Positions 1 through 64,000 of a DNA stretch of 64,000 nucleotides are shown here, in pieces; positions within the stretch are counted from its first letter, which is position 1, and the number at the start of each line of letters is the position of its first letter. A program made the translations under genes and the position numbers. The notes beneath the pieces were generated by a model that was given only the letters and a program-made list of their open reading frames with translations, was not told the origin of the DNA and made no database searches. Origin of the DNA: Spirochaetia bacterium (GTDB lineage Bacteria > Spirochaetota > Spirochaetia > UBA9216); assembly GCA_965140585.1 (NCBI GenBank), contig OZ223265.1, positions 192,001 to 256,000 of the forward strand, in the 5' to 3' direction.

Positions 1-2986
1 ATTCAAGAACATGCACAAATCCGATTTCCTCAGCAGCCAGTTCACCCGATTTTGTTTTAACAACAACATCTCCGGGAACTACTTTTGTACCGTTTTCAGC
101 CTCAACTTTCCCGTCTTTTCCAAGCGGAAGCCTCTGAAGAACACGGGCAACAATAACATTACCCTTTCTTGTATATAGCACATCTCCGTTTTCAAGAGTT
201 ACAGTTGTTCCGTTAACTTCCTTTATAACAACAGGATAGTGCAGATAGGTTCTGTTTTCTTCAGAAACTTTTGTAGCAGCACCACCGATATGGAAAGTTC
301 TCATGGTAAGCTGGGTTCCGGGCTGACCAATTGACTGAGCAGCAATAATACCTACCGCCTCACCAATCTCAACAGTCATGTTTTTTGCAAGGTTTCTACC
401 GTAACATTTACGACAAACTCCATGCTCAGCTTCACAGGTAAGTACCGTTCTGATTCTTACAGTCTCAACTCCGGATTCCTCTATAGCGATTGCAATCTCA
501 TCTGTAATTTCTTCATTAACGTCGACCATTATGTCGCCGGTAATCGGGTGTTTAACCCTTTCAAGCGTAAAACGCCCTACAATTCGATCACTGAGTGATT
601 CAATTACTTCCTCACCCTCTTTAATAGCCTTGATTTCTATACCATTAATAGTTCCGCAGTCATCTTCATTAACAACAACATCCTGAGCAATATCAACAAG
701 ACGACGTGTCAGATAACCGGCATCGGCTGTTTTAAGAGCTGTATCAGCAAGTCCCTTTCGGGCACCGTTGGTTGAAATAAAGAACTCAATAATCGAAAGC
801 CCTTCTTTAAAGTTAGAACGGATAGGAAGTTCGATAATATCACCTGAAGGCTTAGCCATAAGGCCACGCATACCGGCCAACTGTCTAATCTGTGTACGGC
901 TACCTCGGGCTCCCGAATCAGCCATCATATACACAGGGTTAAACCCGGCCCGATCATCCTTCAGAGTCTTCATCAGTACGTTTGTAAGCTCTTCATTCGT
1001 CTTACTCCACACCTCAACAACCCTGTTATAACGCTCTTCTGAGGTAATATGTCCCTGCAGATACTGTTCCTGAATAGTCAGAACTTCATTATTTGCAGTT
1101 TCAATCATATCCTTTTTCTCAGTTGGAATAACAATATCTTCCATACTGATAGTTGCCCCGAAAACAGTCGCATACTTGAAGCCGGTATCCTTTATGGCAT
1201 CAAGCATACGTACGGTAACTGCAGGGCCCTTTTTCTTTATACTCTCAGCAATAAGAACCTTAAGCTCCTTGTCGCCGAGAGAATGGTTTACATAGTCAAC
1301 CTCTTCAGGCATTGCCTGGTTGAAAATTATACGTCCGGCTGTTGTTTCAATATACTCGCCGTCTATTTTAACTTTACAAAGTGCCTGAAAATCAACAGCA
1401 CCGGCTTCCTGAGCAAGTATGATATCCTCAGGCGAGCCGTACCATCTGCCTTCTCCATGAGCACCGGCCCTGGCTCTGGTAAGATAGTTGATTCCAAGAA
1501 CCATATCCTGTGAAGGAAATACTACAGGCGTACCGCTTGCAGGATTAAGAAGGTTATTTACGGAAAGCATGAGTGTCCAGCACTCTATCTGTGCAGCCTG
1601 AGTAAGAGGCACGTGAACAGCCATCTGGTCACCGTCAAAGTCTGCATTATATGCATGACAGACAAGCGGATGCAGCTTTATAGCCTTACCCTCAACCAGT
1701 ACCGGTTCGAAAGCCTGAATACCAAGCCTATGAAGAGTCGGTGCACGGTTAAGCAGAACAGGATGTTCTTTAACAACTTCATCAAGAACAGCCCAGACTT
1801 CCGGAGTTTCCTGCTCTACAAGATTTTTCGCTTTCTTAATATTATAAACAACATCTTTCTCGACGAGTTTTTTCATTATAAAAGGCTTATAAAGCTCAAG
1901 AGCCATCTTTGTAGGAAGGCCGCACTGATGCATTCTAAGATCCGGCCCGACAACAATAACCGAACGGCCTGAATAGTCAACACGCTTACCAAGAAGGTTC
2001 TGCCTGAAACGGCCCTGTTTACCTTTAAGAAAGTCGGAAAGCGACTTTAATGGCCTGTTTGAAGCACCCTTGACCACTCTCTTTTTCTTGGAGTTATCAA
2101 AAAGAGCATCAACAGCTTCCTGAAGCATTCTTTTTTCATTTCTAATGATGATATCCGGAGCATTAAGCGCCATAAGTCTCTTTAGACGGTTATTTCGGTT
2201 AATCACCCTTCTGTAAAGATCATTAAGGTCTGATGTAGCAAAACGTCCTCCGTCAAGCTGAACCATAGGCCTCAGCTCAGGCGGAATTACAGGAATAACA
2301 TCAAGAATCATCCATTCTGGCTTATTCTTTGAATCCCTGAAGTTTTCTACAATTTCAATTCTCTTAAGAAGTCTTTTATCAGCCTTTGCACCCTTCTCAA
2401 TCATCTTGACTCTGAGTTCTGAACTGAGAAGATCAAGGTCGATTCTTTCAAGAAGAGTTCTGATGGCTTCAGCACCGATACCGGCGGAAAAACTCATTCC
2501 GTAACGCTCTCTGGCACTGTTAAATTCTTCCTCCGTAAGGAGTTCCATCTTCTTAAGATCCGTATCACCCGGATCAATAACTATATATTTTTCGTAATAC
2601 AGAATAGATCTCAGTGCAGCTACTGTTAAATCCAGAAGAAGTCCCATTCTTGACGGAACTGAACGGTAGTACCAGATGTGCGAAACCGGTGACGCGAGTT
2701 CTATGTGGCCCATCCTTTCACGGCGAACCTTGAAGTGAGTTACCTCAACTCCACAACGATCACAAATAACACCTTTATAACGGATAGATTTAAACTTTCC
2801 GCAGTAACACTCCCATTCCTTGGTTGTTCCGAAAATTCTTTCACAGAACAGACCGTCTTTTTCAGGCCTGAGAGTTCTATAGTTAATGGTTTCCGGCTTT
2901 TTTACTTCACCGTAAGACCATGCCCTGATCTGCTCGGGTGATGCAAGCATTATCTGTATATGATCAAAATCCTGAATTTCTCTCAT
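1..2986 (-). CDS. rpoC: RNA polymerase beta' subunit (3' end outside window)
   Basis: Absent from ORF track because it runs off the edge. ATG at 2986 reads [18 protein letters not shown]; NADFDGD catalytic motif near 1630-1650; directly downstream of rpoB. Confidence 0.98.
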
Positions 2987-3000
2987 TCTTCATTCCCCCC

Positions 3001-6000
3001 TTAGAACTGGCTTCCCTGACGGGTAATCAGCTCTTCATCACGCTCCGTGAGAGGCACACGCTTACCCTTTGAATCGTAAATAGTCAAATCAAGAGCAAGA
3101 CCTCGAAGCTCCTGCACAAGAACATTGAATGACTCGGGAACTCCGGCACTTGAAGCAGGTTCTCCCTTTACGATACTTTCATATATCTTAGCCCTTCCGG
3201 CCATATCATCTGATTTGATTGTAAGAAGCTCCTGCAGTGTATTTGCAGCACCATAGGCTTCAAGAGCCCATACTTCCATTTCTCCCAGACGCTGTCCACC
3301 AAACTGAGCCTTACCGCCGAGAGGCTGCTGAGTTACAAGTGAATAAGGTCCGGTTGAACGTGCATGCATTTTATCATCGACAAGATGGTGCAGTTTAAGC
3401 ATGTAAACACGGCCTACAAAAACTTCATTCTCAAAAAGCCTGCCGGTTCTTCCATCACGAAGAGCAGTCTTCGAACTTGTCGGAAGACCAGCTTCTTTAA
3501 GCTTGGATTCAATCTGTTCATTGGAAGCAGACTGGAATACCGGAGTTGAATACCACTCATTAAGTTTCCATCCAGCCCAGCCAAGTTCTGTTTCAAGAAT
3601 CTGACCGAGGTTCATTCGGGACGGAACACCAAGCGGGTTAAGACAGATATCAAGCGGAGTACCGTCTTCCATGTAAGGCATATCCTCTTCAGGAAGCACC
3701 CTTGCAACAACACCCTTGTTTCCATGTCTACCGGCCATCTTATCACCCTCGCGAAGTTTTCGCTTTGTTGCAATAAGAACCTTCACAACCTCATCAACCC
3801 CCGGTGAAAGGTCATCACCTTCAGACCGCTTCAGACGCTGCACATCAATTACAGTTCCGGTAACACCATGAGGCAATCTTAGCGAAGTATCACGCACTTC
3901 TTTGGCTTTTTCACCGAATATTGAGTTAAGAAGCTTAAACTCCGGAGTTGTCTCAGTTTCAGATTTAGGAGTAACCTTACCAACAAGGATATAACCGGAG
4001 TCAACTTTTGCACCTACACGGATAATACCTTCTTCATCAAGCTGATCAAGAGCTTTTTCATTCACGTTCGGAATATCGCGGGTCAGCTTTTCAGGTCCAA
4101 GCTTGGTCTCTCTGACATCGATACTGAATTCTTTTATATGAATGGATGTAAAAACATCTTCTTTTACAACATTCTCGGAAATAAGAATGGCGTCCTCATA
4201 GTTGTAGCCGTTCCACGGAACAAATCCGACAAGAACGTTACGCCCAAGCGCCAGCTCACCCTTATAGGTTGCAGGACCGTCTGCAAGAACAGTACCTTTT
4301 TCGACTCTCTGCCCTACTTCAACAAGAGGCCTCTGGTTAAAACAGGTATCCTGGTTAGTTCGCTGATATTTAACGAGTTCATACTCATCAACTTCATGCT
4401 CAGCTGCACCTTCCGGTCTGATCATTACAGATTTTGAGGTTACATAAACTACTTCACCGGCTCTCTTTGCCTTAGCAAGAACACCTGAGTCGTATGCGGT
4501 TTTAGCTTCCATTCCGGTACCGACAATCGGCGGTTCAGGGAATACAAGCGGAACTGCCTGACGCTGCATGTTTGACCCCATCAAAGCTCGGTTAGCATCG
4601 TCATGCTCAAGGAACGGAATCAACGAGGTAGCTACTGAAATTACCTGTTTAGGTGAAACGTCCATATATTTTATATCTTCAGCAGGCTTGGCAACATAGT
4701 CACCGGCCTTTCTTACTGAAATTATCTCATCTTTAAAGTTTCCCTTACTGTCTATACGGGCATTACCCTGAGCAATAAAATATTTCTCCTCGTCCATCGC
4801 GGAAAGATATTCAACCTCAGCTGTAGCTTTTCCATCAATAACTTTCCTGTAAGGAGTTTCAAGAAATCCGTAGTCATTAACCCTTGTATAGTTAGCCAGA
4901 GAAACAATAAGACCAATGTTCGGACCTTCAGGAGTTTCTATAGGACACATTCTACCATAATGAGTGTAATGTACGTCTCGAACCTCAAATCCGGCTCTGT
5001 CTCTTGAAAGACCTCCCGGACCGAGAGCATTCAAACGCCTTTTATGAGTAAGTTCAGCAAGCGGGTTAACCTGATCCATAAACTGCGAAAGCTGACTGGA
5101 CCCGAAAAACTCTTTCACTGCTGCAACTATAGGCTTAATTGAAATAAGATCCTGCGGTTTAACGGTATCCGTCTCTTTAAGAGACATTCGCTCTTTTGCT
5201 ATCCTCTCCATTCTGGTGAATGCAGTTTTAAGCTGGTTAGCAAGAAGCTCACCTACAGATCTGATTCTTCTATTACCAAGATGATCAATATCATCAACAT
5301 TTGCTTCACCGATAAAAACCTTGATAAGAAAGCCCATTGTATTTACAACATCTTCTCTTGTAAGAATTGACTCTTCCAGCGGCTCAGCATAATCAAACTT
5401 TTTATTCAGTTTATATCGACCAACCCTACCAAGATCATATCTTCTTGTGGAGAAAAACATTGTTTCAAGGTCTTTCTGGGCACTTTCAATAGTTATAGGC
5501 TCGCCGGGCATAAGGACAGAATAAACAGCAACAATTGCGTCATCACGGGTCGGTTCATCAATACCGGGTTCATCACGGGTAAATTTTGAATCTTCCCGCT
5601 CAAAACAATTGAGAATTATCTGGGAATGAAGTGATTCAGGGTCTTTTTCGTCGATTACAACGACCTCAGAGATTCCCGAATGCAGCAGCTCATCTATATC
5701 ATGCGGATGAAGCTTCTCACCTGCACGGTAAATCTTCTTGGTTTCACCATCCGCTTCGGAATATACAGCTCTGGAAAGAACTTTACCGACAAGCTTCTCT
5801 TTCTCTTCTTTAGAATCAGAAAAAGTAATGGTTTCAGATTTATAAAAGAGGTCAATAATTTCTTCACGGCTGGAATATCCGAGAGCCCGGAGAAAAAGAC
5901 TTCCGAGTATTCTCTTTTTTCTGTCAATTTTGGCGTAAACGAGTTCTTTTTTCTGATCGATTTCAAACTCAAGCCATGAACCCCTGTACGGAATAATCCT

Positions 6001-6504
6001 TGAGGAATAAATACCCTTCTCATGGGAAAAAATTACACCGGGTGAACGGTGAATCTGGCTGACAACAACACGTTCAGCACCATTGATTATAAAGGTTCCT
6101 CTCTCTGTCATCAGGGGTATGTCACCGATATAAATATCCTTCTGCCTGATTTCACCGGATTCGGTAAAAAGAAGGTTTATCCTGGCCTTAATGGGCACAG
6201 CGTAACTAATCCCCTTCTGCTTGCACTCAGATTCTGAAAACTTCATGTTTTCTTCATCGAGAAAGTACCGATCATACTCGAGAATCATGTCACCGTTTGG
6301 ACTTTCTATCGGGAAAATCGTCTGAAAAACCTCTTCAAGGCCTGCTGGCTCCGGACCGTCGCCGGCTGTAAGAAGATCTCTCTGAAGAAACTTTTCATAC
6401 GATGAAAGTTGAATATCTATAAGGTTCGGAAGATCCAGCACCTCATAGTACTCCATTCCTATATATGTTCTGTTTATGGCTTTGCCATTACTCAGCATCA
6501 CCAC
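3001..6504 (-). CDS. rpoB: RNA polymerase beta subunit
   Basis: [22 protein letters not shown] and [10 protein letters not shown] motifs; start may be the ATG at 6498. Confidence 0.99.
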
Positions 6505-6590
6505 CCCCCTGGTTTAAGAAGCTGTTAATCAATATTCAGACAAAAAGCTTCCAAAGAACGCTTCAGCCTGAAAAACTTTTTAGATACAGA

Positions 6591-6622
6591 TAATCCACCG
6601 AAAGAATTCCTTCGGTGGATTA
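6591..6622 (-). terminator. hairpin between rplL and rpoB (attenuator-like)
   Basis: TAATCCACCGAA-AGAATTCC-TTCGGTGGATTA inverted repeat with only a weak U tail on the mRNA strand; same position as the E. coli rplL-rpoB attenuator. Confidence 0.6.
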
Positions 6623-6658
6623 AACGAGTATATTTTACAGTTACTCTGCGCCGGCAGA

Positions 6659-7039
6659 CTATTTAACTTCAATAGTTGCGCCAGCTGCTTCAAGTTTTTC
6701 CTTAATTGAAGCTGCTTCTTCTTTAGAAACACCCTCTTTAAGTACCTTCTCTCCGCCTTCAACAAGCTCTTTTGCTTCTTTAAGACCGAGGCCGGTGATT
6801 CCGCGTACTTCTTTGATTACTGCAATCTTCTGACCGTCAGCAAATCCTTTAAGAACTACGTCAAACTCTGTTTTTTCTTCGGCAGCTTCAGCAGCAGGAC
6901 CTGCCGCAGGACCAGCAGCAACTGCAACAGGAGCAGCAGCAGTAACACCGAATTTGTCTTCCATGGCAGTGATAAGCTCAGAGAGCTCAAGAACTGTCAT
7001 ACCAGCAATTGCTTCTAAAATTTCATCTTTTGTAGCCAT
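6659..7039 (-). CDS. rplL: 50S ribosomal protein L7/L12
   Basis: Ala-rich hinge, [25 protein letters not shown]. Confidence 0.99.
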
Positions 7040-7118
7040 ATTACCTTCTCCTTACAATAGATTTTTTATGCGGCAATAGCATGAGCTACCATGAAGACTA
7101 ATGCCGCGTTTAATATTA

Positions 7119-7661
7119 CTATTCTCCCTGTTCCTGCTTTTTGTCTGCAACTGCCTGCAGTGTGCGGACAAACTTTGTCGGAACAGCATTGAGAATGTAT
7201 ACAAAATTCTGAACCGGAGCATTCATTGTACCCATAAGTTTGGCAATAAGTTCCGGCTTTGTCGGAAGCTTTGAATAAGCCTCCATTTCCTTATCGTTAA
7301 AAACATCAGCGCCGATAAGACCACCCTTAACATCTACAGGAGCATCTTTAGCAAAAGCAAAAAGCTCTTTTGCGGCTGCACCGGCATCTTCACCTGAAAG
7401 AACAACAGCGGTAGGGCCTACAAGAAGATCACCAACCTCAGGTTTTCCAAGTTCTTTAAGTGCGATTTTGGCAAATCTGTTCTTAACTACCTTATAAACT
7501 GATCCCGATTCCCTGAGTTTATTTCTAAGCTCTGTGATCTGCTCAACAGTAAGACCACGGTAATCGGTGAATATAAAATTATCTATACCTTCGAAATCGC
7601 TTTTAAGCGCGTTGACAGCTTCGACTTTCTCCGGCTGGATTTTAACTAATTCATCTGTCAT
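7119..7661 (-). CDS. rplJ: 50S ribosomal protein L10
   Basis: DYRGLTV and VVKN motifs; synteny. Confidence 0.98.
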   Translation of the reverse strand: MTDELVKIQPEKVEAVNALKSDFEGIDNFIFTDYRGLTVEQITELRNKLRESGSVYKVVKNRFAKIALKELGKPEVGDLLVGPTAVVLSGEDAGAAAKELFAFAKDAPVDVKGGLIGADVFNDKEMEAYSKLPTKPELIAKLMGTMNAPVQNFVYILNAVPTKFVRTLQAVADKKQEQGE

Positions 7662-7678
7662 TTCAAATCTCCTTCAGC

Positions 7679-8359
7679 CTAAAGCTTGTCCTTAAAATCA
7701 ACCTTAACGCCGGGTCCCATAGTAGAAGACAGCGCAATGGTTCTAACAAAATCACCCTTTGTGTCAGCAGGTTTCTTTTTAACAATTTCAGAAACTACAT
7801 GAACTGCATTTTCTTCAATATTTGCAGGCTCCATTGAAACCTTGCCTATCGCAAGATGAACAACACCGGTTTTATCAGATCTGTACTCAACTCGACCTTT
7901 CTGAAGTTCTGCAAGAGCTCCCTTAATATCGAAAGTAACAGTCTGAGTCTTGGGGTTAGGCATAAGACCTCTTCTACCAAGAATAGGTCCAAGACGTCCA
8001 ACATCTTTCATCATATCCGGTGTTGCAACAGCAACATCGAAATCAAGCCATCCGCCCTTAATCTTTTCTATAAGATCATCATCACCGACATAGGCAGCAC
8101 CTGCCTCTTTAGCCTCTTCTACCTTATCGCCTTTGGCAAAAACAAGAATTTTCTTGTCACCGCTGAACTGAAATGGAAGAACAAGCGTATCTCTTACAGT
8201 CTGGCTCTTTTTGAGGTTAAGCTTAACTGAAAGCTCTACAGTCTCATCAAATTTAGCAAAAGCCATATCTTTAACAAGCCCGATCGCATCAGGATAACTG
8301 TATAATGTCTGCTTTTCATACTTCTTAGCAGCTTCGGTATATTTTTTTCCGCGTTTCAT
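7679..8359 (-). CDS. rplA: 50S ribosomal protein L1
   Basis: [22 protein letters not shown]. Confidence 0.99.
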
Positions 8360-8360
8360 C

Positions 8361-8792
8361 TCAGTCCTCCACCTCTATACCCATGCTTCTTGCTGTACCT
8401 GCAATAATGTTCATAGCTGCATCAATATCATTTGCGTTCAGATCGGGCATTTTCAGCTCTGCAATCTCTTTAACCTGAGCACGTTTGATTTTTGCAACTT
8501 TCACCTTGTGAGGCTCAGCTGAACCGCTCGAGATACCGCAGGCTTTCTTAATAAGAACAGCAGCAGGCGGGGTCTTTGTAACGAACGTAAAAGATTTGTC
8601 AGCATATACTGTAATAACAACAGGAATAGTAAGACCAGGCTCCATATTCTTTGTTTTGTCGTTAAACTGCTGAACAAAAGTAGGCGCTGATACACCATGA
8701 GGACCTAATGCGGGTCCAACAGGCGGAGCCGGAGTAGCCTTTCCGGCAGGTACCTGCAGCTTAATATAAGCTGTTACCTTCTTCTTAGCCAT
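8361..8792 (-). CDS. rplK: 50S ribosomal protein L11
   Basis: [21 protein letters not shown]. Confidence 0.99.
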
Positions 8793-8806
8793 TTATAAAC
8801 TCCTTC

Positions 8807-8846
8807 GTGGTATTAACGCGCTGTCCGTCTCCGGACACCACTCCCA
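8807..8846 (-). promoter_or_regulatory. L1-binding autoregulatory leader of rplK-rplA
   Basis: mRNA UGGGAG-[UGUCCG GAGA CGGACA]-GCGCGUUAAUACCAC just before the SD resembles the E. coli rplK leader (GGGAG...CGUUAUUACC). Confidence 0.7.
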
Positions 8847-8869
8847 TCCTCTTCCCTTACGGGAAATAT

Positions 8870-9424
8870 CTATAATTTTTCTACCTGAAGAAAATCAAGC
8901 TCTACAGGTGTAGCACGGCCGAAAATACCGACCATAACCTTAAGCTTTCCTTTCTCCAGATTAATTTCCTCTATAGAACCGGTAAAAGTATCAAAAGGAC
9001 CGTCAATAATCCTGATTGTTTCGCCAACAGCGTAAGACTGCTTGGGCTTCAGAACCCTGTCGGATTTAATCTCACCGGTCTTCTGCAGGATAGCTCTTGC
9101 TTCATCCTGACTGATCGGCTGAGGTTTAAAACCTTTTTGAGCACCGACAAAGCCGGTAACACCCTGAATAACCCTGATTTTTGAACAGACGGCTTCCCAT
9201 CTGACATCAGGAAGATCCATTTCAACCAGAATATAACCGGGAAGAAACTTCTTGGACGAAATTCTTTTCTTTCCGTCTTTTATTTCAACAACATCTTCAG
9301 CAGGAACTTTGATATCAAGAATTTTATCCTTGAGCTCTTCTTCCTCCATCAGAAGTCTGATGTATTTCTCTACCTTATTTTCGTAACCGGAGTACGTGTG
9401 AACAACATACCAGCCTTTAGCCAT
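8870..9424 (-). CDS. nusG: transcription termination/antitermination factor NusG
   Basis: [14 protein letters not shown] domain; KOW motif; [10 protein letters not shown]. Confidence 0.99.
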
Positions 9425-9555
9425 AACCTACCCTTCCTGCAGTAAACATTCCGGAAAACCACAAAAGACTGCGTTGCAGATTGTTTTTCTGAACACAGCC
9501 TGATTCTTAAGAATATTTAACTTTGTACGAAGCAGCGGAGCGCACCCCGCAAACC

Positions 9556-9738
9556 CTAACTGAAAAGCTTATCGATCCCTGAAACAAGCAGAAAATCCAC
9601 AAGTCCCAGAACAACTGCAAAGATTACAACCGACACAACGACAACCTTGGTTGAAGCGAGTACATCTTCCCTGCTGGGCCATGATACTTTTTTGAGTTCA
9701 GAGACACTTTCTTTAAAAAACTGGACAATCTTTTTCAC
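9556..9738 (-). CDS. secE: preprotein translocase subunit SecE
   Basis: ELKKVSWPSR plus one TM helix; synteny. Confidence 0.97.
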   Translation of the reverse strand: MKKIVQFFKESVSELKKVSWPSREDVLASTKVVVVSVVIFAVVLGLVDFLLVSGIDKLFS

Positions 9739-9769
9739 TTAGGGCTCCCGCTTAATATAAAAAAAAATA

Positions 9770-9843
9770 CAGGCCAGGTAGGATTCGAACCTACAACATC
9801 CGGTTTTGGAGACCGGCGCTCTAGCCGTTGGAGCTACTGGCCT
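9770..9843 (-). tRNA. tRNA-Trp (CCA)
   Basis: AGGCCAGTAGCTCCAACGGCTAGAGCGCCGGTCT-CCA-AAACCGGATGTTGTAGGTTCGAATCCTACCTGGCCTG cloverleaf; CCA end not encoded. Confidence 0.97.
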
Positions 9844-9852
9844 GTATATAAT

Positions 9853-10029
9853 TTACTTAATTTTTGATTCCTTATGAAGAGTATGCTTATTATCCCACTT
9901 ACAGTACTTCATAAGCTCGAGTTTTCCCTGCATATTTCGCCTGTTCTTTTTTGTAGTATAATTACGGCGATTGCATTCTTCACATTTCAGCGCTATAAGC
10001 TCTACAGCACCTTTATTTTTTTTAGCCAT
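9853..10029 (-). CDS. rpmG: 50S ribosomal protein L33 (58 aa)
   Basis: Below the ORF-track cutoff; translated by hand: [58 protein letters not shown]; AGGAG SD. Confidence 0.97.
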
Positions 10030-10057
10030 TTAAAGCATCTCCTATTTTCACTAGTAT

Positions 10058-10130
10058 AGCCTCCGCCCGGACTTGAACCGGGGACCCCCACCTTACCATG
10101 GTGGTGCTCTACCGACTGAGCTACAGAGGC
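10058..10130 (-). tRNA. tRNA-Thr (GGT)
   Basis: GCCTCTGTAGCTCAGTCGGTAGAGCACCACCAT-GGT-AAGGTGGGGGTCCCCGGTTCAAGTCCGGGCGGAGGCT cloverleaf. Confidence 0.97.
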
Positions 10131-10146
10131 ATTAAGCAGTGGCAGA

Positions 10147-10175
10147 AAGGTAACAAAGATATTTTTTTTTGTCAA
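10147..10175 (-). promoter_or_regulatory. sigma70 promoter of the tRNA-Thr/rpmG/secE operon
   Basis: TTGACA-N17-TACCTT with TGn extension. Confidence 0.7.
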
Positions 10176-10246
10176 TAGGATTTATGCCAATTCTGTCGCT
10201 ATCCGATGAGCTTAAATCTTAGTATATTTACAACAAAGGAGCAACT

Positions 10247-11047
10247 ATGAAATCACCTAAAGAAAGTGCACTTGATAAAAAAATATTAAAAAACCTGAGC
10301 GGAAAACCGCTTGCGGCAGTTGAATATATGATTAATGATGCAGAAATTAAAACACTGCAGGAATATGCAAATACGGTTTCAATTAAAAGGCTGAACTTCA
10401 ACGACCACGGGCCTGTCCACATGCGAAAGGTAGCCCTTAATGCTGTAACTATGGCCGAGATACTTAAAAAGAAGGGTATAAAGTTCAACCTTGAAAATGA
10501 GGAAGCCGGCGAGTATGAAGACAGCCTGACAGCACTAATGCTTGCCTCTTTTCTGCATGACACAGGAATGACCGTCGGACGTCAGGATCATGAGCATTCT
10601 TCGGTATTTCTGTCCATGCCGGTTATAGACAGAATCCTGAACCATGTTTATGGAGATAATATAGAAAAAAAGATAATTATTCGTTCTGTTACCATTGAAT
10701 GCATTGCCGGACACATGGGCAATCAGAGGATCCACTCGCTTGAAGCCGGACTTCTATTGATAGCTGACGGTCTGGACATGGAAAAAGGAAGGGCGAGGAT
10801 TCCCATGATGATAGAAACTGAATCGAAGGTCGGCGATATACATAAATATTCTGCAGCTGCCATTGAAAAGGTTAAAATTACCGAGGGAGATGAAAGACCG
10901 ATAAAAATTGAGGTCGAGATGACCGAATCTGTCGGATTTTATCAGATAGAGGAAGTTCTTTTCAGGAAAATCAATTCAAGCCCCCTCAAACCCTACATAG
11001 AGCTTGTAGCCGCCGTAAGGAATGAGGTGCCAAAGAAATATCTTTAA
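10247..11047 (+). CDS. HD-domain phosphohydrolase (COG3294-like)
   Basis: NDHGPVH...LHDTG...H...ADGLD metal-binding pattern; GRARIP. Confidence 0.85.
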   Translation: MKSPKESALDKKILKNLSGKPLAAVEYMINDAEIKTLQEYANTVSIKRLNFNDHGPVHMRKVALNAVTMAEILKKKGIKFNLENEEAGEYEDSLTALMLASFLHDTGMTVGRQDHEHSSVFLSMPVIDRILNHVYGDNIEKKIIIRSVTIECIAGHMGNQRIHSLEAGLLLIADGLDMEKGRARIPMMIETESKVGDIHKYSAAAIEKVKITEGDERPIKIEVEMTESVGFYQIEEVLFRKINSSPLKPYIELVAAVRNEVPKKYL

Positions 11048-11050
11048 ACC

Positions 11051-12292
11051 CTACTCATGTTCATGAGTAAGATGTCTGCTGATTATTTTTGAATTATCAA
11101 GAAGAGAACTGAGTGAGTTTCCATGATGAACCCTTGAGATGGTTCTTGCAAAAAGTTCGCTGATGGATGCTGACACATACCACTCTCTGTCCATCAGATT
11201 AGAGGTATGATATACGGAATTCGTACCGATTATCCTGTAAAAAAGCCCATCATTATAAGCTTTCTCAAAGGCTTCAGCAGCATCGCCGGTAAACAAGGGA
11301 AGGCTTATCGCACAGATAATCTTTTCGGCCCCCATCTCTTTAAGCATTTCCATTGCCTTAATGAGGGTTCCGCCGGTACCGAGCATGTCATCGGCCATAA
11401 AGACTATCTTTCCTCTTACATCACCAAGCAGTTTGGTTGTGGTAATGTTGGATTCACTGGCATTTGCAGAGACCTGTGAATAATCGCGTTCCTTGTAAAT
11501 CATGGCTAGCGGTTTTTTAAGGGTTCCTGCAAAATATTTATTCCGGTCAACAGCTCCTGTATCCGGAGAGACAACCACAAGATCATCCTTTGAAAAATCA
11601 ACAAGTTCACTTAAAGCACGGATAATCTGATATGAAGCATGAAGATTTTCAAGATGAAGAGACTGAAAGCAGTTTTCAATAGCTTTTGAGTGAATATCAA
11701 GGGTAATGATCCGTGAAACACCCATAAGCTCACAGGTCCTTCCAAACCATGCCGCAGTAAGCGCTTCCCTGCCCTTCTTTTTATGCTGACGGCTGTAGGG
11801 ATAGGTAGGAATAACAAGAGTCACACTCTTTGCTCCTGCCCCGATAATTGCATCAATAGTAGTAAAGAGAATCATCAGATGATCGTTTACAGAAAGCGCA
11901 CACTTCTCACTGCATCCGTTTATTTCAAGCGGATACTGGTTAGCTAAATCCTGAACGATATAGATATCCATATCACGGATAGAAGTCTGAATTTCAGACT
12001 TAACTTCTCCGTTTGCGAAGCGTGTGAACTTCACCGGAATCTGATAGGACGGGGCTTTATACTTCGTAACATCACGGTTTCTGGAACCCTTTGCCGAAGT
12101 CAGTTCATTTATAAAGTTAATATTTCTCACGACATCATCGCGTGAATAATCATATCTAGAAACAAGAGAGTCTGTAGTCTTCTTATAATACTTCAGATAT
12201 ATTGATTTAAGATTTGATATGATCTCGCTCGAAATCTTTTCCGCACCGGGACATGCAATGACCCCCAGCAGAGACGACCTTGTGAATACCAT
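11051..12292 (-). CDS. prs: ribose-phosphate pyrophosphokinase
   Basis: FANGE, PYSRQ, DIHS, SPDTG and DDMLGTGGTL PRPP-binding motifs; start moved to ATG 12292 (track gives 12343). Confidence 0.92.
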   Translation of the reverse strand: MVFTRSSLLGVIACPGAEKISSEIISNLKSIYLKYYKKTTDSLVSRYDYSRDDVVRNINFINELTSAKGSRNRDVTKYKAPSYQIPVKFTRFANGEVKSEIQTSIRDMDIYIVQDLANQYPLEINGCSEKCALSVNDHLMILFTTIDAIIGAGAKSVTLVIPTYPYSRQHKKKGREALTAAWFGRTCELMGVSRIITLDIHSKAIENCFQSLHLENLHASYQIIRALSELVDFSKDDLVVVSPDTGAVDRNKYFAGTLKKPLAMIYKERDYSQVSANASESNITTTKLLGDVRGKIVFMADDMLGTGGTLIKAMEMLKEMGAEKIICAISLPLFTGDAAEAFEKAYNDGLFYRIIGTNSVYHTSNLMDREWYVSASISELFARTISRVHHGNSLSSLLDNSKIISRHLTHEHE

Positions 12293-12444
12293 AGAAACCA
12301 CCAGAATTTGATAACTGACTCTAACATTTTTGTTGAAAGGCATTCAATAGCAGCCAGTATTTTTATCGGGATAATTCTATATATATTCACAGCATACGGA
12401 GAGAGAACATGAAGTTTAGAAACACTTTTACGGTTTAATTCCAT

Positions 12445-12512
12445 GCAGTATGCAAACGAGGTTTGCATACTGCCGAGAAACCAGTAAAAACGCCCGTTTT
12501 TACTGGTTTCTC
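12445..12512. repeat. two abutting perfect palindromes (REP-like)
   Basis: GCAGTATGCAAAC-GAG-GTTTGCATACTGC (13-bp arms) then GAGAAACCAGTAAAAACG-CC-CGTTTTTACTGGTTTCTC (18-bp arms). Confidence 0.85.
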
Positions 12513-12555
12513 CCTATACTTTTTATGAGAATACTGTTAGAAAACTAATAAAGCT

Positions 12556-14226
12556 ATGTTTATATATTCACTATTGAAAATCCTGGGAAGCCTCGGCCTG
12601 TTTTTATACGGCATGAAGGTAATGAGTGACGGAATTCAGAGAACTGCGGGCGACGGGCTGCAGAAAGTTCTGAATTATATGACCATAAATCGTTTTGCAG
12701 CCGTAATTACCGGTTTTGCAGTAACTTCAATCGTTCAGTCTTCATCAGCAACTACCGTAATGGTTGTATCATTTGTTAATGCTGGATTGCTTACACTTGA
12801 ACAGTCTATAGGCGTTATAATGGGTGCCAATATCGGTACTACTGTGACAGGTTGGATTGTAGCTCTTATCGGTTTTAAATTCAGCATTACGACAATTGCT
12901 CTTCCGGCAATCGGTATCGGACTGCCTCTTGTTTTCGCGAAAAAACTCGGCAAGCAGGACCTTGGAGAAGTACTGATTGGCTTCGGTATTCTGTTTCTCG
13001 GACTGGACTTTCTGAAAGATTCAGTACCCGATATCAAACATCATCCTGAGTACCTTGAATTCCTGCGGCATTTTACCGATCTCGGAGTTCTTTCAAATCT
13101 TCTTTTCATTGCTGTCGGCACAATTCTTACTGTCGTTATCCAGTCATCATCTGCATCGATGGCAATAACTCTCACAATGGCCTATTCTGGCTGGATTGAC
13201 TACTCTTCAGCAGCATCGCTTATTATAGGTTCAAACATAGGAACAACCGTTACTGCATATCTTGCAGCCATAGGAACAAACACTAATGCAAAACGGGCCT
13301 CAAGAGCGCATATTCTTTTCAACCTGTTTGGTGCGCTTGTTGTAATTATTGTATTCAAGCCCTTCCTGCACGTTGTTGACCTTATAGTTCCCGGTGATCC
13401 TTCTGCCGGTGTAAGCGTTCCGGAGCATCTTGCAATGTTTCATACTCTTTTCAACATACTCAATACTCTGGTATTTGTATGGTTTGTTCCGCAGTATGCA
13501 GCAGTTATACGGAAACTGGTTCCTGAGGATAAAAACGAAGTTCCACAGAACTACACTCTGAAATATATTTCAACCAGCCTTCAGGACACTGCTGAGATTA
13601 ACCTCATCAAGGTAAGAGTTGAGATAAAGAAGATGACGGAGATTGTTGAAGAAATGTATCTGCGCTTTCTTGATATCTTCAACAAGCCGGATAAAAAGCT
13701 GGGAAAAGAAATTAAGAAACTCAAGGATATGGAAGATTTGACAGACCAGATGCAGGAACAGATTTCAGCATATCTTATTGACTGTATAAGTGAAGGACTT
13801 AACGAGTCGGGTATGAAATCGGCTACCTGCATGATGAGAATTGTTAATGAACTTGAGAGTATCGGAGACAGCTGCTTCAATCTGCTTCTTTTATCAGAAC
13901 GGCGCTATAATAAGGATATACAGCTTGAGGAAAAAGCAATTGCCGCTCTGAAACCGATATCCAAGACCGTTGAAGACTTCCTTACTCTGATAAAATCAAG
14001 CATGGATCATGAATTCACCGAGGAAAATATGGAATCTGCCGTTAAATTTGAAGAGAAGGTAGATAAACAGCGTAAAGCGCTGAACAAGGAAGCCAGAAAA
14101 CGTATACAGGGCGGCTCAGACGTAAAAGCGGAGCTTCTCTACCTCGATATAATCAAACACATGGAACATATCGGAGATTATTCGCTTAATATAGCGGAAT
14201 CAATGAAACAGAATTACGAGGATTAG
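12556..14226 (+). CDS. Na+/Pi cotransporter family protein with C-terminal PhoU-like domain
   Basis: Two QSSS / GANIGTT-GSNIGTT repeats; ELESIGD and EHIGD PhoU-type helices. Confidence 0.93.
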   Translation: MFIYSLLKILGSLGLFLYGMKVMSDGIQRTAGDGLQKVLNYMTINRFAAVITGFAVTSIVQSSSATTVMVVSFVNAGLLTLEQSIGVIMGANIGTTVTGWIVALIGFKFSITTIALPAIGIGLPLVFAKKLGKQDLGEVLIGFGILFLGLDFLKDSVPDIKHHPEYLEFLRHFTDLGVLSNLLFIAVGTILTVVIQSSSASMAITLTMAYSGWIDYSSAASLIIGSNIGTTVTAYLAAIGTNTNAKRASRAHILFNLFGALVVIIVFKPFLHVVDLIVPGDPSAGVSVPEHLAMFHTLFNILNTLVFVWFVPQYAAVIRKLVPEDKNEVPQNYTLKYISTSLQDTAEINLIKVRVEIKKMTEIVEEMYLRFLDIFNKPDKKLGKEIKKLKDMEDLTDQMQEQISAYLIDCISEGLNESGMKSATCMMRIVNELESIGDSCFNLLLLSERRYNKDIQLEEKAIAALKPISKTVEDFLTLIKSSMDHEFTEENMESAVKFEEKVDKQRKALNKEARKRIQGGSDVKAELLYLDIIKHMEHIGDYSLNIAESMKQNYED

Positions 14227-14233
14227 ATGATAT

Positions 14234-14269
14234 AAGACAGTAAAAACACCCGTTTTTACTGTCTTTTTT
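14234..14269. terminator. REP-like palindrome serving as terminator between the Na/Pi gene and argH
   Basis: AAGACAGTAAAAAC-ACCC-GTTTTTACTGTCTT plus T run; core shared with 12482-12505. Confidence 0.8.
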
Positions 14270-14272
14270 CTA

Positions 14273-15637
14273 TTACAATAAACTGACTGCAGTTCCGCAG
14301 AGAGAAGTAACTGCTGCATCAAGTACTGATTTATAAGCAGCGGCCTGTTCTTTAAGCAGGCTGTTTTCTTTTACAGCCGCCTCAAGATTAAGCTTTCCGG
14401 CTGTACCGGTACTTATCCTTGATTTATTCACCTCTGAGGCGTCCATATCACCATACTTTTCAAGATTCAGACCGACTTCCCGATAGGCATCACGGAAACT
14501 CATTCCGCCGTCAACAAGTTCATATGCTGCATCTGTAGCAAAAATATCAGGTGAAAACCCTTTAAGAAGATTCTCTTTATTAACAATCAGCTTTGAGAAA
14601 GTAAGATTCATTATATCAAAACACTGACCGGCTAGATCAATTCCCCTGAGGTAGGGTTCCTTTGTTTCCTGAAAATCACGGTTATAACCTGATGGCAGTG
14701 AGCGAACAATCTGCTTAACGTTCATTGAATATGAAGACAGGGCTGCTGATTTGGCACGCATCAGTTCAAGCCCGTCGGGATTCTTTTTCTGCGGCATAAT
14801 ACTGGAGCCTGTACAGAGTTCTGCAGGAAGACTGAAATAGCCGAACTCAGGCAATGAAAACAGGATAAGATCCTGCGCAGCGCTGCTTAAAACAAGCACA
14901 GCATGCTCAAGGGCATTCAAAACAAGGGATTCAAGCCTTCCGCGTGAATTATTAACGTAGATGACATTATTCTGCACTTTGGCAAAGCCCATCAGTTCAG
15001 CTGTCATTTCACGGTTAAGCGGAAGTGGAGTTCCATAACCTGCCGCAGCGCCGAGGGGACACTGATTTACAAGAGTATATATGGATGAAAGGTTTTTCAG
15101 ACTGTCAATTAGCTCTTCGGCCCAGGCGGCAGCCCACAGGCCTACCGAAGAAGGCATTGCTATCTGCATATGTGTGCGTCCCGGCATAGGCACAGACCTA
15201 TTGGCCTTTGCAAAATCCAGAATTGTTTCGACAAGCGAGGTTCCGCGTTCAATCAGGTCAAGAACCGCCGCCCTGGAGAACATCCGCAGAGCGGTCTGAA
15301 CCTGATCGTTCCGGGATCGTCCGGTGTGTATTTTTTTTCCGGCGTCTCCTATGCTGTCAATCAGGTAATTTTCGATAGCAGTATGACAGTCCTCGTCGGA
15401 ACGCTCAATATGGAATTTGTCATCCTTCTGAAGATTGATTATCTCATTCAGACCTTTTTCAAGCTTTTCAAGATCCTCTGCTGTGAGAATATCTATCGAA
15501 TGAAGCATTCGGGCCTGGGCAATACTTGCAACACAGTCAGAGGGCACCAGCGCAATATCAAGCTGATAGTCCAGACCTACTGTAAATTTCTCAACCAGTT
15601 CATTGAGTTCATAATTTTTCTGCCAAAGTTTTGCCAT
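14273..15637 (-). CDS. argH: argininosuccinate lyase
   Basis: HTGRSRNDQ, MPGRTHMQ, GSSIMPQKKNPD, YNRDFQE. Confidence 0.96.
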   Translation of the reverse strand: MAKLWQKNYELNELVEKFTVGLDYQLDIALVPSDCVASIAQARMLHSIDILTAEDLEKLEKGLNEIINLQKDDKFHIERSDEDCHTAIENYLIDSIGDAGKKIHTGRSRNDQVQTALRMFSRAAVLDLIERGTSLVETILDFAKANRSVPMPGRTHMQIAMPSSVGLWAAAWAEELIDSLKNLSSIYTLVNQCPLGAAAGYGTPLPLNREMTAELMGFAKVQNNVIYVNNSRGRLESLVLNALEHAVLVLSSAAQDLILFSLPEFGYFSLPAELCTGSSIMPQKKNPDGLELMRAKSAALSSYSMNVKQIVRSLPSGYNRDFQETKEPYLRGIDLAGQCFDIMNLTFSKLIVNKENLLKGFSPDIFATDAAYELVDGGMSFRDAYREVGLNLEKYGDMDASEVNKSRISTGTAGKLNLEAAVKENSLLKEQAAAYKSVLDAAVTSLCGTAVSLL

Positions 15638-15701
15638 TCCACTCTCCCGAATTTTGTCACATACTATATAATTTCGGTTATTATTTCAACTTCCGGAAGA
15701 T

Positions 15702-17132
15702 CTATCTTAACGCTGCGGCTGCGTATTCTCCGGCCATTCTTCCGGAGTTCAGTGCAAAACCGAAACCGTGCCCACTCAGAATTACATTGTAAACATCTGC
15801 ATCCACACCGCCGAAATCGACTCCTGCAACATAAAGATTCTCCACAGGGTTGAAATCATCCCCGAGCGCCCGGAACTGCTCATCAACCCGGATTCCGCCA
15901 TGAGTAATAAGCATATCAACACCGGCTTTCACCGCATAATACGGCGGGCTTGAACACTCAAGCAGAGCCTTCCTGCTTTTTGCATACATGGCATCGCGTC
16001 CTGAAGCACAGAAGCTGTTATAGCGTGCCAGAGTTTCCGTAAGGGCTTGGAGCTGACAACCTATGAATGCTGCTATCTCATTTAGATTATCGCTTTGCAG
16101 AAGCACACCTGATTCAACTGCCTTGGTGATGGAATCATCAAGCCGCCGTTCTGCATCGGGAGAGATATGAATGAGTTCTATCATGTCCCTGCCGTCGGCC
16201 AGAGTCTTATCCATTATCCGGCTGTCAAACAATACCCACATTTCGGCACCGGGCTGGCGAAGGCAGGCATTTGCGGCCATTGAGAAGTTATACACAATAC
16301 CTTCATCAGCAAAACGCCGGCCGCCTCGGTTAAGCCAGATATTCCAGGGCTTGCCGATCAGCAGATTAAGCGGTTCGAAGCCCTTAATCTTCGGAGCAGC
16401 CATTTCCATGGCAAAATTGCCTTCAATTGCAGCTCCTGCCTCAAGAGCCATATTAACTCCGTCTCCGGTATGCCTCATCCCGTGTCCGGGAGTAACGGTT
16501 TCAGGGTCGAACCCCGGGTAATACCTGCTGATCATTTCATTGTTTCCGGCAAAGCCGCCGGTACAGATTATCACCTTTGAAGCGGCTACCCGTATTTCTC
16601 CCTCTGATGCGGATACAGCAGTCAGACCGCAGACTGTACCTGAGGCATCGGTGTGCAGGCTCTTTGCAGTACAGCCTGTAAGAATTTTTACTCCACGACC
16701 GGCACAGAAATCCTCCAGAGCCTTTATCACAGCCTTTCCCGCATTCAGGTCCTTATCGGTAATATGAAAAACCTCGGGAGTCTGTCCCGGCAGATGATGC
16801 ACGACATCGGAGAACTCAACCCCCTTCCCTGTCAGCCAGGCAATTGTGTCACCGCTTTTATCAATAAGGCTGCGAACAAGGTCGGGATCTATTTTCCAGT
16901 GGGAATACTCCATGGCGGCCCTGAAAACCTCATCAGCATCCGAGTTAACAAGTTTACGCTTCTGTACAGGGCTGTTAACGGCAAATATACCGCGGGGAAA
17001 GAGCCCGTTGCCGCCGACTTTTTTGTTCTTTTCAACAACTACCACACTTGCGCCTGCTTCGGCAGCAGCAGCTGCAGCAGCCATACCTGAAGCGCCACCG
17101 CCGACTACTGCAACATCACAGTTTATATTCAC
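15702..17132 (-). CDS. cytoplasmic FAD-dependent oxidoreductase, flavocytochrome c/FAD_binding_2 family (not fumarate-type)
   Basis: GGGASG Rossmann motif, ICTGGF, THGGIRVD, LYVAG; GTG start at 17132 with GGAGG SD; no signal peptide; lacks the HHTMGG / GxNRLGG fumarate residues. Confidence 0.88.
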   Translation of the reverse strand: MNINCDVAVVGGGASGMAAAAAAAEAGASVVVVEKNKKVGGNGLFPRGIFAVNSPVQKRKLVNSDADEVFRAAMEYSHWKIDPDLVRSLIDKSGDTIAWLTGKGVEFSDVVHHLPGQTPEVFHITDKDLNAGKAVIKALEDFCAGRGVKILTGCTAKSLHTDASGTVCGLTAVSASEGEIRVAASKVIICTGGFAGNNEMISRYYPGFDPETVTPGHGMRHTGDGVNMALEAGAAIEGNFAMEMAAPKIKGFEPLNLLIGKPWNIWLNRGGRRFADEGIVYNFSMAANACLRQPGAEMWVLFDSRIMDKTLADGRDMIELIHISPDAERRLDDSITKAVESGVLLQSDNLNEIAAFIGCQLQALTETLARYNSFCASGRDAMYAKSRKALLECSSPPYYAVKAGVDMLITHGGIRVDEQFRALGDDFNPVENLYVAGVDFGGVDADVYNVILSGHGFGFALNSGRMAGEYAAAALR

Positions 17133-17165
17133 GAAATACCTCCGGACTTGCAACCAATTTGATAT

Positions 17166-17195
17166 AAAAAAAGAGGAACCTGAAAGAGTCCTCCT
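17166..17195 (-). terminator. intrinsic terminator inside the operon, with an alternative antiterminator pairing
   Basis: AGGAGGACTCT-TTC-AGGTTCCTC followed by T7 on the minus strand. Confidence 0.6.
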
Positions 17196-17220
17196 ATACT
17201 AAATAATTCTATTTATTTTT

Positions 17221-18126
17221 TCAAACCCAGGAGGACTCTACCCCCGGGGCCTGGACGCTCACATAGCGATGAATTCCCTGAATCTTACCTGAGTGAAAGC
17301 ATACAATCTCGGCGGTGAGACCGGTAGCCGGCATTTCCTTAAGGATTTTTCTGCCGGTTTTATCCGCGGCCTCTACGGTTTTCCGGTGCATATCAATCAT
17401 ACAGGCAGGAACAAAGCATGAAGCTGTTGAACCAGGAACGATATAAGCAGACACAAAACCGGGAACTACACCGAAACTAATCACAACTCCCTGCGCTGCA
17501 TCTGCAATGAGAACACGTGCTTTGGGATCTGAAGGGCGCCCCGAAATAAATGATGCAGGAATGGTAACAGGCCCCGCAGAAGCAGCTTTTTCATCCATGA
17601 TTGCCTCAAGGTAATCCGGATCTTCATATACTATTCCGCCCATCTCCATGAGTACGCTTTGTTCAGAGGCCTCAAACTGCTCACCGGAACTTCCGTCAAA
17701 GACAGCTTTTCCTACGGCAAGAAGTTCTTCACGTGAGGCTTTCTGCGCTTCAGGAATATCAGAGCTCCACTGCCGCGGAATCTTTTTCATTTCTTCGGGA
17801 AGAAAGACAAATCCGGCGTCAACCCGTGAACGGACGATATAGAGTTCAAGTTCACTTATAAATCCGCCATCTATCCTGAGCCTCCCGAAAAAGATTGCCT
17901 GCTTTCCCGACTCATCGAGATTTGCCGTAACAAACAGCTGGCCTGTTTCAGGATCTGAGAAGAATTGCGCTATATAATTCAGCCCTGTAACACTGCTCCA
18001 GCAGCTCATCATTACAAGAGCTCCGGGTTTTCCATTCTCGGTCGCAGCGTATGTATCCGCAAACGGGAGAAGGTCAGGGTTCTGTTTGATCATCGACTGA
18101 AATAATATATCCGCAAAACTTCTCAT
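17221..18126 (-). CDS. hypothetical protein (TENG motif; possibly tandem SnoaL/NTF2-like fold)
   Basis: 301-aa ORF co-oriented and tightly spaced with the permease; the fold is only a guess. Confidence 0.75.
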   Translation of the reverse strand: MRSFADILFQSMIKQNPDLLPFADTYAATENGKPGALVMMSCWSSVTGLNYIAQFFSDPETGQLFVTANLDESGKQAIFFGRLRIDGGFISELELYIVRSRVDAGFVFLPEEMKKIPRQWSSDIPEAQKASREELLAVGKAVFDGSSGEQFEASEQSVLMEMGGIVYEDPDYLEAIMDEKAASAGPVTIPASFISGRPSDPKARVLIADAAQGVVISFGVVPGFVSAYIVPGSTASCFVPACMIDMHRKTVEAADKTGRKILKEMPATGLTAEIVCFHSGKIQGIHRYVSVQAPGVESSWV

Positions 18127-18143
18127 ATTTTATTATATCCAGT

Positions 18144-19499
18144 CTAGTACATTATCATAGCCATGATAGTAACTATCACTGTGGCTACTGCTGTAACACC
18201 GACTGTTGAAAACAGGATTGGCGGATAACCTTCTTTCTGCTTGATACCGGTAAGAAGCATTATTGCGACAACCATTGTTCCAAACGGAAGGGTATCAAGA
18301 ACAAAGCCTGAGAATGCTACAATTCTGTGCGCAGCAATAGCGCTGATTCCCATAACCGGAATAAAAAGGTCATGAGCAAGGTTGAACATAACGATAAGCC
18401 CGGACATTGAGGCTGAAATACCGATTATCAGGATTGAAAGAACTGCAAAGAGTATGTAGGGACTGATCGAGCCCTGCATTCCGCCGATCCCCTGTACCAT
18501 CCATCCGAAAGCCGGAGTTGATGAGATAAGCTGACCGAGAGCCATGTTGATGAGGATAATTGCCGGAATACCCGCAATTTCAGCACCGCTGTTGAACTGT
18601 TCAACAAGCTTGTTGAGTTTTGCAATCGGCTTGCTCTTTCCTGATTCCTCATTATAAGGCATGTACGGGTAGAACAGAAGAACTGAAATACCGACACCTA
18701 CAAGAAGTGAAAAGAAGGGACTGAGGTGCAGAATATTAAAACAAACAAAGATGGCTGCTGTAGGAATAAGGATAAAAAACCATGGGGGAAGGTTTTTTTC
18801 TTCAAACCTTGCCTGTGAAAGGGGTCCGAACTCAAAATTATGACCTGCAGCTACATCTTTTTCCCACATTCTTGACATTCCCCAGAGGGATGCAACAAGA
18901 ATAAAAAGTCCGCCGGTAATAGCAATTGCCGGAGCTGCCATAGCGCTTGTATCAACAAGAAACTGAACAGCAAATATATTTATTATTGACGGAGTACCCG
19001 GAAGCGCACCGCCTACGGTTGAACCTAGGATGATAAGAACTGCAATAAAACGACGGGGGATGTTTACCTCATGCATAACACTAGCTGCAATTGCTATCTG
19101 TGTGAAAAGAATTGCAAAGTTATCAATACCCGCATAGGCCATAAGAACACCCATAAGGATAATGAGGAAAGCGCCCACGAGTCTTTTTTTAGGTGCTGAC
19201 AGGTTTCCGGTGAGTGCACGGAGAACTGTTTTGGCGAAGGAATCCGCCGCACCGCTGACTGATACGATTTTTCCGAACGTTGCGCCCGCCAGGAACAGCG
19301 GTATGAGTGTTCCTGCCATCATTCCGATACCCTTGTTGATTGTTTCATCCCATGATTTGCCGATTGCAAGTCCGCTGGTGATCATCAAAATCAGGGCGAC
19401 GATTATTGATACCCAGGAAAGATGCAGTCCCTTGTATGTCAGGAGAATGAGCATAACAAACCCTAACAGGACTCCAAATACTGATAGTGCTATAGACAT
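18144..19499 (-). CDS. GntP/IT-superfamily organic-acid permease
   Basis: Polytopic membrane protein; LFLAGATFGK, LPGTPSIIN and LDTLPFG motifs typical of H+/gluconate symporter-like permeases. Confidence 0.85.
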   Translation of the reverse strand: MSIALSVFGVLLGFVMLILLTYKGLHLSWVSIIVALILMITSGLAIGKSWDETINKGIGMMAGTLIPLFLAGATFGKIVSVSGAADSFAKTVLRALTGNLSAPKKRLVGAFLIILMGVLMAYAGIDNFAILFTQIAIAASVMHEVNIPRRFIAVLIILGSTVGGALPGTPSIINIFAVQFLVDTSAMAAPAIAITGGLFILVASLWGMSRMWEKDVAAGHNFEFGPLSQARFEEKNLPPWFFILIPTAAIFVCFNILHLSPFFSLLVGVGISVLLFYPYMPYNEESGKSKPIAKLNKLVEQFNSGAEIAGIPAIILINMALGQLISSTPAFGWMVQGIGGMQGSISPYILFAVLSILIIGISASMSGLIVMFNLAHDLFIPVMGISAIAAHRIVAFSGFVLDTLPFGTMVVAIMLLTGIKQKEGYPPILFSTVGVTAVATVIVTIMAMIMY

Positions 19500-19601
19500 A
19501 TAGCCCTCCTATTCTTTTTAAAAGACATCCGCCCCGGTAATCCGCATACAATTTAACCAGATACTAACTAGGCATTAATGCTTTTATTGATATTGATGCA
19601 C

Positions 19602-19799
19602 ATTATAAAATCCCGATATTTACTTATCTACATGACGGAAGAACAAAAAATCCTGCTGATTTGTGCGCAAAGACCAAATCGGCGTATGTGGGAGCATTAA
19701 ACAGGTTGCGGCCCTGCTTTTATATCACATCTCAGCACAAAAAGCTCTCGGAATTTGTGCTGGGGGCATGATGTCTGCTTTTCCGGTGTCCACTATAAT
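19602..19799. promoter_or_regulatory. divergent activator-dependent promoters with PucR/CdaR-type boxes
   Basis: G(C/A)ACAAA-N12-TTTGTGC at 19641-19666 and 19735-19760, each 33 nt from a TATAAT (19602-19607 minus; 19794-19799 plus) with a poor -35. Confidence 0.75.
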
Positions 19800-19829
19800 A
19801 GCATTACACTGAATAGGAGACTTTATACA

Positions 19830-21536
19830 ATGTACAAAATTGCGGATACCTGTGTCGGATGCCACAACTGTGCTATGGAATGCCCCATGCAGGCCATAAA
19901 CTATGCAGGTCTTAAGTATGAAATAGATCAGGATAAATGCGTTGAATGCGGGTTATGCGAAAAACTCTGTCATACAGCAAGCATAAAAGATATTGATGCG
20001 GATGTTATAATAGAAAAACACGAACCCTTTGATATGGAATGCGATCTGGTTGTCTGCGGATCCGGAACAGGAATGATCGCAGCAGTTAGAGCCGCTCAGA
20101 CCGGCAAAAAGGTCATAGTGCTTGAAAAGTCAAAAAAGACCGGCGGTAATACCGATTACGCTCACATGTTTTTCCCTGTATACACCGAACTTCATAAAAG
20201 AGACAACTTTGAAGATGTAAGGGTAGATGCCGTTGAGGAGTTCTGGAACAGATCAGGCAAAAAAATTGAAAAAGAACTGATTGAAACTGCTGTTTATACC
20301 TCGGGAGAGTTCTTTGACTGGCTGCTTCAGTTCCCGGAGACTGAAAAACATTTTGATATTGTATCTCTGGGCTCACAGAGAAATGTAGGACCGATGTATA
20401 CGTCGGCGATGATTGTTTTTCCCGACCGAATGTATCATAACCTGCTCTGCAGGGATCCGGCTATCGGCCCAGGCTGGGCAGGAACATTCATAAAGTACCA
20501 GATGTTTAAAACAATAAGGGAGCAGAAGCTTAATGTTGAGATAATGACCGAAACCGCAGCAAAACATCTGACTGTTGATGAGAGCGGGGCAGTAACCGGT
20601 GTAACAGCCGAAGATGCAGGCGGAATCATCAACATCAAGGCTAAAGCCGTTGTTCTTGCCACCGGCGGAATGGGAAGAAGCGACGAAAAGCTGCAGAAGT
20701 ATTTCAATTTCTTCGATTGCGAAACCCCTATACACCGCTTCTCAGTGCCCTCAGACACGGGAGATGCAATCGATATGCTGCAGGAACTTGGTGTAGAACC
20801 TGATCCGCAGCGGATGTTCGTATCAACCTTCGGACCGGCTCACCATCCGTTCAGCTACTGTCTTTACAGGATTCTTGAGCACCCTACAAGCCTCTGGATT
20901 AATCTTAACGGAGAACGCTGGCAGGATGAAACCGGTGGACTGATGACAGGAAGATTCACAATTAAGGATCAGCCAAAGGAAATCACCTGGGGCATTTACA
21001 GTCAGGCAGGAATAGACAGGATTGCAGAACAGTACATTAACGATCCGGCGCTGGCTAAGGAAAAAATTGTTTATGAGTGCTATCAGCAGGATCTTGATGA
21101 AGAAATTGCTTTACCGAAACCCCCGGTATACAAGGCGAATACTATTGAAGAACTTGCTGAAAAACTTGGAATAGATTCAGCCAAACTGGCCGAAACTGTA
21201 GAAAAATATAACGGATTCTGTAAAGCAGGCAAGGATGATGAATTCAGCAAGCCAGAGAAAAATCTCATTGAACTTGAAAGCTCTGGCCCTTACTACGCTA
21301 TTTACGGACAGCGCTTTTCTGAAGGAGCCTTCGGCGGATTAAGAGTAAACCCTAAATGCGAGGTAACAAGAGAAGACGGCTCAGTTATTCCGGGACTCTA
21401 CGGTGTAGGTGATGCTACATCAGCAATGCATATTCAGGGAGAACTTGCTCCGATATCAGAATTGACATGGGCTACAGCCTCTTCATTTCTGTCCGGCGGA
21501 AATGCGTCTGAATACATAGATAAGCTGAATAAATAA
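19830..21536 (+). CDS. 2x[4Fe-4S] ferredoxin fused to a FAD_binding_2 flavoprotein
   Basis: CVGCHNCAMECP and CVECGLCEKLC motifs, then VVCGSGTG, LATGG, GGLRVN, GLYGVGD; ATG 19830 with AGGAG SD. Confidence 0.9.
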   Translation: MYKIADTCVGCHNCAMECPMQAINYAGLKYEIDQDKCVECGLCEKLCHTASIKDIDADVIIEKHEPFDMECDLVVCGSGTGMIAAVRAAQTGKKVIVLEKSKKTGGNTDYAHMFFPVYTELHKRDNFEDVRVDAVEEFWNRSGKKIEKELIETAVYTSGEFFDWLLQFPETEKHFDIVSLGSQRNVGPMYTSAMIVFPDRMYHNLLCRDPAIGPGWAGTFIKYQMFKTIREQKLNVEIMTETAAKHLTVDESGAVTGVTAEDAGGIINIKAKAVVLATGGMGRSDEKLQKYFNFFDCETPIHRFSVPSDTGDAIDMLQELGVEPDPQRMFVSTFGPAHHPFSYCLYRILEHPTSLWINLNGERWQDETGGLMTGRFTIKDQPKEITWGIYSQAGIDRIAEQYINDPALAKEKIVYECYQQDLDEEIALPKPPVYKANTIEELAEKLGIDSAKLAETVEKYNGFCKAGKDDEFSKPEKNLIELESSGPYYAIYGQRFSEGAFGGLRVNPKCEVTREDGSVIPGLYGVGDATSAMHIQGELAPISELTWATASSFLSGGNASEYIDKLNK

Positions 21537-21547
21537 CGAGGAAAGCA

Positions 21548-22966
21548 ATGAGTACAAACATAAGAAAACCTGACATGACACCGCAGAAAACCGCAATGCC
21601 GGCTCAGGCTCCGTCAGTCAGAATTGATAATTACAATGAGATTAAAACCGGTTATACCGCCGATCTGGCAGTAATGGAAGCTCTAAGATGCATGAACTGT
21701 CCCGGACAGTACTGCGCGGCAAACTGCCCTATTCATAACCCGATTCCGGAAATAAATAAAAAGATTAGTGAAAAGGATTTCGACGGAGCATGGGAACTGC
21801 TGAATTCGAACAGCCCCCTTCCCGAAGTCTGCAGCAGGGTCTGCGACCAGGCTAAGCAGTGTGAGAGTGAATGCTCCAGAAGCATAAAGCATGAATCAGT
21901 AAGCATTGGTGGACTGGAGCGCTTTCTGGCAGACAGATACGCCGGAAAAAATAACGGAATAAAAATAGCCCCCTCAACAGGAAAAAAGGCAGCCGTTATC
22001 GGCGCGGGGCCCGCCGGAATATCAGCGGCATGGGATCTTATGCGGAATGGACATGCTGTAACAGTTTTTGAAAAACAGGAAGAGCCCGGCGGACTGATGA
22101 TGTACGGAATTCCGAACATGAAGCTCGACAAGGAACTTCTGACAAAGCGTTTTGGTCTGATGAAAGAGATGGGTGTAAAATTCATCTGCTGCACCGAGGT
22201 TTCAAAGGATATTTCGGCAGCGGATCTGCTTAAGGGTTATGATGCGGTACTTGTTGCAATTGGAACTGCAGAAAGCAGAAAGCTTCAGATTCCCGGAAGT
22301 GACGCCGTGGGAATTATTCCTGCGGTTGAATACCTCAAAGCCGGCACTAAGAATGCTATCGAGGATGGATATGTTATTGATCCCGGGCTGAATGCTGCAG
22401 GAAAGAACGTAATAATAATCGGTGCCGGTGATACAGGGACAGACTGTCTGGGAACTGCTGTCCGTCAGGGTGCCGCCTCAGTTTACCAGTTTGAAATAAG
22501 CCCTAAACCGGATGTGGCTCCGGGAGCAGAAAAGCTGCCCTGGAAGGAATGGCCCAAAATCTTCAAGACTGAATACGGTCAGGAAGAAGCTATCAGCAAA
22601 TTCCATGAAGACCCGAGAATTTACAGCATCTTCACTGAAGAAATCATCAAAACCCCTGAAGGAACTGTTGAGGCTGTAAAAACAAAGGATTCCGAGGGTA
22701 CAGAAAAAACATGGAAGGCCGACATGGTCATTACAGCCATGGGTTTCACCGGTCCGGATACCGGAGTACTTAAAGAGCTTGGAATCAGGATCGACAAAAA
22801 GGGAAATATCTCTGCGGATGAAGATGACTACAGCACAGGTGTTGATAAAGTTTTTGCATGCGGTGATGCTCGACGCGGCCAGAGTATGGTTATCTGGGGA
22901 GTTGCGGAAGGAAAAGAGGCAGCAGCTTCGATTGACAGATATCTTTCAGCTGATTCCAAAAATTAA
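21548..22966 (+). CDS. GltD/NfnB-like Fe-S flavoprotein NAD(P)H oxidoreductase subunit (no gltB nearby)
   Basis: RCMNC..CAANCP, CSRVC..QCESEC, GAGPAG, GAGDTGTDC, GDARRGQSMVIW. Confidence 0.9.
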   Translation: MSTNIRKPDMTPQKTAMPAQAPSVRIDNYNEIKTGYTADLAVMEALRCMNCPGQYCAANCPIHNPIPEINKKISEKDFDGAWELLNSNSPLPEVCSRVCDQAKQCESECSRSIKHESVSIGGLERFLADRYAGKNNGIKIAPSTGKKAAVIGAGPAGISAAWDLMRNGHAVTVFEKQEEPGGLMMYGIPNMKLDKELLTKRFGLMKEMGVKFICCTEVSKDISAADLLKGYDAVLVAIGTAESRKLQIPGSDAVGIIPAVEYLKAGTKNAIEDGYVIDPGLNAAGKNVIIIGAGDTGTDCLGTAVRQGAASVYQFEISPKPDVAPGAEKLPWKEWPKIFKTEYGQEEAISKFHEDPRIYSIFTEEIIKTPEGTVEAVKTKDSEGTEKTWKADMVITAMGFTGPDTGVLKELGIRIDKKGNISADEDDYSTGVDKVFACGDARRGQSMVIWGVAEGKEAAASIDRYLSADSKN

Positions 22967-23008
22967 ATAATCAATTTGCTGTATCGATTATCCGGAACAG
23001 CTTCTACC

Positions 23009-24253
23009 CTAAAACGGGGCCGCCTGGCCCCGTTTTTTATTGCTGTATTCCAGTATCCTTAATGAAAAAATAAAAGAAAACATCTCATTTCCTTCATCAA
23101 TTCTGGTATCAAGCAATTCAAGACACCTGTTTATCCGGTATGATACAGTGTTCCTGTGAATTTTCATTATTTCCGCTGTTTTTGAAATACTGCGCAAAGA
23201 CTCGAGATACATGTGCAGTGTCGGAACAAGATCGGTCTTATGCTTGATGTCATAGTCCTCAAGAGCAAGAATTTTACGATGACAGAACTGCTTCAGATCA
23301 TACAGCCCGGACGCAGTATCAAACATATGGTATATGGAATTTTCGTTGTAGGCGAAATACAAACTGCCGTTTTTGAGCGTTGATGCAACATCGAGCATAC
23401 AGCGGGCCTGCTGAAAATGGTCATAAAGCTCGCTCAGATCGGGAAAGCTCCTGCTTATTCCGGCTATCAGGTTATGCTTCTTCAGAAGATCAGTCATCCC
23501 CGGATCCTCATTCTCCCAGTCGCTTATCCAGTTTTCTGAATTATAGACTCTGACTATCAGATTGTTGTAAATCATAGTCCTGCAGCAATTTGTATACTGA
23601 AAGGCGTGAATAATATCCTTGATAGGAGCGGTCTCCTGATCTTTCCTTGAACATATAACTATTACATAATTATAGGGGCGGCTGTTCCAGTCGAGAATTT
23701 TAATATATTCCTGCATGGCCTCACTAGGCACCTTTTCATTATTCAGAAGTCGGATAAGGAAGTTTTCAACAGATCTTTTATTTGATGAAATATTGTAATT
23801 TCTGCGTTGAAGCTGAACGATGGCATAGTAGGAAAGGATTTCCATCAGCTCAATATCTTCTTCTTTAAACGGCCTGCAGTAGGCCGGGGAGATCATTGTG
23901 CCTACATGGACACCGCCCACAGTGAGTGTTTTTATAAGCCTGGGAATAGGAAGATGGCTGTCTTCAACTATTACCGGGAGATGGCTTTTTATTGAGCCCA
24001 TATGGGCGGATTCAACCTCTTTAATCTGCGCCTGCCTAAGAGGCTGCTGACCGCCCTCATCGATGATAGTCTGTCTCCATGAAGGGTCTTCTATCTGAAC
24101 ATTTTTTGAATATGCAAGCTTGACCTGAGCCCTGTCTTCGATAAATACCGGGTTGCCAAGCACTTCGTAGGCCAGGTCTGCAATTCCCTGCAGAGAAGAA
24201 ATCTGCGTTCCCCTGCACAGCAGTGAACACAGCTCTTTTGTTTCTTCAACCAT
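23009..24253 (-). CDS. PucR/CdaR-family transcriptional regulator
   Basis: GAF-like N-terminus; C-terminal LVPTLHMYL...TAEIMKIHRNTVSYRI HTH. Confidence 0.92.
   Translation of the reverse strand: MVEETKELCSLLCRGTQISSLQGIADLAYEVLGNPVFIEDRAQVKLAYSKNVQIEDPSWRQTIIDEGGQQPLRQAQIKEVESAHMGSIKSHLPVIVEDSHLPIPRLIKTLTVGGVHVGTMISPAYCRPFKEEDIELMEILSYYAIVQLQRRNYNISSNKRSVENFLIRLLNNEKVPSEAMQEYIKILDWNSRPYNYVIVICSRKDQETAPIKDIIHAFQYTNCCRTMIYNNLIVRVYNSENWISDWENEDPGMTDLLKKHNLIAGISRSFPDLSELYDHFQQARCMLDVASTLKNGSLYFAYNENSIYHMFDTASGLYDLKQFCHRKILALEDYDIKHKTDLVPTLHMYLESLRSISKTAEIMKIHRNTVSYRINRCLELLDTRIDEGNEMFSFIFSLRILEYSNKKRGQAAPF
23011..23038 (+). terminator. intrinsic terminator of the flavoprotein-gltD-like operon, lying in the regulator 3' end
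   Basis: AAAACGGGGCC-GCCT-GGCCCCGTTTTTT. Confidence 0.75.
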
Positions 24254-24337
24254 CAGTGGACCTCCCGAATTCTATCATTACAAATGTCATATTGTATACA
24301 AGCAAACGATATCATATATGTAATCATCTATAAAGAT

Positions 24338-24368
24338 AAAAAAAAGGCACCGTATAAAAACGATGCCT
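24338..24368 (-). terminator. clpB terminator
   Basis: AGGCATCG-TTTTTATA-CGGTGCCT plus T run on the minus strand. Confidence 0.8.
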
Positions 24369-24389
24369 GAAAGTTCAGAATTATATATT

Positions 24390-26960
24390 TCAGCTGAATG
24401 AAAGAACTCCGTCAATCACAGATACATTAACCGTATCGCCTTCCTTTATTTCTCCGGCCAGCATTTTCTTTGCCATAGGGTTCTGCAGAAGATTCTGAAT
24501 GGTCCTCTTCAGCGGCCTTGCCCCGAAAGCAGGGTCGAAACCCTCCTTCGAAAGAAGATCAACTGCTTCATCACTTATCTGAAGGCTTATTTTCTTATCC
24601 TCAAGCCTCTTTATCAGAATTTTAAGCTGGATGCTTACGATCTTATGTATCTGATCCTGACCAAGCCGTTTGAATGAAATAATTTCATCGATGCGGTTAA
24701 GGAACTCCGGTTTGAAGGTCGACTTAAGCAGCCTGTCGATATCGCCCCGGACATCGTCAGGATTGTCAGCCTGAAGCAGCAGTTCGCTTCCGAGGTTGCT
24801 TGTCATGATAATGATCGCATTGCGGAAGTCCACTACCCTTCCCTGGCTGTCTGTAAGACGGCCGTCATCAAGCATCTGCAGGAGGATGTTGAATACATCA
24901 GGATGAGCCTTCTCAATTTCATCGAAAAGGACAACCGAATACGGTCTTCTCCTGACTGCTTCAGTCAGCTGTCCGCCCTCATCATAGCCGACATATCCCG
25001 GAGGGGCACCAATCAGTCTTGAGACCGAGAACTTCTCCATGTATTCGCTCATGTCGATTCTTGTTAGAGCCTTCTCATCACTGAACAGAAACTCGGCCAG
25101 AGTTTTTGCGAGCTCGGTCTTGCCTACGCCTGTTGGACCGATAAAGATGAATGAACCAAGCGGTCTTGAATCATCTGAAAGGCCGGTTTTGTTACGGCGG
25201 ATAGCATCCGAGACGGCTTCAATTGCAGTATCCTGACCTACGACTCTCTGCTCGAGTATCTCTTCAAGCTTAAGATACTTCTCCATTTCAGATGCAAGCA
25301 TCTTTGAAACGGGGATTCCGGTCCATGTTGAAACAACGCGGGCGATATCCTCTTCTTCGACTTCCTCACGCAGGAGACTGTTCCCCTTCTGCAGCCCCTC
25401 AAGAGCCTCGCTTTTTTCCTTAATAAGGGCCTGTTTTCCAGGTATAAGACCATGCTTTATTTCAGCAGCCCTGCTGAGATTACCTTCACGCTCGTAACGC
25501 ACTTCATCTATTTTGAGCTCTTCGAGTTCGGCTTTAAGGGCCCGGATCTCATCGATTATATTCTTCTCATTCTGCCACTGCAGAAACATAGCATCACGCT
25601 TTGTTTTGAGTTTAGAAAGGTCCTTCTCGATATTCTTCAGTCTTTCAGCCGAGGCATCGTCTTCTTCGCGGGAAAGTGCCTGCTTCTCAATATTGAGCTG
25701 CAGAATCTTTCGCTCAATCTGGTCAAGTTCGGTCGGCTGGCTTTCAATCTCCATCTTTAGCCGGCTTGCCGCCTCATCAACCAGATCGATGGCCTTATCA
25801 GGCAGAAACCGCGATGTGACATAGCGGTCGGAAAGGACTGCGGCTGCAATTAGAGCTTCATCCTTGATCCGTACACCGTGGTGGACTTCGTAACGCTCCT
25901 GCAGTCCGCGGAGAATTGAAATTGAGTCCTCAACCGAGGGTTCCTTTGTGAATACCGGCTGAAAACGCCTTTCAAGCGCCGGGTCTTTTTCTATGTGCTT
26001 GCGGTATTCGTCGAGGGTTGTAGCGCCCACTGCATGAAGTTCTCCGCGTGCGAGTGCGGGCTTCAGGAGGTTTGACGCGTCGGTAGAGCCTTCGGCCGCA
26101 CCTGCGCCCACGAGGGTATGAAGCTCATCAATAAAGAGGATGATTTCGCCCTCAGCCTCGGCAATCTCTGCGATTACAGCCTTGAGCCTTTCCTCAAACT
26201 CTCCACGGAATTTAGCGCCTGCGATAAGGGCACCGAGATCCAATGCAAGCAGCTTCTTGTTCTTGAGAGAATCGGGGACATCCCCGGATATAATCCGTCC
26301 TGCAAGGCCCTCGGCAATAGCAGTCTTACCTACTCCTGGTTCACCGATGAGAACGGGGTTATTCTTTGTCCTTCTGGAAAGAACCTGCATTACACGCCGG
26401 ATTTCTTCATCGCGCCCGATTACCGGGTCAAGTTTTCCTTTCTTTGCCAGCTCTGTGAGGTCTTTGCAGTATTTCTGCAGAACCTGGTATCTTTCTTCTG
26501 GGTTCTGATCTGTTACACGCTGGTTTCCTCTTAGAGCTTTGAGTGACCCCAGCACTGCATCACGGCTTACGCCTGCTCTTTTAAGAACGGCCGCCGTCTG
26601 ACTGTCTGTACCAAGAATACTCAGCAGGATATGTTCAGAGCTGGTAAACTCATCCTTCAGTTTATGGGATTCCTTTTCAGCCTGGGCAATAACATTGCTC
26701 AGGGCAGGAACAAGCCCTACCTGGGCGCTGTCGCCGTAAACCTTAGGTGTTTTTTCCAGAATCTGTTCAATTTCAGAGAGAATTATCGCCTTATCGGCTC
26801 CGATCCGGTCAAGGAGGGGCGGGATAACACCCCCTTCCTGCTCTAACAGAGCCTTGAAGAAATGAGGTATATCTATCCCTGTATGGTTATAGTCTCTAGC
26901 AATTGAATCCGCTTCCTGGAGCGCTTCCTGTACCTTAAGAGTTAATTTATCGTATCTCAT
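24390..26960 (-). CDS. clpB: ATP-dependent chaperone ClpB
   Basis: Two AAA modules ([16 protein letters not shown]), long coiled-coil M domain, GYVGYDEGG. Confidence 0.98.
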
Positions 26961-26966
26961 AATGAT

Positions 26967-27054
26967 AAAATAATTAGAAGTTTAGAAAGCGTCAAATAAT
27001 TTTATTTTGATAATAAATAAAGTTCTTTACAAAGCATGTACGGCATAATATGTT
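26967..27054. promoter_or_regulatory. back-to-back sigma70 promoters, probably leaderless
   Basis: Minus: TTGACG-N17-TATTTT-N6-ATG (clpB). Plus: TTTACA-N17-TATGTT-N6-GTG (PrsW). No SD for either. Confidence 0.6.
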
Positions 27055-27060
27055 TCTTAG

Positions 27061-27726
27061 GTGACAATCCTTATTGTAAACATACTTCTGGCAGTTATTC
27101 CCGCGGTGCTTCTGATGATTTATTTCTATCGGAAGGATAAGAAGCCTGAACCGGCTGTACTTATCTGGAAGGTTTTTATAATAGGATTTTTCTCTGTCAT
27201 TCCTGCCGGACTGATCGAACATTTTATCGAGCCGTTTACCTACATCAGCGATCCTCTAACAGCTATATTTGCCAGAGCCTTCATTATGGCGGCGCTTGTT
27301 GAAGAAACGACAAAGCTTCTAGTTGTAAAAACCTTTGTTTATAATAAACCGCAGTTTGATGAGATTACAGACGGGGTTGTGTACGCAATTACCGCAAGTA
27401 TGGGTTTTGCCTGCTTTGAAAACATACTCTACAGCTCCGGAGGAACAGCAGTGGTTTTGGTAAGGGCATTCACTGCCGTACCTCTGCATGCAGTTGCCTC
27501 GGGAATAATGGGCTACTATATTGGACTCAGCAAGTTCAGACAGAAGAAGGATATGTATGCCGGACTGATTTACGCGGTTATAATTCACGGGCTTTACGAT
27601 TTTTTCCTTTTCACAGGAACGGTGCTCAGTTTCCTGGTTATTCCACTGCTTCTGATATGCGGAATAATCCTTAAAAAACTGCTTAACCGGGCGATTCAGT
27701 CCGACCTGTTAAACGGCCGCAGCTGA
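27061..27726 (+). CDS. PrsW-family glutamic intramembrane protease
   Basis: D-x-x-P-E-P, VEETTK, GFACFEN, PLHA and HGLYD motifs. Confidence 0.92.
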   Translation: MTILIVNILLAVIPAVLLMIYFYRKDKKPEPAVLIWKVFIIGFFSVIPAGLIEHFIEPFTYISDPLTAIFARAFIMAALVEETTKLLVVKTFVYNKPQFDEITDGVVYAITASMGFACFENILYSSGGTAVVLVRAFTAVPLHAVASGIMGYYIGLSKFRQKKDMYAGLIYAVIIHGLYDFFLFTGTVLSFLVIPLLLICGIILKKLLNRAIQSDLLNGRS

Positions 27727-27771
27727 GTATCCACCGTTTAAAAACTATTTAATTCTTTTTACAGGAAATGG

Positions 27772-27800
27772 TTGACAGAATCCCGTAATACCATTATATT
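27772..27800 (+). promoter_or_regulatory. sigma70 promoter of tRNA-fMet
   Basis: TTGACA-N17-TATATT. Confidence 0.85.
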
Positions 27801-27815
27801 CCTCATACACTACGA

Positions 27816-27888
27816 CGCAGGGTAGAGCAGCTGGCAGCTCGTCGGGCTCATAACCCGGAGGTCGCAGGTTCGAATCCTGTCCCTGCTA
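27816..27888 (+). tRNA. initiator tRNA-fMet (CAT)
   Basis: Cloverleaf with C1:T72 mismatch and three G-C pairs in the anticodon stem (GGG-CTCATAA-CCC). Confidence 0.97.
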
Positions 27889-28067
27889 AATTGTTTAACG
27901 GTTGTCCCTAATAAGGATGACCGTTTTTTTATGTCAGATTCGAACCGGAATGAGCGCCGAGCGAAAGCGGGGGAAGTCCGACACGAAGTCGGACGCCAGC
28001 GAATGAAGGCGGCCTGGAATGTTGAGGCAGGAGGCCGAGACATGTAAGGCGAATCCTGTCCCTGCTA
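27871..28067 (+). mobile_element. 179-bp non-coding element integrated at the tRNA-fMet 3' end
   Basis: 18-bp direct repeat CGAATCCTGTCCCTGCTA at 27871-27888 and 28050-28067; each copy is followed by its own terminator; GC-rich hairpins inside. Confidence 0.75.
27897..27930 (+). terminator. terminator after tRNA-fMet
   Basis: AACGGTTGTCC-CTAATAA-GGATGACCGTT plus T run. Confidence 0.8.
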
Positions 28068-28074
28068 TAGTTTG

Positions 28075-28108
28075 AAGTTTATTCGGTTTTGACGAATAAA
28101 CTTTTTTT
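28075..28108 (+). terminator. second terminator, after the duplicated tRNA 3' end
   Basis: AAGTTTATTCG-GTTTTGA-CGAATAAACTT plus T run. Confidence 0.75.
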
Positions 28109-28131
28109 ATACCCTGAAACAAAGAGGTAGT

Positions 28132-28575
28132 ATGAAATATCCTGAAGTAACAGTAAGTGCCGTAATCTTTAATCCGGAAAACGAAATTTTACTCTGCAGA
28201 TCTCATAAATGGGATAACAAATATATAATTCCCGGAGGACATGTAGAGTATGGTGAAAAACTTGAAGAAGCATTGAAACGAGAGATTCTTGAAGAAACCG
28301 GTTTATCTATATTTAACATCAAGCTGCTGGGAATTAAGGAATGTTTTTACAGCAATGAATTTTATAAGGACAGACATTTCATTTTTATTGACTACAGATG
28401 CGACTCAAAAAGCTCGGACGTTATTCTGAATGATGAAGCGGAAGAATATGTCTGGACAAAATTATCAGATTTTTCAAAATATGAATTAGGCGGATTCACC
28501 GGCTCTCTGCTGAAGAAATTAACAGAAAAAGGTGATCATTCAAATTTAGAAAGTATTTATTATAACTACGATTAG
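28132..28575 (+). CDS. NUDIX hydrolase
   Basis: Nudix box GGHVEYGEKLEEALKREILEETG. Confidence 0.93.
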   Translation: MKYPEVTVSAVIFNPENEILLCRSHKWDNKYIIPGGHVEYGEKLEEALKREILEETGLSIFNIKLLGIKECFYSNEFYKDRHFIFIDYRCDSKSSDVILNDEAEEYVWTKLSDFSKYELGGFTGSLLKKLTEKGDHSNLESIYYNYD

Positions 28576-28751
28576 AAAAACTCCTATAGAAAATCCTGGA
28601 ACAGTAGATACCCGAATCTGCAGTATTCTTGTAATACGATAAATTTACAAGAATCTATCATTTTGAGTCTAATTATGAATAATAATCAATTTTTCAGATA
28701 AAAACTTGAACACCTTTATCTCATTTCCTATCATTGTAAAAAGGTGTAAAT

Positions 28752-30665
28752 ATGAGTGTCCTTGATAAAATTCAATTTAAATCGAAATTAATTCTCATTC
28801 TCATTCTTCCTGTAATCGGTGTCATATACTTCTCATTTTCATCAATCACCGAAAAAATCAATATATATACCGAAATGAAGACACTTGAGCAGCTGACTGA
28901 TTTTGCGGTGAGGATAAGCGCGCTGGTTCATGAAACACAGAAAGAAAGAGGCCGCACCGCGGGATTTCTGGGAGCGTCGGGTACAGAATTCAGGGAAGAG
29001 CTTACTGCTCAGCGCAAGCTCACAGATGGCCGGCTTGCAGAGTACAGGGATTTTCTGCATGGTTTCAATTTAAGACGATTCGATCAGGATCTCACCGAGC
29101 TTCTGTCCGCTATTGAAACAGATTTATCAAAACTTGAAACAATCAGAAGCAGTGTTGATGGACTCAGCATAAAATCTGCTGATGCAATAGACTACTATAC
29201 TGCCATGAACGCAAAGCTGCTTGAGATAATAAGCTTCGGTGCAAAAATCAGTACCGAGGGAGAAATTTCAGCACGGCTGTTTGCCTATGTTAACTTTCTA
29301 CAGGCTAAAGAACGGGCTGGAATTGAGAGAGCGGTTCTTTCAAATACCTTTGCAGCAGATTCATTCGGCCCGGGGATGTTTGAAAAACTGGTTTCACTGA
29401 TAGCAAATCAGGAAGTATTTATTAATAATTTTATCAGCACGGCATCACATGAAGATTTAAAAATCTATAATGAACTGATTAAGCATCCGTCATTCGGTGA
29501 GGTTGAAAGCATGCGTGCTATAGCCATGAACAAATACGGTGAGGGAAATTTTGGAATATCTCCGACATTCTGGTTTGATACAATTACCATGAAAATCAAT
29601 CAGCTGAAACTGATCGATAATGCACTGGCGGAGAATCTGAAACAGAAGGCATCTGAGTTGAAGGCTAATGCAAGATTTATACTGATCAGTTTAAGTATAT
29701 TTACACTGGCTGTACTTCTGATAACTTTTTTTATTTCAGTTTTCTTTATAAAAAATATGCTTTTGCAGCTGGGCGGTGAACCCGGAGAAATTGAAGATAT
29801 AACACATTTCATTAAAAATGGTGATTTAAGCTTCAATTATGACAAAAGCCGAAACCTTTCAGGAGTTTACAAGAATACAATCGACATGGTTGAGAAGCTC
29901 AAGGAAGTTATCTCATCAACCCTGACCGCAGCAGAACAGGTAGCAACCTCAAGTGCGGAAATAGCAAAGGGAAATCAGGACCTCTCACTCAGAACAGAGC
30001 AGCAGGCAGCTGCGCTTGAAGAAACCTCATCAGCTATGGAAGAGATGGCATCTTCTGTGCGGCATAATGCAGATCATACCGAAAAAGCAGTGAAACTGGC
30101 GGATATTGCGCTGGACAGATCAGCAAAAGGTTCAGAATCTGTAGAGATGCTGAAGACATCAATGAATGAAATAAGTAAATCAAGTGTTCAGATTTCGGCC
30201 ATACTTGAAGTAATAAACAGCATAGCTTTTCAGACGAACCTGCTTGCTTTAAATGCTTCTATTGAAGCCGCTAGAGCCGGAGTACACGGTAAGGGCTTTG
30301 CAGTGGTGGCAGTTGAGGTAAGAAAACTTGCTAAGCGCTCCAATAATGCAGCTGCGGAGATTGGTAAAATTATCAAAACCAGCGGGAAGAAAACAAGCGA
30401 GGGAGTGGATATATCAGAAAGTACTGCAAAAGTTCTAACAGAAATTGACAACTCATTCAGGCAGGTAAATGAACATGTCGGTGAAATATCTACAGCTTTA
30501 AAACAGCAGCTTGCAAGTATTGAACAGATAGATTCAGCCTTACAGTCGCTTGATGAAAATACTCAGAAAAATGCAGCACTCGTGGAACAGGCCGCAACTT
30601 CTACAGACAGACTGTCCGGAGAAGCCGGAACACTGAATGCTACCATGAAATTTTTCAAAATCTAA
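28752..30665 (+). CDS. methyl-accepting chemotaxis protein with NIT (nitrate/nitrite-sensing) domain
   Basis: Two TM helices; [10 protein letters not shown] and [13 protein letters not shown] motifs; [17 protein letters not shown] signalling tip. Confidence 0.92.
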
Positions 30666-30694
30666 GGCATTAAAGCCGTCGGCAGATTTTCAGA

Positions 30695-31057
30695 CTAAAC
30701 TTCCAAATCCATCTCAAGAGACAGCTTTTCCTGGTGGCTGATAAAATCACGCAGCATTACCTTTGCACGCTCAGTCATATTATTAACTTCAAGACCCATT
30801 AAAAGTGAGGGCTGCTTTTTTCTTATCCACACAGGTTTACCGGTAATATTAAGCAGATCCATAGGATTATCCATGCGGCATAGATACAGATCGAAAAGTC
30901 CGGTATCTTCCACTGGTATGGAGTCTTCATTGAAGTGAATTTTCAGCCCCGAGAGTGAAATATCATCAACCCCGCCTATCTGACGATGATTGCTTCTGGA
31001 CCTGAGGTATATAGGCCATTCAATATGTGTGCGTTTGTCTTTTCTTCTCTCTTCCAT
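30695..31057 (-). CDS. PilZ domain protein
   Basis: ERRKDKR (RxxxR) and DISLSG (DxSxxG) c-di-GMP-binding motifs. Confidence 0.88.
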   Translation of the reverse strand: MEERRKDKRTHIEWPIYLRSRSNHRQIGGVDDISLSGLKIHFNEDSIPVEDTGLFDLYLCRMDNPMDLLNITGKPVWIRKKQPSLLMGLEVNNMTERAKVMLRDFISHQEKLSLEMDLEV

Positions 31058-31231
31058 AGCATCCCTCCGTCTTCTACTAATAGCATAAAGGATGAATAAT
31101 CTGAAAACAAGTTAAAATTCGATAACGTTGGGGAATCGGTTCGGTTTTAATTGCATCAGGCCGGTTTATGGGTTAAATTTTAATTATCAGGCAAATTCAT
31201 TCCTTTACTGCATTAGCGGAAGGAGAGACTT

Positions 31232-32188
31232 ATGAAAAAAATTGCAATCCTGTTAATATTTTTATTCACAATTATTCCTGCTTATACCCAGTTTGAAGAG
31301 ATTACAGTCGCTGATCTGTCTTCGGCAGTTGATTCACAGGTAAGAATAATCACAACGGATGACACTGCATTTCAAGGGATTGTTTATGAGGTTGATGATG
31401 ATTTTGTAACAATAATAGCGTTCAGCGGTGAGGTTATCCGGATTTATAAGAAGTCCATAACCGAGGTACTGAAAGTTGCCCCCGGAACTGATAAAAAGAG
31501 TCTGTTCCGTGATTCAGCATCAAACCGTCTTATCGTAATGCCAACCGGCTTTGCAATGGAACCCGGAGAATTCCACGTTGCCGACCAGGAAATTGCAGCT
31601 GTTACAATGAGCTACGGATTAAGTGAACACTTCACGCTGTGGGGAGGAATAAGTGTACCAGGAGCAATATTAAGTGCAAGACATATTCAGAAACTCAGTG
31701 AGGAAGCTGCGCTGTCTGTCGGTACCTTCGGAGGGGTTTCCTGGCTCGAATTTACCGGAATACTTCTACCCTACACTATTTTCTCATATGGGACTCCGGA
31801 GAATAATTTCACTATAGGCGGCGGAGGTGCTTTTACCTTTGATGAAACTGACTTTTCCTTTGACGCAGCAGTTCTGGCGTTGGGCGGTAAATGGATATTC
31901 TCAGATACAACCGCCCTTGTAACCGAAACCTGGATAATCTGGGGAGAAATGATCAGTTCATCAGGGGAATTCACTGAAGAGACAACAGCCTGGGATCCTG
32001 TACCGATGCTGATTACGCCTGCGGTTACGTTCAGGATTGCAGGTGAAAAGCTCAGCTGGGATATCGGCGCTGTTGTTCCCGTAATTATTGAACAGGAATC
32101 AGGAAGGTATGTTGCCCACGGGCTCACCGATGAAAACTATACCTTCATCCCGATTCCGATTTTGTCTCTGACTTACAGGATAGATTGA
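31232..32188 (+). CDS. exported hypothetical protein, probable outer-membrane beta-barrel
   Basis: Signal peptide, amphipathic beta-strand pattern, C-terminal LSLTYRID. Confidence 0.65.
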   Translation: MKKIAILLIFLFTIIPAYTQFEEITVADLSSAVDSQVRIITTDDTAFQGIVYEVDDDFVTIIAFSGEVIRIYKKSITEVLKVAPGTDKKSLFRDSASNRLIVMPTGFAMEPGEFHVADQEIAAVTMSYGLSEHFTLWGGISVPGAILSARHIQKLSEEAALSVGTFGGVSWLEFTGILLPYTIFSYGTPENNFTIGGGGAFTFDETDFSFDAAVLALGGKWIFSDTTALVTETWIIWGEMISSSGEFTEETTAWDPVPMLITPAVTFRIAGEKLSWDIGAVVPVIIEQESGRYVAHGLTDENYTFIPIPILSLTYRID

Positions 32189-32198
32189 GAACTGGAGA

Positions 32199-32585
32199 CT
32201 AAGCCAGCCTTTCAGCGCCGCAGTAGATTTCGAATGGTTTAAGATAGAAAGCTGCGTTTGGTGTCATTTCCGGACGGTTCTCATGTACCCAGTCTGCAAC
32301 TTCATCATAACCTATCCCCTCTGTAACGCATTCTGCGCTGCATTTAATCTGATAGGCTTTTTTTGTATCCGGATCAAGTACAACAACACTCATAACCGGA
32401 TTGCTGTCGAGGTTTGAACGGGTTTTTACAAATTTATTATCTGCAACCACAAGTGTCTTATCATCAACAGCCTTGATATATGTGACATACACAAGGTTGG
32501 GTACTCCGTTTTTATCTGCGGTTGCAATACATGTTGGTTTTGTTTTTTCAATGGCAGTCAGAACTTCTGCTGAAAGTTTTACCAT
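32199..32585 (-). CDS. pyridoxamine 5'-phosphate oxidase-like FMN-binding protein
   Basis: IATADKNGVPN, KTRSNLDSNP, AYQIK. Confidence 0.88.
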   Translation of the reverse strand: MVKLSAEVLTAIEKTKPTCIATADKNGVPNLVYVTYIKAVDDKTLVVADNKFVKTRSNLDSNPVMSVVVLDPDTKKAYQIKCSAECVTEGIGYDEVADWVHENRPEMTPNAAFYLKPFEIYCGAERLA

Positions 32586-32667
32586 CAGAGGGACTCCTTC
32601 ATTGTCTGGAAGACAGTTATAAACATATGTTCAATACTATCAAATATTAGAACTATACGTCCACACT

Positions 32668-32868
32668 TTACTCAGAATAAGTAAAAACATCCTCAATATT
32701 TTTTCCGAAAAGCAAGGCAACCTTGAAACCCATCTCCAGTGAGGGAACATAGCGGTTCTTTTCAAGGGAAATAATTGTCTGTCGTGTTACATTTAGCCTA
32801 GTAGCGAACTCTTCCTGGGTCCAGCCCGCATTCTTCCTAAGCTCAGCTACCCTGTTTATAATCATCAT
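32668..32868 (-). CDS. XRE-family HTH regulator
   Basis: TQEEFA...VTRQTIISLEKNRYVPSL. Confidence 0.93.
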   Translation of the reverse strand: MMIINRVAELRKNAGWTQEEFATRLNVTRQTIISLEKNRYVPSLEMGFKVALLFGKNIEDVFTYSE

Positions 32869-33263
32869 CCCTTCCTGGCAAGTAATGCATATGAAAGACC
32901 AAAAACACCAGATAGTATGGACACCGTAAGGACTGCGCCCATTCCGATAAATTTAAGTTCAGTAAAATCTGGAAAGACATTCATTACAAAAAATCCGAAT
33001 ATAAATATTAGCGGTGTAAGTATCCGAAATGAGACAAACATGGCTTTTTCGGCTAGAGAACGAGTTCGTTCATCTCCAAGAGACTCAGCAACTTTTCGGA
33101 CCGACAGTCTGTCGATTATAATCAGCAATACTGCAGCTGAAAGCGCATAAATCCACATTCCCTGCAGGGTAAGTCCCGGAAAAATAACAGGAAGAATAAA
33201 ACCGGAAAGTATAAGCAGAACAATCCCAATCGGAAGGATTTTTGAATATGTTTCTCTTTTCAT
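32865..33263 (-). CDS. membrane protein (DUF2178-like)
   Basis: Four TM helices with a central DER motif; overlaps the XRE start. Confidence 0.75.
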   Translation of the reverse strand: MKRETYSKILPIGIVLLILSGFILPVIFPGLTLQGMWIYALSAAVLLIIIDRLSVRKVAESLGDERTRSLAEKAMFVSFRILTPLIFIFGFFVMNVFPDFTELKFIGMGAVLTVSILSGVFGLSYALLARKG

Positions 33264-33276
33264 TTACAGACTCCAA

Positions 33277-33327
33277 ATGTAAAATATGTTTTACATTTAA
33301 TGTAAAATGTTTTTTACATCAAGTCAA
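33277..33327 (-). promoter_or_regulatory. sigma70 promoter with two tandem palindromic operators
   Basis: TTGACT-N17-TACATT; ATGTAAAA-N4-TTTTACAT at 33277-33296 and 33300-33319. Confidence 0.8.
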
Positions 33328-33328
33328 G

Positions 33329-33363
33329 AAAAAAACCGACTGGAATAAACTTCCAGCCGGTTT
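33329..33363 (-). terminator. terminator of the nucleotidase gene
   Basis: CCGGCTGGAA-GTTTA-TTCCAGTCGG plus T7 on the minus strand. Confidence 0.8.
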
Positions 33364-33386
33364 CATATCTGATTTTACGGGAAAAC

Positions 33387-35198
33387 TCAGTCTACCATGA
33401 GTCCTTCATAAAGAATCTTGTAATCAACAACTTTAGCAGCATTCCACCAGTCTGCTGGTACTACTGACCAGTTGCCGATAGCTGCAGGTTTTACAGTTCC
33501 TTCCTTTTCAATCCAGGTCATCAGATAGTAGCGGAGGTCCTGAAGTGTTGAAGACATCATCCTTGTTTCAAGCTCTTCATCGGTAAGTCCGGCACCGCGG
33601 GTAAGGTGTCCGCCGCCGCCGCTTGCACGGTATGAGTTGATGGCGACGAGGTAGGTTTCATCCATTTTAAAGGCTCTGCCGTCTGAGAAGCCCTTGATTG
33701 CGACTCTCTGACCGGCAGGTTTTGAAACATCAACTGTGTAGTCGATTCCGGCGGCTGAGTCGTAGTTATAGTAGCGGGTTGCGGTATCGTATGAAGAGTA
33801 TCTCTCGTTGTATATCATCTTTCCGGCATCATCACGCTTGAAATTGATTAGACGGTCATCAGGACCGGTCATTGTTCCGAACCAGTTGGCATATGAATAC
33901 TCGAGAAAATCCTTGATTTCCTGACCGGTAAGGTTCATGGTGTACAGAAGGTTTTCATACTGATAAAGTTTGAACATATCGCGTACATAAACCTTTCCTT
34001 CCTTGATTGTGGCGTCGAAGGAAAGAGGTGCTGCAAATGAAACATCTGCATCGGTGAGTTCAAGCTGGATTCTGTGAATCAGGTCAACAAAGGGTGAATC
34101 GCCGAACATGGCCTCTCTCGTACCTATTGTTGCTGTAAATTCACCTATCGACTTTGCAACAAAATCTTTAACTTCCTGTTTTACACCTTCAAACTCTGCA
34201 GCAAATGCTGCATCAACCGGAAGTGTATCTCCCTCAATTATTTCAGCACTTATATCCTTGTTCCATGATTTTGATGCCTTGTCATAGCTCATTTTTACAC
34301 TTACAGAAGCTATACTTCTTGCGGCATTTGTTCCGCCTGCAATTAAAACTTCATTTCCTGAAGGGTCTTTAACCGTGTAATTATGTGACTGATGATCATG
34401 TCCGGTGAGAATTACATCAAATCCTGATACCGCCTTAGCTACAAGCTCGACACCATTCGGGTTTAGAACATCACCTTCTGCATAACCGTCATATGTGAAA
34501 TCTGTTCCGGCATGGAAAAGGCCTATCAGAAGGTCCGGCTTCTCATCTGCAAGGATTTTCGGAACCCATTTTTCAGCGGTTTCAACCATCCCCTTGAATT
34601 CCATACCTTCCCAGAGGTTTTCAGGCAGCCAGGTTGGAACACCCGGAGTACACATGCCAAGCACAGCAATCTTTGCTCCGCCCTTCCAGATGATTGTGTA
34701 GGGAGTAAAATAGGGTTCACCGTTTGATTTATCTATTACATTAGCAGCAAGCCATGGGAAGTTAAACTCATCTAACAACTTATCATAAACATCATGCCCG
34801 GCTTCTACATCGTGGTTACCTACAGAACCGGCATCATAGCCTGCATAATTCATCACAAGACTTGCTATGTGCTGTTTATCAGTTGCTACGAAGTTTGAAT
34901 AGTAAACTACCGGCTGGCCCTGAAGTATATCTCCATTGTCAAGAAATAGAACTTTCTGACCTTCTTTCTTTCTCTCGGAAGTGACATAGCTCATCACCTG
35001 AGTCAGCGATGTTTTTGATTCCCTGTCGTTGATAAAATCATAGGGAAAGATCGAACCGTGTATGTCTGTTGTCTCGATGATTTTAAGCGTGAAGTCACCG
35101 GTGTAATCCATCTCCGGATTCGATGTGCTCAGACAGCCTGTGATCAACAGAACTGCTGCGAGTAGTGAAAAAAAGACTGGTAATAGTTTTCTTTTCAT
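33387..35198 (-). CDS. CpdB/UshA-type 2',3'-cyclic nucleotide phosphodiesterase / 5'-nucleotidase lipoprotein
   Basis: Lipobox ITGC; DIHG, DNGDILQG, GNHD and GHDH metallophosphatase motifs; C-terminal YQYEN substrate domain. Confidence 0.93.
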   Translation of the reverse strand: MKRKLLPVFFSLLAAVLLITGCLSTSNPEMDYTGDFTLKIIETTDIHGSIFPYDFINDRESKTSLTQVMSYVTSERKKEGQKVLFLDNGDILQGQPVVYYSNFVATDKQHIASLVMNYAGYDAGSVGNHDVEAGHDVYDKLLDEFNFPWLAANVIDKSNGEPYFTPYTIIWKGGAKIAVLGMCTPGVPTWLPENLWEGMEFKGMVETAEKWVPKILADEKPDLLIGLFHAGTDFTYDGYAEGDVLNPNGVELVAKAVSGFDVILTGHDHQSHNYTVKDPSGNEVLIAGGTNAARSIASVSVKMSYDKASKSWNKDISAEIIEGDTLPVDAAFAAEFEGVKQEVKDFVAKSIGEFTATIGTREAMFGDSPFVDLIHRIQLELTDADVSFAAPLSFDATIKEGKVYVRDMFKLYQYENLLYTMNLTGQEIKDFLEYSYANWFGTMTGPDDRLINFKRDDAGKMIYNERYSSYDTATRYYNYDSAAGIDYTVDVSKPAGQRVAIKGFSDGRAFKMDETYLVAINSYRASGGGGHLTRGAGLTDEELETRMMSSTLQDLRYYLMTWIEKEGTVKPAAIGNWSVVPADWWNAAKVVDYKILYEGLMVD

Positions 35199-35316
35199 CT
35201 TTTTACTCCTTTTTACTCCTTTTTATTTTTTTATTAATTTATTGTAATACCAGTACGCGGATATTAAAAGAGTATTAGTTCTCAAAAAGAAAAGGATTAG
35301 AAAAGTATATTTAAAG

Positions 35317-36003
35317 TTACAGTCCTTCTCCGGCAAGCTCTCTCACAATTGATTCCGCAGAATCAAGACTACATCCGAAACGGCCGACTCCCAGCTCGAC
35401 CATTTTCTGAGCTGTTTTCATATCACGGACACCTCCGGCAGCTTTTATCCCGCACCCCGTCCCTTCGACGGCTTTTTTAATGATGCCGACGTTTTTAAAA
35501 TTTGCTCCCGTTTCTGCCCAGCCTGTCGCGGTTTTTACGAACCTTGCACCGCAGTCAGCAGCAATCTTTGATGCAGTAAATATTTCTTCATCAGTCAGGT
35601 GATGTACTTCCAATATGGTTTTTAAAATCCTTCCATTTGCAGCTTTGACCACAGCGCTAATATCATTTTCAAATTCCTTCAGCATTCCGGCCTTAAGCCA
35701 TGTGATATTTATAACCATATCAATCTCGCCGCAACCGGATTTAAGCAAATCTTCAGTTTCCCTGATTTTCATTGAAGTACTGGCACCTCCAGAAGGAAAC
35801 CCTACAGCTCCTCCAATGAAGGTTTTACTATTAGAGCCTAACATTGTTTTCAACAGCTCAATGTGCGCGGGCAAGCTATAGACTCCTGCAAATCCCCAGT
35901 TTTGAGCAAGGTCGACCATTCTTTTAAGTTCTGTAATAGATGATTCAGCCTTTACAACAGCCAAATCTGTTATTTTTGCAAAATTTTCTGTTGTGAGTTT
36001 CAT
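35317..36003 (-). CDS. deoC: deoxyribose-phosphate aldolase (DeoC-like class I aldolase)
   Basis: GFPSG, EIDMVIN, KTILE, FVKTATG (Schiff-base Lys), IKAAGG; ATG 36003 with GGAGG SD; N-terminus divergent. Confidence 0.82.
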   Translation of the reverse strand: MKLTTENFAKITDLAVVKAESSITELKRMVDLAQNWGFAGVYSLPAHIELLKTMLGSNSKTFIGGAVGFPSGGASTSMKIRETEDLLKSGCGEIDMVINITWLKAGMLKEFENDISAVVKAANGRILKTILEVHHLTDEEIFTASKIAADCGARFVKTATGWAETGANFKNVGIIKKAVEGTGCGIKAAGGVRDMKTAQKMVELGVGRFGCSLDSAESIVRELAGEGL

Positions 36004-36104
36004 TATTGCCTCCATATTTTCTATCTGTATTATTTTGAGACACCCACAAGACAGTTGTCAAGAATCAATTTCCGTTAAAAAATATATCATTGGAATTTTA
36101 TTGC

Positions 36105-36133
36105 TTGATATGTCTCATTTTTAGACATATGAT
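36105..36133 (+). promoter_or_regulatory. activator promoter with a palindromic operator filling the spacer
   Basis: TTGATA-[TGTCTCATTTTTAGACA]-TATGAT, with ATG 7 nt downstream. Confidence 0.75.
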
Positions 36134-36140
36134 GATTCAC

Positions 36141-38102
36141 ATGGATCCATTTGAAATATGGCGTAATTTTGCGGTTGATAAAACGACATCATCTCCGGAG
36201 AATATCAGAAATATTATATCGGACTCATGGGAACGCAGCAGGCGCTACGGAATAGATCCTCTTTTTTCCGGCATAAAAATGGTCAATGATGAAGAAATCG
36301 AAAAGCGCCGACTTAGGCGCACTGATTTATTGAAAGCAGCAATGCCCCATCTTCATAAACTTTATAAAATAATCAATAAAAGCCTTACTACAATAACTCT
36401 TTCAGATGAAGACGGGGTCATTCTTGAAGCGTTTTATAATGAAGAACTCGCCGGGATGAAAAATTTCCCGGCTGTAGGGTCTGTTCACTCCGAATCAGCA
36501 GTTGGAACCGGCGGTATAGGAATAGCTATAGCCACTGCCCAGCCTGTACAAGTAATAGGGGCAGAACACTGGTTGAAGGATAACCATCATTGGCACTGCA
36601 ATGCTGTCCCGATAAGCAGAAATGATGTTCTTATTGGAACTCTGAACCTATTATGCCCCATGGAAAATGGCCATGAACATTCACTGGGGATGGTTTCTGC
36701 AGCTGCATACGCTATCGAAAGAGAAATGGAGATGAACGTAATCCTTCGGGAGCATAAGAATCTGGCAAGCCTCCAGAAAACAGTTATCGAACTTCTGGAT
36801 ACCGGCCTGATAATTACCGACCGGAACTGCGTAATCACCCAGAACAATGGAAAGGCAGAGCAGATTCTTGAGCGTAGAGGTGACTGGTCAGGTCTGGATC
36901 TCTCATCTGTGATCACTACAAGCTATGATTTCAGAAGTGTTGTAAAAAACAAAATTCAACTTGATAATTACGAAATACCTGTAAAGATAGGAAACAGGCA
37001 TACATATCTAGGGTTTTCTACAGCTTTTATTGAGAATAATTCACAGACAGAAAGGATGGTTGTAAGAATCAGGGAGGCCCAGTCAATAAGGCATTTTGCC
37101 AATATTGCGGGAGGCTCCAAAGCTATTTATAATTTCGAAGATATAATCGGAGTTTCGAAACCCCTGGATAAATCGATGAAAATAGCCCATCTTGCCTCAA
37201 AAAATACAACAAACGTTCTAATCACCGGTGAAAGCGGAACCGGCAAAGAACTCATAGCACAATCCATACATAATGCCAGCAAGAGAAAAGATCACCCCTT
37301 TGTTGCAATAAACTGTGGCGCATTATCAAGGGAACTCATACAGTCTGAACTGTTCGGATATGAAGGGGGAGCTTTTACCGGAGCAAAAAAGAACGGCAAC
37401 CCGGGTAAATTTGAACTTGCAGACGGAGGAACTCTGTTCCTTGATGAAATTGGAGAGATGCCCCTTGATGCACAGACAAACCTGCTGAGAGTACTTCAAA
37501 CAGGCAACGTCCTTCGAATCGGGGCACGGCACCCAAACAAGGTTGATGTAAGAATAATTGCTGCTACAAACAAGAACCTGGAATGGGAGATAAGCCAGAA
37601 AAACTTCCGGAAAGATCTTTACTACCGTCTGAATGTACTTCAAATTGCATTGCCTCCGCTTAGGGAAAGAATATCGGATGTAGATATTCTTGCAGAATAC
37701 TTCCTTGAGCGGTTCACAAAGGAAATGAACTACACAATTGACGGTTTTACAGAAGAAGCAGCTGATGCTTTGAGAAAATACAGCTGGCCGGGAAATATCA
37801 GGGAGCTGGAAAATACAGTCGAACGCGCAGTTCTCATAACCCGGGATAATCAGATAACAGCTGCAGACCTCCCGGACTCAATAATTAAACAAACGGAAGA
37901 TACAGATTTACAAGTCTTCAGGGAGTCCTCAGCGGGAGGACATCCATCAAGTATAAGTGATATGGAGATTGAATATATTCGAGAGCTCCTGGTTGAACAT
38001 CATGGTAATTTACGTTCCGCTTCAACAGCTATGGGTGTAGCCCGAAGTACGCTTTATAACAAACTGAAAAAGTACAACCTGAATGCAGATGATTACAGGT
38101 GA
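36141..38102 (+). CDS. sigma54-dependent activator, GAF-PAS-AAA+-Fis (AcoR/DhaR-like)
   Basis: ISDSWERS GAF start, GESGTGKE, GAFTGA, LFLDEIGE, WPGNIREL, Fis HTH; start likely ATG 36141. Confidence 0.95.
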   Translation: MDPFEIWRNFAVDKTTSSPENIRNIISDSWERSRRYGIDPLFSGIKMVNDEEIEKRRLRRTDLLKAAMPHLHKLYKIINKSLTTITLSDEDGVILEAFYNEELAGMKNFPAVGSVHSESAVGTGGIGIAIATAQPVQVIGAEHWLKDNHHWHCNAVPISRNDVLIGTLNLLCPMENGHEHSLGMVSAAAYAIEREMEMNVILREHKNLASLQKTVIELLDTGLIITDRNCVITQNNGKAEQILERRGDWSGLDLSSVITTSYDFRSVVKNKIQLDNYEIPVKIGNRHTYLGFSTAFIENNSQTERMVVRIREAQSIRHFANIAGGSKAIYNFEDIIGVSKPLDKSMKIAHLASKNTTNVLITGESGTGKELIAQSIHNASKRKDHPFVAINCGALSRELIQSELFGYEGGAFTGAKKNGNPGKFELADGGTLFLDEIGEMPLDAQTNLLRVLQTGNVLRIGARHPNKVDVRIIAATNKNLEWEISQKNFRKDLYYRLNVLQIALPPLRERISDVDILAEYFLERFTKEMNYTIDGFTEEAADALRKYSWPGNIRELENTVERAVLITRDNQITAADLPDSIIKQTEDTDLQVFRESSAGGHPSSISDMEIEYIRELLVEHHGNLRSASTAMGVARSTLYNKLKKYNLNADDYR

Positions 38103-38117
38103 AAAATGAATGAAAAC

Positions 38118-38255
38118 ACTACATGTCCGTAAGACATGTACAGACTACATGTCTTATATCGCTACACGCCTTCTACTGTATAGGAGTTATTTTTTAAATT
38201 ATTTGAACCTTTTAAGTTCAATTCCCTCATTTTAAAGATTGGCATGCTTTCTGCA
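38118..38255 (+). promoter_or_regulatory. sigma54 promoter with upstream activator sites
   Basis: TGGCATGCTTTCTGCA (GG 38241-38242, GC 38253-38254); TACATGTC-N5-GACATGTA at 38120-38140; TGTCTTATATCGCTACA at 38150-38166. Confidence 0.85.
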
Positions 38256-38306
38256 TTAGATAACTCAACTTCGTATGAAGTTAAAAATAAATCAGGAGGA
38301 TTTAAT

Positions 38307-39323
38307 ATGAATTTAGTAAGGAGAATTGGAATTGGTGTACTGATGCTAATGATAGCAGGCACACTATTCGCTGCAGGACAGCAGGATGCATCAGGTCCAG
38401 CTGGAGAAAAACCATATGAAATCGCAGTTGTTATCAAAGCTACAGACTCAGATTTCTGGCAGTATCTGCTTGTTGGCGCTAAAAATTATGAAGCAGAGCA
38501 TCCTGATCTGGTAAAGGTCACAACCTACGGTCCGCCATCTGAAGCAGATATCGCTCAGCAGGTTGCTATCCTTGAAGATGTTATTTCCAAAAACCCCGAC
38601 GGAATAGTTATTGCTTCAACAAGTTCTGATGCTACTGTACCTGCACTCGAATCAGCTTATGACAAGGGAATTGCAATTGTCACAGTCGACAACAAAGTAA
38701 ACACGGACAAGGTTCACACCTTCCTGGCTACAGATAATCTGGTAGGCGGTGCAATGGCTGCAGAAAAGATGGTTGAGTATATGAAGAGCTCGGGTATTCC
38801 TCTCAAAGGCAAGGTTGGTGTAGTTAGCGCAATGGCAGGTATTCAGGTTCTTACGGATCGTGACAGCGGATTCGCCAACAGACTCAAGGAACTTGCACCG
38901 AATATCGAAATCCTTGAAACCAGATATGTTGACAACGACATTGTCAAAGCACTGGGTGTAACTGAAGACCTTATCACCACCAATGGTGATGAGCTTATCG
39001 GTATTTTTGCTGACAACAACCATACAGCTGACGGTGTTGCAAGAGCTATCGGTGAACAGGGACTCAAAGATAAGGTAATCGTAACAGGCTATGATTCAGA
39101 CCCAGAAGAAGTTGCAGCAATTAAATCAGGCGTTCTAAAAGCTATCATGGTCCAGGACCCATATGGAATGGGATACAAGGGAGTAGATTCAGCAGTAACA
39201 ATTATTGAAGGCGGTTCACTTCCATCATTCGTAGATACCGGGGTTGTCGGTGTTGAAAAGAGTAATGTTAACGATGCTGATATACAGGGCCTCCTTGATC
39301 CTTATTCAATGAAAAAATACTAA
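38307..39323 (+). CDS. sugar ABC transporter substrate-binding protein (RbsB-like)
   Basis: FAAGQQD signal, ATDN..GG, GYD, VQDPYGMGY; ATG 38307 with AGGAGG SD. Confidence 0.93.
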   Translation: MNLVRRIGIGVLMLMIAGTLFAAGQQDASGPAGEKPYEIAVVIKATDSDFWQYLLVGAKNYEAEHPDLVKVTTYGPPSEADIAQQVAILEDVISKNPDGIVIASTSSDATVPALESAYDKGIAIVTVDNKVNTDKVHTFLATDNLVGGAMAAEKMVEYMKSSGIPLKGKVGVVSAMAGIQVLTDRDSGFANRLKELAPNIEILETRYVDNDIVKALGVTEDLITTNGDELIGIFADNNHTADGVARAIGEQGLKDKVIVTGYDSDPEEVAAIKSGVLKAIMVQDPYGMGYKGVDSAVTIIEGGSLPSFVDTGVVGVEKSNVNDADIQGLLDPYSMKKY

Positions 39324-39334
39324 TGAAGTTTTAT

Positions 39335-39367
39335 GGGAAAGCAGTCAGAAGGCTGCTTTCCCTTTTT
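39335..39367 (+). terminator. stem-loop after the binding-protein gene (partial terminator or mRNA stabiliser)
   Basis: GGGAAAGCAGTC-AGAA-GGCTGCTTTCCC-TTTTT. Confidence 0.75.
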
Positions 39368-39384
39368 AGTTACAGGAGGACGGT

Positions 39385-40878
39385 TTGAGCGAAACAGCAT
39401 TTATTGAGCTGAATCAGATAGTTAAAAATTTCCCCGGTGTTAAAGCACTTAACGGGGTTGGTTTTTCAGTTTATCCAGGCGAGGTTCATGGATTGGTCGG
39501 GGAAAATGGAGCTGGAAAATCAACAATTATCAAAATACTTATGGGCGTACACCAGAAAGATGAAGGCTCGATAAAAATAAACGGGGAAGATGTCACTATA
39601 GAAAACACTATAAAGGCTGGGAAACTCGGACTTTCAGCCGTTTACCAGGATCTGAACCTTGCTCTTGATCTGAGTATAGGTGAAAATTTCTTCATTGGTA
39701 ATCTTCCAAGAAAAAAAACAGGTTTAATCGATTGGAAGCATATCTATGAAGAAACTGAAAAGACACTCAGGGAACTGAAGATTACAGTTAATCCCAAAAG
39801 CAAAATTTCCGAGCTTTCACCGGCTATGCAGGAGATGGTCGCCATTGCAAAGACTGTTCATCTGAATGCCAAACTTGTAGTTTTTGATGAACCTACAGCG
39901 TTGCTGACCAATGATGAAGTGGATATTCTCTTCAACATCATCAATACCCTCAAAGAAAAAAACGTTGCCATAATCTATATATCACACCGTCTGGAAGAAA
40001 TTTTTCGTATCTGTGAAACTGTTACAATTTTCAAAGACGGTGAAAAAATCGACAGCCTTAAAGTAAGTGAGACAAATGAGGAAGAGCTGATCAACAAGAT
40101 GGTCGGAAGGAATATCAGCGAAATGTACGCCATCGAACACCAGCCCCCCGGACGAGAACTTCTTACAGTAAAAAATATCACAAGTAAAGGAAAATTCCGT
40201 GATATCAGTTTCAGCGTAAGATCCGGTGAGATTTTTGGTTTTTTCGGTCTTGTAGGTTCAGGACGAACAGAGATCGTAAGATCCCTGTTTGGAGCGGATC
40301 CACTGGACAGTGGAGAAATCCTTCTTGACGGTAAAGAATACAAACCCAGAAACCCAATTGACGGTATAAAAAATGGGATCGGCCTACTTCCGGAAAACAG
40401 AAAAGAGGAAGGACTGGCTCTTGGACTATCGGTAAAGCATAATATCAACCTTTCATCCTACATGGATATCAACAAGTTGGGTTTTGTAAAAAGTAAGATA
40501 GAAAACGAACGAGCGAATCTCTATATAGATAAAATGAATATCAAGACACCTTCCAACAACCAGATTGTAGGAAATCTATCGGGAGGAAACCAGCAGAAGG
40601 TTGTAATCGGAAAGTGGCTATGCAATGACAGCAGCATTCTTATTTTTGATGAACCTACTGTAGGCATTGACGTAGGGGCAAAACGGGAGATTTTCAAACT
40701 GATGGAAGAGCTTGCCTCATATGGAAAAGCAATAGTACTGATCTCATCCTACCTGCCTGAAGTAATGGGACTCTCCGACAGAATTGCAGTCATCTATGAG
40801 GGAAATCTTTCAGCTGTAGTCGAAAGAAAAGATTTTGACGAGGAACTAATACTTAAACATGCCTCAGGCATAAATTGA
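39385..40878 (+). CDS. sugar ABC transporter ATPase (CUT2, RbsA-like)
   Basis: GENGAGKST, two DEPT motifs, LSGGNQQK. Confidence 0.96.
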   Translation: MSETAFIELNQIVKNFPGVKALNGVGFSVYPGEVHGLVGENGAGKSTIIKILMGVHQKDEGSIKINGEDVTIENTIKAGKLGLSAVYQDLNLALDLSIGENFFIGNLPRKKTGLIDWKHIYEETEKTLRELKITVNPKSKISELSPAMQEMVAIAKTVHLNAKLVVFDEPTALLTNDEVDILFNIINTLKEKNVAIIYISHRLEEIFRICETVTIFKDGEKIDSLKVSETNEEELINKMVGRNISEMYAIEHQPPGRELLTVKNITSKGKFRDISFSVRSGEIFGFFGLVGSGRTEIVRSLFGADPLDSGEILLDGKEYKPRNPIDGIKNGIGLLPENRKEEGLALGLSVKHNINLSSYMDINKLGFVKSKIENERANLYIDKMNIKTPSNNQIVGNLSGGNQQKVVIGKWLCNDSSILIFDEPTVGIDVGAKREIFKLMEELASYGKAIVLISSYLPEVMGLSDRIAVIYEGNLSAVVERKDFDEELILKHASGIN

Positions 40879-40889
40879 AGGAGAGTGCA

Positions 40890-41843
40890 GTGAAAAAACT
40901 GATAGAAAAATTCAAAAACGGTAAAATTGCGGAAGGAAACCTTATACTGATCCTACTGGCAGTAATTATCCTGCTGGCAATATTTTCACCTACTTTTTTA
41001 ACAACCAATAATATTAAAAACCTGGTTAGACAGACTTCAATAATCGGGATAGTAGCCATAGGCATGACTTTTGTAATTATTTCAGGCGGTATTGACCTTT
41101 CTGTAGGCTCCATACTTGGAGTTTCAAGCATAATAAGCGCAATGATGATGGCAAACGGCACATCGATATTTACTGCAGTCATTGTTTCAATACTTGCCTG
41201 CACGATGCTCGGAATAATTAATGGAGTAATCGTTTTTGACGGTAAAGTACCACCCTTCATAGCCACCCTTGGAATGATGACAGCCGCAAGAGGTATTGTA
41301 ATGCTGATGTCGGGGGCCAGAATGATTGCTGGACTGCCGCGAAGCTTCTCAAGATTCGCACAGCTGAATATAGCGGGGATGCCGTCACTTTTCTTTGTGT
41401 GGCTTCTGGTGATTATAGCAACCTATATAATCACTTCACGCACAGTTACTGGCCGCAATCTTTTTGCATTCGGCTCAAACCCCGAAGCGGCCCGTCTGTC
41501 CGGAATAAACATCAGAATGCTTACATACTTTATCTATGGTATCTCAGGATTCATGTGTTCCATAGCTGGGATACTGATGACCTCGAGGCTGTCAAATGGT
41601 ATACCGACCGCAGGTACCGGCTATGAACTTGATGCCATAGCTGCTGCGGTAGTAGGAGGAGCTTCACTGAACGGAGGATCAGGGACGATTCTGGGAACAG
41701 TTCTCGGTGCCCTGCTTATAGCAATAATTAAAAACGGCGGAAACCTACTCGGAATAAATCCCTTCATTCTCCAGATAGCAGTCGGATTTTTAATTGTAGT
41801 ATCTGTAATGATTGACCAGAAAAGAAAGGCATCAGGAAAATAA
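40890..41843 (+). CDS. sugar ABC transporter permease (RbsC-like)
   Basis: GGIDLSVG, PPFIATLG, GSNPEAARLSGI, YELDAIAA; GTG 40890 after AAGGAG. Confidence 0.95.
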   Translation: MKKLIEKFKNGKIAEGNLILILLAVIILLAIFSPTFLTTNNIKNLVRQTSIIGIVAIGMTFVIISGGIDLSVGSILGVSSIISAMMMANGTSIFTAVIVSILACTMLGIINGVIVFDGKVPPFIATLGMMTAARGIVMLMSGARMIAGLPRSFSRFAQLNIAGMPSLFFVWLLVIIATYIITSRTVTGRNLFAFGSNPEAARLSGINIRMLTYFIYGISGFMCSIAGILMTSRLSNGIPTAGTGYELDAIAAAVVGGASLNGGSGTILGTVLGALLIAIIKNGGNLLGINPFILQIAVGFLIVVSVMIDQKRKASGK

Positions 41844-41861
41844 AACAGGGGAAATATCGAT

Positions 41862-43364
41862 ATGGGCAAATACATACTGGCACATGATCTTGGCACATCC
41901 GGGAATAAGGCAACACTGTTCAACGAAGACGGACAAATGATTAGCAGCTGTACAGTCCCTTATAATACAGAATATTTTAATGGCAATTGGGCAGAACAGA
42001 ATCCTGAAGACTGGTGGCAGGCTGTATGCAGCTCATCCCGCAGAGTACTTGCAGATATTGATTCGACGAAACTTGGCGCTGTTTCATTCAGCGGCCAGAT
42101 GATGGCTTGTATCTGCGTAAATAAAAAAGGCGAGGCAATCAGGAACGCTCTCATCTATTGCGATCAGAGGTCTGAAAAACAGGCAGAAGAGCTAATCTCA
42201 AAGGTAGGCTTCCGCAGAATTTACGATATTACAGGTCATAGACCCAGTTCGTCATACAGCCTCACAAAGCTGCTCTGGATTAAGGAATTCGAACCGGACA
42301 TTTACAATAATACATATAGAATGCTTCAGGCAAAAGACTACATGAATTTCAAGCTTACCGGAAATTATTTCACCGATTTTTGTGATGCAAGCGGAACAAA
42401 TGCCTTTTCCCTGAAAGATCTTACCTGGTCTGCTGAAATAGTTGAAGCTTCCGGCATCAGGCATGAACTGCTTCCGGAAACAGTAGCCTCAACTACAATC
42501 ATTGGTGAAGTTACCAAAGAAGCCTTTGAAGCTACAGGGATTCCAGCAGGAACCCCTGTTACAGCAGGGGCCGGGGACGGAGGATGCGCAACTCTTGGTG
42601 CCGGATCTTATGAGCCGGGAATGGCATACTGCTACATGGGTTCATCATCATGGGTTTCAGTTACATCGAATGCCCCTCTAGGCGATGATGAAATGAAAAC
42701 ATTCACCTGGGCTCATCCGATAGAAGGACTTTATCAGCCATGTGGTACAATGCAGACTGCAGGGAGTTCAATCAGCTGGTACAGCGAGCTTATGAATGGC
42801 AGCATTTCAGGGGAAGTTCTTGAAGAAATGAACAGTCTGGCTTTAGACGGCCCGGCAGGTTCCGGCGGAGTTTTCTATCTGCCCTACCTTCTCGGCGAAC
42901 GTTCTCCATGGTGGGATCCTAACGCAAAGGGCGGTTTTATCGGGCTGAATCTGAATACGGAGCGTAAACACATGGCCAGATCCGTATTTGAAGGAATTGC
43001 CATGAATCTGAATGAATCTCTTAAGATTATGAAGGAAAGTTCAGGATTCGACAGCATAAGCTTTATCGGCGGTGGTGCAAACGGAAGGGCTCTGAGACAG
43101 ATTTTTTCAGACACCTTCGGTGTTCAGATCAACATCCCCAAGCTGTTGTCAGAAGCAACAAGCATGGGTGCCGCATTGCTTGGAGGTGTTGGAACCGGAA
43201 TCTACAAGGATTTCAGTATCGTCGAAAAAATGAATCCATATGTTGAGACAATTGAACCTGATATGAAAAAATATGATTTTTACAAGGATCATAGTAAAAT
43301 ATTCAACAAATTATATAAGAACCTTAAGAGTTCTTTCAGTGACATTGCGAAGGCAGGATATTGA
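41862..43364 (+). CDS. FGGY carbohydrate kinase (xylulokinase-like)
   Basis: HDLGTS, SGQM, DQR, GAGDG, PYLLGERSP, IGGGA, EATSMGAA. Confidence 0.93.
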   Translation: MGKYILAHDLGTSGNKATLFNEDGQMISSCTVPYNTEYFNGNWAEQNPEDWWQAVCSSSRRVLADIDSTKLGAVSFSGQMMACICVNKKGEAIRNALIYCDQRSEKQAEELISKVGFRRIYDITGHRPSSSYSLTKLLWIKEFEPDIYNNTYRMLQAKDYMNFKLTGNYFTDFCDASGTNAFSLKDLTWSAEIVEASGIRHELLPETVASTTIIGEVTKEAFEATGIPAGTPVTAGAGDGGCATLGAGSYEPGMAYCYMGSSSWVSVTSNAPLGDDEMKTFTWAHPIEGLYQPCGTMQTAGSSISWYSELMNGSISGEVLEEMNSLALDGPAGSGGVFYLPYLLGERSPWWDPNAKGGFIGLNLNTERKHMARSVFEGIAMNLNESLKIMKESSGFDSISFIGGGANGRALRQIFSDTFGVQINIPKLLSEATSMGAALLGGVGTGIYKDFSIVEKMNPYVETIEPDMKKYDFYKDHSKIFNKLYKNLKSSFSDIAKAGY

Positions 43365-44899
43365 GTATGAAATCAGATCTGATTCTTTCCCACAACCTGG
43401 GAACCACCGGAAACCTGGCGGTATTGTATGACAGCAATGGAACAATACTGAAATCATGGTTTTCGGGTTATCAGACTGAATACAGACATGGTAACAAGGT
43501 AGAACAGGACGCGAATGACTGGTGGAATGCGGTCTGTGAATCGACTCTCGGAGTTCTGCGAGGAATAAATGAAAGGTCGATAAATTCCGTTTGTTTCAGC
43601 GGTCAGATGATGGGCTGCCTTTGCATTGACAAGGACGGATATCCGCTGGCCAACTCAATAATATGGGCTGACATGAGGGCCGAAAAAGAAGCAGCAAAAC
43701 TTAACGATGATATTGACGAAACAAAATTCTACCATATCACCGGACACAGAATAAGCCCCTCCTACTCTCTCGCAAAACTCATGTGGATTAAGAGGAATAA
43801 TCCGGAAATATACAAAAGAACCTCAAAAGTTATTCAGGCAAAAGACTACATTGTTTATAAACTTACCGGAAAGATATTAACTGACTACTCTGATGCATCC
43901 GGTACGAATATGTTCGATCTCGGCAACTTTGAGTGGTCAGATACAATCCTTTCAATCGCAGGAATAAACAGGGAACTTCTTCCCGAAGCTGTTGCATCTA
44001 CAACTGTAGCCGGTGAAGTTACAATTGAAGCTGCTGCAGAAACCGGACTGCTCCCCGGAACGCCAGTGGTAATAGGGGCCGGAGACGGACTATGCTCAAA
44101 CATAAGCTCCGGATGTACTGAAGCGGATGAAGCATTCATGTATTTTGGATCATCTGCCTGGATAGGACTGACAAAAGATGAACCGTATTACGACAGCGAA
44201 TTAAGAACTTTTAACTGGGCTCATGTTCAAAAGGGAAAAAGCATGCCATGCGGGACAATGCAGGCTGCAGGAAATACTGTTAACTGGCTGAACAAGGAAA
44301 TTGCTCGAATAGAAAGTATTCAGGCCGAAAGGCAGCAAGTTCACATCAATAATCTGATCGACCAGGAAATTCAAAACTCAAATCCTGGTGCAAACGGTAT
44401 GCTCTTCCTGCCTTATCTAAGCGGAGAACGAAGCCCGCACTGGAATCCGGATGCCGCCGGTGTTATTCTTGGGCTTAAAATGGATCACACAAGAAGTGAC
44501 TTTTTCAGAGCATCAATCGAGGGAATTGCATTGAATCTCAAATTGATCTGGGATTCCCTTGGAGAGCAGATCTCATGCAGGGAACTTGTACTTGTTGGAG
44601 GCCTTTCATTGAGTCCTGTAAAAAAACAGATTCTTTCTGACGTCCTGGATGTGATTGTTGTCAACAACAATCACTCCCGTGATTCCAAACCATTCGGGGC
44701 TGCTGTAATTGGAGGCCTTGGTACTGGAATATTTTACAACCTTCAAGATGCCGGGCGTATTATAAAAAAAATTGATCCTGTACACCCTGATCCTGCCAGA
44801 GTTGCTCTATATAAAAAATTACTGCCGGTATTCAAGGAAGGTTATGAAAATCTCAAACCTACTTTCAAAAATCTTAGTTATCTGGACGGAGGAAAATAA
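43361..44899 (+). CDS. second FGGY kinase paralogue with degenerate ATP motifs (possible pseudokinase)
   Basis: Clearly paralogous to the upstream kinase, but HNLGTT, VGGLS and DSKPFGAA replace the conserved motifs. Confidence 0.85.
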   Translation: MSMKSDLILSHNLGTTGNLAVLYDSNGTILKSWFSGYQTEYRHGNKVEQDANDWWNAVCESTLGVLRGINERSINSVCFSGQMMGCLCIDKDGYPLANSIIWADMRAEKEAAKLNDDIDETKFYHITGHRISPSYSLAKLMWIKRNNPEIYKRTSKVIQAKDYIVYKLTGKILTDYSDASGTNMFDLGNFEWSDTILSIAGINRELLPEAVASTTVAGEVTIEAAAETGLLPGTPVVIGAGDGLCSNISSGCTEADEAFMYFGSSAWIGLTKDEPYYDSELRTFNWAHVQKGKSMPCGTMQAAGNTVNWLNKEIARIESIQAERQQVHINNLIDQEIQNSNPGANGMLFLPYLSGERSPHWNPDAAGVILGLKMDHTRSDFFRASIEGIALNLKLIWDSLGEQISCRELVLVGGLSLSPVKKQILSDVLDVIVVNNNHSRDSKPFGAAVIGGLGTGIFYNLQDAGRIIKKIDPVHPDPARVALYKKLLPVFKEGYENLKPTFKNLSYLDGGK

Positions 44900-45289
44900 A
44901 TGGAAAAATTAATACAGCATCTGTTTTCAATAGGAGCAGAAGATTATTTTCGAAAAATGAATCTTTCAGTAGATGAATTATTTTCAAACAGTCTTATAAA
45001 ATCAAACCCCTATTCTGAACACAACTGGGAAATCAGAGAAAATGATCAATTTACTATTGTAAACGCGGTTCCTGACATACAACTTCAGGACAGATTATTC
45101 TGGGAGGAATGGTACATTTTCAACACTGTAGAGATCCATCATCACATACTCTCACTATGGAAGCCCAAATCCTACGACGAAATATTTGAATGTCCAAAAT
45201 CCGATGAAATACATCCGGCTCTGACTTTTGGAAAACGCTGGTATGTTATTGATGATCCGGATATGACTCCCTGGCTGCTCAGGAGGTAA
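44900..45289 (+). CDS. hypothetical protein (129 aa, Trp/His-rich)
   Basis: Starts right after the upstream stop (TAA-ATG) with GGAGG SD; fills the operon gap exactly. Confidence 0.75.
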   Translation: MEKLIQHLFSIGAEDYFRKMNLSVDELFSNSLIKSNPYSEHNWEIRENDQFTIVNAVPDIQLQDRLFWEEWYIFNTVEIHHHILSLWKPKSYDEIFECPKSDEIHPALTFGKRWYVIDDPDMTPWLLRR

Positions 45290-45292
45290 AAA

Positions 45293-46294
45293 ATGAAATA
45301 CGGCTATTTCGGCTCAACCGGTCTCAGGATGAGCAGGATTGCATTCGGAGTTCAAACTTTCGGATGGAGTGTTGAGGATAAAGATGCTTTTAATATGCTC
45401 GACTACTATCATGACCAGGGCGGCAACTACATTGATATTGCCGATTCATACAATAATGGGAGGGCAGAGGAAATTACCGGTAGTTGGTTAAAAAACAATC
45501 CGAGTCGTGAAGACATCATCGTCGGAACAAAGGTTTTTTTTCCAACCGGATCCGGTGAAAACCAGAGAGGACTGAGCCGTAAACATATCATACAGTCAGT
45601 TGAAACAAGCCTAAAACGTCTGAACACTGATTACATCGATTTATACCAGCTCCACTGCTTTGACAGGATGACTCCGATAGAAGAAATCACAAATACTATG
45701 AACATCCTGATAAATACAGGTAAGATTAGGCATTACGGTCTGTCAAATTATACAGCATCAGCAATAACAGAGAACATCTACACGGCATCAGATGCGGGGT
45801 TGATTAAACCGTCTTCGGTTCAGCTTGAATACAGCCTGCTGGTACGCAGCAGTGAATGGGAACTGATTCCTGTTTGCAGCAGATACCACCTGGGAATTCT
45901 TGCATGGTCCCCTCTCTCAGGCGGATGGCTAACCGGAAAATACCGTAGAAACAAAAATCTGCCGGAGGACAGCCGGGCAGGAATCGGCGATCGCTGGGAT
46001 GATAATGAAGAACAGCGCGGGGGCAGCAAGACCTTTGATATCATTGAGAAACTGATAAACATCTCCGCTGAGCTGCAATGTACCCCCTCCCAGCTCAGCC
46101 TGGCATGGATGCTGAACAGGAAGGAAGAAGTGTTCCCATTGATTGGAGCGAGAACTACCGAGCAGCTCTGCGGCAATCTGAAGGCTGTTGATATTGAACT
46201 CACAGATGGACATATAGCAGAACTTAACAGTATTTCAGCTGTTGATGCTCCTTATCCATACAATTTTATAAGCAGGTACACACGGCATGAATAA
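45293..46294 (+). CDS. aldo/keto reductase
   Basis: DIADSY, GTK, SLKRLNTDYIDLYQLH, WSPLSGG. Confidence 0.93.
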   Translation: MKYGYFGSTGLRMSRIAFGVQTFGWSVEDKDAFNMLDYYHDQGGNYIDIADSYNNGRAEEITGSWLKNNPSREDIIVGTKVFFPTGSGENQRGLSRKHIIQSVETSLKRLNTDYIDLYQLHCFDRMTPIEEITNTMNILINTGKIRHYGLSNYTASAITENIYTASDAGLIKPSSVQLEYSLLVRSSEWELIPVCSRYHLGILAWSPLSGGWLTGKYRRNKNLPEDSRAGIGDRWDDNEEQRGGSKTFDIIEKLINISAELQCTPSQLSLAWMLNRKEEVFPLIGARTTEQLCGNLKAVDIELTDGHIAELNSISAVDAPYPYNFISRYTRHE

Positions 46295-47219
46295 AAATGG
46301 AAAAATTACAGTCTTGGGAAGTTTTGTTGTTGATTTAATGGGAAGAGCTAACCACCTACCGCTTCCCGGAGAAACAGTGCTTGGAAGCACATTTAAGATG
46401 GGCCCCGGCGGAAAGGGTTCAAACCAGGCGTCAGCAGCTCACCGGGCTGGGGGAAGTACAGCCTTCATCACCAAGCTTGGAACAGACCTTTTCAGCAATG
46501 TAGCTAAAGATTTCTACCGGGAAGAGAAAATGGTAACAGATTATCTTCTTACTGACGAAGTTCTCCCAACAGGAACGGCACTGATACTGGTCGATGAAGA
46601 AACATCCCAGAACAGTATAATTGTAATACCTGGTGCCTGTATGAACATCACCAAAACGGATCTTGAAACAGTCTCCCCCGCACTTGTCGAAGCGTCAATC
46701 CTTCTCTGCCAGCTTGAAACCAATCTTGATATCCTGAAGCCGGCAGTCGAGACTTTTAGAAACGGCGAGACACCCTGTAAAACTGCAATACTGAATCCGG
46801 CTCCCGCCCGGGAACTTCCTGCAGATCTGATTTCACTTTTTGATATTGTTACTCCAAATGAAGTAGAGGCATCTATTCTTACCGGAGTTGAGGTCACAGA
46901 CTTCAAAACAGCAGAAAACGCTGCAGATGTATTTCTGAAAATGGGCATTCAAACTGCAGTGATAACTATGGGCAGCCGAGGCCTTCTGATAAAAAACGAG
47001 GATGTTGAAATTATACCACCGTTCGAAGTGAATGCTTTGGATACAACAGGCGCTGGTGATGCATTCAACGGCGGTTTTGCAGCTGCTCTATCATGGGGAT
47101 GGCCCATTTCTGATGCAGCACGTTTCGGCGCCGCTACTGCCGCATTATCTGTAACAAAGATAGGGACAGCCCCGGCAATGCCTTACAAGGCGGAGATAGA
47201 AGAACTTCTTGCAAAATAA
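46287..47219 (+). CDS. rbsK: ribokinase (PfkB family)
   Basis: PGETV, GGKGSNQA, QLE, NPAP, PNEVEA, DTTGAGDAF; exact pentose specificity uncertain. Confidence 0.88.
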   Translation: MNKNGKITVLGSFVVDLMGRANHLPLPGETVLGSTFKMGPGGKGSNQASAAHRAGGSTAFITKLGTDLFSNVAKDFYREEKMVTDYLLTDEVLPTGTALILVDEETSQNSIIVIPGACMNITKTDLETVSPALVEASILLCQLETNLDILKPAVETFRNGETPCKTAILNPAPARELPADLISLFDIVTPNEVEASILTGVEVTDFKTAENAADVFLKMGIQTAVITMGSRGLLIKNEDVEIIPPFEVNALDTTGAGDAFNGGFAAALSWGWPISDAARFGAATAALSVTKIGTAPAMPYKAEIEELLAK

Positions 47220-47221
47220 AA

Positions 47222-48022
47222 CTATTCAGTTTCGGAGGCGACCAGGGTATTTATTTCCAGACTCTCATAGAGATTTCTTATATCTTCAGAGATTGTATCC
47301 GTTATGAGCAGATCAATCTGTTCAGGTGTTGCGAAATTAATAAATGAATCGGTTTCAATCTTGGTACTATCACAGAGAAGAATAACCTTGGAAGATATTC
47401 CGATCATTTGACGCTTTATTTCAGACTGACCGATATCAGGAGTACTTGCCCCCTTTCTTGCCGAGAACGAATTGGCTCCTAAAAAGGCCTTATCAACAGA
47501 GATCTTTCTCAGGTCGGTAAAAACATCATTGTTTACCGTACAATGAAAACCTTTTCTCAGCAGTCCGCCGACCATATAAACATCACAGCCCGGTGCCTCT
47601 TCCAACTCTGCCGCAACCTTGATATCATTTGTTACAACAGAAATATTATTTTTATATTTAAGAAGGATAGCCAGTTCCTTAATTGTTGTACCGGTATCAA
47701 GTATTATAGTATCACCGTCATCAATTTCCTCAAGAGCAGCCCGGGCAATCATCCTTTTGGCGTTCAAGTTTTTATCAGCCCTGAAGTCCATAACCGGTTC
47801 ATAACCTGTACGACTCCGTCTGATTGCACCACCGTGAGTTCTAGTAATCTGACCGGATTTACCAAGCTCTCTGAGGTCGTTACGCATGGTAGCCCCTGAA
47901 ACGGAAAAAAATTCACAGAGTTCAGGAACTGTTACTCTACGTTTTTCATTAATATAATCAACAATCCGCTTCTTCCGCTCTTCTGCAAAAAGAGTTTTAT
48001 CTGCTGTGTTCATGTCTGTCAT
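47222..48022 (-). CDS. DeoR/GlpR-family transcriptional regulator
   Basis: VSGATMRNDL..RTHGGA HTH; LDTGTT sensor domain. Confidence 0.95.
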   Translation of the reverse strand: MTDMNTADKTLFAEERKKRIVDYINEKRRVTVPELCEFFSVSGATMRNDLRELGKSGQITRTHGGAIRRSRTGYEPVMDFRADKNLNAKRMIARAALEEIDDGDTIILDTGTTIKELAILLKYKNNISVVTNDIKVAAELEEAPGCDVYMVGGLLRKGFHCTVNNDVFTDLRKISVDKAFLGANSFSARKGASTPDIGQSEIKRQMIGISSKVILLCDSTKIETDSFINFATPEQIDLLITDTISEDIRNLYESLEINTLVASETE

Positions 48023-48024
48023 AA

Positions 48025-48879
48025 TTACAACCTGCCTAAAGAATACCTGATTCCGGTTTCAGCAGGATTTATCCTGCCGCCAAGACCACTTTCACTGACC
48101 ACTGATTCGATTGACTCTCTTGAAACCGTATTAAATTCAAACATTCCGAAATGATGAGGAACAGCATACTTTATATCATGTTTCCTCACTATCCGGCAAA
48201 CCTCACTGATGTTAAAATTGCCCAGGATACCCTTTGAACTAAGTTCTTCACGACGTCCGTTCACCGGCATTAGGGCAAGGTCTATCTCATAGGGCTCAAG
48301 CCAATTGTCCAGTTCCGGATAAGGAATGCAATCACCTGAATGATAAATTGTATACGGGCCGAACTCAAGAATAAATCCAAGAAAAAAATAATTACCACTG
48401 CTGTCTCGATCAAGAGTTTCATGAGCAGCCGGAATCGCATGAATAAACAGGCTGGATCCGGCTTCAAATTTTCTACCGGCATCTATAGCTGTAATTTTCC
48501 CTTCGGGAACGCCCCTCTGGGCGGCAATTTCTCTGACAGCTTCAGGGACAACAAACCTGCATGAAGGGCTCAGACTGCTTAGAACAGGTATTAATCCCGG
48601 ATCCATGTGATCAGAATGTGAATGAGAGCAAAGGCAATAATCAATATCAGTAAGTTCATACATGGAAATTGGAGGAGGCATCATTCTCTCATGGGGAAAT
48701 TCAGTCCCCTTGTACTTAACCGAAAGAAAATCTGAGAGGTAAGGATCTATTAAAAATTTAAGGTTTCCGATACAGATAAGAAACCCTGCCTGCCCCAGCC
48801 ACCAGAAATTCAAATCATCGTTAACCGTCTTCCGGTAGAATGAAATATCCTGTTTTACTTGTTTTAGGGTCTTGTTCAT
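48025..48879 (-). CDS. MBL-fold metallohydrolase (UlaG-like lactonase)
   Basis: WWLGQAGF, IDPYLS, SHSHSDHMD, YHSGD, PVNG, PHHF. Confidence 0.88.
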   Translation of the reverse strand: MNKTLKQVKQDISFYRKTVNDDLNFWWLGQAGFLICIGNLKFLIDPYLSDFLSVKYKGTEFPHERMMPPPISMYELTDIDYCLCSHSHSDHMDPGLIPVLSSLSPSCRFVVPEAVREIAAQRGVPEGKITAIDAGRKFEAGSSLFIHAIPAAHETLDRDSSGNYFFLGFILEFGPYTIYHSGDCIPYPELDNWLEPYEIDLALMPVNGRREELSSKGILGNFNISEVCRIVRKHDIKYAVPHHFGMFEFNTVSRESIESVVSESGLGGRINPAETGIRYSLGRL

Positions 48880-48886
48880 ACACAGT

Positions 48887-49507
48887 CTATTTTATCATAT
48901 TTTTAGCTGCTGCGCTGAGTTCTGAAATCTTTTCAAATTGTCCGGCTTTGATATAGTCCGGTTTCACCATCCAGCTTCCGCCACAGGCGCACACATTTGA
49001 AAGCGCCAGATAGTCAGTAAAATTTTCTTCATTCAATCCGCCTGTCGGCATAAACTCAGCACTGTATACACTGGCAAATGTTTTCAGCATCGGTATTCCA
49101 CCTGAAAGAGCTGCAGGAAAGAATTTCAAAACCTTCAGACCTGCATGCATAGCCACCTCAATCTGGGAGGGGTTTGTAACACCAGGAATTACGGGAATTC
49201 CCTTTCTTATACAGGCTTCTACAATTGCCGGATTATAGCCGGGTGCAACAATAAATTCCGCACCTGCCTCTACCGCAGCATCAAGCTGCTCAAGAGTCAG
49301 TACTGTTCCCGCTCCGAGCAGAAGTTCAGGCATGTTATTTTTTATACTCCTGATTGAGGCTGCAGCGGCATCTGTCCTGAATGTAATTTCAGCAATATTA
49401 ATTCCGCCAGCTGAAAGAGCCCGAGCAAGCGGCAGTGCGTCGGACGGATTTTCAAGTTTAATTACTGGTACAAGTTTTTCTTCCTTCAATCGGTTAAAAA
49501 TATCCAA
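48887..49507 (-). CDS. eda: KDPG/KHG aldolase
   Basis: EITFRT, GAGTVL, KFFPA (Schiff-base Lys), PTGG, GGSW; TTG start with AGGAG SD. Confidence 0.95.
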   Translation of the reverse strand: MDIFNRLKEEKLVPVIKLENPSDALPLARALSAGGINIAEITFRTDAAAASIRSIKNNMPELLLGAGTVLTLEQLDAAVEAGAEFIVAPGYNPAIVEACIRKGIPVIPGVTNPSQIEVAMHAGLKVLKFFPAALSGGIPMLKTFASVYSAEFMPTGGLNEENFTDYLALSNVCACGGSWMVKPDYIKAGQFEKISELSAAAKNMIK

Positions 49508-49540
49508 GTTTAACTCCTGTCATATAATTTTATATAAAAC

Positions 49541-49639
49541 ACGATATGTAATTTGTTATCATTTGTCAAGCTTTGTTTATCATTTAATATTGACATCTAA
49601 CAAACTGCAGGCTAATATAACAACATATCATTATCATTT
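49541..49639. promoter_or_regulatory. divergent sigma70 promoters with repeated TTATCATTT operator
   Basis: Minus TTGACA(49564-49569)-N17-TATCGT; plus TTGACA(49590-49595)-N17-TAATAT; TTATCATTT at 49556, 49577 and 49631. Confidence 0.75.
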
Positions 49640-49669
49640 GTTGTTATTTAACAATTTCAGGAGAATTGA

Positions 49670-50620
49670 ATGAACAGATATATACCTGCTGAAGAAAGAA
49701 CAATGTATTTTATCGGTGTCACGACCGGAAAATCATCAATTATGAAAGTCTTTCCCAGATGGGCGGAACATCTTGGATTGAATGCTGTCATAAAAGGCTT
49801 CGATTTCACGCCTCACTCAAGTCCGGCTCTTTACAGGGAAGCAGTTGAATTCATTAAACATGATAAATTATCTCTGGGCGCGCTGGTAACAACACACAAG
49901 CTTGATCTGATGAAGGCCTGTGGAGATCTTTTTGAAGGCAAAGGAGAATACACCCGTCTCATTGATGAAGCCAGCTCAATTTCAAAACGCGGTACTGAAT
50001 TATGGGCACATGCAAAAGACCCTATAACCAGCGGTCTTTCCCTTGAAGCTATTGCATCAGATGAATACTGGAAAAATACAGGAGTAGAACTGATGCTTAT
50101 TGGAGCAGGAGGCTCTTCACTTGCTTTGAGTCTGTATTTGATAAATAAGCTTAAATCCGGCGGAAGGCTGCCGAAAAAAATTATTATTACCAACCGTTCA
50201 GAAACAAGATTGAACGAAATGAAGCAGATTCATAAAAAACTGAATACCGAAGCACCCTTTGAATATCATCTCTGCCCTTCCGCATCGGACAATGACAAAA
50301 TTGTTTCACAGTTGAGTCAGGGGGCATTGATAGCCAATGCAACTGGTCTGGGGAAGGATATGCCAGGGTCTCCTCTGACTGATAAAGTTGTATTTCCCGA
50401 GAACGGTATTATATGGGATTTCAACTACAGAGGAGAACTCATATTCCTGGAGCAGGCTTCAAAACAGCAGAAAAGTAAGAACTTAAGAATAGAGGATGGA
50501 TGGTTCTACTTCATTCATGGATGGACAAGGGTAATAGCAGAAGTCTTTCATATTGATATACCGACAAGCGGACCTGAATTTGAAAAACTTTCAGAAATAG
50601 CCGCATCTACAAGGAGTTAA
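49670..50620 (+). CDS. shikimate dehydrogenase-like NAD(P)-dependent oxidoreductase
   Basis: LVTTHK (Lys), AKDP (Asp), GAGG, TNRS, NATGLG, WDFNY, EDGW; N-terminus unlike AroE. Confidence 0.8.
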   Translation: MNRYIPAEERTMYFIGVTTGKSSIMKVFPRWAEHLGLNAVIKGFDFTPHSSPALYREAVEFIKHDKLSLGALVTTHKLDLMKACGDLFEGKGEYTRLIDEASSISKRGTELWAHAKDPITSGLSLEAIASDEYWKNTGVELMLIGAGGSSLALSLYLINKLKSGGRLPKKIIITNRSETRLNEMKQIHKKLNTEAPFEYHLCPSASDNDKIVSQLSQGALIANATGLGKDMPGSPLTDKVVFPENGIIWDFNYRGELIFLEQASKQQKSKNLRIEDGWFYFIHGWTRVIAEVFHIDIPTSGPEFEKLSEIAASTRS

Positions 50621-50623
50621 ATA

Positions 50624-51205
50624 ATGGATATACCTTTTTTTATTGAAAAACCAACCTACTTCGATCCTGAAACAGGATTAACCGACAGCATTCCGGCACT
50701 TGAAAGAAGATACTCTGATATGAAAAACATGTATCACGATGAGGCTGCCAGAACTGCACTTGAAGAAAACGGTAATAACCTGGTTTACCGGTTTTATGAT
50801 TTCGGGGTTCAGGAAAAAGCAGGGGATCTGTGTTTTGGAACAAGCATTGTCTACCCCGGCAAGGTTGGAAATGAATACAATATGACAAACGGTCACTTTC
50901 ACACAATTATCGACACAGCCGAAATCTACTACTGCCAGGCCGGTTATGGAATGATGATGATGGAAAGTCCTGAAGGCGATATCATGTACAAAGAAATGCG
51001 CCCCGGACAGGCTGTTTATGTACCCGGGAGATATGCACACAGAAGCATCAATCTGTCTGATACAGAAACCCTTATCACATTTTATGTATTCAGGGCTGAT
51101 GCGGGTCATGATTACGGCGCCATTAAAGAAAAAGGCTTCAGAAAACTTGTTGTTGAAGAAGAAGGAAACTGGAAAGTAATTGATAACCCAAAATGGACTG
51201 AATAA
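50624..51205 (+). CDS. cupin-type (archaeal PgiA-like) sugar-phosphate isomerase
   Basis: PGKVGNEYNMTNGHFH, AEIY, YVPGRYAHRSIN, AGHDY. Confidence 0.88.
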   Translation: MDIPFFIEKPTYFDPETGLTDSIPALERRYSDMKNMYHDEAARTALEENGNNLVYRFYDFGVQEKAGDLCFGTSIVYPGKVGNEYNMTNGHFHTIIDTAEIYYCQAGYGMMMMESPEGDIMYKEMRPGQAVYVPGRYAHRSINLSDTETLITFYVFRADAGHDYGAIKEKGFRKLVVEEEGNWKVIDNPKWTE

Positions 51206-51207
51206 AA

Positions 51208-52140
51208 ATGCAGAAAAATAAAGGAAAGATTCTTGTTACCCCCCGCTCTCTGAGCAAGAGCGGGCATCCTTTTCTGGACAAATTCAGGGAAGCCGGCTAT
51301 GAAGTAATTATGCCGTTTCCCGGTGTACAGCCTTCAACTGAGGAACTATCATCAGTTCTTCCGGAATGTGTAGGGTACCTTGCCGGAGTAGAAAAAGTCA
51401 GCGCAGCAGTCCTAAAGAAATGCGAAAAACTGCGTGTAATAAGCCGAAACGGTGTCGGTATTGATAATGTTGATGCAAAGGCAGCCGGTGAAATGGGGAT
51501 ATCGCTGCAGGTTGCAAGGGGTGCTAATTCCAGAGGAGTTGCAGAACTTGCTATTACACTCATGCTGACACTGTTACGCGATATTTCATCAACAAACAGT
51601 TCAGTAAAAAACGGCGGATGGCATAGAACAAAAGGCTTTGAAGTTGAGGGAAAAAGACTTGGTATTATCGGGACGGGTCAGATAGGCCAGTTCACCGCCA
51701 AGCTTGCTTCAGGTCTGGATATGAAGATTATTGCATATGATCCATACCCAAACCCTGAGCTGCCGGAAAGGATTCCCGGATTCTGCTATGAATCAATTGA
51801 GGTGCTTTTAAGCTCAAGTGATGTTATCAGCCTTCATTGTCCTGCAGGTTCGAGTCCGCTTATAAATTCAGAAACTCTCAGTTTATGCAGAAAAGGTACT
51901 TATCTTGTAAATACAGCACGCTCTGCTCTGATTAATGAGGACGCCCTGCTTTCAGCACTGGAGAAGGGGATCATAGCCGGATATGCGGTTGATGCCTTTG
52001 ACACTGAACCGCCTGAATTATCTCCCCTCCTAAAACATGAAAAAGTAATCCTTACATCACATATAGGCGGGTTCACTGCCGAGAGCGTCGACAGAGCCAC
52101 TGAGGCTGCTGTAAAAAATCTTCTCGATAATCTTGGTTAG
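51208..52140 (+). CDS. D-isomer-specific 2-hydroxyacid dehydrogenase (SerA-like, no ACT domain)
   Basis: SRNGVGIDN, GTGQIG, NTARS, DAFDTEP, TSHIGG. Confidence 0.92.
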   Translation: MQKNKGKILVTPRSLSKSGHPFLDKFREAGYEVIMPFPGVQPSTEELSSVLPECVGYLAGVEKVSAAVLKKCEKLRVISRNGVGIDNVDAKAAGEMGISLQVARGANSRGVAELAITLMLTLLRDISSTNSSVKNGGWHRTKGFEVEGKRLGIIGTGQIGQFTAKLASGLDMKIIAYDPYPNPELPERIPGFCYESIEVLLSSSDVISLHCPAGSSPLINSETLSLCRKGTYLVNTARSALINEDALLSALEKGIIAGYAVDAFDTEPPELSPLLKHEKVILTSHIGGFTAESVDRATEAAVKNLLDNLG

Positions 52141-52209
52141 TTACCAGGCCGCTGCGGCTTAATCGCCGCAGCAGTATAAACACAACAGCCTGTCATTCAG
52201 CTAAATATT

Positions 52210-52249
52210 CTATATTCGCAATTACACAACTATTTTCGCAATTATATAT
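52210..52249. repeat. 20-bp tandem repeat upstream of the peptidase
   Basis: CTATATTCGCAATTACACAA / CTATTTTCGCAATTATATAT. Confidence 0.65.
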
Positions 52250-52293
52250 TGTTACAAAAACAGAAACTCATTAATATGTTCATTGGAGTTATT

Positions 52294-54357
52294 ATGAACA
52301 CAAGTATTAAACGCTTCATTGAAACCGCCGATTCATCTTTCGGATATAAAATCGCACTCGAACTGACTAAACCTGAGCTGTTCAACAGTCCTCTAGGCGG
52401 ACGGCAGTCCGGAAGTGAAGCCGAGCACCGCACCGCAAATTTTCTTGTAGAAAAAATGAAATCCATCGGGCTGACGAATGTAAGGAAGGAGGGTTTTTCC
52501 GCAGACCTCTGGCAGTTCAACGGCAGTACCCTTACAGTGCGAGTCCCGGACACTGAGCTCACTCTTTCTCCCTATGCCTATGCCACCGGTGGAACCTCAG
52601 CCGAAGGTATTACAGCTGAACTTGTCTGCGCCGGACGGGGAACGCTGGATGATTATAAGGGCCTTGATGTAAAAGATAAAATTGTTTTAATCGATATCGA
52701 CATGTATAACGACTGGGAAATTGCCTACCCCACTCTTGAAGCCGAACTGCACGGCGCGGCCGCGGTGATAAGCAGCAGTACCGGCGGCTATGGCCGCTGC
52801 AGCAATGATGCATATAATATACAAAACGCAGCCTGCAGATTAAGTATTCCGTCTGTGAATATAAGTGTAAATGATTCGGATAAGCTGAAGAAATTACTTA
52901 AAAATGGGCCGGTTGAGGTCAACCTTAAAGTTGATAATATAGTCGCCGAAGGCGGGACAAGCTATAACATAGTAGGTGAAATCCCCGGAAAAACCGATGA
53001 AATTATAATTATAGGCGATCATTACGACACCCACTTCTGGGGCTTTCAGGATGATTCCGCCGGAGTAGCGCTGGTATTTTGTATTGCTGATACACTCATT
53101 AAGTCGGGTTACAAGCCGGAAAAGACCCTCCTTTTCGTCCTGCACGGGGCGGAGGAATGGGGAGCAATCGGAACACATTATGACTGGGCTATCGGAGCCT
53201 GGAAGCAGATAAACCATGTACATCCTGAATGGCAGGGCAAAGCTCTGGCCTTCCTGAATTTCGAGCATCCGGCGCACACAATTCTTGACCCAGATTACTA
53301 CATTGATTCGGCTCCGGAATTATTCAGCATGCTCAGACGCTTCAGAAAGCATGCACCTGATCCTTATACGCTCTACCCCGAAGGATTCAGTGAAACCGAT
53401 TATCATATCAGCAGCTGGACCGATTCCTACTCCTACAACCAGGCAGGTATCCCATCTACCTGCAATGCAAGAGGCTCAAAGACTTTTCCGAAAGAGCAGG
53501 ACTTTTATCTTCAGAAATATCACACCCAGTTCGATGATCCTTCAACCTGGGAAGAGGATGTTTTCCGGTACAACCTTGAGTACTTCGGTACTCTGGTAAT
53601 CAGAATGGATAACTCACCATTTCTTGAACTTGATTTCTCTCAGCAGGCGGCAAGAATGACAGAAAGCATAAGAGCAGCAGCTTTCAAATATGCCGGGGTG
53701 GATTCTGAGGCACTTCTTTTAGCTGCTGAAAAGCTGAAAAATGCTGGATCCGGTCTGTTCAAAAAGGCTGCGGCAATAAATGATTATTACTTAAACAGCT
53801 CAGAACTGACTGAAGAGCAGAAAAAGCAGATTAAAGATGCCGCCTATAAAGCAAATAGACAAATACTTGATATTTTCAGGGATATTCAGGACTCCTTATA
53901 TAAACTCGACTGGAACGATGTACCCATTATCCCCCATGCGCAGGCACAGAAAAATCTCGAATTGCTGGCCGAGGCTTTGGTACGACTTAAAGCCGGTGAT
54001 GCTGAATACGTAGTTAATGAAATAATTAAGGAAATCGACTGCCACTGGTATAGTCTGTTTTTCAGCCGTGAGGTTGTTCAGTATCATATTGATCAAATTT
54101 CCGGTGATGAGAACAGGGATAAACTGTTCTGGGGTAAGGATCAGATTCAACATACAGCCGATCTTTGGGAAACTGTAAAATCCCTGAAATCCAGGGTTAA
54201 TCAGCCGGAGGCAGATTTCGATATCGAAATCAGGACATTGATGCAGGAACTTGAAAATCAGAAAAAATATATGACAGAAATAATCCCCATGGAAATAGAA
54301 AGCCTGGAAAGGATTTACCTGAAGCTTCAGAAATTTGAGATGTTAAATATTGCTTGA
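52294..54357 (+). CDS. M28 metallopeptidase with PA domain
   Basis: GDHYD, QDDSAG, GAEEWG, NFE and YHT zinc ligands; PA insert; no signal peptide; start ATG 52294. Confidence 0.88.
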   Translation: MNTSIKRFIETADSSFGYKIALELTKPELFNSPLGGRQSGSEAEHRTANFLVEKMKSIGLTNVRKEGFSADLWQFNGSTLTVRVPDTELTLSPYAYATGGTSAEGITAELVCAGRGTLDDYKGLDVKDKIVLIDIDMYNDWEIAYPTLEAELHGAAAVISSSTGGYGRCSNDAYNIQNAACRLSIPSVNISVNDSDKLKKLLKNGPVEVNLKVDNIVAEGGTSYNIVGEIPGKTDEIIIIGDHYDTHFWGFQDDSAGVALVFCIADTLIKSGYKPEKTLLFVLHGAEEWGAIGTHYDWAIGAWKQINHVHPEWQGKALAFLNFEHPAHTILDPDYYIDSAPELFSMLRRFRKHAPDPYTLYPEGFSETDYHISSWTDSYSYNQAGIPSTCNARGSKTFPKEQDFYLQKYHTQFDDPSTWEEDVFRYNLEYFGTLVIRMDNSPFLELDFSQQAARMTESIRAAAFKYAGVDSEALLLAAEKLKNAGSGLFKKAAAINDYYLNSSELTEEQKKQIKDAAYKANRQILDIFRDIQDSLYKLDWNDVPIIPHAQAQKNLELLAEALVRLKAGDAEYVVNEIIKEIDCHWYSLFFSREVVQYHIDQISGDENRDKLFWGKDQIQHTADLWETVKSLKSRVNQPEADFDIEIRTLMQELENQKKYMTEIIPMEIESLERIYLKLQKFEMLNIA

Positions 54358-54365
54358 AGGTAATC

Positions 54366-54410
54366 AAAAAAGGAGCTGGAAGAATCACTTCTTTCAGCTC
54401 CTAATTTTTT
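54366..54410. terminator. bidirectional terminator
   Basis: AGGAGCTGGAAGA...TCTTTCAGCTCCT flanked by A and T runs between convergent genes. Confidence 0.75.
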
Positions 54411-54426
54411 GTGTGTAATGTGTGAT

Positions 54427-55128
54427 CTATCTTCTTCGTCCGAAGATTCTCAAAACAAAGAGGAAAATATTTATAAAATCAAGATACAGTTTAAGAGCCC
54501 CCATGATTGAAAGACGCATGTAATTGGTCTCGTCGACACCGCCGCTAAACTGTCTGCTCATTCTCATAATCTGCTGGGTGTCATAGGCTGTCAATCCCAT
54601 AAAGACAGCAACCCCGATGTATGAAATCAGGTAATATAATGCTGAGCTCTGAAGAAAGAAATTAATGATCGTAGCGATAATAATTCCTATAAGTCCCATC
54701 ATAAGATAGTGGGCCATTCCCTGAAGTTCGCGCTTTGTAGTTACTGCATACAAACTCATGCCTCCAAACATAGCCGCAGTGGTGAAAAATGCAAGCGATA
54801 TAGTTGCACCTGTATAGGCCAAAAAAATCACCGATAGAGTCACACCGTTAAGTGCCGCATAGGCGGTGAAAGAAAGAGTTGCAGCCATACTGCTCATATT
54901 CATCAATCTTCTCGACATAAACATCACAAGAATGAGCTCTCCGATAACTGCTCCGAAAAACAACATTGGATTTGAAACCAGCATGTACATCACCGACTGG
55001 TTACCGGCCAGCCAGTATGCAATTACACCGGTAAGTGCCAGCCCTCCGGTCATCCAAAGATAAACATTCTTTATGATACTTCTTTCCCGCGCCATTGCGG
55101 GATTAATATAATTGTCCCTTGTATCCAT
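54427..55128 (-). CDS. Bax inhibitor-1/YccA family membrane protein
   Basis: VYLWM, LTAYDTQ, ALKLYLDFINIF; seven TM helices. Confidence 0.93.
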   Translation of the reverse strand: MDTRDNYINPAMARERSIIKNVYLWMTGGLALTGVIAYWLAGNQSVMYMLVSNPMLFFGAVIGELILVMFMSRRLMNMSSMAATLSFTAYAALNGVTLSVIFLAYTGATISLAFFTTAAMFGGMSLYAVTTKRELQGMAHYLMMGLIGIIIATIINFFLQSSALYYLISYIGVAVFMGLTAYDTQQIMRMSRQFSGGVDETNYMRLSIMGALKLYLDFINIFLFVLRIFGRRR

Positions 55129-55324
55129 CTCTTACTCCTTTTATAGGATGATTAATAGATAATCAGGAAAGGTGGTGATCGTCAAGTTAAGTAGTCAGAT
55201 TTTACACTCTGTTCATATAATTAACATTTCCACATTACATTTCGTTTACAAATACTTAAAATACCGCACAATTAAGTTAACTTATATTGATTTTTTTTAT
55301 TAAAAATGTTTACTTATACTTGAT

Positions 55325-56305
55325 ATGAATCATAGTACAAAAGGCTTATTCTGCATTGCTGCATCAACTGTACTATTCAGCACAATGGAAATAGCGCTCA
55401 AACAGATAGCAGGGGATTTCAATCCCGTTCAGCTCAACTTCATCAGGTTTACTTTAGGCGGATTGTTCCTGCTTCCCTTCACTATCAGTTACCTCAGAAG
55501 GAAGGGAATCAGAATTAAAGCAATAGATCTTCTGTTCTTTCTGCTTACCGGCTTTGCTGGTATCACCGTCAGCATGGCCTTCTATCAGACAGCTCTGATT
55601 GAGACTCCGGCATCTGTTGTTGCGGTTATTTTCAGCTGTAACCCGGTTTTTACTGCCATATTTGCTGCACTGATACTCAAGGAGAAAATTAATATTTTCA
55701 CTATTTTCAGCGCAGTTCTGGCAGCAGCCGGAATTATATTGATTGCCGCCCCGTTTAATAATTCTGCATCACCTGTGCAGGGTATTGTTTTAACAATCTG
55801 CGGCGCAACTGCGTTTTCACTTTACGGGGTTCTCGGGCGGACAAAAAGCAGCCGGCTGGGAGTAATGGCAGTCACATGTTTCAGCTTTATTGCTGCCGGA
55901 CTAGAAATGCTTATTCTTATTTTTATCAGTCACCTCAGTCCGGCAATTTCATTACTTCACAAGGCAGGTCTGGAAATCTTTACATCAATTCCGATTACAT
56001 CAGGAATAAGCCTGACCAACCTTCCTGTTCTTCTGTATGTCAGCATATTTGTAACAGGCTTGGGATATACCCTCTATGCACTGGCTATAAGAAACACATC
56101 CGCTCAGGCCGCTTCTTCCGTATTCTATATCAAACCCTTTTTAGCAGCACTATTGAGTTATTTTATTCTAAATGAAGTGACAGGGTTCACAACAGCTGTG
56201 GGAATAGCATTGATAAGTGCCGGTTCGGTTTTTACACTGATAAAACCGAAAAAACCGGCAAAGAGTCCAGATACTGATGGGATTCTTGTGAAAAAAGCCT
56301 CTTAA
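55325..56305 (+). CDS. DMT/EamA family transporter
   Basis: About ten TM helices in two EamA repeats. Confidence 0.9.
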   Translation: MNHSTKGLFCIAASTVLFSTMEIALKQIAGDFNPVQLNFIRFTLGGLFLLPFTISYLRRKGIRIKAIDLLFFLLTGFAGITVSMAFYQTALIETPASVVAVIFSCNPVFTAIFAALILKEKINIFTIFSAVLAAAGIILIAAPFNNSASPVQGIVLTICGATAFSLYGVLGRTKSSRLGVMAVTCFSFIAAGLEMLILIFISHLSPAISLLHKAGLEIFTSIPITSGISLTNLPVLLYVSIFVTGLGYTLYALAIRNTSAQAASSVFYIKPFLAALLSYFILNEVTGFTTAVGIALISAGSVFTLIKPKKPAKSPDTDGILVKKAS

Positions 56306-56997
56306 ACAGATTTTCTGCCGTTCAGGATTGCCCTGATCTTTCTCCAGTCAGGAAGGAAGCTGTCCATGTAGCTGTAAAAGCGGCTATTATGCCCCCTCTC
56401 AAGCAAATGCACAAGCTCATGAACATAAACATACTCTAAACAGTCATCTGACAATTTTGCCAGTTCAGTATTTAGGCGTATGTGCCTTGAACTGAGGCTG
56501 CAGCTGCCCCATCTTGACTTCATTTTACGGAAGCTTACCGATTCGGGCTCAAGCTTTGTCAGTTTTTTCCATTTCGGTATAAGTAAATCAATTCTTGCAG
56601 CAAGCTCATTCCGGTACCATGAATATAAAAGCCGTGCTCTTTTTTCATAATCTGATGTACCCCTTAGGTACATATACATATTGTTTCCTGAAGTTTCAAT
56701 TCCAGACTGATCAGCATCTTCTACCAGCACAAGGGTATAGGCTTTTCCCCGAAAATAGTGAGTCTCTCCGGAGATCATCTGAAGTTCCTGAAGAGGTTCA
56801 TTATTTGCATACTTCTGCCGATGCTTGATAATCCAGTCAAGGCGTGAATATGCAAACTTCATTACAGACTTCTCTGTCGCCAGAAGAGGAGATGTAATAC
56901 GGACTTCTCCACTGGGCGGATGTATTGACAGGTTGATATTCTTCACATTTTTACGCTTAAGAAGTACAGGAATATCATCTAAATACAGAATCTTCAA
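56302..56997 (-). CDS. YgjP/DUF45 (M48-like) zinc hydrolase
   Basis: MKSRWGSC, YVYVHELVH, HNSRFY. Confidence 0.9.
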   Translation of the reverse strand: MKILYLDDIPVLLKRKNVKNINLSIHPPSGEVRITSPLLATEKSVMKFAYSRLDWIIKHRQKYANNEPLQELQMISGETHYFRGKAYTLVLVEDADQSGIETSGNNMYMYLRGTSDYEKRARLLYSWYRNELAARIDLLIPKWKKLTKLEPESVSFRKMKSRWGSCSLSSRHIRLNTELAKLSDDCLEYVYVHELVHLLERGHNSRFYSYMDSFLPDWRKIRAILNGRKSV

Positions 56998-57136
56998 GTA
57001 TCGCTCCGGATCTTTTTATACACATAAAAATACATAGATGCAATCATTTTATCGGGTCTTTTTACCTCCTGCTATTGCTTCTGAAAGACTGTGAAATATA
57101 CTTAATATTAGCAGTAAATATTTTTACGGGGTCAAT

Positions 57137-58222
57137 ATGGTTTCCGAGAAAAGAAAAATTCTATTTGTAGACGATGAACCGAATATACTGAACAGCCTGA
57201 AAAGACTGCTCAGATCCAAAAAGAATATCTGGGACATGAGTTTTGCCATCAGCGGAGAAGAAGCGCTTAGAATCATAAATCAGCAGAAAATCGAGCTCAT
57301 TGTATCTGATATGCGAATGCCCGAGATGGATGGAGTTGAGCTGCTTAAACGCATCAAGGAAATTGACAGCAGTATCATAAGAATTATCCTCTCTGGATAT
57401 TCTGATCTTGATATGATCCTGTCTGTTACAGAAACTGCACATCAGTATCTGGCAAAACCCTGTGATATAGAATTGCTTGAGAAGATTATCACTCAGTCAT
57501 GCAGTCTTCTGGATGCTGAGGAATCTGAAAATCTGATGCGGCCTATAGCAGCTATCACTTCGGTTCCTGTGAATCAGGAGGTTCTGAACAGACTGAAAAA
57601 CAAACTCGAACAAGAAGAAATTTCCATTAATGAGATTTCAAAAATTGTAGCAGAAGATCTTGGAATTTCTACAAAACTGCTGCAGCTGAATTATTCAGCT
57701 TTTTTTGGATTTAAGAGAGACATTTATTCAATTTATGACGCCGTCAATCTTCTCGGCACAGAGATACTTAAGGCGCTTGTGCTAAAACTTAATATATTTG
57801 ACTCGTATGCAAGCAGTTCTGTTACTAAAGAAAGCAGTGGTATCGTATTCGGAAAGTACGTTGAGGAGCTGATATCGGATATGGATGATCCATCCGCCTC
57901 CGGTTATATAAGAATTGCCGGAGGGCTCCGCGATACAAGCAGCCAGATGGTTTCCGGCAACCCTGAACTTGAAAAACTCAGCGGAGCTACGAAAGACAAG
58001 GCAGGAGCGTACCTTCTAAAACTATGGGGCTTTCCGCAATCTATCACCGATCCCATAGAATTTTACCGGACCCCTTCTGAATATACCGGCGATTATCTGC
58101 AGGGAGTGGCAATCCTGCACGCTGCGGATTTACTTTCAAAAGGCGAGAACCCATCAGAAAGTACTGCTGTACTTCTTCAAAAAGCAGGGCTGCAGGATAA
58201 ACTTGGCAGAATCAGTCTTTAG
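57137..58222 (+). CDS. response regulator with HDOD domain
   Basis: FVDDE, SDMRMP, LSG, AKP receiver motifs; C-terminal SAFFG...GAYLLKLWGFP HDOD. Confidence 0.9.
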   Translation: MVSEKRKILFVDDEPNILNSLKRLLRSKKNIWDMSFAISGEEALRIINQQKIELIVSDMRMPEMDGVELLKRIKEIDSSIIRIILSGYSDLDMILSVTETAHQYLAKPCDIELLEKIITQSCSLLDAEESENLMRPIAAITSVPVNQEVLNRLKNKLEQEEISINEISKIVAEDLGISTKLLQLNYSAFFGFKRDIYSIYDAVNLLGTEILKALVLKLNIFDSYASSSVTKESSGIVFGKYVEELISDMDDPSASGYIRIAGGLRDTSSQMVSGNPELEKLSGATKDKAGAYLLKLWGFPQSITDPIEFYRTPSEYTGDYLQGVAILHAADLLSKGENPSESTAVLLQKAGLQDKLGRISL

Positions 58223-58225
58223 ACC

Positions 58226-58440
58226 GTGTCAATTTGAACAATATTGAACATTCACGGTACAGGAAAAAGAGTCATTTTGACACAATCATACAGTAAAACT
58301 GCGTCATTTTCCCCTGATAGAAGTTTAAATTATTCGGACGTTCTGGAAATTATTAAACAGAGCAAAATCAATAATTCACTATCATATAAGAACTTACACA
58401 TTTTTTAGCATACGAGATAAATTTTGGCACACATTATGCA
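58226..58440 (+). promoter_or_regulatory. sigma54 promoter and candidate enhancer boxes for the hsp20 pair
   Basis: TGGCACACATTATGCA (GG 58426-58427, GC 58438-58439); GTCA(A/T)TTT boxes at 58228, 58271 and 58303. Confidence 0.75.
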
Positions 58441-58475
58441 ATATATAAGTAACACCAATTCAGGAGGTATATATT

Positions 58476-58937
58476 ATGGCACTTGTAAGATGGAAAGAAC
58501 GAACACCCTATGATCCCTGGGCGGACCTGCAAAAACTTCAGAGCGAGATCAATGATCTTTTTGATGTCGGAGCCCGCAGCGAGAATGCCGGTCTTTTTGA
58601 CCGAAGTGTATCTCCCCCAGTAGACATAATTGAAAGCGAACATGATTTTTCAATTATCTGTGAGCTGCCCGGACTTGAACAGAAAGACATTGATCTAAGT
58701 ATTACTTCAAACATTATAACTATCAAGGGTGAGAAGAAAGGTAAAAATGAGCTAAAGGAAAAAGGAAAGCTTTACAAGAAAGAGAGCTGGAGCGGCTCAT
58801 TTCAAAGGACTCTTTCAATGCCTGAGAGCATTGATTCAGAGAAAATTAAAGCTGAACTTTCTAACGGAATACTGACAATAAATGTTCTTAAAAAAGAAGA
58901 AATGAAAGCAAAGCAGATTGCTGTAAAGGTAAAATAG
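58476..58937 (+). CDS. Hsp20/alpha-crystallin small heat shock protein
   Basis: PPVDI, ELPG, GSFQR, NGILTI, C-terminal IAV motif. Confidence 0.95.
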   Translation: MALVRWKERTPYDPWADLQKLQSEINDLFDVGARSENAGLFDRSVSPPVDIIESEHDFSIICELPGLEQKDIDLSITSNIITIKGEKKGKNELKEKGKLYKKESWSGSFQRTLSMPESIDSEKIKAELSNGILTINVLKKEEMKAKQIAVKVK

Positions 58938-58946
58938 GAGGATATT

Positions 58947-59300
58947 ATGGCTGAAGCAACTAAAGTATCAAAAAACAGACTTTCCGCCTGCTGTGATATC
59001 TATGAACAGGAAGGGAAAGTATACCTGACAATGGAAATGCCGGGTGTTTCAAAAGAAGATCTTGAAATAAAAGTTGACGATAACAAGCTGTTTATTTCAG
59101 GCAGAAAAGAACTCCGGCATCCGGATGGAGAGTTCCGCATACGTGAAATACGGGAAGGAGATTACCATCACGTCTTCACTATCGATAATACCATAGACCG
59201 GGATAAGATTGATGCTGAAATAAAGAATGGAATCCTTAATGTTGTACTTTCTATAAAGGAATCTGAAAAGCCGAGAAGAATTGAGATTAAGGCAAGCTGA
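58947..59300 (+). CDS. second Hsp20 family protein (short N-terminus)
   Basis: EMPGV, NGILNV, PRRIEI. Confidence 0.94.
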   Translation: MAEATKVSKNRLSACCDIYEQEGKVYLTMEMPGVSKEDLEIKVDDNKLFISGRKELRHPDGEFRIREIREGDYHHVFTIDNTIDRDKIDAEIKNGILNVVLSIKESEKPRRIEIKAS

Positions 59301-59321
59301 AAATATTAGGCATGATGGTTT

Positions 59322-59360
59322 AAAGCGGGGAAGCGCCTGAGGGCAGCTCTCCGCTTTTTT
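59322..59360 (+). terminator. hsp20 operon terminator
   Basis: AAAGCGGGGA...TCTCCGCTTTTTT. Confidence 0.75.
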
Positions 59361-60702
59361 ATGTTTTGAATTTTCCAATCAGATTCTGAACTTCTTCAAC
59401 ATTTGATTCATTTTTATTCGCTGTCTCAATAAAATCATCTATATCAGATGAGATTGATTCTATCTCCGATTCAATAGCCGGAAAATCAGATTTAATACTG
59501 TCTGAAATACTTCCTATCCCCGAAAGCGACTTCTGAATTGTTGAAATGCTTATGTTTATCAAATCTGAGCTGTTTTTTACCCGGCTGGATGAATCAAGCA
59601 GATTATCGAGAATAGAAAGCTCAGTGCTGCTTTTATCTGCAAGACTTGAAATACTGTCCCTGAAAACAGAAATCTCTTTAAGTGTATTTTGAATACCGCT
59701 GAGTATACTTTGGAATTTCTCACCGGTCACTGATGAGGTTTCTTTGGTATGATTGATATATTCTGATATCTCATTGAGGGAGCCGCTGATTTTCTTCGCA
59801 TTGAAAGCGGTATTCTCTGCAAGTTTTCTTATTTCATCAGCCACCACAGCAAAACCTTTTCCTGAATCACCGGCATGAGCAGCTTCTATTGCAGCGTTCA
59901 TTGCCAGAAGGTTTGTTTGAGCTGCAATAGAATTTATTACATTTATCATTTCCAGAATTATTGAGGTCGAGTCTGATATCATGTTGATATTTTCAATAGT
60001 CAAGTTCATTGATTCAGTACCTGAAACAGCAACCTTCTCGAGTGCATTAAGAGTGTTCAGATTCTTTGATATATTTTCTGGAACTTCATTAATAAGTTTA
60101 ATTACATTTTCCATAGTCTGTGATGATTCTGAGATATGCAATATAAGTCGCTGCACTTCCGAAGTAAAACCGCTTAACTCTCCAGTATTTCTTCTTGATT
60201 CAACAACATCGGCATCAATGGCTTCAAGCTCACCGGACAGTTTTGCTATCTTTAAAATAAGTTCCTTATTTCTGCTTCCTGTTTGTGCTCCCAGAGAATT
60301 CAAACCCATTCCTATTTCAGAAACCCGGTTTAATGCATCTTTTATGGCATTCAGCATTAACCTGAGATTCTGTATAAAGCCGTTAAAGTTATCAGTGAGG
60401 ATTCCAAGTTCATCGTCTGATTCAAGAGAAACACATGCAGTCAAATCTCCCTGATTGCAGGAAATATCCTTCATTTGTACAGAGATTATCTTTATAACCC
60501 TGTAAATGGTTTTTTTACCTATCAGGTAAGAAACAAGTCCGACTGTTATTCCGGCAGCTATGCAGCCCGCCACATAAATTAACATTGCGGCTCTGCTTTT
60601 AAACTCTGTAAAAAGAGAGGTATAAAGAGGAAAAATTATTCCCATAAGAAACCCGAAACTGACTGAATAAAGGAGATATCTCCTGCTTACACTCTTCAGC
60701 AT
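59359..60702 (-). CDS. methyl-accepting chemotaxis protein (2 TM, HAMP, almost no periplasmic domain)
   Basis: GDLT...DELG HAMP; [17 protein letters not shown]; start likely ATG 60702. Confidence 0.92.
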
Positions 60703-60904
60703 GTCTGCAGCCCTATTAAACAGGTCATAATTAAAAGATAGTATTCCTGAGGCTGATATGCAAATTTTATACTGCTGGAAACACACAGCCGGGCGAACTC
60801 TTTTATATTTAAATTTTATTAAAAGTATTCAATATGAAGTTTTAAAGCTGTTTTAATACCTTGACCAAGTGTAATATTGCCTCAGAAAGATTAGGGATGT
60901 GTAG

Positions 60905-61399
60905 ATGGGAAAAATACTTGTTTTATACTACAGCTTTGAAGGAAGCACAAAAAAGATGGCGGAAGCGGCAGCCGAGTCAATACATGCGGATATTTCAGAA
61001 ATACGTACTGTGAAAGAATCTCAGCCCAGAGGGCTGGCAAAGTTTATCTGGGGAGGCAGCCAGGTGATGATGAAAAAGCTCCCTGAAATAAAAGCGCTTG
61101 ATAAGAATCCTATGGAATATGATCTGATTTTCATCGGGACACCGGTCTGGGCAGGCTCTGTTTCACCTCCTGTAAACACAGTGTTTTCAAAAAATATAAT
61201 AACAGGAAAAAACATTGCTTTGTTCTACTGTCACCTCGGAGGTGCTGAAAAAGTTATTGAACGTTTCAGTGAAGTACTGGGAAGCAATACACTTATTTCA
61301 TCACAGGAGTGTGTGAATGTTGAGAAGATTCCTGATATTGCCGCAGCCGAAATTACGAGCTGGGCAAAAAAGCTTGCGAACGGCATAAGAGTCGGCTGA
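60905..61399 (+). CDS. flavodoxin family protein
   Basis: YYSFEGST phosphate loop; IGTPVWAG. Confidence 0.9.
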   Translation: MGKILVLYYSFEGSTKKMAEAAAESIHADISEIRTVKESQPRGLAKFIWGGSQVMMKKLPEIKALDKNPMEYDLIFIGTPVWAGSVSPPVNTVFSKNIITGKNIALFYCHLGGAEKVIERFSEVLGSNTLISSQECVNVEKIPDIAAAEITSWAKKLANGIRVG

Positions 61400-61553
61400 C
61401 TGAATGTTAATATGGAATAAGCCCGTTCTCTATTCAGTTCATGCAGCGTCAATATTATTAAAGCTGTAGGAAACAGATTGACCATAGGTCATTATTATAT
61501 AAACAAAGTTTACTTCTGCAGCAAAGTATAATCTGCTTATATATGCTTCCGCT

Positions 61554-61704
61554 CAGGGCGCCCGCCCCCGGCAGGCATGAGAAATTTAATGAGCCGGAGA
61601 TTCAGGACCTTCCATAGCCTGGATGAAGATTCCCGGCAACTGAACATCACCCCTGCTGCTTAACGCAGAGAAGTTGATTGTGCCGTCACGGGTGCAACCG
61701 CCTG
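61554..61704. ncRNA. candidate structured RNA (unassigned)
   Basis: GC-rich island in an AT-rich spacer with nested complementary segments; TATAAT at 61527-61532; no family recognised. Confidence 0.3.
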
Positions 61705-61856
61705 TAAATCTCCAGTCATTTGTAACAGAAACAATAATCTCTACATGTCTTCTAAGCATATCGGAGTATAAATCATCATCTTCAAAATAAATTAAATAAC
61801 ATTAGACCTGCAGCACTTACTGAATCACCGTGAATAATCGCATATTATTCTGCTAT

Positions 61857-62540
61857 ATGAACTTTTACACCGATACATACCCCGATATTTCATCACTTCC
61901 CAAATCTGAAAGACCCCGGGAACTGCTTTTTGAACACGGCCCCGAATATCTGAGTGATGTCCAGCTTATGGCAATAATGCTTGGGTCGGGCTCAAAGGGA
62001 AACAATGTGATCAAACTTTCGCAGTCAGTTCTGGAACTGTATAATGAAAATCCTGTTGATACGGTAATGCCCGAAACCTTGATGAGGGTAAACGGGCTTG
62101 GAACAGCTAAAACAGCCCAGCTTTCAGCGGCAATTGAGTTTGCCAGAAGAAGAATCAAACCTCTTGCCAAACGGATCTCATCACCTGCCGATGCGGCTCC
62201 CCTTCTTTATTATTATGCTTCGAGCAAGAAAGAGCATTTTCTCTGCATTTCACTTAACGGAGCACATGAAGTAATTGCTCTGAGAGTTGTGTCCATGGGA
62301 ACTCTGAACCGGACGATAGTACACCCCCGTGAGGTTTTTGCCGATCCTATTAAGGAACATGCAGCTGGAATCATCTGCGCCCACAATCACCCTTCAGGAA
62401 ATACCGAGCCGAGCAGGGAGGATATTGAGCTTACCGAGAGGTTAAAAAAAGCAGGCGATATCCTGGGGATAGGCCTGCTGGACCATCTGATTATCTCGGA
62501 AACCGGTTTCTACAGTTTTTCCGAACACGGGCTTATTTGA
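61857..62540 (+). CDS. radC: RadC (JAB/MPN domain) protein
   Basis: RPRELL, VHPREVF, AHNHPSG, PSREDI, LLDHLII. Confidence 0.95.
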   Translation: MNFYTDTYPDISSLPKSERPRELLFEHGPEYLSDVQLMAIMLGSGSKGNNVIKLSQSVLELYNENPVDTVMPETLMRVNGLGTAKTAQLSAAIEFARRRIKPLAKRISSPADAAPLLYYYASSKKEHFLCISLNGAHEVIALRVVSMGTLNRTIVHPREVFADPIKEHAAGIICAHNHPSGNTEPSREDIELTERLKKAGDILGIGLLDHLIISETGFYSFSEHGLI

Positions 62541-62582
62541 TAAAGCATGAAATACAATTAGGTCATCGTTTAGAATATGATA

Positions 62583-64000
62583 CTAATCAGTTATATTTCC
62601 ATTGCGATAATTGACTGTACATCCATTAGCAATCAACTGATTGATAACAGACAGGTTGGCTGTACCGGTTTCAGAAGTTAAATCCATTCCATTGTACATA
62701 ACATCCAGATGACTTAATCCGTTTAAGTTACTCAAAACTGATATATCCGAAATGTTATTGTACCTCAGGGTAAGGGTTGTCAGAGCTTTCAAACCGGCTA
62801 ATCCCGATATATCAGAGATGTCATTATTATTTAAATACAGAGACTTCAGTTTCTTTAAAGTGGACAGAGCGGAAACATCAGATATATTATTTGAATAAAG
62901 ATATAAATTTGTAAGATCCGTTAATTTAGACAGCCATGAAATGTCGGATATATTATTAATACCTAAAGATAACGAAGTTAATCTTTTCAACCCGGACAGA
63001 TACTTTATCTCTTCGATACTGTTATCTCCGAGAGAAAGACTTTGGAGGTTTATCAGATTTGCCAGAGGACTTAAATCCTGAATGCTGTTAACATCGGCAG
63101 TAAGATATTCCAATTTTGTTAAATTTCTCAACGGGCTTATATTAATTATGTCATTCTGGTCAATTATCAAATAATTAATATTTGTCAGACTGTTTATAAA
63201 TGTTAAATCAGTAATTCCTGAATTATCCAGTCTCAAATCATTTAAGTTAGTTAAATCTGATAAATATGAAAAATCGTCTACAGGATTATCACTTAAGTTC
63301 AGCATTCGCAGAGAACTGCATGAAGAAATGGATGCTATATCTGTAATGCCACAATCTCCGAAGATAAGTGAGTCAAGTTTTTTTAGCTTTGATAGAAAAA
63401 CAGTATCTTCTATCGGTGAAAGGATTTCCAGATAAGTTAAATTCTGTAAATATCCAACAGGTGAAAAATCGGTAACAGATCCATCCAAACCTAGAGATAA
63501 GGAGTATAATGATCCGTGAAGTTTATTAAGAAAATCCAAATTATTCGGATAAATTATTAATAGAGACTTTAAATTTATCAAATATTCAATGCCCGAGTAA
63601 TCTGTCACTTCATTATAAAGATACAGAGCATCAACATCATTCAGATCATATGTATAGATGTCAGTTTTATCAAGTGAAGATTTTAATGAATTGTATAAAT
63701 TCATATCCGGGAATAATCCGCTGTCAACAGAATAGCCGATCTTCAAATCCCAGCTTTTCGAAAAAATTATATCATCCTCAAAAAACTGAGGATTTATAAT
63801 CAGACCAACCCAACCACGAGTAAAGTCAATCGGAGTTAATCCCGAAGTCAGCTCTTGAAAATTGGAATCAGTATGAGACCATGCGGAATTATCTTCATCA
63901 GTTCCATTAATTTCAAAATCTACGACAATAGAGCTTAAATCTATTCTATTCGGTAATTTTACTGTTATCGTATATTCATCTATATCCCCTTCTGAGTCAG
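62583..64000 (-). CDS. internalin-like leucine-rich-repeat protein (5' end outside window)
   Basis: 22-aa LxxLxLxxNxIxDIxxL repeats; I checked that the frame stays open from 63746 to the window edge, so the track start is not the true start. Confidence 0.9.
   Translation of the reverse strand, partial: DSEGDIDEYTITVKLPNRIDLSSIVVDFEINGTDEDNSAWSHTDSNFQELTSGLTPIDFTRGWVGLIINPQFFEDDIIFSKSWDLKIGYSVDSGLFPDMNLYNSLKSSLDKTDIYTYDLNDVDALYLYNEVTDYSGIEYLINLKSLLIIYPNNLDFLNKLHGSLYSLSLGLDGSVTDFSPVGYLQNLTYLEILSPIEDTVFLSKLKKLDSLIFGDCGITDIASISSCSSLRMLNLSDNPVDDFSYLSDLTNLNDLRLDNSGITDLTFINSLTNINYLIIDQNDIINISPLRNLTKLEYLTADVNSIQDLSPLANLINLQSLSLGDNSIEEIKYLSGLKRLTSLSLGINNISDISWLSKLTDLTNLYLYSNNISDVSALSTLKKLKSLYLNNNDISDISGLAGLKALTTLTLRYNNISDISVLSNLNGLSHLDVMYNGMDLTSETGTANLSVINQLIANGCTVNYRNGNITD

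Follow-up and report, generated by a model that had tools for sequence, protein, structure and literature searches.

A putative divergon under PucR control for uptake of an organic acid and its flavin-dependent conversion in the cytoplasm of a Spirochaetia bacterium

Introduction

The Vibrio cinnamate reductase Crd, acrylate reductase and Klebsiella NADH:fumarate reductase are cytoplasmic FAD_binding_2 flavoenzymes that reduce an unsaturated acid with electrons from NAD(P)H, much as we propose for the locus described here. In the 2-enoate reductases of this fold, the NADH module is described as OYE-like or of the FAD_binding_6 type, and a flavinylated FMN_bind domain acts as mediator (bioRxiv 10.1101/2023.03.04.531086). 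The same fold is found in the soluble fumarate reductase of Shewanella, flavocytochrome c3 (Fcc3), and in the urocanate reductase UrdA, the best solved relatives of both flavoproteins of the locus. A further relative, VprA of Lactiplantibacillus plantarum (NF053717), is reportedly confined to lactobacilli according to one account, which terms tetrahydrodaidzein reductase a glycyl radical enzyme (PMC11572103).

Two other kinds of system share parts with the locus. GltB-GltD, the dihydropyrimidine dehydrogenase PreT-PreA and NfnAB combine a GltD-type subunit, which has NAD(P)H, FAD and two [4Fe-4S] clusters, with further Fe-S clusters, through which it feeds a catalytic partner. Bai-type logic combines a permease, an NTF2 dehydratase, flavoprotein reductases and an alcohol dehydrogenase, and like kinds of parts lie near genes for DUF8021 proteins across the loci that we compared. 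OsrA and OsrB, which are steroid reductases of the gut, and the reductases of the Bai system have been assigned to the OYE/FadH type of Fe-S flavoenzyme (PMC11482826), whereas the flavoproteins studied here are of the FAD_binding_2 type and their cluster has no CoA ligase or transferase.

Here, we analyzed six genes in a 64,000-nucleotide stretch of DNA from a Spirochaetia bacterium (the window). The original prediction did not recognise this gene combination as described, and our literature searches likewise found no published description of the cluster. In our reading, to which we give an even chance, the genes form a divergon under PucR that serves to take up an organic acid other than fumarate and to reduce it in the cytoplasm by flavin chemistry.

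Results

The six predicted genes are present as open reading frames (ORFs), and domain matches were found for four of them (flavoproteins A and B, the GltD-like subunit and PucR). Flavoprotein A (15702..17132, minus strand) was recognised by Pfam, NCBIfam and alignment to flavocytochrome c3 as a stand-alone FAD_binding_2 enzyme (Pfam E 3.4e-47). Its ORF (15702-17153) reaches a TTG at 17153; the start was corrected to the GTG at 17132, giving 476 amino acids (aa), the length of the copy P0076 in the database. Among solved structures, A matched Fcc3 (E 9e-42) and UrdA (E 4e-33). A phmmer alignment to Shewanella flavocytochrome c3 confirmed the motif substitutions described earlier: the four substrate-binding or proton-donating His/Arg residues of the fumarate reductases are replaced by M251, Y288, L415 and I458, which sit inside MLITHGG and DVYNVILSGHG. 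Y288 is conserved in 86 of 117 family members and H418 in 103 of 117. The corresponding residues are replaced in B too, so that neither protein retains the fumarate set, and unlike Fcc3 and UrdA, both are without haem, FMN_bind domain and signal peptide. A and B are paralogues (28% identical) whose conserved active-site sets differ.

A likeness of A to vinylphenol reductase had also been predicted. VprA, which like A stands alone, is cytoplasmic and has a length of about 480 aa, was indeed the top curated family in the profile comparison for A (292 bits), for B (178.5 bits) and for five flavoproteins scanned from Actinomycetota loci (130-205 bits, see below); however, all these scores lie under the cutoff of 600 and the proteins are therefore not VprA members. 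No characterised enzyme lies close to the flavoproteins of the cluster.

Flavoprotein B (19830..21536, plus strand, 568 aa) joins an N-terminal 2x[4Fe-4S] ferredoxin domain, with two CxxCxxCxxxC motifs, to an FAD_binding_2 domain (Pfam E 6.8e-47; NCBIfam agreed). Its ORF extends over 19755-21536, and the start was corrected to the ATG at 19830 following database relatives. There are at least 1234 relatives; all of the 120 listed are at least 54% identical to B, and most have precomputed Fer4 domains. Family-specific Glu (119/120) and Arg (105/120) residues occupy two fumarate-reductase active-site positions. At the position equivalent to Arg402, 97 of 120 have Leu and thus no obvious acid, which counts against our main reading.

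Only 11 nt separate B from the gene for the GltD/NfnB-like subunit (21548..22966, plus strand), and the two are also adjacent in both related genomes described below. This subunit has an N-terminal 2x[4Fe-4S] domain followed by FAD and NAD(P)H Rossmann domains (Pfam Fer4_20 and Pyr_redox_2). It scored 433.7 bits against TIGR01317 (cutoff 447.7), and its best PDB matches were the GOGAT small chain 7mfm (328 bits) and NfnB 4ylf_B (244 bits). GltB was sought among the scanned window ORFs of at least 110 aa and not found; in contrast to GltB-GltD, PreT-PreA and NfnAB, the catalytic partner here has the fumarate-reductase fold and is not GltB, DHODH-like or NfnA. Compared with the known 2-enoate reductases, a 2x[4Fe-4S] ferredoxin domain would serve as mediator and a separate GltD-like subunit as donor module; this Fe-S/GltD input would solve their common task in another way.

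The 301-aa protein (17221..18126, minus strand), previously left as unknown, still has no sequence match in Pfam, NCBIfam or PDB, but it can now be assigned as a DUF8021-like cytoplasmic protein of two NTF2-like (SnoaL/KSI/LEH-fold) domains. Its AlphaFold2 model is a high-confidence tandem NTF2 (pLDDT 93.3), DUF8021 clusters are nearest to it in a protein-language-model atlas, and nine of 75 homologues carry precomputed PF26061. Foldseek matched the model to many NTF2-fold proteins and best to the epoxide hydrolase/cyclase Lsd19 (E 4e-5), which likewise has two fused NTF2-like cones; the whole-protein TM score is just 0.29, so the domain arrangement differs. Single domains superpose on limonene epoxide hydrolase (LEH) and ketosteroid isomerase (KSI)-type proteins with target-normalised TM scores of 0.5-0.7. 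Sequence similarity to Lsd19, LEH, KSI and the BaiE dehydratase is undetectable. A conserved polar set (T29 E30 N31 D58 E72 R82 E92 E94 R99) forms an Asp/Glu/Arg/Asn cluster, as yet not matched to the catalytic residues of any of these enzymes, and we regard the protein as a putative acid-base enzyme.

This gene is the element common to the cluster and to other phyla, where its oxidoreductase partners differ. In 16 of 20 sources, the DUF8021 gene has an FAD_binding_2 or Zn-dependent alcohol dehydrogenase (Zn-ADH) gene no more than 7 kb away, and such an oxidoreductase gene is directly upstream of it in five Actinomycetota and three Bacillota loci, the partner being FAD_binding_2 in Actinomycetota and Zn-ADH in Bacillota. 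A, B and the Actinomycetota flavoproteins show three different conserved active-site sets, so the partner is not one orthologous enzyme. Moreover, many DUF8021 relatives have signal peptides, and the family is therefore not bound to cytoplasmic flavoproteins.

The permease (18144..19499, minus strand, 451 aa) is a polytopic membrane protein with numerous hydrophobic segments by hydropathy. Its predicted GntP likeness stands as a remote one: Pfam gave no match even at E<=10, but all atlas neighbours are GntP/CitMHS/DcuC clusters (0.97-0.98), in keeping with the ion-transporter superfamily, and a 23% identical relative in a Clostridiales MAG (L003) weakly matched GntP_permease (27.8 bits). GntP-like, TRAP or ABC transporter genes near these loci share a theme of carboxylate transport, and we consider the permease a putative organic-anion importer. 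Consistent with the prediction that the enzymes lack export signals, the sequences and a hydropathy check showed no N-terminal signal-like segment in A, the 301-aa protein, B or the GltD-like subunit.

A search of the window for the palindrome GCACAAA-N12-TTTGTGC, with at most one mismatch allowed in each half, gave two copies and no more, against a mean of 0.14 in 100 shuffled sequences. Both copies lie in the divergent spacer, which bears out the prediction of boxes at both promoters: box 1 (19641..19666, GAACAAA-N12-TTTGTGC) stands beside a promoter-like site of the permease arm (19602..19630, minus strand; TAGATA-17-TATAAT, a 10/12 match to consensus only), and box 2 (19735..19760), with perfect half-sites, lies about 70 nt upstream of the B ATG and is followed by a TATAAT at 19794-19799. 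Promoter positions here are consensus matches and readings by eye. The regulator (23009..24253, minus strand, 414 aa) has a C-terminal HTH_30 domain (E 3.5e-14), a weakly GGDEF_2-like middle and an unclassified N-terminus, as a PucR-family protein. Between the convergent GltD-like and PucR genes, a strong 11-pair hairpin with T-runs (23011..23036) is likely a two-way terminator.

The cluster recurs in two further Spirochaete MAGs. All six genes are linked in L010; their order is changed, and the B-GltD and permease-DUF8021 pairs are still divergently joined with both boxes present. L001, the nearest relative, keeps five of the genes linked and intact, and A has been lost there by a clean deletion. 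In L010, a gene for a cytoplasmic molybdopterin enzyme comes after the 301-aa gene. The term "self-contained" was thus too strong: A is not essential to the set, and the recurring set comprises the permease, the DUF8021 protein, ferredoxin-fused B, the GltD-like subunit and PucR. Identities in L001 and L010 are 99% and 80% for the permease and 98% and 82% for PucR. Both boxes keep their half-sites in these genomes while the spacers vary. L003, whose PucR is 46% identical, has one copy, upstream of the permease; overall, the box was found in four sources with PucR at least 46% identical and in none of 16 others (for example, PucR is 24% identical in L014).

Discussion

The domains, the absent fumarate residues and the common operator fit the original proposal of uptake and cytoplasmic flavin chemistry on a non-fumarate substrate by a regulated divergon. 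In our model, the GntP-like permease would bring the acid into the cell, where the right arm, from its domains, would supply a reductase of two subunits that depends on NAD(P)H. NAD(P)H would be oxidised at the FAD of the GltD/NfnB-like subunit, whose pair of [4Fe-4S] clusters would relay the electrons to the pair in the ferredoxin domain of B; the FAD of B would accept them and reduce an activated C=C bond. Such wiring would resemble glutamate synthase or PreT-PreA with a fumarate-reductase-fold catalytic module substituted. The cofactor-less tandem NTF2-fold enzyme would isomerise or (de)hydrate the substrate or product. A, as an accessory VprA-like enzyme in which a conserved Tyr takes the place of the proton-donating Arg of fumarate reductases, would reduce a second double bond, carbonyl- or phenol-activated. 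PucR would bind both 26-bp palindromes, each with its centre some 58 nt ahead of where transcription is expected to begin, and turn on both arms with an inducer. As to the substrate, our guess is a hydroaromatic or phenolic acid from plants, related to shikimate/quinate or to the hydroxycinnamates.

Reduction is favoured as the direction because electrons would run downhill from NAD(P)H (about -320 mV) to an enoate or enone acceptor at around 0 mV, whereas they would not in the opposite direction. This bears on an oxidative catabolism, which we judge unlikely, in which KstD/ChcC-type desaturases would insert double bonds adjoining a ketone of an alicyclic or steroid-like acid, with the NTF2 protein as the isomerase or dehydratase that goes with them, and the GltD-like subunit would remove electrons. 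The NCBIfam matches of A, B and the Actinomycetota partners include models for KstD and for 4-oxocyclohexanecarboxylate desaturase; KstD has a catalytic Tyr, and in A a Tyr is conserved at the position of Arg402; steroid degraders have NTF2-fold ketosteroid isomerases alongside KstD; and the Bacillota Zn-ADH partners could produce the ketone. However, passing C-C desaturation electrons to NAD(P)+ through a GltD-like module would be uphill, the KstD-model scores fall below the VprA and flavocytochrome scores, among PDB entries KstD is a weak match, with 65 bits where Fcc3 reaches 147, and the hosts resemble fermentative anaerobes.

The VprA matches also bear on a hydroxycinnamate route, a decidedly unlikely one, in which the permease takes p-coumarate, caffeate or ferulate, B and GltD reduce the side chain in the fashion of HcrAB from lactobacilli, the NTF2 enzyme stands in for phenolic acid decarboxylase and A reduces the vinylphenol as VprA does. 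Lactobacilli are reported to run both routes on the same acids (PMC11572103). Feruloyl-esterase-type and alpha/beta hydrolases, GH3 glycosidases and an Amidohydro_2 protein are encoded near DUF8021 genes (L003, L015, L016), as are cytoplasmic acetylene-hydratase-like Mo enzymes in L010 and L014. Catechol dehydroxylases belong to the clade of such enzymes. Against this route, every VprA score is less than half of the cutoff, we know of no NTF2-fold phenolic acid decarboxylase, the Zn-ADH partners are out of keeping with it, and L001 dispenses with A.

That B and GltD form a general redox enzyme (an Nfn-like transhydrogenase or one of nitrogen metabolism) beside a separate permease operon by chance seems very improbable. 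The GltD-like protein is just 14 bits under the glutamate synthase small-subunit cutoff and resembles NfnB, and none of the non-Spirochaete loci collected via the DUF8021 gene has a ferredoxin-fused B-type and GltD-like pair; from its nearness to true glutamate synthase small subunits, it may moonlight or have an unrelated role. The single operator at both promoters and the divergent pairs kept in rearranged L010 argue for a joint function, and in a protein database, B and DUF8021 homologues come from contigs of equal length (1,126,856 and 15,239), which suggests that they may share these contigs.

Electron bifurcation, in which the NfnB-like subunit would split an NAD(P)H pair, one electron going downhill via B to the substrate and one uphill to ferredoxin, would let substrate reduction conserve energy and could draw on homology to bifurcating NfnB and on an NAD(P)H-to-enoate gap that is large enough, but it is most improbable: a separate ferredoxin or second acceptor site is not evident in the domain scans, a linear GOGAT- or DPD-like chain accounts for all domains, and the small chains of glutamate synthase, which do not bifurcate, match the subunit with a higher score than NfnB.

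Gene content of the divergent cluster

The window is Spirochaete chromosomal DNA carrying rpoB, an L7/L12-L10-L1-L11-nusG block, clpB, sugar ABC transporters, and chemoreceptors. All six open reading frames (ORFs) of the original prediction were found. Three lie on the minus strand in the left arm: A, a stand-alone FAD_binding_2 flavoprotein (15702–17153; Pfam E 3.4e-47), a 301-aa protein (17221–18126), and a 451-aa protein (18144–19499), the latter two without a Pfam or NCBIfam match. On the plus strand, B (19755–21536) combines two ferredoxin Cys motifs with FAD_binding_2 (Pfam E 6.8e-47) and is followed by a GltD-like subunit (21548–22966); a convergent regulator with a PucR-type HTH_30 domain is encoded on the minus strand (23009–24253). 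Database copies start A at GTG 17132 (476 aa) and B at ATG 19830 (568 aa). A hydropathy check revealed no N-terminal hydrophobic signal in the four soluble proteins, as expected for enzymes predicted to lack an export signal.

The 451-aa protein is polytopic by hydropathy and had been called a GntP-like permease. Its neighbors in a language-model atlas are GntP/CitMHS/DcuC proteins, and its relative in a Clostridiales MAG (L003) matched GntP_permease weakly (27.8 bits), whereas the GntP permease model (PF02447) gave no match to the protein itself at E ≤ 10. The name is kept in the sense of a putative, remote likeness.

An ArgH-like lyase gene directly downstream of A (14273–15637, minus strand) was weighed as a further member of the left arm, which would then have four genes, and was set aside: the lyase passes the argH cutoff (314 bits against 279.5), has its own promoter-like site, and is absent from the related locus of a Spirochaetales MAG (L010). 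The argH profile is, however, covered at positions 9–392 of 455 only, and the match to the C-terminal domain is weak. The G+C content at 16–18 kb, the region of A, is 0.494, compared with ~0.42–0.45 around it. Elsewhere in the window, a 387-aa leucine-rich-repeat protein (62583–63746, minus strand) matched internalin models far below their cutoffs.

The fumarate-binding His/Arg set was not found in A and B

Pfam and PDB phmmer searches showed that both A and B have the FAD_binding_2 fold, a feature of the fumarate reductase/flavocytochrome c3 class. Among solved structures, A is most similar to Shewanella flavocytochrome c3 (E 9e-42), followed by urocanate reductase (E 4e-33). Fumarate reductases rely on His365, Arg402, His504, and the NRLGG Arg for substrate binding and proton donation. 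This set was looked for in A and B and found in neither. The alignment of A to flavocytochrome c3 places M251, Y288, L415, and I458 at the four positions, confirming the motifs MLITHGG and DVYNVILSGHG that had been read in A. Judged by their residues, A and B are not predicted to be fumarate reductases.

We then compared 117 A-type, 120 B-type, and six Actinomycetota partner sequences at the active-site positions. A-type proteins have Tyr at the Arg402 position (86/117) and His three residues past the His504 position (103/117). B-type proteins carry Glu at the His504 position (119/120), Arg at the Glu378 position (105/120), and Leu at the Arg402 position (97/120). The active-site set of the Actinomycetota flavoproteins was unlike either, with His at the His504 and Glu at the Glu378 position in 6/6 each; for each of the six, the score was higher with B than with A. 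Between themselves, A and B share 28% identity. A quick tree gave three groups, namely A, B, and the Actinomycetota partners; as it contains no outgroup or characterized members, it gives no functional assignment.

The top curated family for both proteins was the vinylphenol reductase VprA (NF053717, equivalog), which converts vinylphenols to ethylphenols. A scored 292 bits and B 178.5 bits, both below the curated cutoff of 600 bits. By these scores, A and B resemble VprA without being members, and the proposed placement of A in a VprA-like branch holds as a likeness but not as membership. The gut steroid reductases OsrA/OsrB were also considered as relatives and rejected, since they are FadH/OYE-type Fe-S flavoenzymes according to the accessible part of the source (PMC11482826); in PMC12238238, a term search for fumarate reductase, ferredoxin, and NTF2 gave no match to any of them.

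The B family has at least 1234 relatives in the protein database, and the 120 listed are all at least 54% identical. The relatives are labeled mainly Oscillospiraceae or Clostridia, and a search of a plasmid collection returned a single distant match (27%).

The GltD-like subunit may feed electrons to B

A GltD/NfnB/PreT-type NAD(P)H-FAD-2x[4Fe-4S] module was defined by a Fer4_20 N-terminal cluster domain and two Rossmann domains, and the GltD-like protein has this make-up (Fer4_20, E 3.7e-32; Pyr_redox_2, E 5.9e-24). Its nearest relatives are the small chains of glutamate synthase (7mfm, 328 bits) and NfnB (4ylf_B, 244 bits). Its score against the glutamate synthase small subunit model (TIGR01317) was 433.7 bits, below the cutoff of 447.7, and no GltB was detected among the window ORFs scanned; the gene upstream is B. 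The GltD-like gene begins 11 nt past B, and the two genes stay together in each of the three Spirochaete loci.

In the simplest reading, electrons would pass linearly from NAD(P)H to the FAD and two [4Fe-4S] clusters of the GltD-like subunit, then to the two [4Fe-4S] clusters and the FAD of B, and finally to the substrate. By standard potentials, such a chain is downhill only in the reductive direction.

This arrangement differs from that of the Crd/Ard-type FAD_binding_2 NADH:2-enoate reductases, which have an FMN_bind mediator and an OYE-like or FAD_binding_6 NADH domain; a Pfam scan found none of these three domains in A, B, or their neighbors. As described in the available sections of a recent preprint, the known cytoplasmic 2-enoate reductases with the same catalytic fold receive electrons via OYE-like or FAD_binding_6 modules and flavinylated FMN_bind (bioRxiv 10.1101/2023.03.04.531086). 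Because the enzymes in those sections are flavin-wired, an Fe-S/GltD input would be a new wiring variant.

The 301-aa protein is a predicted tandem NTF2 protein resembling the DUF8021 family

A word-indexed search returned 75 homologs of the 301-aa protein, all unnamed or "hypothetical," nine of which bear a precomputed PF26061 (DUF8021) label. In our Pfam scan, the PF26061 model matched neither the 301-aa protein nor the homologs so labeled; the nearest clusters in the language-model atlas are DUF8021 (0.94–0.96). An AlphaFold2 model, built from an alignment of 27 homologs, consists of two alpha+beta cone domains (pLDDT 93.3, pTM 0.91). The top Foldseek match of this model was the two-domain polyether epoxide hydrolase Lsd19 (E 4e-5), with a whole-chain TM of only 0.29, followed by dozens of single NTF2-fold proteins, including ketosteroid isomerases (KSI), limonene epoxide hydrolases (LEH), SnoaL-like cyclases, and PhzA/B. 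With a Foldseek probability of 1.00 to many NTF2-fold entries, the modeled protein is predicted to adopt an NTF2-like fold. PDB sequence searches with the protein and its profile returned nothing meaningful.

In a comparison of 84 full-length relatives, the polar positions with the strongest conservation were T29, E30, N31, D58, E72, R82, E92, E94, and R99, most of them in the first domain, and D58 is kept in all 84. This pattern would be compatible with general acid–base catalysis as in LEH or KSI. At residue 157, the window protein has Ser where 76 of the 84 relatives have Cys. Complex prediction of B with the DUF8021 protein gave "no answer" (score 0.00), which has no bearing on whether the two bind.

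When the family profile was run against 1.84 billion representatives, 1127 relatives, counted as representative clusters, passed E ≤ 1e-3 and 57 of them E ≤ 1e-30; the plasmid collection yielded zero matches. All 24 N-termini inspected among N-terminally extended relatives start with a signal-peptide-like hydrophobic leader, followed in most by a CDRxCL-type motif (P0323–P0440). The window protein would thus fall in a cytoplasmic branch of a wider family, some members of which are secreted. No fusion to a known enzyme was found; the 27 long relatives (490–683 aa) lack any Pfam domain and appear to be duplications. In forms of 560–680 aa, also without a Pfam domain, the profile matched in two to four stretches.

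Conservation of the cluster and its neighborhoods

Relatives of the 301-aa protein are encoded at 19 loci, which makes 20 sources when the window is included. Of the genomes in the collection, a Spirochaetia MAG (L001) is the nearest to the window, with ~90% DNA identity across 16.4 kb. It shares the gene order and neighbors of the window, with flanking proteins 96–99% identical, but A is missing: window positions 15695–17151 are replaced by 54 nt (L001 reverse complement, 9873–9926) resembling both ends of the A gene. This remnant indicates a deletion in the L001 lineage rather than an insertion in the window, and A is a presence/absence difference between close lineages. In L010, all six genes are present at 62–84% identity but reordered: PucR and A in tandem, the B–GltD pair on the opposite strand, and then permease and DUF8021 followed by a molybdopterin oxidoreductase and an Fe-S subunit. 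The combination thus recurs elsewhere, with six genes in L010 and five in L001. In L010 (6546–8262 and 4954–6549), the B homolog is split into two overlapping ORFs (192 and 432 aa), and the GltD-like ORF overlaps the convergent A gene by 156 nt; both features probably reflect frameshifts or faulty assembly of the MAG. The DUF8021 gene of L019 is split too.

Neighbors were counted within 7 kb of the DUF8021 gene. FAD_binding_2 proteins were present in 10 of the 20 sources, Zn-dependent alcohol dehydrogenases (Zn-ADHs) in six others, PucR in five, and GntP-like permeases and molybdopterin enzymes in four each. The four sources with neither FAD_binding_2 nor Zn-ADH are L009, a 3.6-kb contig, L011, in which the DUF8021 gene adjoins an SDR, L012, and L018. 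Five Actinomycetota loci have an intact flavoprotein gene that stops 32–44 nt ahead of the DUF8021 match, with genes for TRAP or branched-chain-type ABC transporters further upstream; a Zn-ADH gene occupies the slot just before DUF8021 in three Bacillota loci. DUF8021 adjoins oxidoreductases and carboxylate transporters in three phyla.

In L003 (5443–12370), the row comprises a GntP-like permease, a 354-aa protein of unknown function, an alpha/beta hydrolase, a Zn-ADH, DUF8021, and PucR, with the operator present; the regulatory unit is common to this locus and the window, whereas the redox enzymes differ. Molybdopterin oxidoreductases lie at 10988–13739 in L010 and 11393–13936 in L014, and ~5–6 kb from the DUF8021 gene in L007 and L019. 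Those of L010 and L014 lack a Tat signal and best match acetylene hydratase (2e7z) and polysulfide/thiosulfate reductase (2vpw).

A possible function of the cluster

We propose that the permease would supply an organic anion, which B and the GltD-like subunit would reduce; the NTF2 enzyme would isomerize or (de)hydrate the substrate or product, and A, with its conserved Tyr, might handle a carbonyl- or phenol-activated double bond in an accessory role. Weak hints point to a plant-derived hydroaromatic or phenolic acid: the VprA likeness of the flavoproteins; cyclitol-type Zn-ADHs (best models scyllo-inosose 3-dehydrogenase and threonine dehydrogenase, both below cutoff); esterase, GH3, Amidohydro_2, SDR, and cyclase neighbors in some loci; and acetylene-hydratase-like cytoplasmic molybdopterin enzymes in L010 and L014. 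The available text of another preprint reports that secreted flavin reductases of gut bacteria reduce shikimate and cinnamates (bioRxiv 10.1101/2022.12.26.521950), so such substrates are used, albeit by different enzymes in that account.

A full-text search of open-access papers and preprints, main texts only, found no paper on DUF8021/PF26061 and no description of this gene combination, in line with the original prediction; the supplementary tables of bioRxiv 10.1101/2022.12.26.521950, outside this search, could include cytosolic flavin reductases. All parts come from known superfamilies, and an importer–regulator–reductase logic is ordinary; what would be new is how the reductase is wired, its partnership with a tandem NTF2 enzyme, and the operator. 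Fumarate-reductase-fold enzymes for dietary or host metabolites are being catalogued in gut anaerobes, and the forms described in the sections available are either secreted and respiratory or cytoplasmic fusions with flavin-only input (bioRxiv 10.1101/2023.03.04.531086, 10.1101/2022.12.26.521950). A third wiring, in a large family, would be a form fused to ferredoxin with a GltD-like subunit as its electron input.

Taken jointly, it seems rather unlikely that B and the GltD-like subunit are the first recognized case of a widespread, undescribed class of cytoplasmic Fe-S-wired NAD(P)H:ene-reductases, in which a ferredoxin-fused fumarate-reductase-fold subunit and a GltD/NfnB-like subunit partner a DUF8021 enzyme and let anaerobes dispose of electrons on a hydroaromatic or phenolic acid of plant origin. 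In that reading, energy might also be conserved through bifurcation at the NfnB-like flavin. If true, this would give the DUF8021 family its first function; if the substrate is ordinary, the gain would be a tidy but modest annotation. The cluster offers a first functional context for DUF8021.

A conserved operator in the divergent spacer

The regulator carries a C-terminal HTH_30 (residues 342–400, E 3.5e-14), as in PucR/CdaR-type proteins. The 330-nt divergent spacer contains two copies of GCACAAA-N12-TTTGTGC, box 1 (19641–19666) with one mismatch and box 2 (19735–19760) perfect. At up to one mismatch per half-site these are the only copies in the window, which upholds the candidate boxes proposed at both promoters; in 100 shuffles, the pattern occurred 0.14 times on average and at most 2 times. 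Both boxes occur in L001 and L010, with half-sites and flanks kept (CATG ~10 nt out) and spacers varying, and the distance between them is 62 nt in L010 versus 94 nt in the window. L003 has one copy ahead of the permease gene and a PucR 46% identical. Overall, the box was found in four sources, all with a PucR at least 46% identical, and was absent from the other 16. Together with the dedicated regulator, this 26-bp operator provides a practical way of finding the substrate.

Box 1 is separated from the permease gene by a promoter-like site (TAGATA-17-TATAAT), and box 2 from B by a TATAAT read by eye (19794–19799). Assuming transcription starts ~7 nt past each −10 element, both boxes are centered near −58, a position that would suit an activator. 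A strong hairpin (23011–23036) separates the GltD-like and PucR genes. A further hairpin, seen by eye and not reported by the terminator scan, lies between the DUF8021 stop codon and A (17166–17194, minus strand), with a 5-bp stem (GAGGA/TCCTC), a loop of ~10, and then T7. This hairpin, kept in L001 ahead of the lyase gene, may shield A to some extent from transcription of the permease arm.

Follow-up and report, generated by a model that had tools for sequence, protein, structure and literature searches.

The initiator tRNA locus

The window, the whole 64,000-nt stretch analysed here, carries a tRNA-Met(CAT) gene at 27816-27888 on the + strand (ARAGORN; Rfam tRNA model, 59.9 bits). Reading of the sequence gave a C1xU72 mismatch and a GGG/CCC anticodon stem, the marks of a bacterial initiator tRNA; CCA is not encoded. 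Two repeats tie this gene to the DNA behind it. An 18-nt exact direct repeat, CGAATCCTGTCCCTGCTA, lies at 27871-27888 and again at 28050-28067 (start-to-start spacing 179), and GGTTCGAATC (27867-27876) and GATTCGAACC (27937-27946) form a 10-nt exact inverted pair, which taken alone is weak evidence because six of its ten bases are the self-complementary TTCGAA. The terminator scan returned two hairpins, 27897-27925 and 28074-28104, against a mean of 0.8 in shuffled sequence. The initial annotation had placed the tRNA, both terminators and both repeats correctly, and the hairpins that it named are present and all belong to the conserved fold described below. The features, all on the + strand, are as follows.

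27772..27800, +: promoter-like site of the tRNA gene, TTGACA, 17-nt spacer, TATATT (11 of 12 consensus positions)
27816..27888, +: initiator tRNA-Met(CAT), without encoded CCA (ARAGORN, Rfam)
27871..27888, +: first copy of the 18-nt direct repeat, tRNA T-loop C56 to discriminator (repeat scan)
27897..27932, +: terminator 1, hairpin 27897-27925 and T run (terminator scan)
27937..27946, +: left arm, reverse complement of tRNA positions 52-61 (T-loop and T-stem), 5' strand of helix P1 (repeat scan, family alignments)
27947..28049, +: conserved core, a three-way junction (MAFFT alignment of 18 units; 92 hits, covariation; folding)
27950-27955 with 27999-28004, +: core helix P2, with tandem G.A/A.G
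27956-57 with 27995-96, +: core helix P2b
about 27958-27973, +: core hairpin hp1
27976-27994, +: core hairpin hp2, loop ACGAA
about 28007-28014, +: single-stranded core segment AGGCGGCC, near-invariant
28012-28015 with 28047-28050, +: core helix P3
28023-28039, +: core hairpin hp3, loop AGGAG
28050..28067, +: right arm, exact second tRNA copy from C56 to discriminator; 3' strand of P1 and acceptor 3'-strand tail
28074..28110, +: terminator 2, hairpin 28074-28104 and T run (terminator scan)

The promoter layout ahead of the tRNA is repeated in relatives, and terminator 1 is 91% identical to its counterpart in one of them (G010) up to TATGTCA. The closing helix P1 of the window copy has only 6-10 bp, with an imperfect extension back to about 27931, and the acceptor-strand tail of the right arm does not pair with the left arm. 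On the + strand the segment folds at -51.3 kcal/mol (z = -2.85), a value equalled by none of 200 shuffles; on the - strand z is -0.85 and 38 of 200 shuffles equal the native value. In the minimum-energy fold the tail CCCUGC (28060-28065) is not free and pairs with GCGGGGG of the hp1 region (27966-27973), a predicted pairing that may be peculiar to the window copy or due to chance.

Nothing unusual flanks the locus (the genes there encode ClpB, a PrsW protease, a NUDIX hydrolase and a chemoreceptor), and no recombinase or integrase gene was found inside the unit, that is, the arms with the core, or in its flanks. Contigs from sequencing runs X1 and X2 cover the full locus and those from X3 the left flank and tRNA only. 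The related strain in X2 differs by 6 changes in 113 nt of the element (27944-28047) and by 2 in 383 nt of flank, counts that may include sequencing errors since the contigs have a depth of 2; among the element changes are one at 28031, a near-invariant G of a loop, and one at 28047, in P3. Contigs of the RNA run X19 hold the tRNA alone and say nothing either way about transcription of the element.

A family of gene-less elements behind tRNA genes

A DNA search with the segment in 40 relatives (41 genomes including its own) matched the interior part in many other places, and each interior match that we fetched lay directly 3' of a tRNA gene for Ser, Leu, Ala, Arg, Gly or Met. Relatives of the core are hosted by tRNA-Ser, Leu, Ala, Arg, Gly, Asn, Pro and Met genes and by one tmRNA gene. 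At least 20 tRNA species are served by a single core family. In the window's own genome (G000), a BLAST-type search with the interior found only itself and a profile HMM then added two copies, giving three copies at 3 of the 46 tRNA genes: the window copy, one behind tRNA-Leu(GAG) on contig 9 and one behind tRNA-Arg(TCT) on contig 5, the last truncated and without a right arm. The contig 9 copy (347675-347813, - strand; L004 1472-1610) has a 16-nt hairpin, GGAGAACCTTCGGTTC, that interrupts the right arm close to where T-stem and acceptor meet; the G010 ortholog of this copy (L037) has no such insert and a different core subtype.

We built a covariance model, R1, from 18 units. Run on the whole window it matched only the unit (125.6 bits), and the tRNA-Trp and tRNA-Thr genes of the window (9769-10130) are without a unit by this model. 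R1 found the element in 51 of 151 genomes of the same class (36 of 88 genera) and in 22 of 151 genomes across the phylum Spirochaetota, other classes included; these counts are samples, in which 'not found' does not mean absent. Three loci from other classes that we read were all built alike. Carriage went by family: all six genomes had the element in each of families f1 and f9, and none of six in each of f2, f6 and f8. The largest copy number was 25 in one genome. An exact 18-mer scan of 185,579 species' genomes gave at least 120 stretches, and among the matches listed 80 loci were put through R1; four were true, all from spirochaete records; the rest, 76 loci, came from other phyla and matched by chance.

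The 92 R1 matches make up 59 sites or arrays, 48 of which lie 11-94 nt 3' of a co-oriented tRNA gene (in one case the tmRNA gene). The remaining 11 comprise two at locus edges, five later units of arrays interrupted by other inserts, one behind a 5'-truncated tRNA-Leu, and three with no tRNA in the stretch examined. Units behind tRNA or tmRNA genes are always oriented as the tRNA is. The spread of distances to the tRNA end rules out a CAST-like fixed insertion distance from the T-loop. At the tmRNA gene (tag ANENEADYALAA; L067 1106-1642, genome G143) one unit sits 48 nt downstream, with arms that fit the tmRNA T-arm.

Positions 27937-28067 hold one member of this gene-less family, whose elements measure about 115-135 nt, and the stretch is neither a chance arrangement nor the end of a decayed island. 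That the family is real, structured and linked to tRNA genes we regard as secure.

A conserved three-way junction

The two arms form P1, which closes a junction of two further branches: P2 encloses the variable hp1 and hp2, and P3 encloses hp3. The near-invariant AGGCGGCC lies unpaired between P2 and P3, and hp2 and hp3 share the loop pattern C-A-(C/G)-G-A-N-G. Covarying pairs were seen in the MAFFT alignment of 18 units, which is independent of the R1 alignment. In the 92 matches aligned to the model, 85.0% of cells were paired, compared with 60.6% in shuffles (none of 500 reached the observed value) and 30-38% when partners were slid, although this alignment leans towards structure because it was fitted to the model. 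Changes on both sides were found at 30 of the 35 pairs.

On the tRNA-sense strand of the same alignment G.U pairs outnumbered A.C pairs, 98 to 51, which favours this strand as the one that folds. Of 85 distinct rows, 54 carry the tandem G.A/A.G in P2, and most of the remaining rows have Watson-Crick pairs there. Some units have extra hairpin modules at helix ends. A module of about 45 nt (CCGAGCAG, a hairpin, CGACCAGGG) lies inside the right arm of every unit of an array at tRNA-Pro(CGG) (L192 590-2100, genome G072), and in another genome it lies between left arm and core (L034, about 830-880). It has the look of an expansion segment that can move.

Arms tailored to the neighbouring tRNA

The right arm was identical to its own tRNA over a median of 18 nt, as against 5 nt for other tRNA species, and the own tRNA was strictly the best match in 44 of 47 units. 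Right arms start at T-loop C56 or G57 (37 of 47 begin 16-18 nt before the called tRNA end), and in the tRNA the copied segment is always preceded by GGTT. The duplication always begins in the T-loop, is 18 to over 80 nt long, and has a variable end point, -12 to +46 nt relative to the 3' end of the tRNA. Of the 47 units, 27 have a right arm that ends within -1 to +2 of that position, and in eight the identity extends 28-64 nt past it, through the terminator or trailer. Where tRNA clusters lack terminators, identity reaches the insertion point exactly (for example, 24 nt including 6 nt of trailer). A unit is usually followed by a terminator or a copy of the tRNA trailer.

The left arm reads as the reverse complement of two parts of its host tRNA, the T-loop and the 3' side of the T-stem, with an exact match of median 11 nt (range 4-19) compared with 5 nt for other tRNAs. 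The own tRNA was strictly best for only 19 of 47 left arms, because several tRNAs have common T-arms. We found no sign that the left arm pairs with the acceptor strand of the right arm: energies were -5.3 kcal/mol with the own and -5.1 kcal/mol with other right arms (P = 0.41, 36 units). Since non-cognate controls behave alike, low 3' overhangs are not meaningful. The right arm is nevertheless perfect out to the discriminator, though the left arm leaves its acceptor part unpaired, and neutral duplication does not explain this. In one locus (L034) the second unit has a left arm that matches the tRNA of the first unit and a right arm that matches its own.

Arrays, empty sites and truncated copies

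Tandem arrays are common, with 2-5 near-identical units repeating every 177-190 nt or so. Five units stand behind tRNA-Asn in G072, whereas its congener G096 has there the tRNA, one terminator and the same downstream gene with no unit. The single terminator of G096 resembles the tRNA-adjoining terminator of G072, so at tRNA-Asn the units sit behind the native terminator. Similarly, tRNA-Ser(TGA) and tRNA-Ser(GCT) are 27 nt apart in the window's genome, whereas in G024, where a unit lies between them, the distance is 159 nt.

Copies truncated at the 3' side, with left arm and variable 5' core only, often stand at array ends and at solitary sites. We noted seven examples (contig 5 of the window's genome, L035, L010, L033, L213 and two in L216); informal reading of the loci, which was not a systematic count, turned up no 5'-truncated copy. 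The last right arms of arrays are often shortened. Between two genera, the contig 9 copy of the window's genome and the L037 copy of G010 have near-identical terminators, spacers and left arms with different core subtypes. Copy number shifts quickly: units form arrays, some sites are empty, some copies are truncated, and core subtypes have been exchanged between orthologous sites.

Terminators do not travel with either neighbour. By sequence reading, terminator types followed neither the preceding nor the following core subtype, and at tRNA-iMet sites terminator types and core subtypes assort independently. The terminator 2 type of the window (TTATTCGG...CCGGATAA-like) adjoins tRNA-iMet or trails a unit in G004 and G006-G008. 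In most arrays a terminator precedes each unit and no promoter-like site lies between, which argues against strong transcription of distal units. A tree of the core (107 columns) was poorly resolved, with clustering by genome and subtypes common across families, and so says nothing decisive about donors.

Partner proteins and known families

We looked for proteins that might act on the element. TnpB (PF07282) was found in none of the 51 element-bearing genomes and in 5 of 151 overall, which excludes it as a partner. Reverse transcriptase (RT) is not obligatory, being present in 24 of 51 carriers and 25 of 100 non-carriers and absent from 27 of 51 carriers, and neither is Y1 transposase (21 of 51 carriers, 25 of 100 non-carriers). 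One genome, G006, has 12 copies with neither RT nor Y1. These co-occurrence tallies assume the identical 151 genomes each time, and the family tallies agree. Thus, we found no autonomous partner of the kind a MITE has among TnpB, Y1 and RT in carrier genomes. No RT gene lay beside any unit that we read, so the units lack the adjacency of a retron or defence-RT ncRNA.

Rfam 15 recognised only the tRNA, both in the whole window at the gathering score and in 27780-28130 at E up to 10, and likewise only tRNAs in seven related loci. A hammerhead ribozyme was considered, as P2 has the U-G-A[helix]G-A-A arrangement with tandem G.A, and was rejected: 7-8 extra nt precede P3, C3/U4/G5 are not kept in the alignment as we read it, and Rfam gave no match. 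On reading the arms, the R''/R' boxes of integron attC sites (RYYYAAC/GTTRRRY) were absent. Full-text literature searches turned up nothing like the element, nor did passages of two papers on structured RNA motif discovery (PMC8040213, PMC8632094).

Short, palindromic, tRNA-linked elements, termed tRIP-like, have been noted in enterobacteria. Set beside the general descriptions of other known systems, the family has a likeness to several. Like the att repeats of tRNA-integrating islands and CIMEs, it has a direct repeat of the tRNA 3' end from the T-loop on, uses tRNA and tmRNA targets, accumulates in tandem and supplies a terminator. Unlike them, the unit has no integrase, is 130 nt long, combines one folded core with fitted arms at many tRNA species, includes an inverted T-arm copy, and in one clear filled/empty pair leaves the native terminator at the tRNA. 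MITEs and REP/BIME, Correia and ERIC repeats are also small, gene-less, multi-copy and foldable, with inverted ends, and vary among relatives. Their ends are element-specific, however, whereas those of the units are copied from the neighbouring tRNA; the units lack a fixed-length target-site duplication, having instead a variable one (18 to over 80 nt) from the T-loop whose end varies, their position and orientation are strictly tied to the tRNA, and an autonomous partner was not found among TnpB, Y1 and RT.

Among RNAs, mascRNA, bacterial YrlA, the tRNA-like domain of tmRNA and RNase P external guide sequences share a helix and 3' tail that mimic the acceptor/T-stem side of a tRNA. The unit differs in mimicking a specific neighbouring tRNA, in having a three-way junction in place of the T-loop and a mostly unpaired acceptor strand, and in matching no Rfam model. 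Integron attC sites and cassette arrays resemble it in a one-strand fold kept more than the sequence, in arrays downstream of one fixed site and in variable hairpins; the unit has conserved unpaired motifs and no GTTRRRY/RYYYAAC box, and its 'attI' would be a tRNA gene. By these descriptions the family departs in a defining feature from att repeats, MITEs and tRNA-end mimics, and probably from attC sites, and is previously undescribed.

A proposed selfish structured repeat and the alternatives to it

We favour, with about even confidence, a selfish, non-autonomous, structure-dependent repeat that trails tRNA genes and perhaps works through a folded single-stranded form. That form would be recognised by machinery encoded elsewhere, either as read-through RNA from the tRNA promoter or as single-stranded DNA. 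New copies would be laid down from the tRNA side rightwards, with the right arm produced when the tRNA 3' segment is copied anew or recombined at the T-loop, and arrays would lengthen and shorten by recombination between this segment and the tRNA. Membership of a family placed behind tRNA genes, the matched arms, the covarying fold and the turnover of copies speak for such a repeat, as do the changes in the X2 strain (6 in 113 nt of element, 2 in 383 nt of flank; depth-2 contigs). Other observations speak against it: whole families carry or lack the element, which fits a vertically kept functional RNA too; strongly conserved unpaired motifs and modules inserted at the ends of helices are what functional RNAs usually show; no partner protein emerged among TnpB, RT and Y1; the terminators ahead of most array units disfavour strong transcription of the distal ones; the right arm is perfect to the discriminator without left-arm pairing there; and the indications of which terminator is native conflict.

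A fuller version of the selfish-repeat reading is offered tentatively. The element would find tRNA and tmRNA genes by pairing of its short arm with the T-arm, copy the tRNA 3' end as a second arm and multiply with external machinery; its active form would be the three-way-junction RNA or single-stranded DNA, possibly a pre-tRNA mimic that borrows processing or replication enzymes. Such an element would represent a new class of genetic element without protein genes.

The main rival, which we consider rather doubtful, is a host-useful ncRNA, putatively made by read-through transcription from the tRNA promoter and released by tRNA-maturation enzymes, whose copies multiply by local duplication only. 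P1 with its tRNA-identical 3' tail would mimic the acceptor/T-stem side of the neighbouring pre-tRNA, as an external guide sequence or mascRNA does. The covarying fold, its G.U excess on the tRNA-sense strand and the alternation of tandem G.A with Watson-Crick pairs in P2 would all suit an RNA with a function. So would the constant orientation, the right arm kept perfect and ending at the tRNA 3' end in over half of the units (27 of 47), presence that follows clades, and the unit behind a tmRNA gene; arrays in another class have no terminators between units and could be one transcript. This rival accords poorly with a genome in which only 3 of 46 tRNAs have a unit, one of them truncated, with presence that differs between congeners, with the strong terminators ahead of most units, and with the X2 strain altered at near-invariant positions. 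The helix is also often too short for a substrate of RNase P or RNase Z, because the left arm generally has no pairing to the acceptor strand.

A miniature integrative element, or its scar, moved in trans by a tyrosine integrase with crossover in the T-loop, appears improbable. It would be akin to cis-mobilisable elements with attL and attR at their ends: terminator 1 and the first copy of the repeat would be element-borne, and the right arm and terminator 2 would be the displaced native end. The direct repeat that bounds the unit is as a tRNA-targeting integrative element would have it (18 nt exact here, own tRNA best in 44 of 47 units), spanning the classic identity block from T-loop to tRNA end; tRNA and tmRNA genes are classic integrase targets, and tandem accretion occurs. 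On the native terminator the evidence conflicts. The terminator 2 type stands directly behind tRNA-iMet in G006, G007 and G008, and the tRNA-iMet terminator types in the window and G004 would fit a displaced native flank, whereas at tRNA-Asn the terminator that adjoins the tRNA in the filled G072 is homologous to the only one present in the empty G096. An integrase-like reading frame does lie right behind another tRNA-iMet in G004, but none is in or beside the window's 130-nt unit. A plain integrase scar is unlikely because one core serves at least 20 tRNA species with fitting arms, unlike a site-specific attP, because covariation and G.U pairs point to a single-stranded fold and not to a duplex site, and because duplications pass the tRNA end, by 28-64 nt in eight of 47 units and by exactly 6 nt in tRNA clusters.

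A guide RNA of a TnpB/Cas12-type system, with the core as scaffold, the right arm as 3' guide and GGTT as adjacent motif, or an IS200/IS605 derivative, is scarcely credible: a scaffold followed by an 18-nt target-identical 3' segment and the constant GGTT do fit the layout, but the absence of PF07282 from all 51 carriers contradicts it, Y1 transposase is in only 21 of them, and no Rfam model matched.

The initial annotation had proposed an element integrated into the tRNA by an integrase, with the anti-T-loop serving in target recognition and an HUH nuclease as a possible partner, and had named as tests homologues behind other tRNAs, arms that co-vary with the host tRNA, and empty sites. That interpretation holds in part. 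The family, the matched arms (medians of 18 against 5 nt on the right and 11 against 5 nt on the left) and the empty sites (G096 at tRNA-Asn; the 27-nt Ser-Ser spacer) were all found, and the flanking genes, with no recombinase among them, exclude the decayed larger island that it had named as the refuting outcome. Its mechanism found less support: the clearest filled/empty pair keeps the native terminator at the tRNA with the units behind, the left arm of the second L034 unit fits the neighbouring tRNA and not its own, and a Y1 transposase accompanies the element in fewer than half of the carriers.

A selfish structured repeat or not, the family amounts to hundreds of unannotated, strongly structured repeats behind tRNA genes throughout a phylum, which would now receive a name and a model. 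Its architecture, in which a single conserved fold carries arms fitted anew to each adjacent tRNA, is apparently new, and bears on why tRNA genes attract mobile DNA and on the target choice and spread of gene-less elements. If the units act as RNA, they would represent a novel mimic of tRNA ends, connected with tRNA maturation; if they act at the DNA level, they would use a new mode of targeting, by structure or pairing. For annotation of tRNA flanks, the covariance model tells units from integrase scars.

Other candidate elements at such sites

Four loci of genus g13 (L222, L224, L030 and L016) contain a different small structured repeat (...GCAGCCCAA..TTGCGGCAG, a hairpin, GAGAGCAAG.GCAG...), which is found within units, next to them, or separating a tRNA from its terminator. 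It may be a second element family. The integrase-like frame in G004 begins directly behind a second tRNA-iMet gene with the T-loop GAGTC (contig 41; L013 1720-1906), and this locus is an ordinary island that also adjoins an initiator tRNA. Elsewhere, cores unrelated to that of the family occur behind like left arms in like places: L014 1645-1745 (G007), L012 from 2235, L011 (reverse complement) 1665-1740, and L189 1680-1790 and L196 560-650 (G072). At least three sequence types are represented, one with GCGTACCGCAGCGGCA...GCCGATG, and the arm logic may be common to several core families.

Follow-up and report, generated by a model that had tools for sequence, protein, structure and literature searches.

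The window analysed here, a stretch of 64,000 nucleotides from the genome assembly of a Spirochaetia bacterium (contig OZ223265.1), carries an operon in which genes for an ABC sugar transporter, two proteins of the FGGY kinase family (hereafter referred to as K1 and K2), a 129-aa protein, an aldo-keto reductase and a ribokinase follow the gene of a sigma54-dependent activator. The features considered and the evidence used for their assignment are listed in Table 1.

Table 1. Features of the operon and its divergent neighbour; positions are those of the window.
Feature	Position	Strand	Basis and remarks
DeoC-type aldolase, divergent from the activator gene	35317..36015	-	TIGR00126
Sigma54-dependent activator: GAF, PAS-like region, AAA+, HTH; sensor half DhaR-like	36090..38102	+	Pfam Sigma54_activat, AAA_lid_14, HTH_8, GAF
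Two overlapping inverted repeats made up of three ACATGTC / GACATGT half-sites	38121..38154		Sequence reading and regex
Sigma54 -24/-12 promoter TGGCATGCTTTCTGCA	38240..38255	+	Sequence reading and regex
Ribose/allose-type periplasmic sugar-binding protein	38308..39323	+	Pfam Peripla_BP_4; NCBIfam D-allose and RbsB models, sub-cut-off
ABC transporter, ATPase (39385-40878) and permease (40875-41843)	39385..41843	+	NCBIfam and Pfam
K1, canonical FGGY kinase of xylulokinase type	41862..43364	+	500 aa; TIGR01312 XylB 384.8 bits, cut-off 380.25; all motifs canonical
K2, FGGY paralogue in which Asn replaces the phosphate-1 Asp	43361..44899	+	512 aa from TTG; Leu for phosphate-1 Lys; DSK connect-2 motif; sugar motifs and catalytic-base Asp kept
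129-aa protein, no recognised family	44900..45289	+	Starts one base past the K2 stop
Aldo-keto reductase	45293..46294	+	Pfam Aldo_ket_red
PfkB-family ribokinase	46287..47219	+	TIGR02152 305.9 bits, cut-off 299.65

Two of the start positions merit comment. The listed open reading frame of the binding protein begins at 38244 and overlaps the promoter, while AGGAGG precedes the ATG at 38308, which is therefore likely to be the start. Similarly, the true start of K2 is probably at 43367, since the ATG there is preceded by AGGA at a distance of 8 nt and P0001, the copy of K2 in the database, has 510 aa. The inverted repeats downstream of the activator gene are likely to be its binding site; one or two exact half-sites are present in the related loci of genomes G404, G630 and G662 and none in those of G406 and G410. 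A TGGCAY-N5-YTGCW site is found 5' of the binding-protein gene in all the six orthologous loci, and rpoN was found in the genome. The aldolase gene occupies the same position in G404 and G406, with a weaker DeoC-like gene nearby in G662.

Both K1 and K2 consist of the FGGY_N and FGGY_C domains (Pfam PF00370 and PF02782). K2 is covered by them over its full length (E-values 1.2e-61 and 1.6e-27, respectively), is FGGY from end to end and carries no additional domain; against the TIGR01312 XylB equivalog model it scores 343.8 bits, below the cut-off that K1 passes. The AF2 model of K2 (pLDDT 90.6) shows the two-domain ASKHA/FGGY fold, with the xylulokinase 3LL3 as the top PDB match of Foldseek (TM 0.89, rmsd 2.5, 501 columns). 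K1 and K2 share 41% identity, and each is about as close to clostridial xylulokinases as to the other (K2 is 46-49% identical to clostridial proteins so named by their sources); they are not recent duplicates.

An earlier note on this DNA had reported that all the three nucleotide-binding motifs are altered in K2, and two of these changes are borne out. The phosphate-1 motif reads HNLGTTGNL in place of HDLGTSGNK, the codon at 43394-43396 being AAC (Asn). Among 136 diverse FGGY representatives, 132 have Asp at this column (the remainder being two gaps, one Q and one E), as do 105/105 close canonical relatives. None of the 26 members of the clade to which K2 belongs has it, Asn (24) or Ser (2) standing in its place, a difference far from chance. 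The phosphate-1 Lys (K19), found in 126/136 representatives and 105/105 close relatives, is kept by 14 of the 26, which form the larger subclade, and replaced by L or M in 10, the window copy having L. Among the alignment columns with a fixation of 85% or more in the background, only two are switched in the K2 clade, namely column 12 (from D to N/S) and column 256 (from G to D/E/K). Likewise, the change of connect-2 from EATSMG to DSKPFG defines the clade, with D441 and K443 in all members and S442 in 24; the resulting R/K-D-S-K-N/S motif, which begins with Arg/Lys440 and stands where XylB has EEATS, is conserved as strongly as the motif it replaces. The third change, from IGGGA in K1 to VGGLS in the adenosine motif, is present as well, but it is a weak sign of loss, since GGxxxS is the norm for the family (Ser in 94/136 representatives; GGFLKS in the solved kinase 3gbt) and close canonical kinases likewise read GGL or GGM here. 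Position 417 is K or R in 89/136 representatives, and neither is among the common residues of the K2 clade.

The sugar-side motifs (SGQMM, D-x-R, GAGDG, GSSxW, PCGTMQ and GERSP) and the full reading frame, which the same note described as retained, are indeed kept in K2, and the motifs are invariant or nearly so across its clade. The catalytic-base Asp of G-x-G-D (D242) is present in 26/26 members and the phosphate-loop residues G14, T15, G17, G263, S265 and G413 are invariant. The phosphate-1 hairpin and the adenosine segments are more variable in the K2 clade than in a similarly diverse canonical set, by 0.26 to 0.52 bits, the overall column entropies being similar (1.12 and 1.04 bits, respectively).

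With its phosphate loops invariant and its new connect-2 motif equally conserved, the nucleotide site of K2 looks like one that has been re-tuned rather than abandoned, which counts against regarding K2 as a pseudokinase. Asn is the phosphate-1 residue of acetate and propionate kinases, which phosphorylate carboxylates. As the acetate kinases belong to the same superfamily as K2, Asn at this position need not abolish phosphoryl transfer, a further point against a pseudokinase. It is therefore conceivable, if on the whole unlikely, that K2 is still an enzyme with rebuilt metal and phosphate handling, in which Asn or Ser stands in for Asp and the new Lys443 and Arg/Lys440 line the cleft, and that its target is another substrate of the pathway, perhaps an anionic one (for example a sugar acid or a sugar phosphate), or that it uses the nucleotide differently. 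The retention of the phosphate-1 Lys in the larger subclade and the occurrence of GGxxxS in active kinases agree with such activity, as does the conservation of the catalytic base. However, Asn or Ser occupies the Asp column in 0/241 background FGGY proteins, Ser is a poor metal ligand in the two members that have it, Lys19 is lost in the subclade of the window and K/R417 in the clade, and the sugar-pocket motifs are the same as those of K1 and give no hint of a different substrate class. Mutational data also argue against an active K2: according to PMC4880283, SePSK, an FGGY kinase, loses much of its activity when it carries D8A, T11A or D221A, and E. coli xylulokinase and glycerol kinase are strongly impaired by the equivalent mutations, so that mutation of the Asp lowers activity in three FGGY kinases.

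The K2 clade is monophyletic (SH-aLRT 99), spans identities down to 48% and has branch lengths similar to those of K1. The dN values within the family are 0.20-0.27 in K2, 0.26-0.29 in K1 and 0.23-0.28 in the aldo-keto reductase. Since nearly all pairs have a saturated dS, omega could be computed for a few of them only, with values of 0.04-0.11. K2 is an intact, conserved paralogue under purifying selection that lacks a key catalytic residue, and not an incipient pseudogene. Nothing beyond the single-codon difference speaks for a sequencing error or early gene decay. The earlier note had named Asp-bearing close orthologues and relaxed selection as the signs to look for; the orthologues were found instead to share the loss of Asp without exception, with dN no higher than that of the neighbouring genes, an intact frame and a confident AF2 model. 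Error or decay was thus ruled out by the orthologue comparison, and the probability left to it is negligible.

In a phylum-wide sample of 401 genomes, no K2 orthologue was found beyond that of the window's own genome, and the matches listed from a representative protein library included no K2-type protein, the top one being 45% identical and canonical. A search of genome contigs with K2 alone returned 80 loci, of which only 2 are true orthologues, and a metagenome search with the K2-clade alignment, whose patterns are partly shared with canonical kinases, gave one clear K2 locus (L135) among the matches listed. All the K2-bearing genomes are Spirochaetia and the phosphate-1 Asp was probably lost in a single event, so that the 26 sequences are not independent of each other. 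One protein of the K2 clade is attributed by its source to Parasphaerochaeta coccoides.

The whole operon, from the activator through the transporter, K1, K2, the 129-aa protein and the aldo-keto reductase to the ribokinase, recurs in five other Spirochaetia genomes and in a reduced form in a sixth (G662). It was searched for and not found in the 99% complete genome of a congener (G401), and the operon thus moves or is lost as a unit. K1 lies immediately 5' of K2 in 7/7 loci with flank (G000, G404, G406, G410, G487, G630 and G662), the two genes overlapping or being at most 3 nt apart in five of them, and K1 orthologues of more than 60% identity were found only beside K2, in those seven genomes. 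A putative heterodimer of K1 and K2, also considered in the earlier note, is proposed from this strict co-inheritance and the tight gene spacing. The aldo-keto reductase is found in every K1-K2 locus with downstream flank, the reduced form included, and the operons of three relatives also contain a gene for a zinc alcohol dehydrogenase, which suggests an oxidoreductive sugar route in which these enzymes precede the kinase, a type of route unusual in bacteria.

The 129-aa protein has no match in Pfam or NCBIfam and 15 homologues. Its AF2 model (pLDDT 94) has no PDB match in Foldseek at E <= 0.001 and no recognisable fold by wider comparison (best Z 4.3 in the wide VIA-align search; best score 0.78 in the ESM Atlas). 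In four of the seven genome loci with K1 and K2, and also in L135 from the metagenomes, its gene either overlaps the stop codon of K2 or directly adjoins it. This arrangement, the constant presence of the aldo-keto reductase and the intact sugar pocket would fit a ligand-binding role of K2 apart from K1, in which K2 holds the ketose or its phosphate, passes one of them on to the 129-aa protein or the aldo-keto reductase, or buffers a reactive intermediate. Such a role is considered improbable: the 129-aa family is found in 25/401 Spirochaetia genomes, where its genes also neighbour canonical FGGY kinases or transporters or belong to dehydratase operons, and is thus much wider than K2 and not its specific partner, and the G662 locus has K1 and a K2-like gene without the 129-aa gene.

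The regulation of kinase operons by kinase-family proteins is known from dihydroxyacetone metabolism, where DhaK and DhaL act with DhaR in E. coli, and DhaQ, an inactive, ligand-binding kinase paralogue, with DhaS in Lactococcus lactis. By analogy, the earlier note had proposed that K2 regulates the neighbouring sigma54 activator, and several observations are in line with K2 being a sugar sensor that reports to the sensor half of this protein. DhaR is the one strong NCBIfam match of the N-terminal 347 aa of the activator (82.9 bits, E 1.5e-23); three further matches have E-values of 3e-4 or higher, and the PAS matches are weak, at E 0.05-0.1. The co-occurrence of K2 and the activator that the note had asked about was found in 6/6 K1-K2 loci with enough upstream flank, and K2 lies within an activator-driven operon with a conserved sigma54 promoter, a layout that it shares with the Dha systems. 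The proposal nevertheless fared badly in the comparison of activators. The closest homologues outside the K2 operons, in G612 (50% identity) and as a second copy in G662 (45.5%), head operons with aldo-keto reductases and transporters and no FGGY gene, and they are closer to the window's activator than are the K2-linked activators of G630 and G662 (41% and 35%, respectively). They also nest among the K2-linked activators, which form one exclusive clade in 0/200 bootstrap trees. An activator of this type therefore does not need K2; its sensor domain appears to work without K2, judging from these relatives, and its ligand is probably a small molecule. A complex prediction in which K2 was the partner scored against activator residues 1-340 and the 129-aa protein gave 0.00 in both runs and weighs neither way. 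Signalling from K2 to the activator is thus regarded as distinctly improbable.

The best explanation for these observations, though a tentative one held at somewhat less than even confidence, is that K2 is a conserved, disabled or nearly disabled, sugar-binding pseudokinase from the xylulokinase branch of the FGGY family that serves as a non-catalytic partner of K1. K2 keeps the FGGY fold, the complete sugar pocket, including the catalytic base, and the glycine-rich loops of the phosphate site, has lost the magnesium-binding phosphate-1 Asp and, in the subclade of the window, the phosphate-1 Lys also, and has gained a fixed Lys/Arg-rich connect-2 motif (R/K-D-S-K). Encoded directly 3' of the active K1 on a shared sigma54-dependent transcript, and inherited only as a pair with K1, K2 may bind the same or a related ketose, and perhaps a nucleotide too. 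It could then modulate or stabilise K1 at the ketose phosphorylation step of a pathway made up of the ABC transporter, the aldo-keto reductase and the kinase, acting on K1 rather than signalling to the activator. Structures of FGGY homodimers have already been solved. At 41% identity and with no recent duplication, a K1-K2 heteromer would not simply be inherited from a homodimer. Kinase activity is predicted to be lost from the missing Asp together with the mutant data of PMC4880283, and sugar to be bound from the preserved pocket.

A bolder proposal, to which we give a low probability, is that in K2 a kinase has become a receptor, which would make it the first known sugar sensor with the FGGY fold. 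Its remodelled cleft (Asn12, Arg/Lys440 and Lys443) would then bind the ketose of the pathway, or the phosphate of this ketose, and not turn it over, and another protein would read whether K2 is open or closed. This protein could be K1, giving substrate-dependent control of flux, or still the DhaR-like domain of the activator, in which case K2 would be the FGGY counterpart of DhaQ or of DhaK/DhaL.

FGGY kinases are among the commonest sugar kinases, and almost every one of them is labelled "xylulokinase" or "carbohydrate kinase" by annotation pipelines. The K2 clade, conserved and under selection but lacking the near-universal phosphate-1 Asp, would be mis-annotated under either name. A full-text literature search for a non-catalytic (pseudokinase or catalytically inactive) FGGY protein found no description of one. 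Because K2 has lost a near-universal magnesium-binding residue, it probably binds its sugar without phosphorylating it. K1 and K2 of this non-pathogenic marine spirochaete, predicted to be co-transcribed and both predicted to be well folded, would offer a natural pair in which to ask why a dead sugar kinase is kept.

Among the known systems, XylB (TIGR01312; 3LL3, 2ITM) resembles K2 in the two-domain FGGY fold, both Pfam domains, SGQM, D-x-R, the GxGD base and the phosphate-2 loop. K2 and its clade differ from it in Asn/Ser for the phosphate-1 Asp, R/K-D-S-K-N/S for EEATS, the loss of K/R417 and the sub-cut-off score, and the subclade of the window in the loss of Lys19 also. The Dha systems share with the present locus a kinase-family protein encoded in the operon that it possibly regulates, and a DhaR-like activator; they differ in that their proteins have the DAK fold and K2 the FGGY fold, and in that relatives of the present activator run FGGY-free operons. 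The ROK repressors Mlc, NagC and XylR are sugar kinases of the ASKHA superfamily turned sensors, with a DNA-binding domain of their own; the kinase scaffold kept for sugar recognition after the loss of catalysis is what is predicted for K2, which, unlike them, has no extra domain. Finally, AtXK-1 and SePSK, as described in PMC4880283, are FGGY proteins with a doubtful kinase role, like K2, and it is in this source that the phosphate-1 Asp is shown to be important in an FGGY kinase; unlike K2, they keep the Asp, hydrolyse ATP, group with ribulokinase-like proteins and have no active paralogue as a partner.

Two adjacent FGGY genes of the window encode a canonical kinase (K1) and a paralogue (K2), which share 41% identity and both carry FGGY_N and FGGY_C domains. 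The curated xylulokinase model, with a cut-off of 380.25 bits, is passed by K1 (384.8 bits) and failed by K2 (343.8 bits). ATG 43367 is the likelier K2 start, since AGGA lies 8 nt 5' of it and an identical database protein has 510 residues. Codon 43394-43396 of K2 is AAC; the phosphate-1 motif therefore reads HNLGTTGNL against HDLGTSGNK in K1, as claimed in the earlier note, which regarded K2 as a pseudokinase. The adenosine segments are VGGLSLS (K2) and IGGGANG (K1), the connect-2 segments SRDSKPFGAA and LSEATSMGAA, and every sugar-side motif named in that note as retained was found in K2.

Coordinates of the features in the window
Feature	Position	Strand	Description
Activator	36090-38102	+	sigma54-dependent GAF/AAA+ protein
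sigma54 promoter	38240-38255		TGGCATGCTTTCTGCA
K1	41862-43364	+	FGGY gene, 500 aa
K2	43361-44899	+	FGGY gene, 512 aa counted from TTG
129-aa protein	44900-45289		no Pfam or NCBIfam match
DeoR regulator, metallo-beta-lactamase-fold hydrolase, KDPG aldolase	within 47222-52140	-	
Cupin-type glucose-6-phosphate isomerase (PF06560), then D-2-hydroxyacid dehydrogenase	within 47222-52140	+	

A protein search with K2 as the query listed 120 proteins, among which the K2 type comprises the 25 closest (P0001-P0025) and P0059; 24 of these 26 carry Asn, one carries Ser and one is N-terminally truncated, and the remaining 94 all have Asp. An extra clade member with Ser occurs in genome G662. In an alignment of 26 K2-clade proteins with a background of 241 further FGGY proteins (136 full-length representatives from an exhaustive search, 94 close canonical matches and 11 K1-type or other neighbours), Asp occupies the phosphate-1 column in 132/136 representatives, 105/105 close relatives and 0/26 K2-clade proteins. 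Only two columns fixed at 85% or more in this background are switched in the K2 clade, namely this Asp and Gly256, immediately before the phosphate-2 strand. A study of the FGGY kinase SePSK describes much lower activity of the mutants D8A, T11A and D221A, and greatly reduced activity on equivalent mutation of E. coli xylulokinase and glycerol kinase (PMC4880283). K2 probably lacks physiologically relevant kinase activity.

The phosphate-1 Lys, present in 126/136 representatives and all 105 close relatives, is kept by only 14 of the 26 K2-clade members and is replaced by Leu or Met in the subclade of the window's K2, and K/R417 of the adenosine loop has dropped out of the common residues. The alteration of connect-2 reported earlier is borne out: the conserved EEATS has become an equally conserved R/K-D-S-K-N/S, with Asp441 and Lys443 in 26/26 members. 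The reported change of the adenosine motif is present but is a weak sign of loss, as GGL or GGM occurs in canonical relatives; Ser at its sixth position is the family norm (94/136 representatives), and the solved kinase 3gbt has GGFLKS. The catalytic-base Asp242 is found in 26/26 members, and little or no variation is seen in the glycine loops of phosphate-1 and phosphate-2 or in the sugar motifs. Column entropies, compared with a canonical set of similar diversity, indicate similar overall conservation (1.12 vs 1.04 bits), the K2 clade varying more in the phosphate-1 hairpin and the adenosine segments and less around phosphate-2 and over residues 196-240. Judged from these motifs, K2 would be a kinase that has kept its sugar side intact, with some erosion and some rebuilding on the metal/phosphate side. 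The main alternative, a rebuilt yet still active enzyme, draws support from the invariant phosphate loops and the new, conserved Lys-containing motif, but is considered rather unlikely.

In a quick LG+G4 tree (73 rows), the K2 and K1 clades are each monophyletic (SH-aLRT 99 for both) and of similar branch lengths, and they do not form a sister pair that excludes clostridial xylulokinases. Saturation affects dS in nearly all pairs; dN across families is 0.36-0.44 for K2 vs 0.32-0.37 for K1, and within the family the ranges are 0.20-0.27 (K2), 0.26-0.29 (K1) and 0.23-0.28 (aldo-keto reductase). In the orthologues, which the earlier note had proposed as a check, the Asp is lost throughout and K2 evolves no faster than K1 within the family. 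The AF2 model of K2 (pLDDT 90.6) superposes on L. acidophilus xylulokinase 3LL3 with TM 0.89. A sequencing error or a decaying gene was excluded.

The gene order of the window (activator, sugar-binding protein, ATPase, permease, K1, K2, 129-aa protein, aldo-keto reductase, ribokinase) recurs in genomes G404, G406, G410 and G630, and in G487, where the contig ends at the permease gene; metagenome fragment L135 has K2, the 129-aa protein and the reductase in the same order, and the G662 locus an activator, an ABC transporter, K1-like and K2-like (Ser) genes and a shorter reductase. K1 lies directly 5' of K2 in 7/7 loci, with an overlap or a gap of at most 3 nt in five. K1 orthologues above 60% identity were observed in these K2-carrying genomes only, and relatives of 53-57% identity stand alone, including a third copy in the window's genome (contig C1, 462296-463825). 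K2 is rare: six of 401 genomes sampled from the class carry it and so, in addition, does G662, and it occurs in none of 400 others sampled across the phylum; the congener G401 has neither K1 nor K2, nor the 129-aa gene or the activator. The preferred interpretation is that K2 belongs to the xylulokinase branch as a conserved pseudokinase that binds sugar, and that it is co-produced and co-inherited with an active K1; more tentatively, it may be a non-catalytic partner of K1.

A site equivalent to the sigma54 promoter lies 5' of the binding-protein gene in 6/6 loci, rpoN is present in the genome, and three ACATGTC half-sites occur 85-120 bp upstream of the promoter. For the sugar-binding protein, the ORF start from a mechanical listing (38244) falls inside the promoter, and ATG 38308, after AGGAGG, is the likely start.

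The 129-aa protein yielded only 15 homologues in a first search, with FWEEW, HH, H-P and FGK-W-V-DD strongly conserved. Its family is wider than K2, occurring in 25/401 Spirochaetia genomes, always near sugar-metabolism genes; other neighbours are canonical FGGY kinases, an aldo-keto reductase or an MFS transporter, or the gene lies 3' of a sugar-acid dehydratase operon. Rather than a K2-specific subunit, it is most probably an independent small enzyme or accessory protein of a sugar pathway. No solved fold matching its AF2 model (pLDDT 94) was found (best VIA Z 4.3), and the model may represent a new small sugar-pathway enzyme fold. In metagenome loci L155 (9959-11989), L145 and L147 (both 9998-11955), a canonical FGGY kinase and a 129-aa homologue form an isolated two-gene unit among housekeeping genes (tyrosyl-tRNA synthetase, penicillin-binding protein, 2-oxoacid dehydrogenase E2, RNase Y). 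In G404 (L133 5668-5988) the homologue is displaced from K2 and aligns to the family profile as two segments (1-99 and 95-128), suggesting a frameshift or an assembly error.

The earlier note also envisaged K2 as a co-regulator of the activator by analogy with Dha systems. This analogy is fitted by the activator's N-terminal 347 residues, whose single strong NCBIfam match is the DhaR model (82.9 bits). However, the closest activator homologues among the 401 genomes of the class, from G612 (50% identity) and, as a second copy, from G662 (45.5%), head operons with aldo-keto reductases and a transporter or KDPG-type aldolase and without an FGGY gene, and the K2-linked activators of G630 (41%) and G662 (35%) are more distant. 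In the activator tree, the proteins from the two FGGY-free operons branch within the K2-linked set (support 89/94), which forms a single clade in 0/200 bootstrap trees. This activator type thus works without K2, and co-regulation is accordingly improbable. In G612 (L237 5069-15608) and G662 (L238 1181-4420) the activator homologues adjoin aldo-keto reductases 49-54% identical to that of the window; the activator's conserved partner may therefore be the reductase and not the kinase.

FGGY_N is matched 19 times in the window's genome, and the sigma54-activator AAA+ domain has at least 20 BLAST matches there, which suggests a sugar specialist that leans heavily on sigma54 control, and a second cluster, of sugar-acid type, lies downstream of the operon (47222-52140). 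In three sister-genus genomes a 342-aa ORF (L133 6063-7091, L134 6875-7903, L130 2261-3289) lies next to the reductase gene or the ribokinase gene of the operon; a scan of the L133 copy identifies it as a zinc alcohol dehydrogenase, a gene absent from the window's operon. Such a succession of reductase, dehydrogenase and kinase resembles the fungal-type oxidoreductive pentose route.
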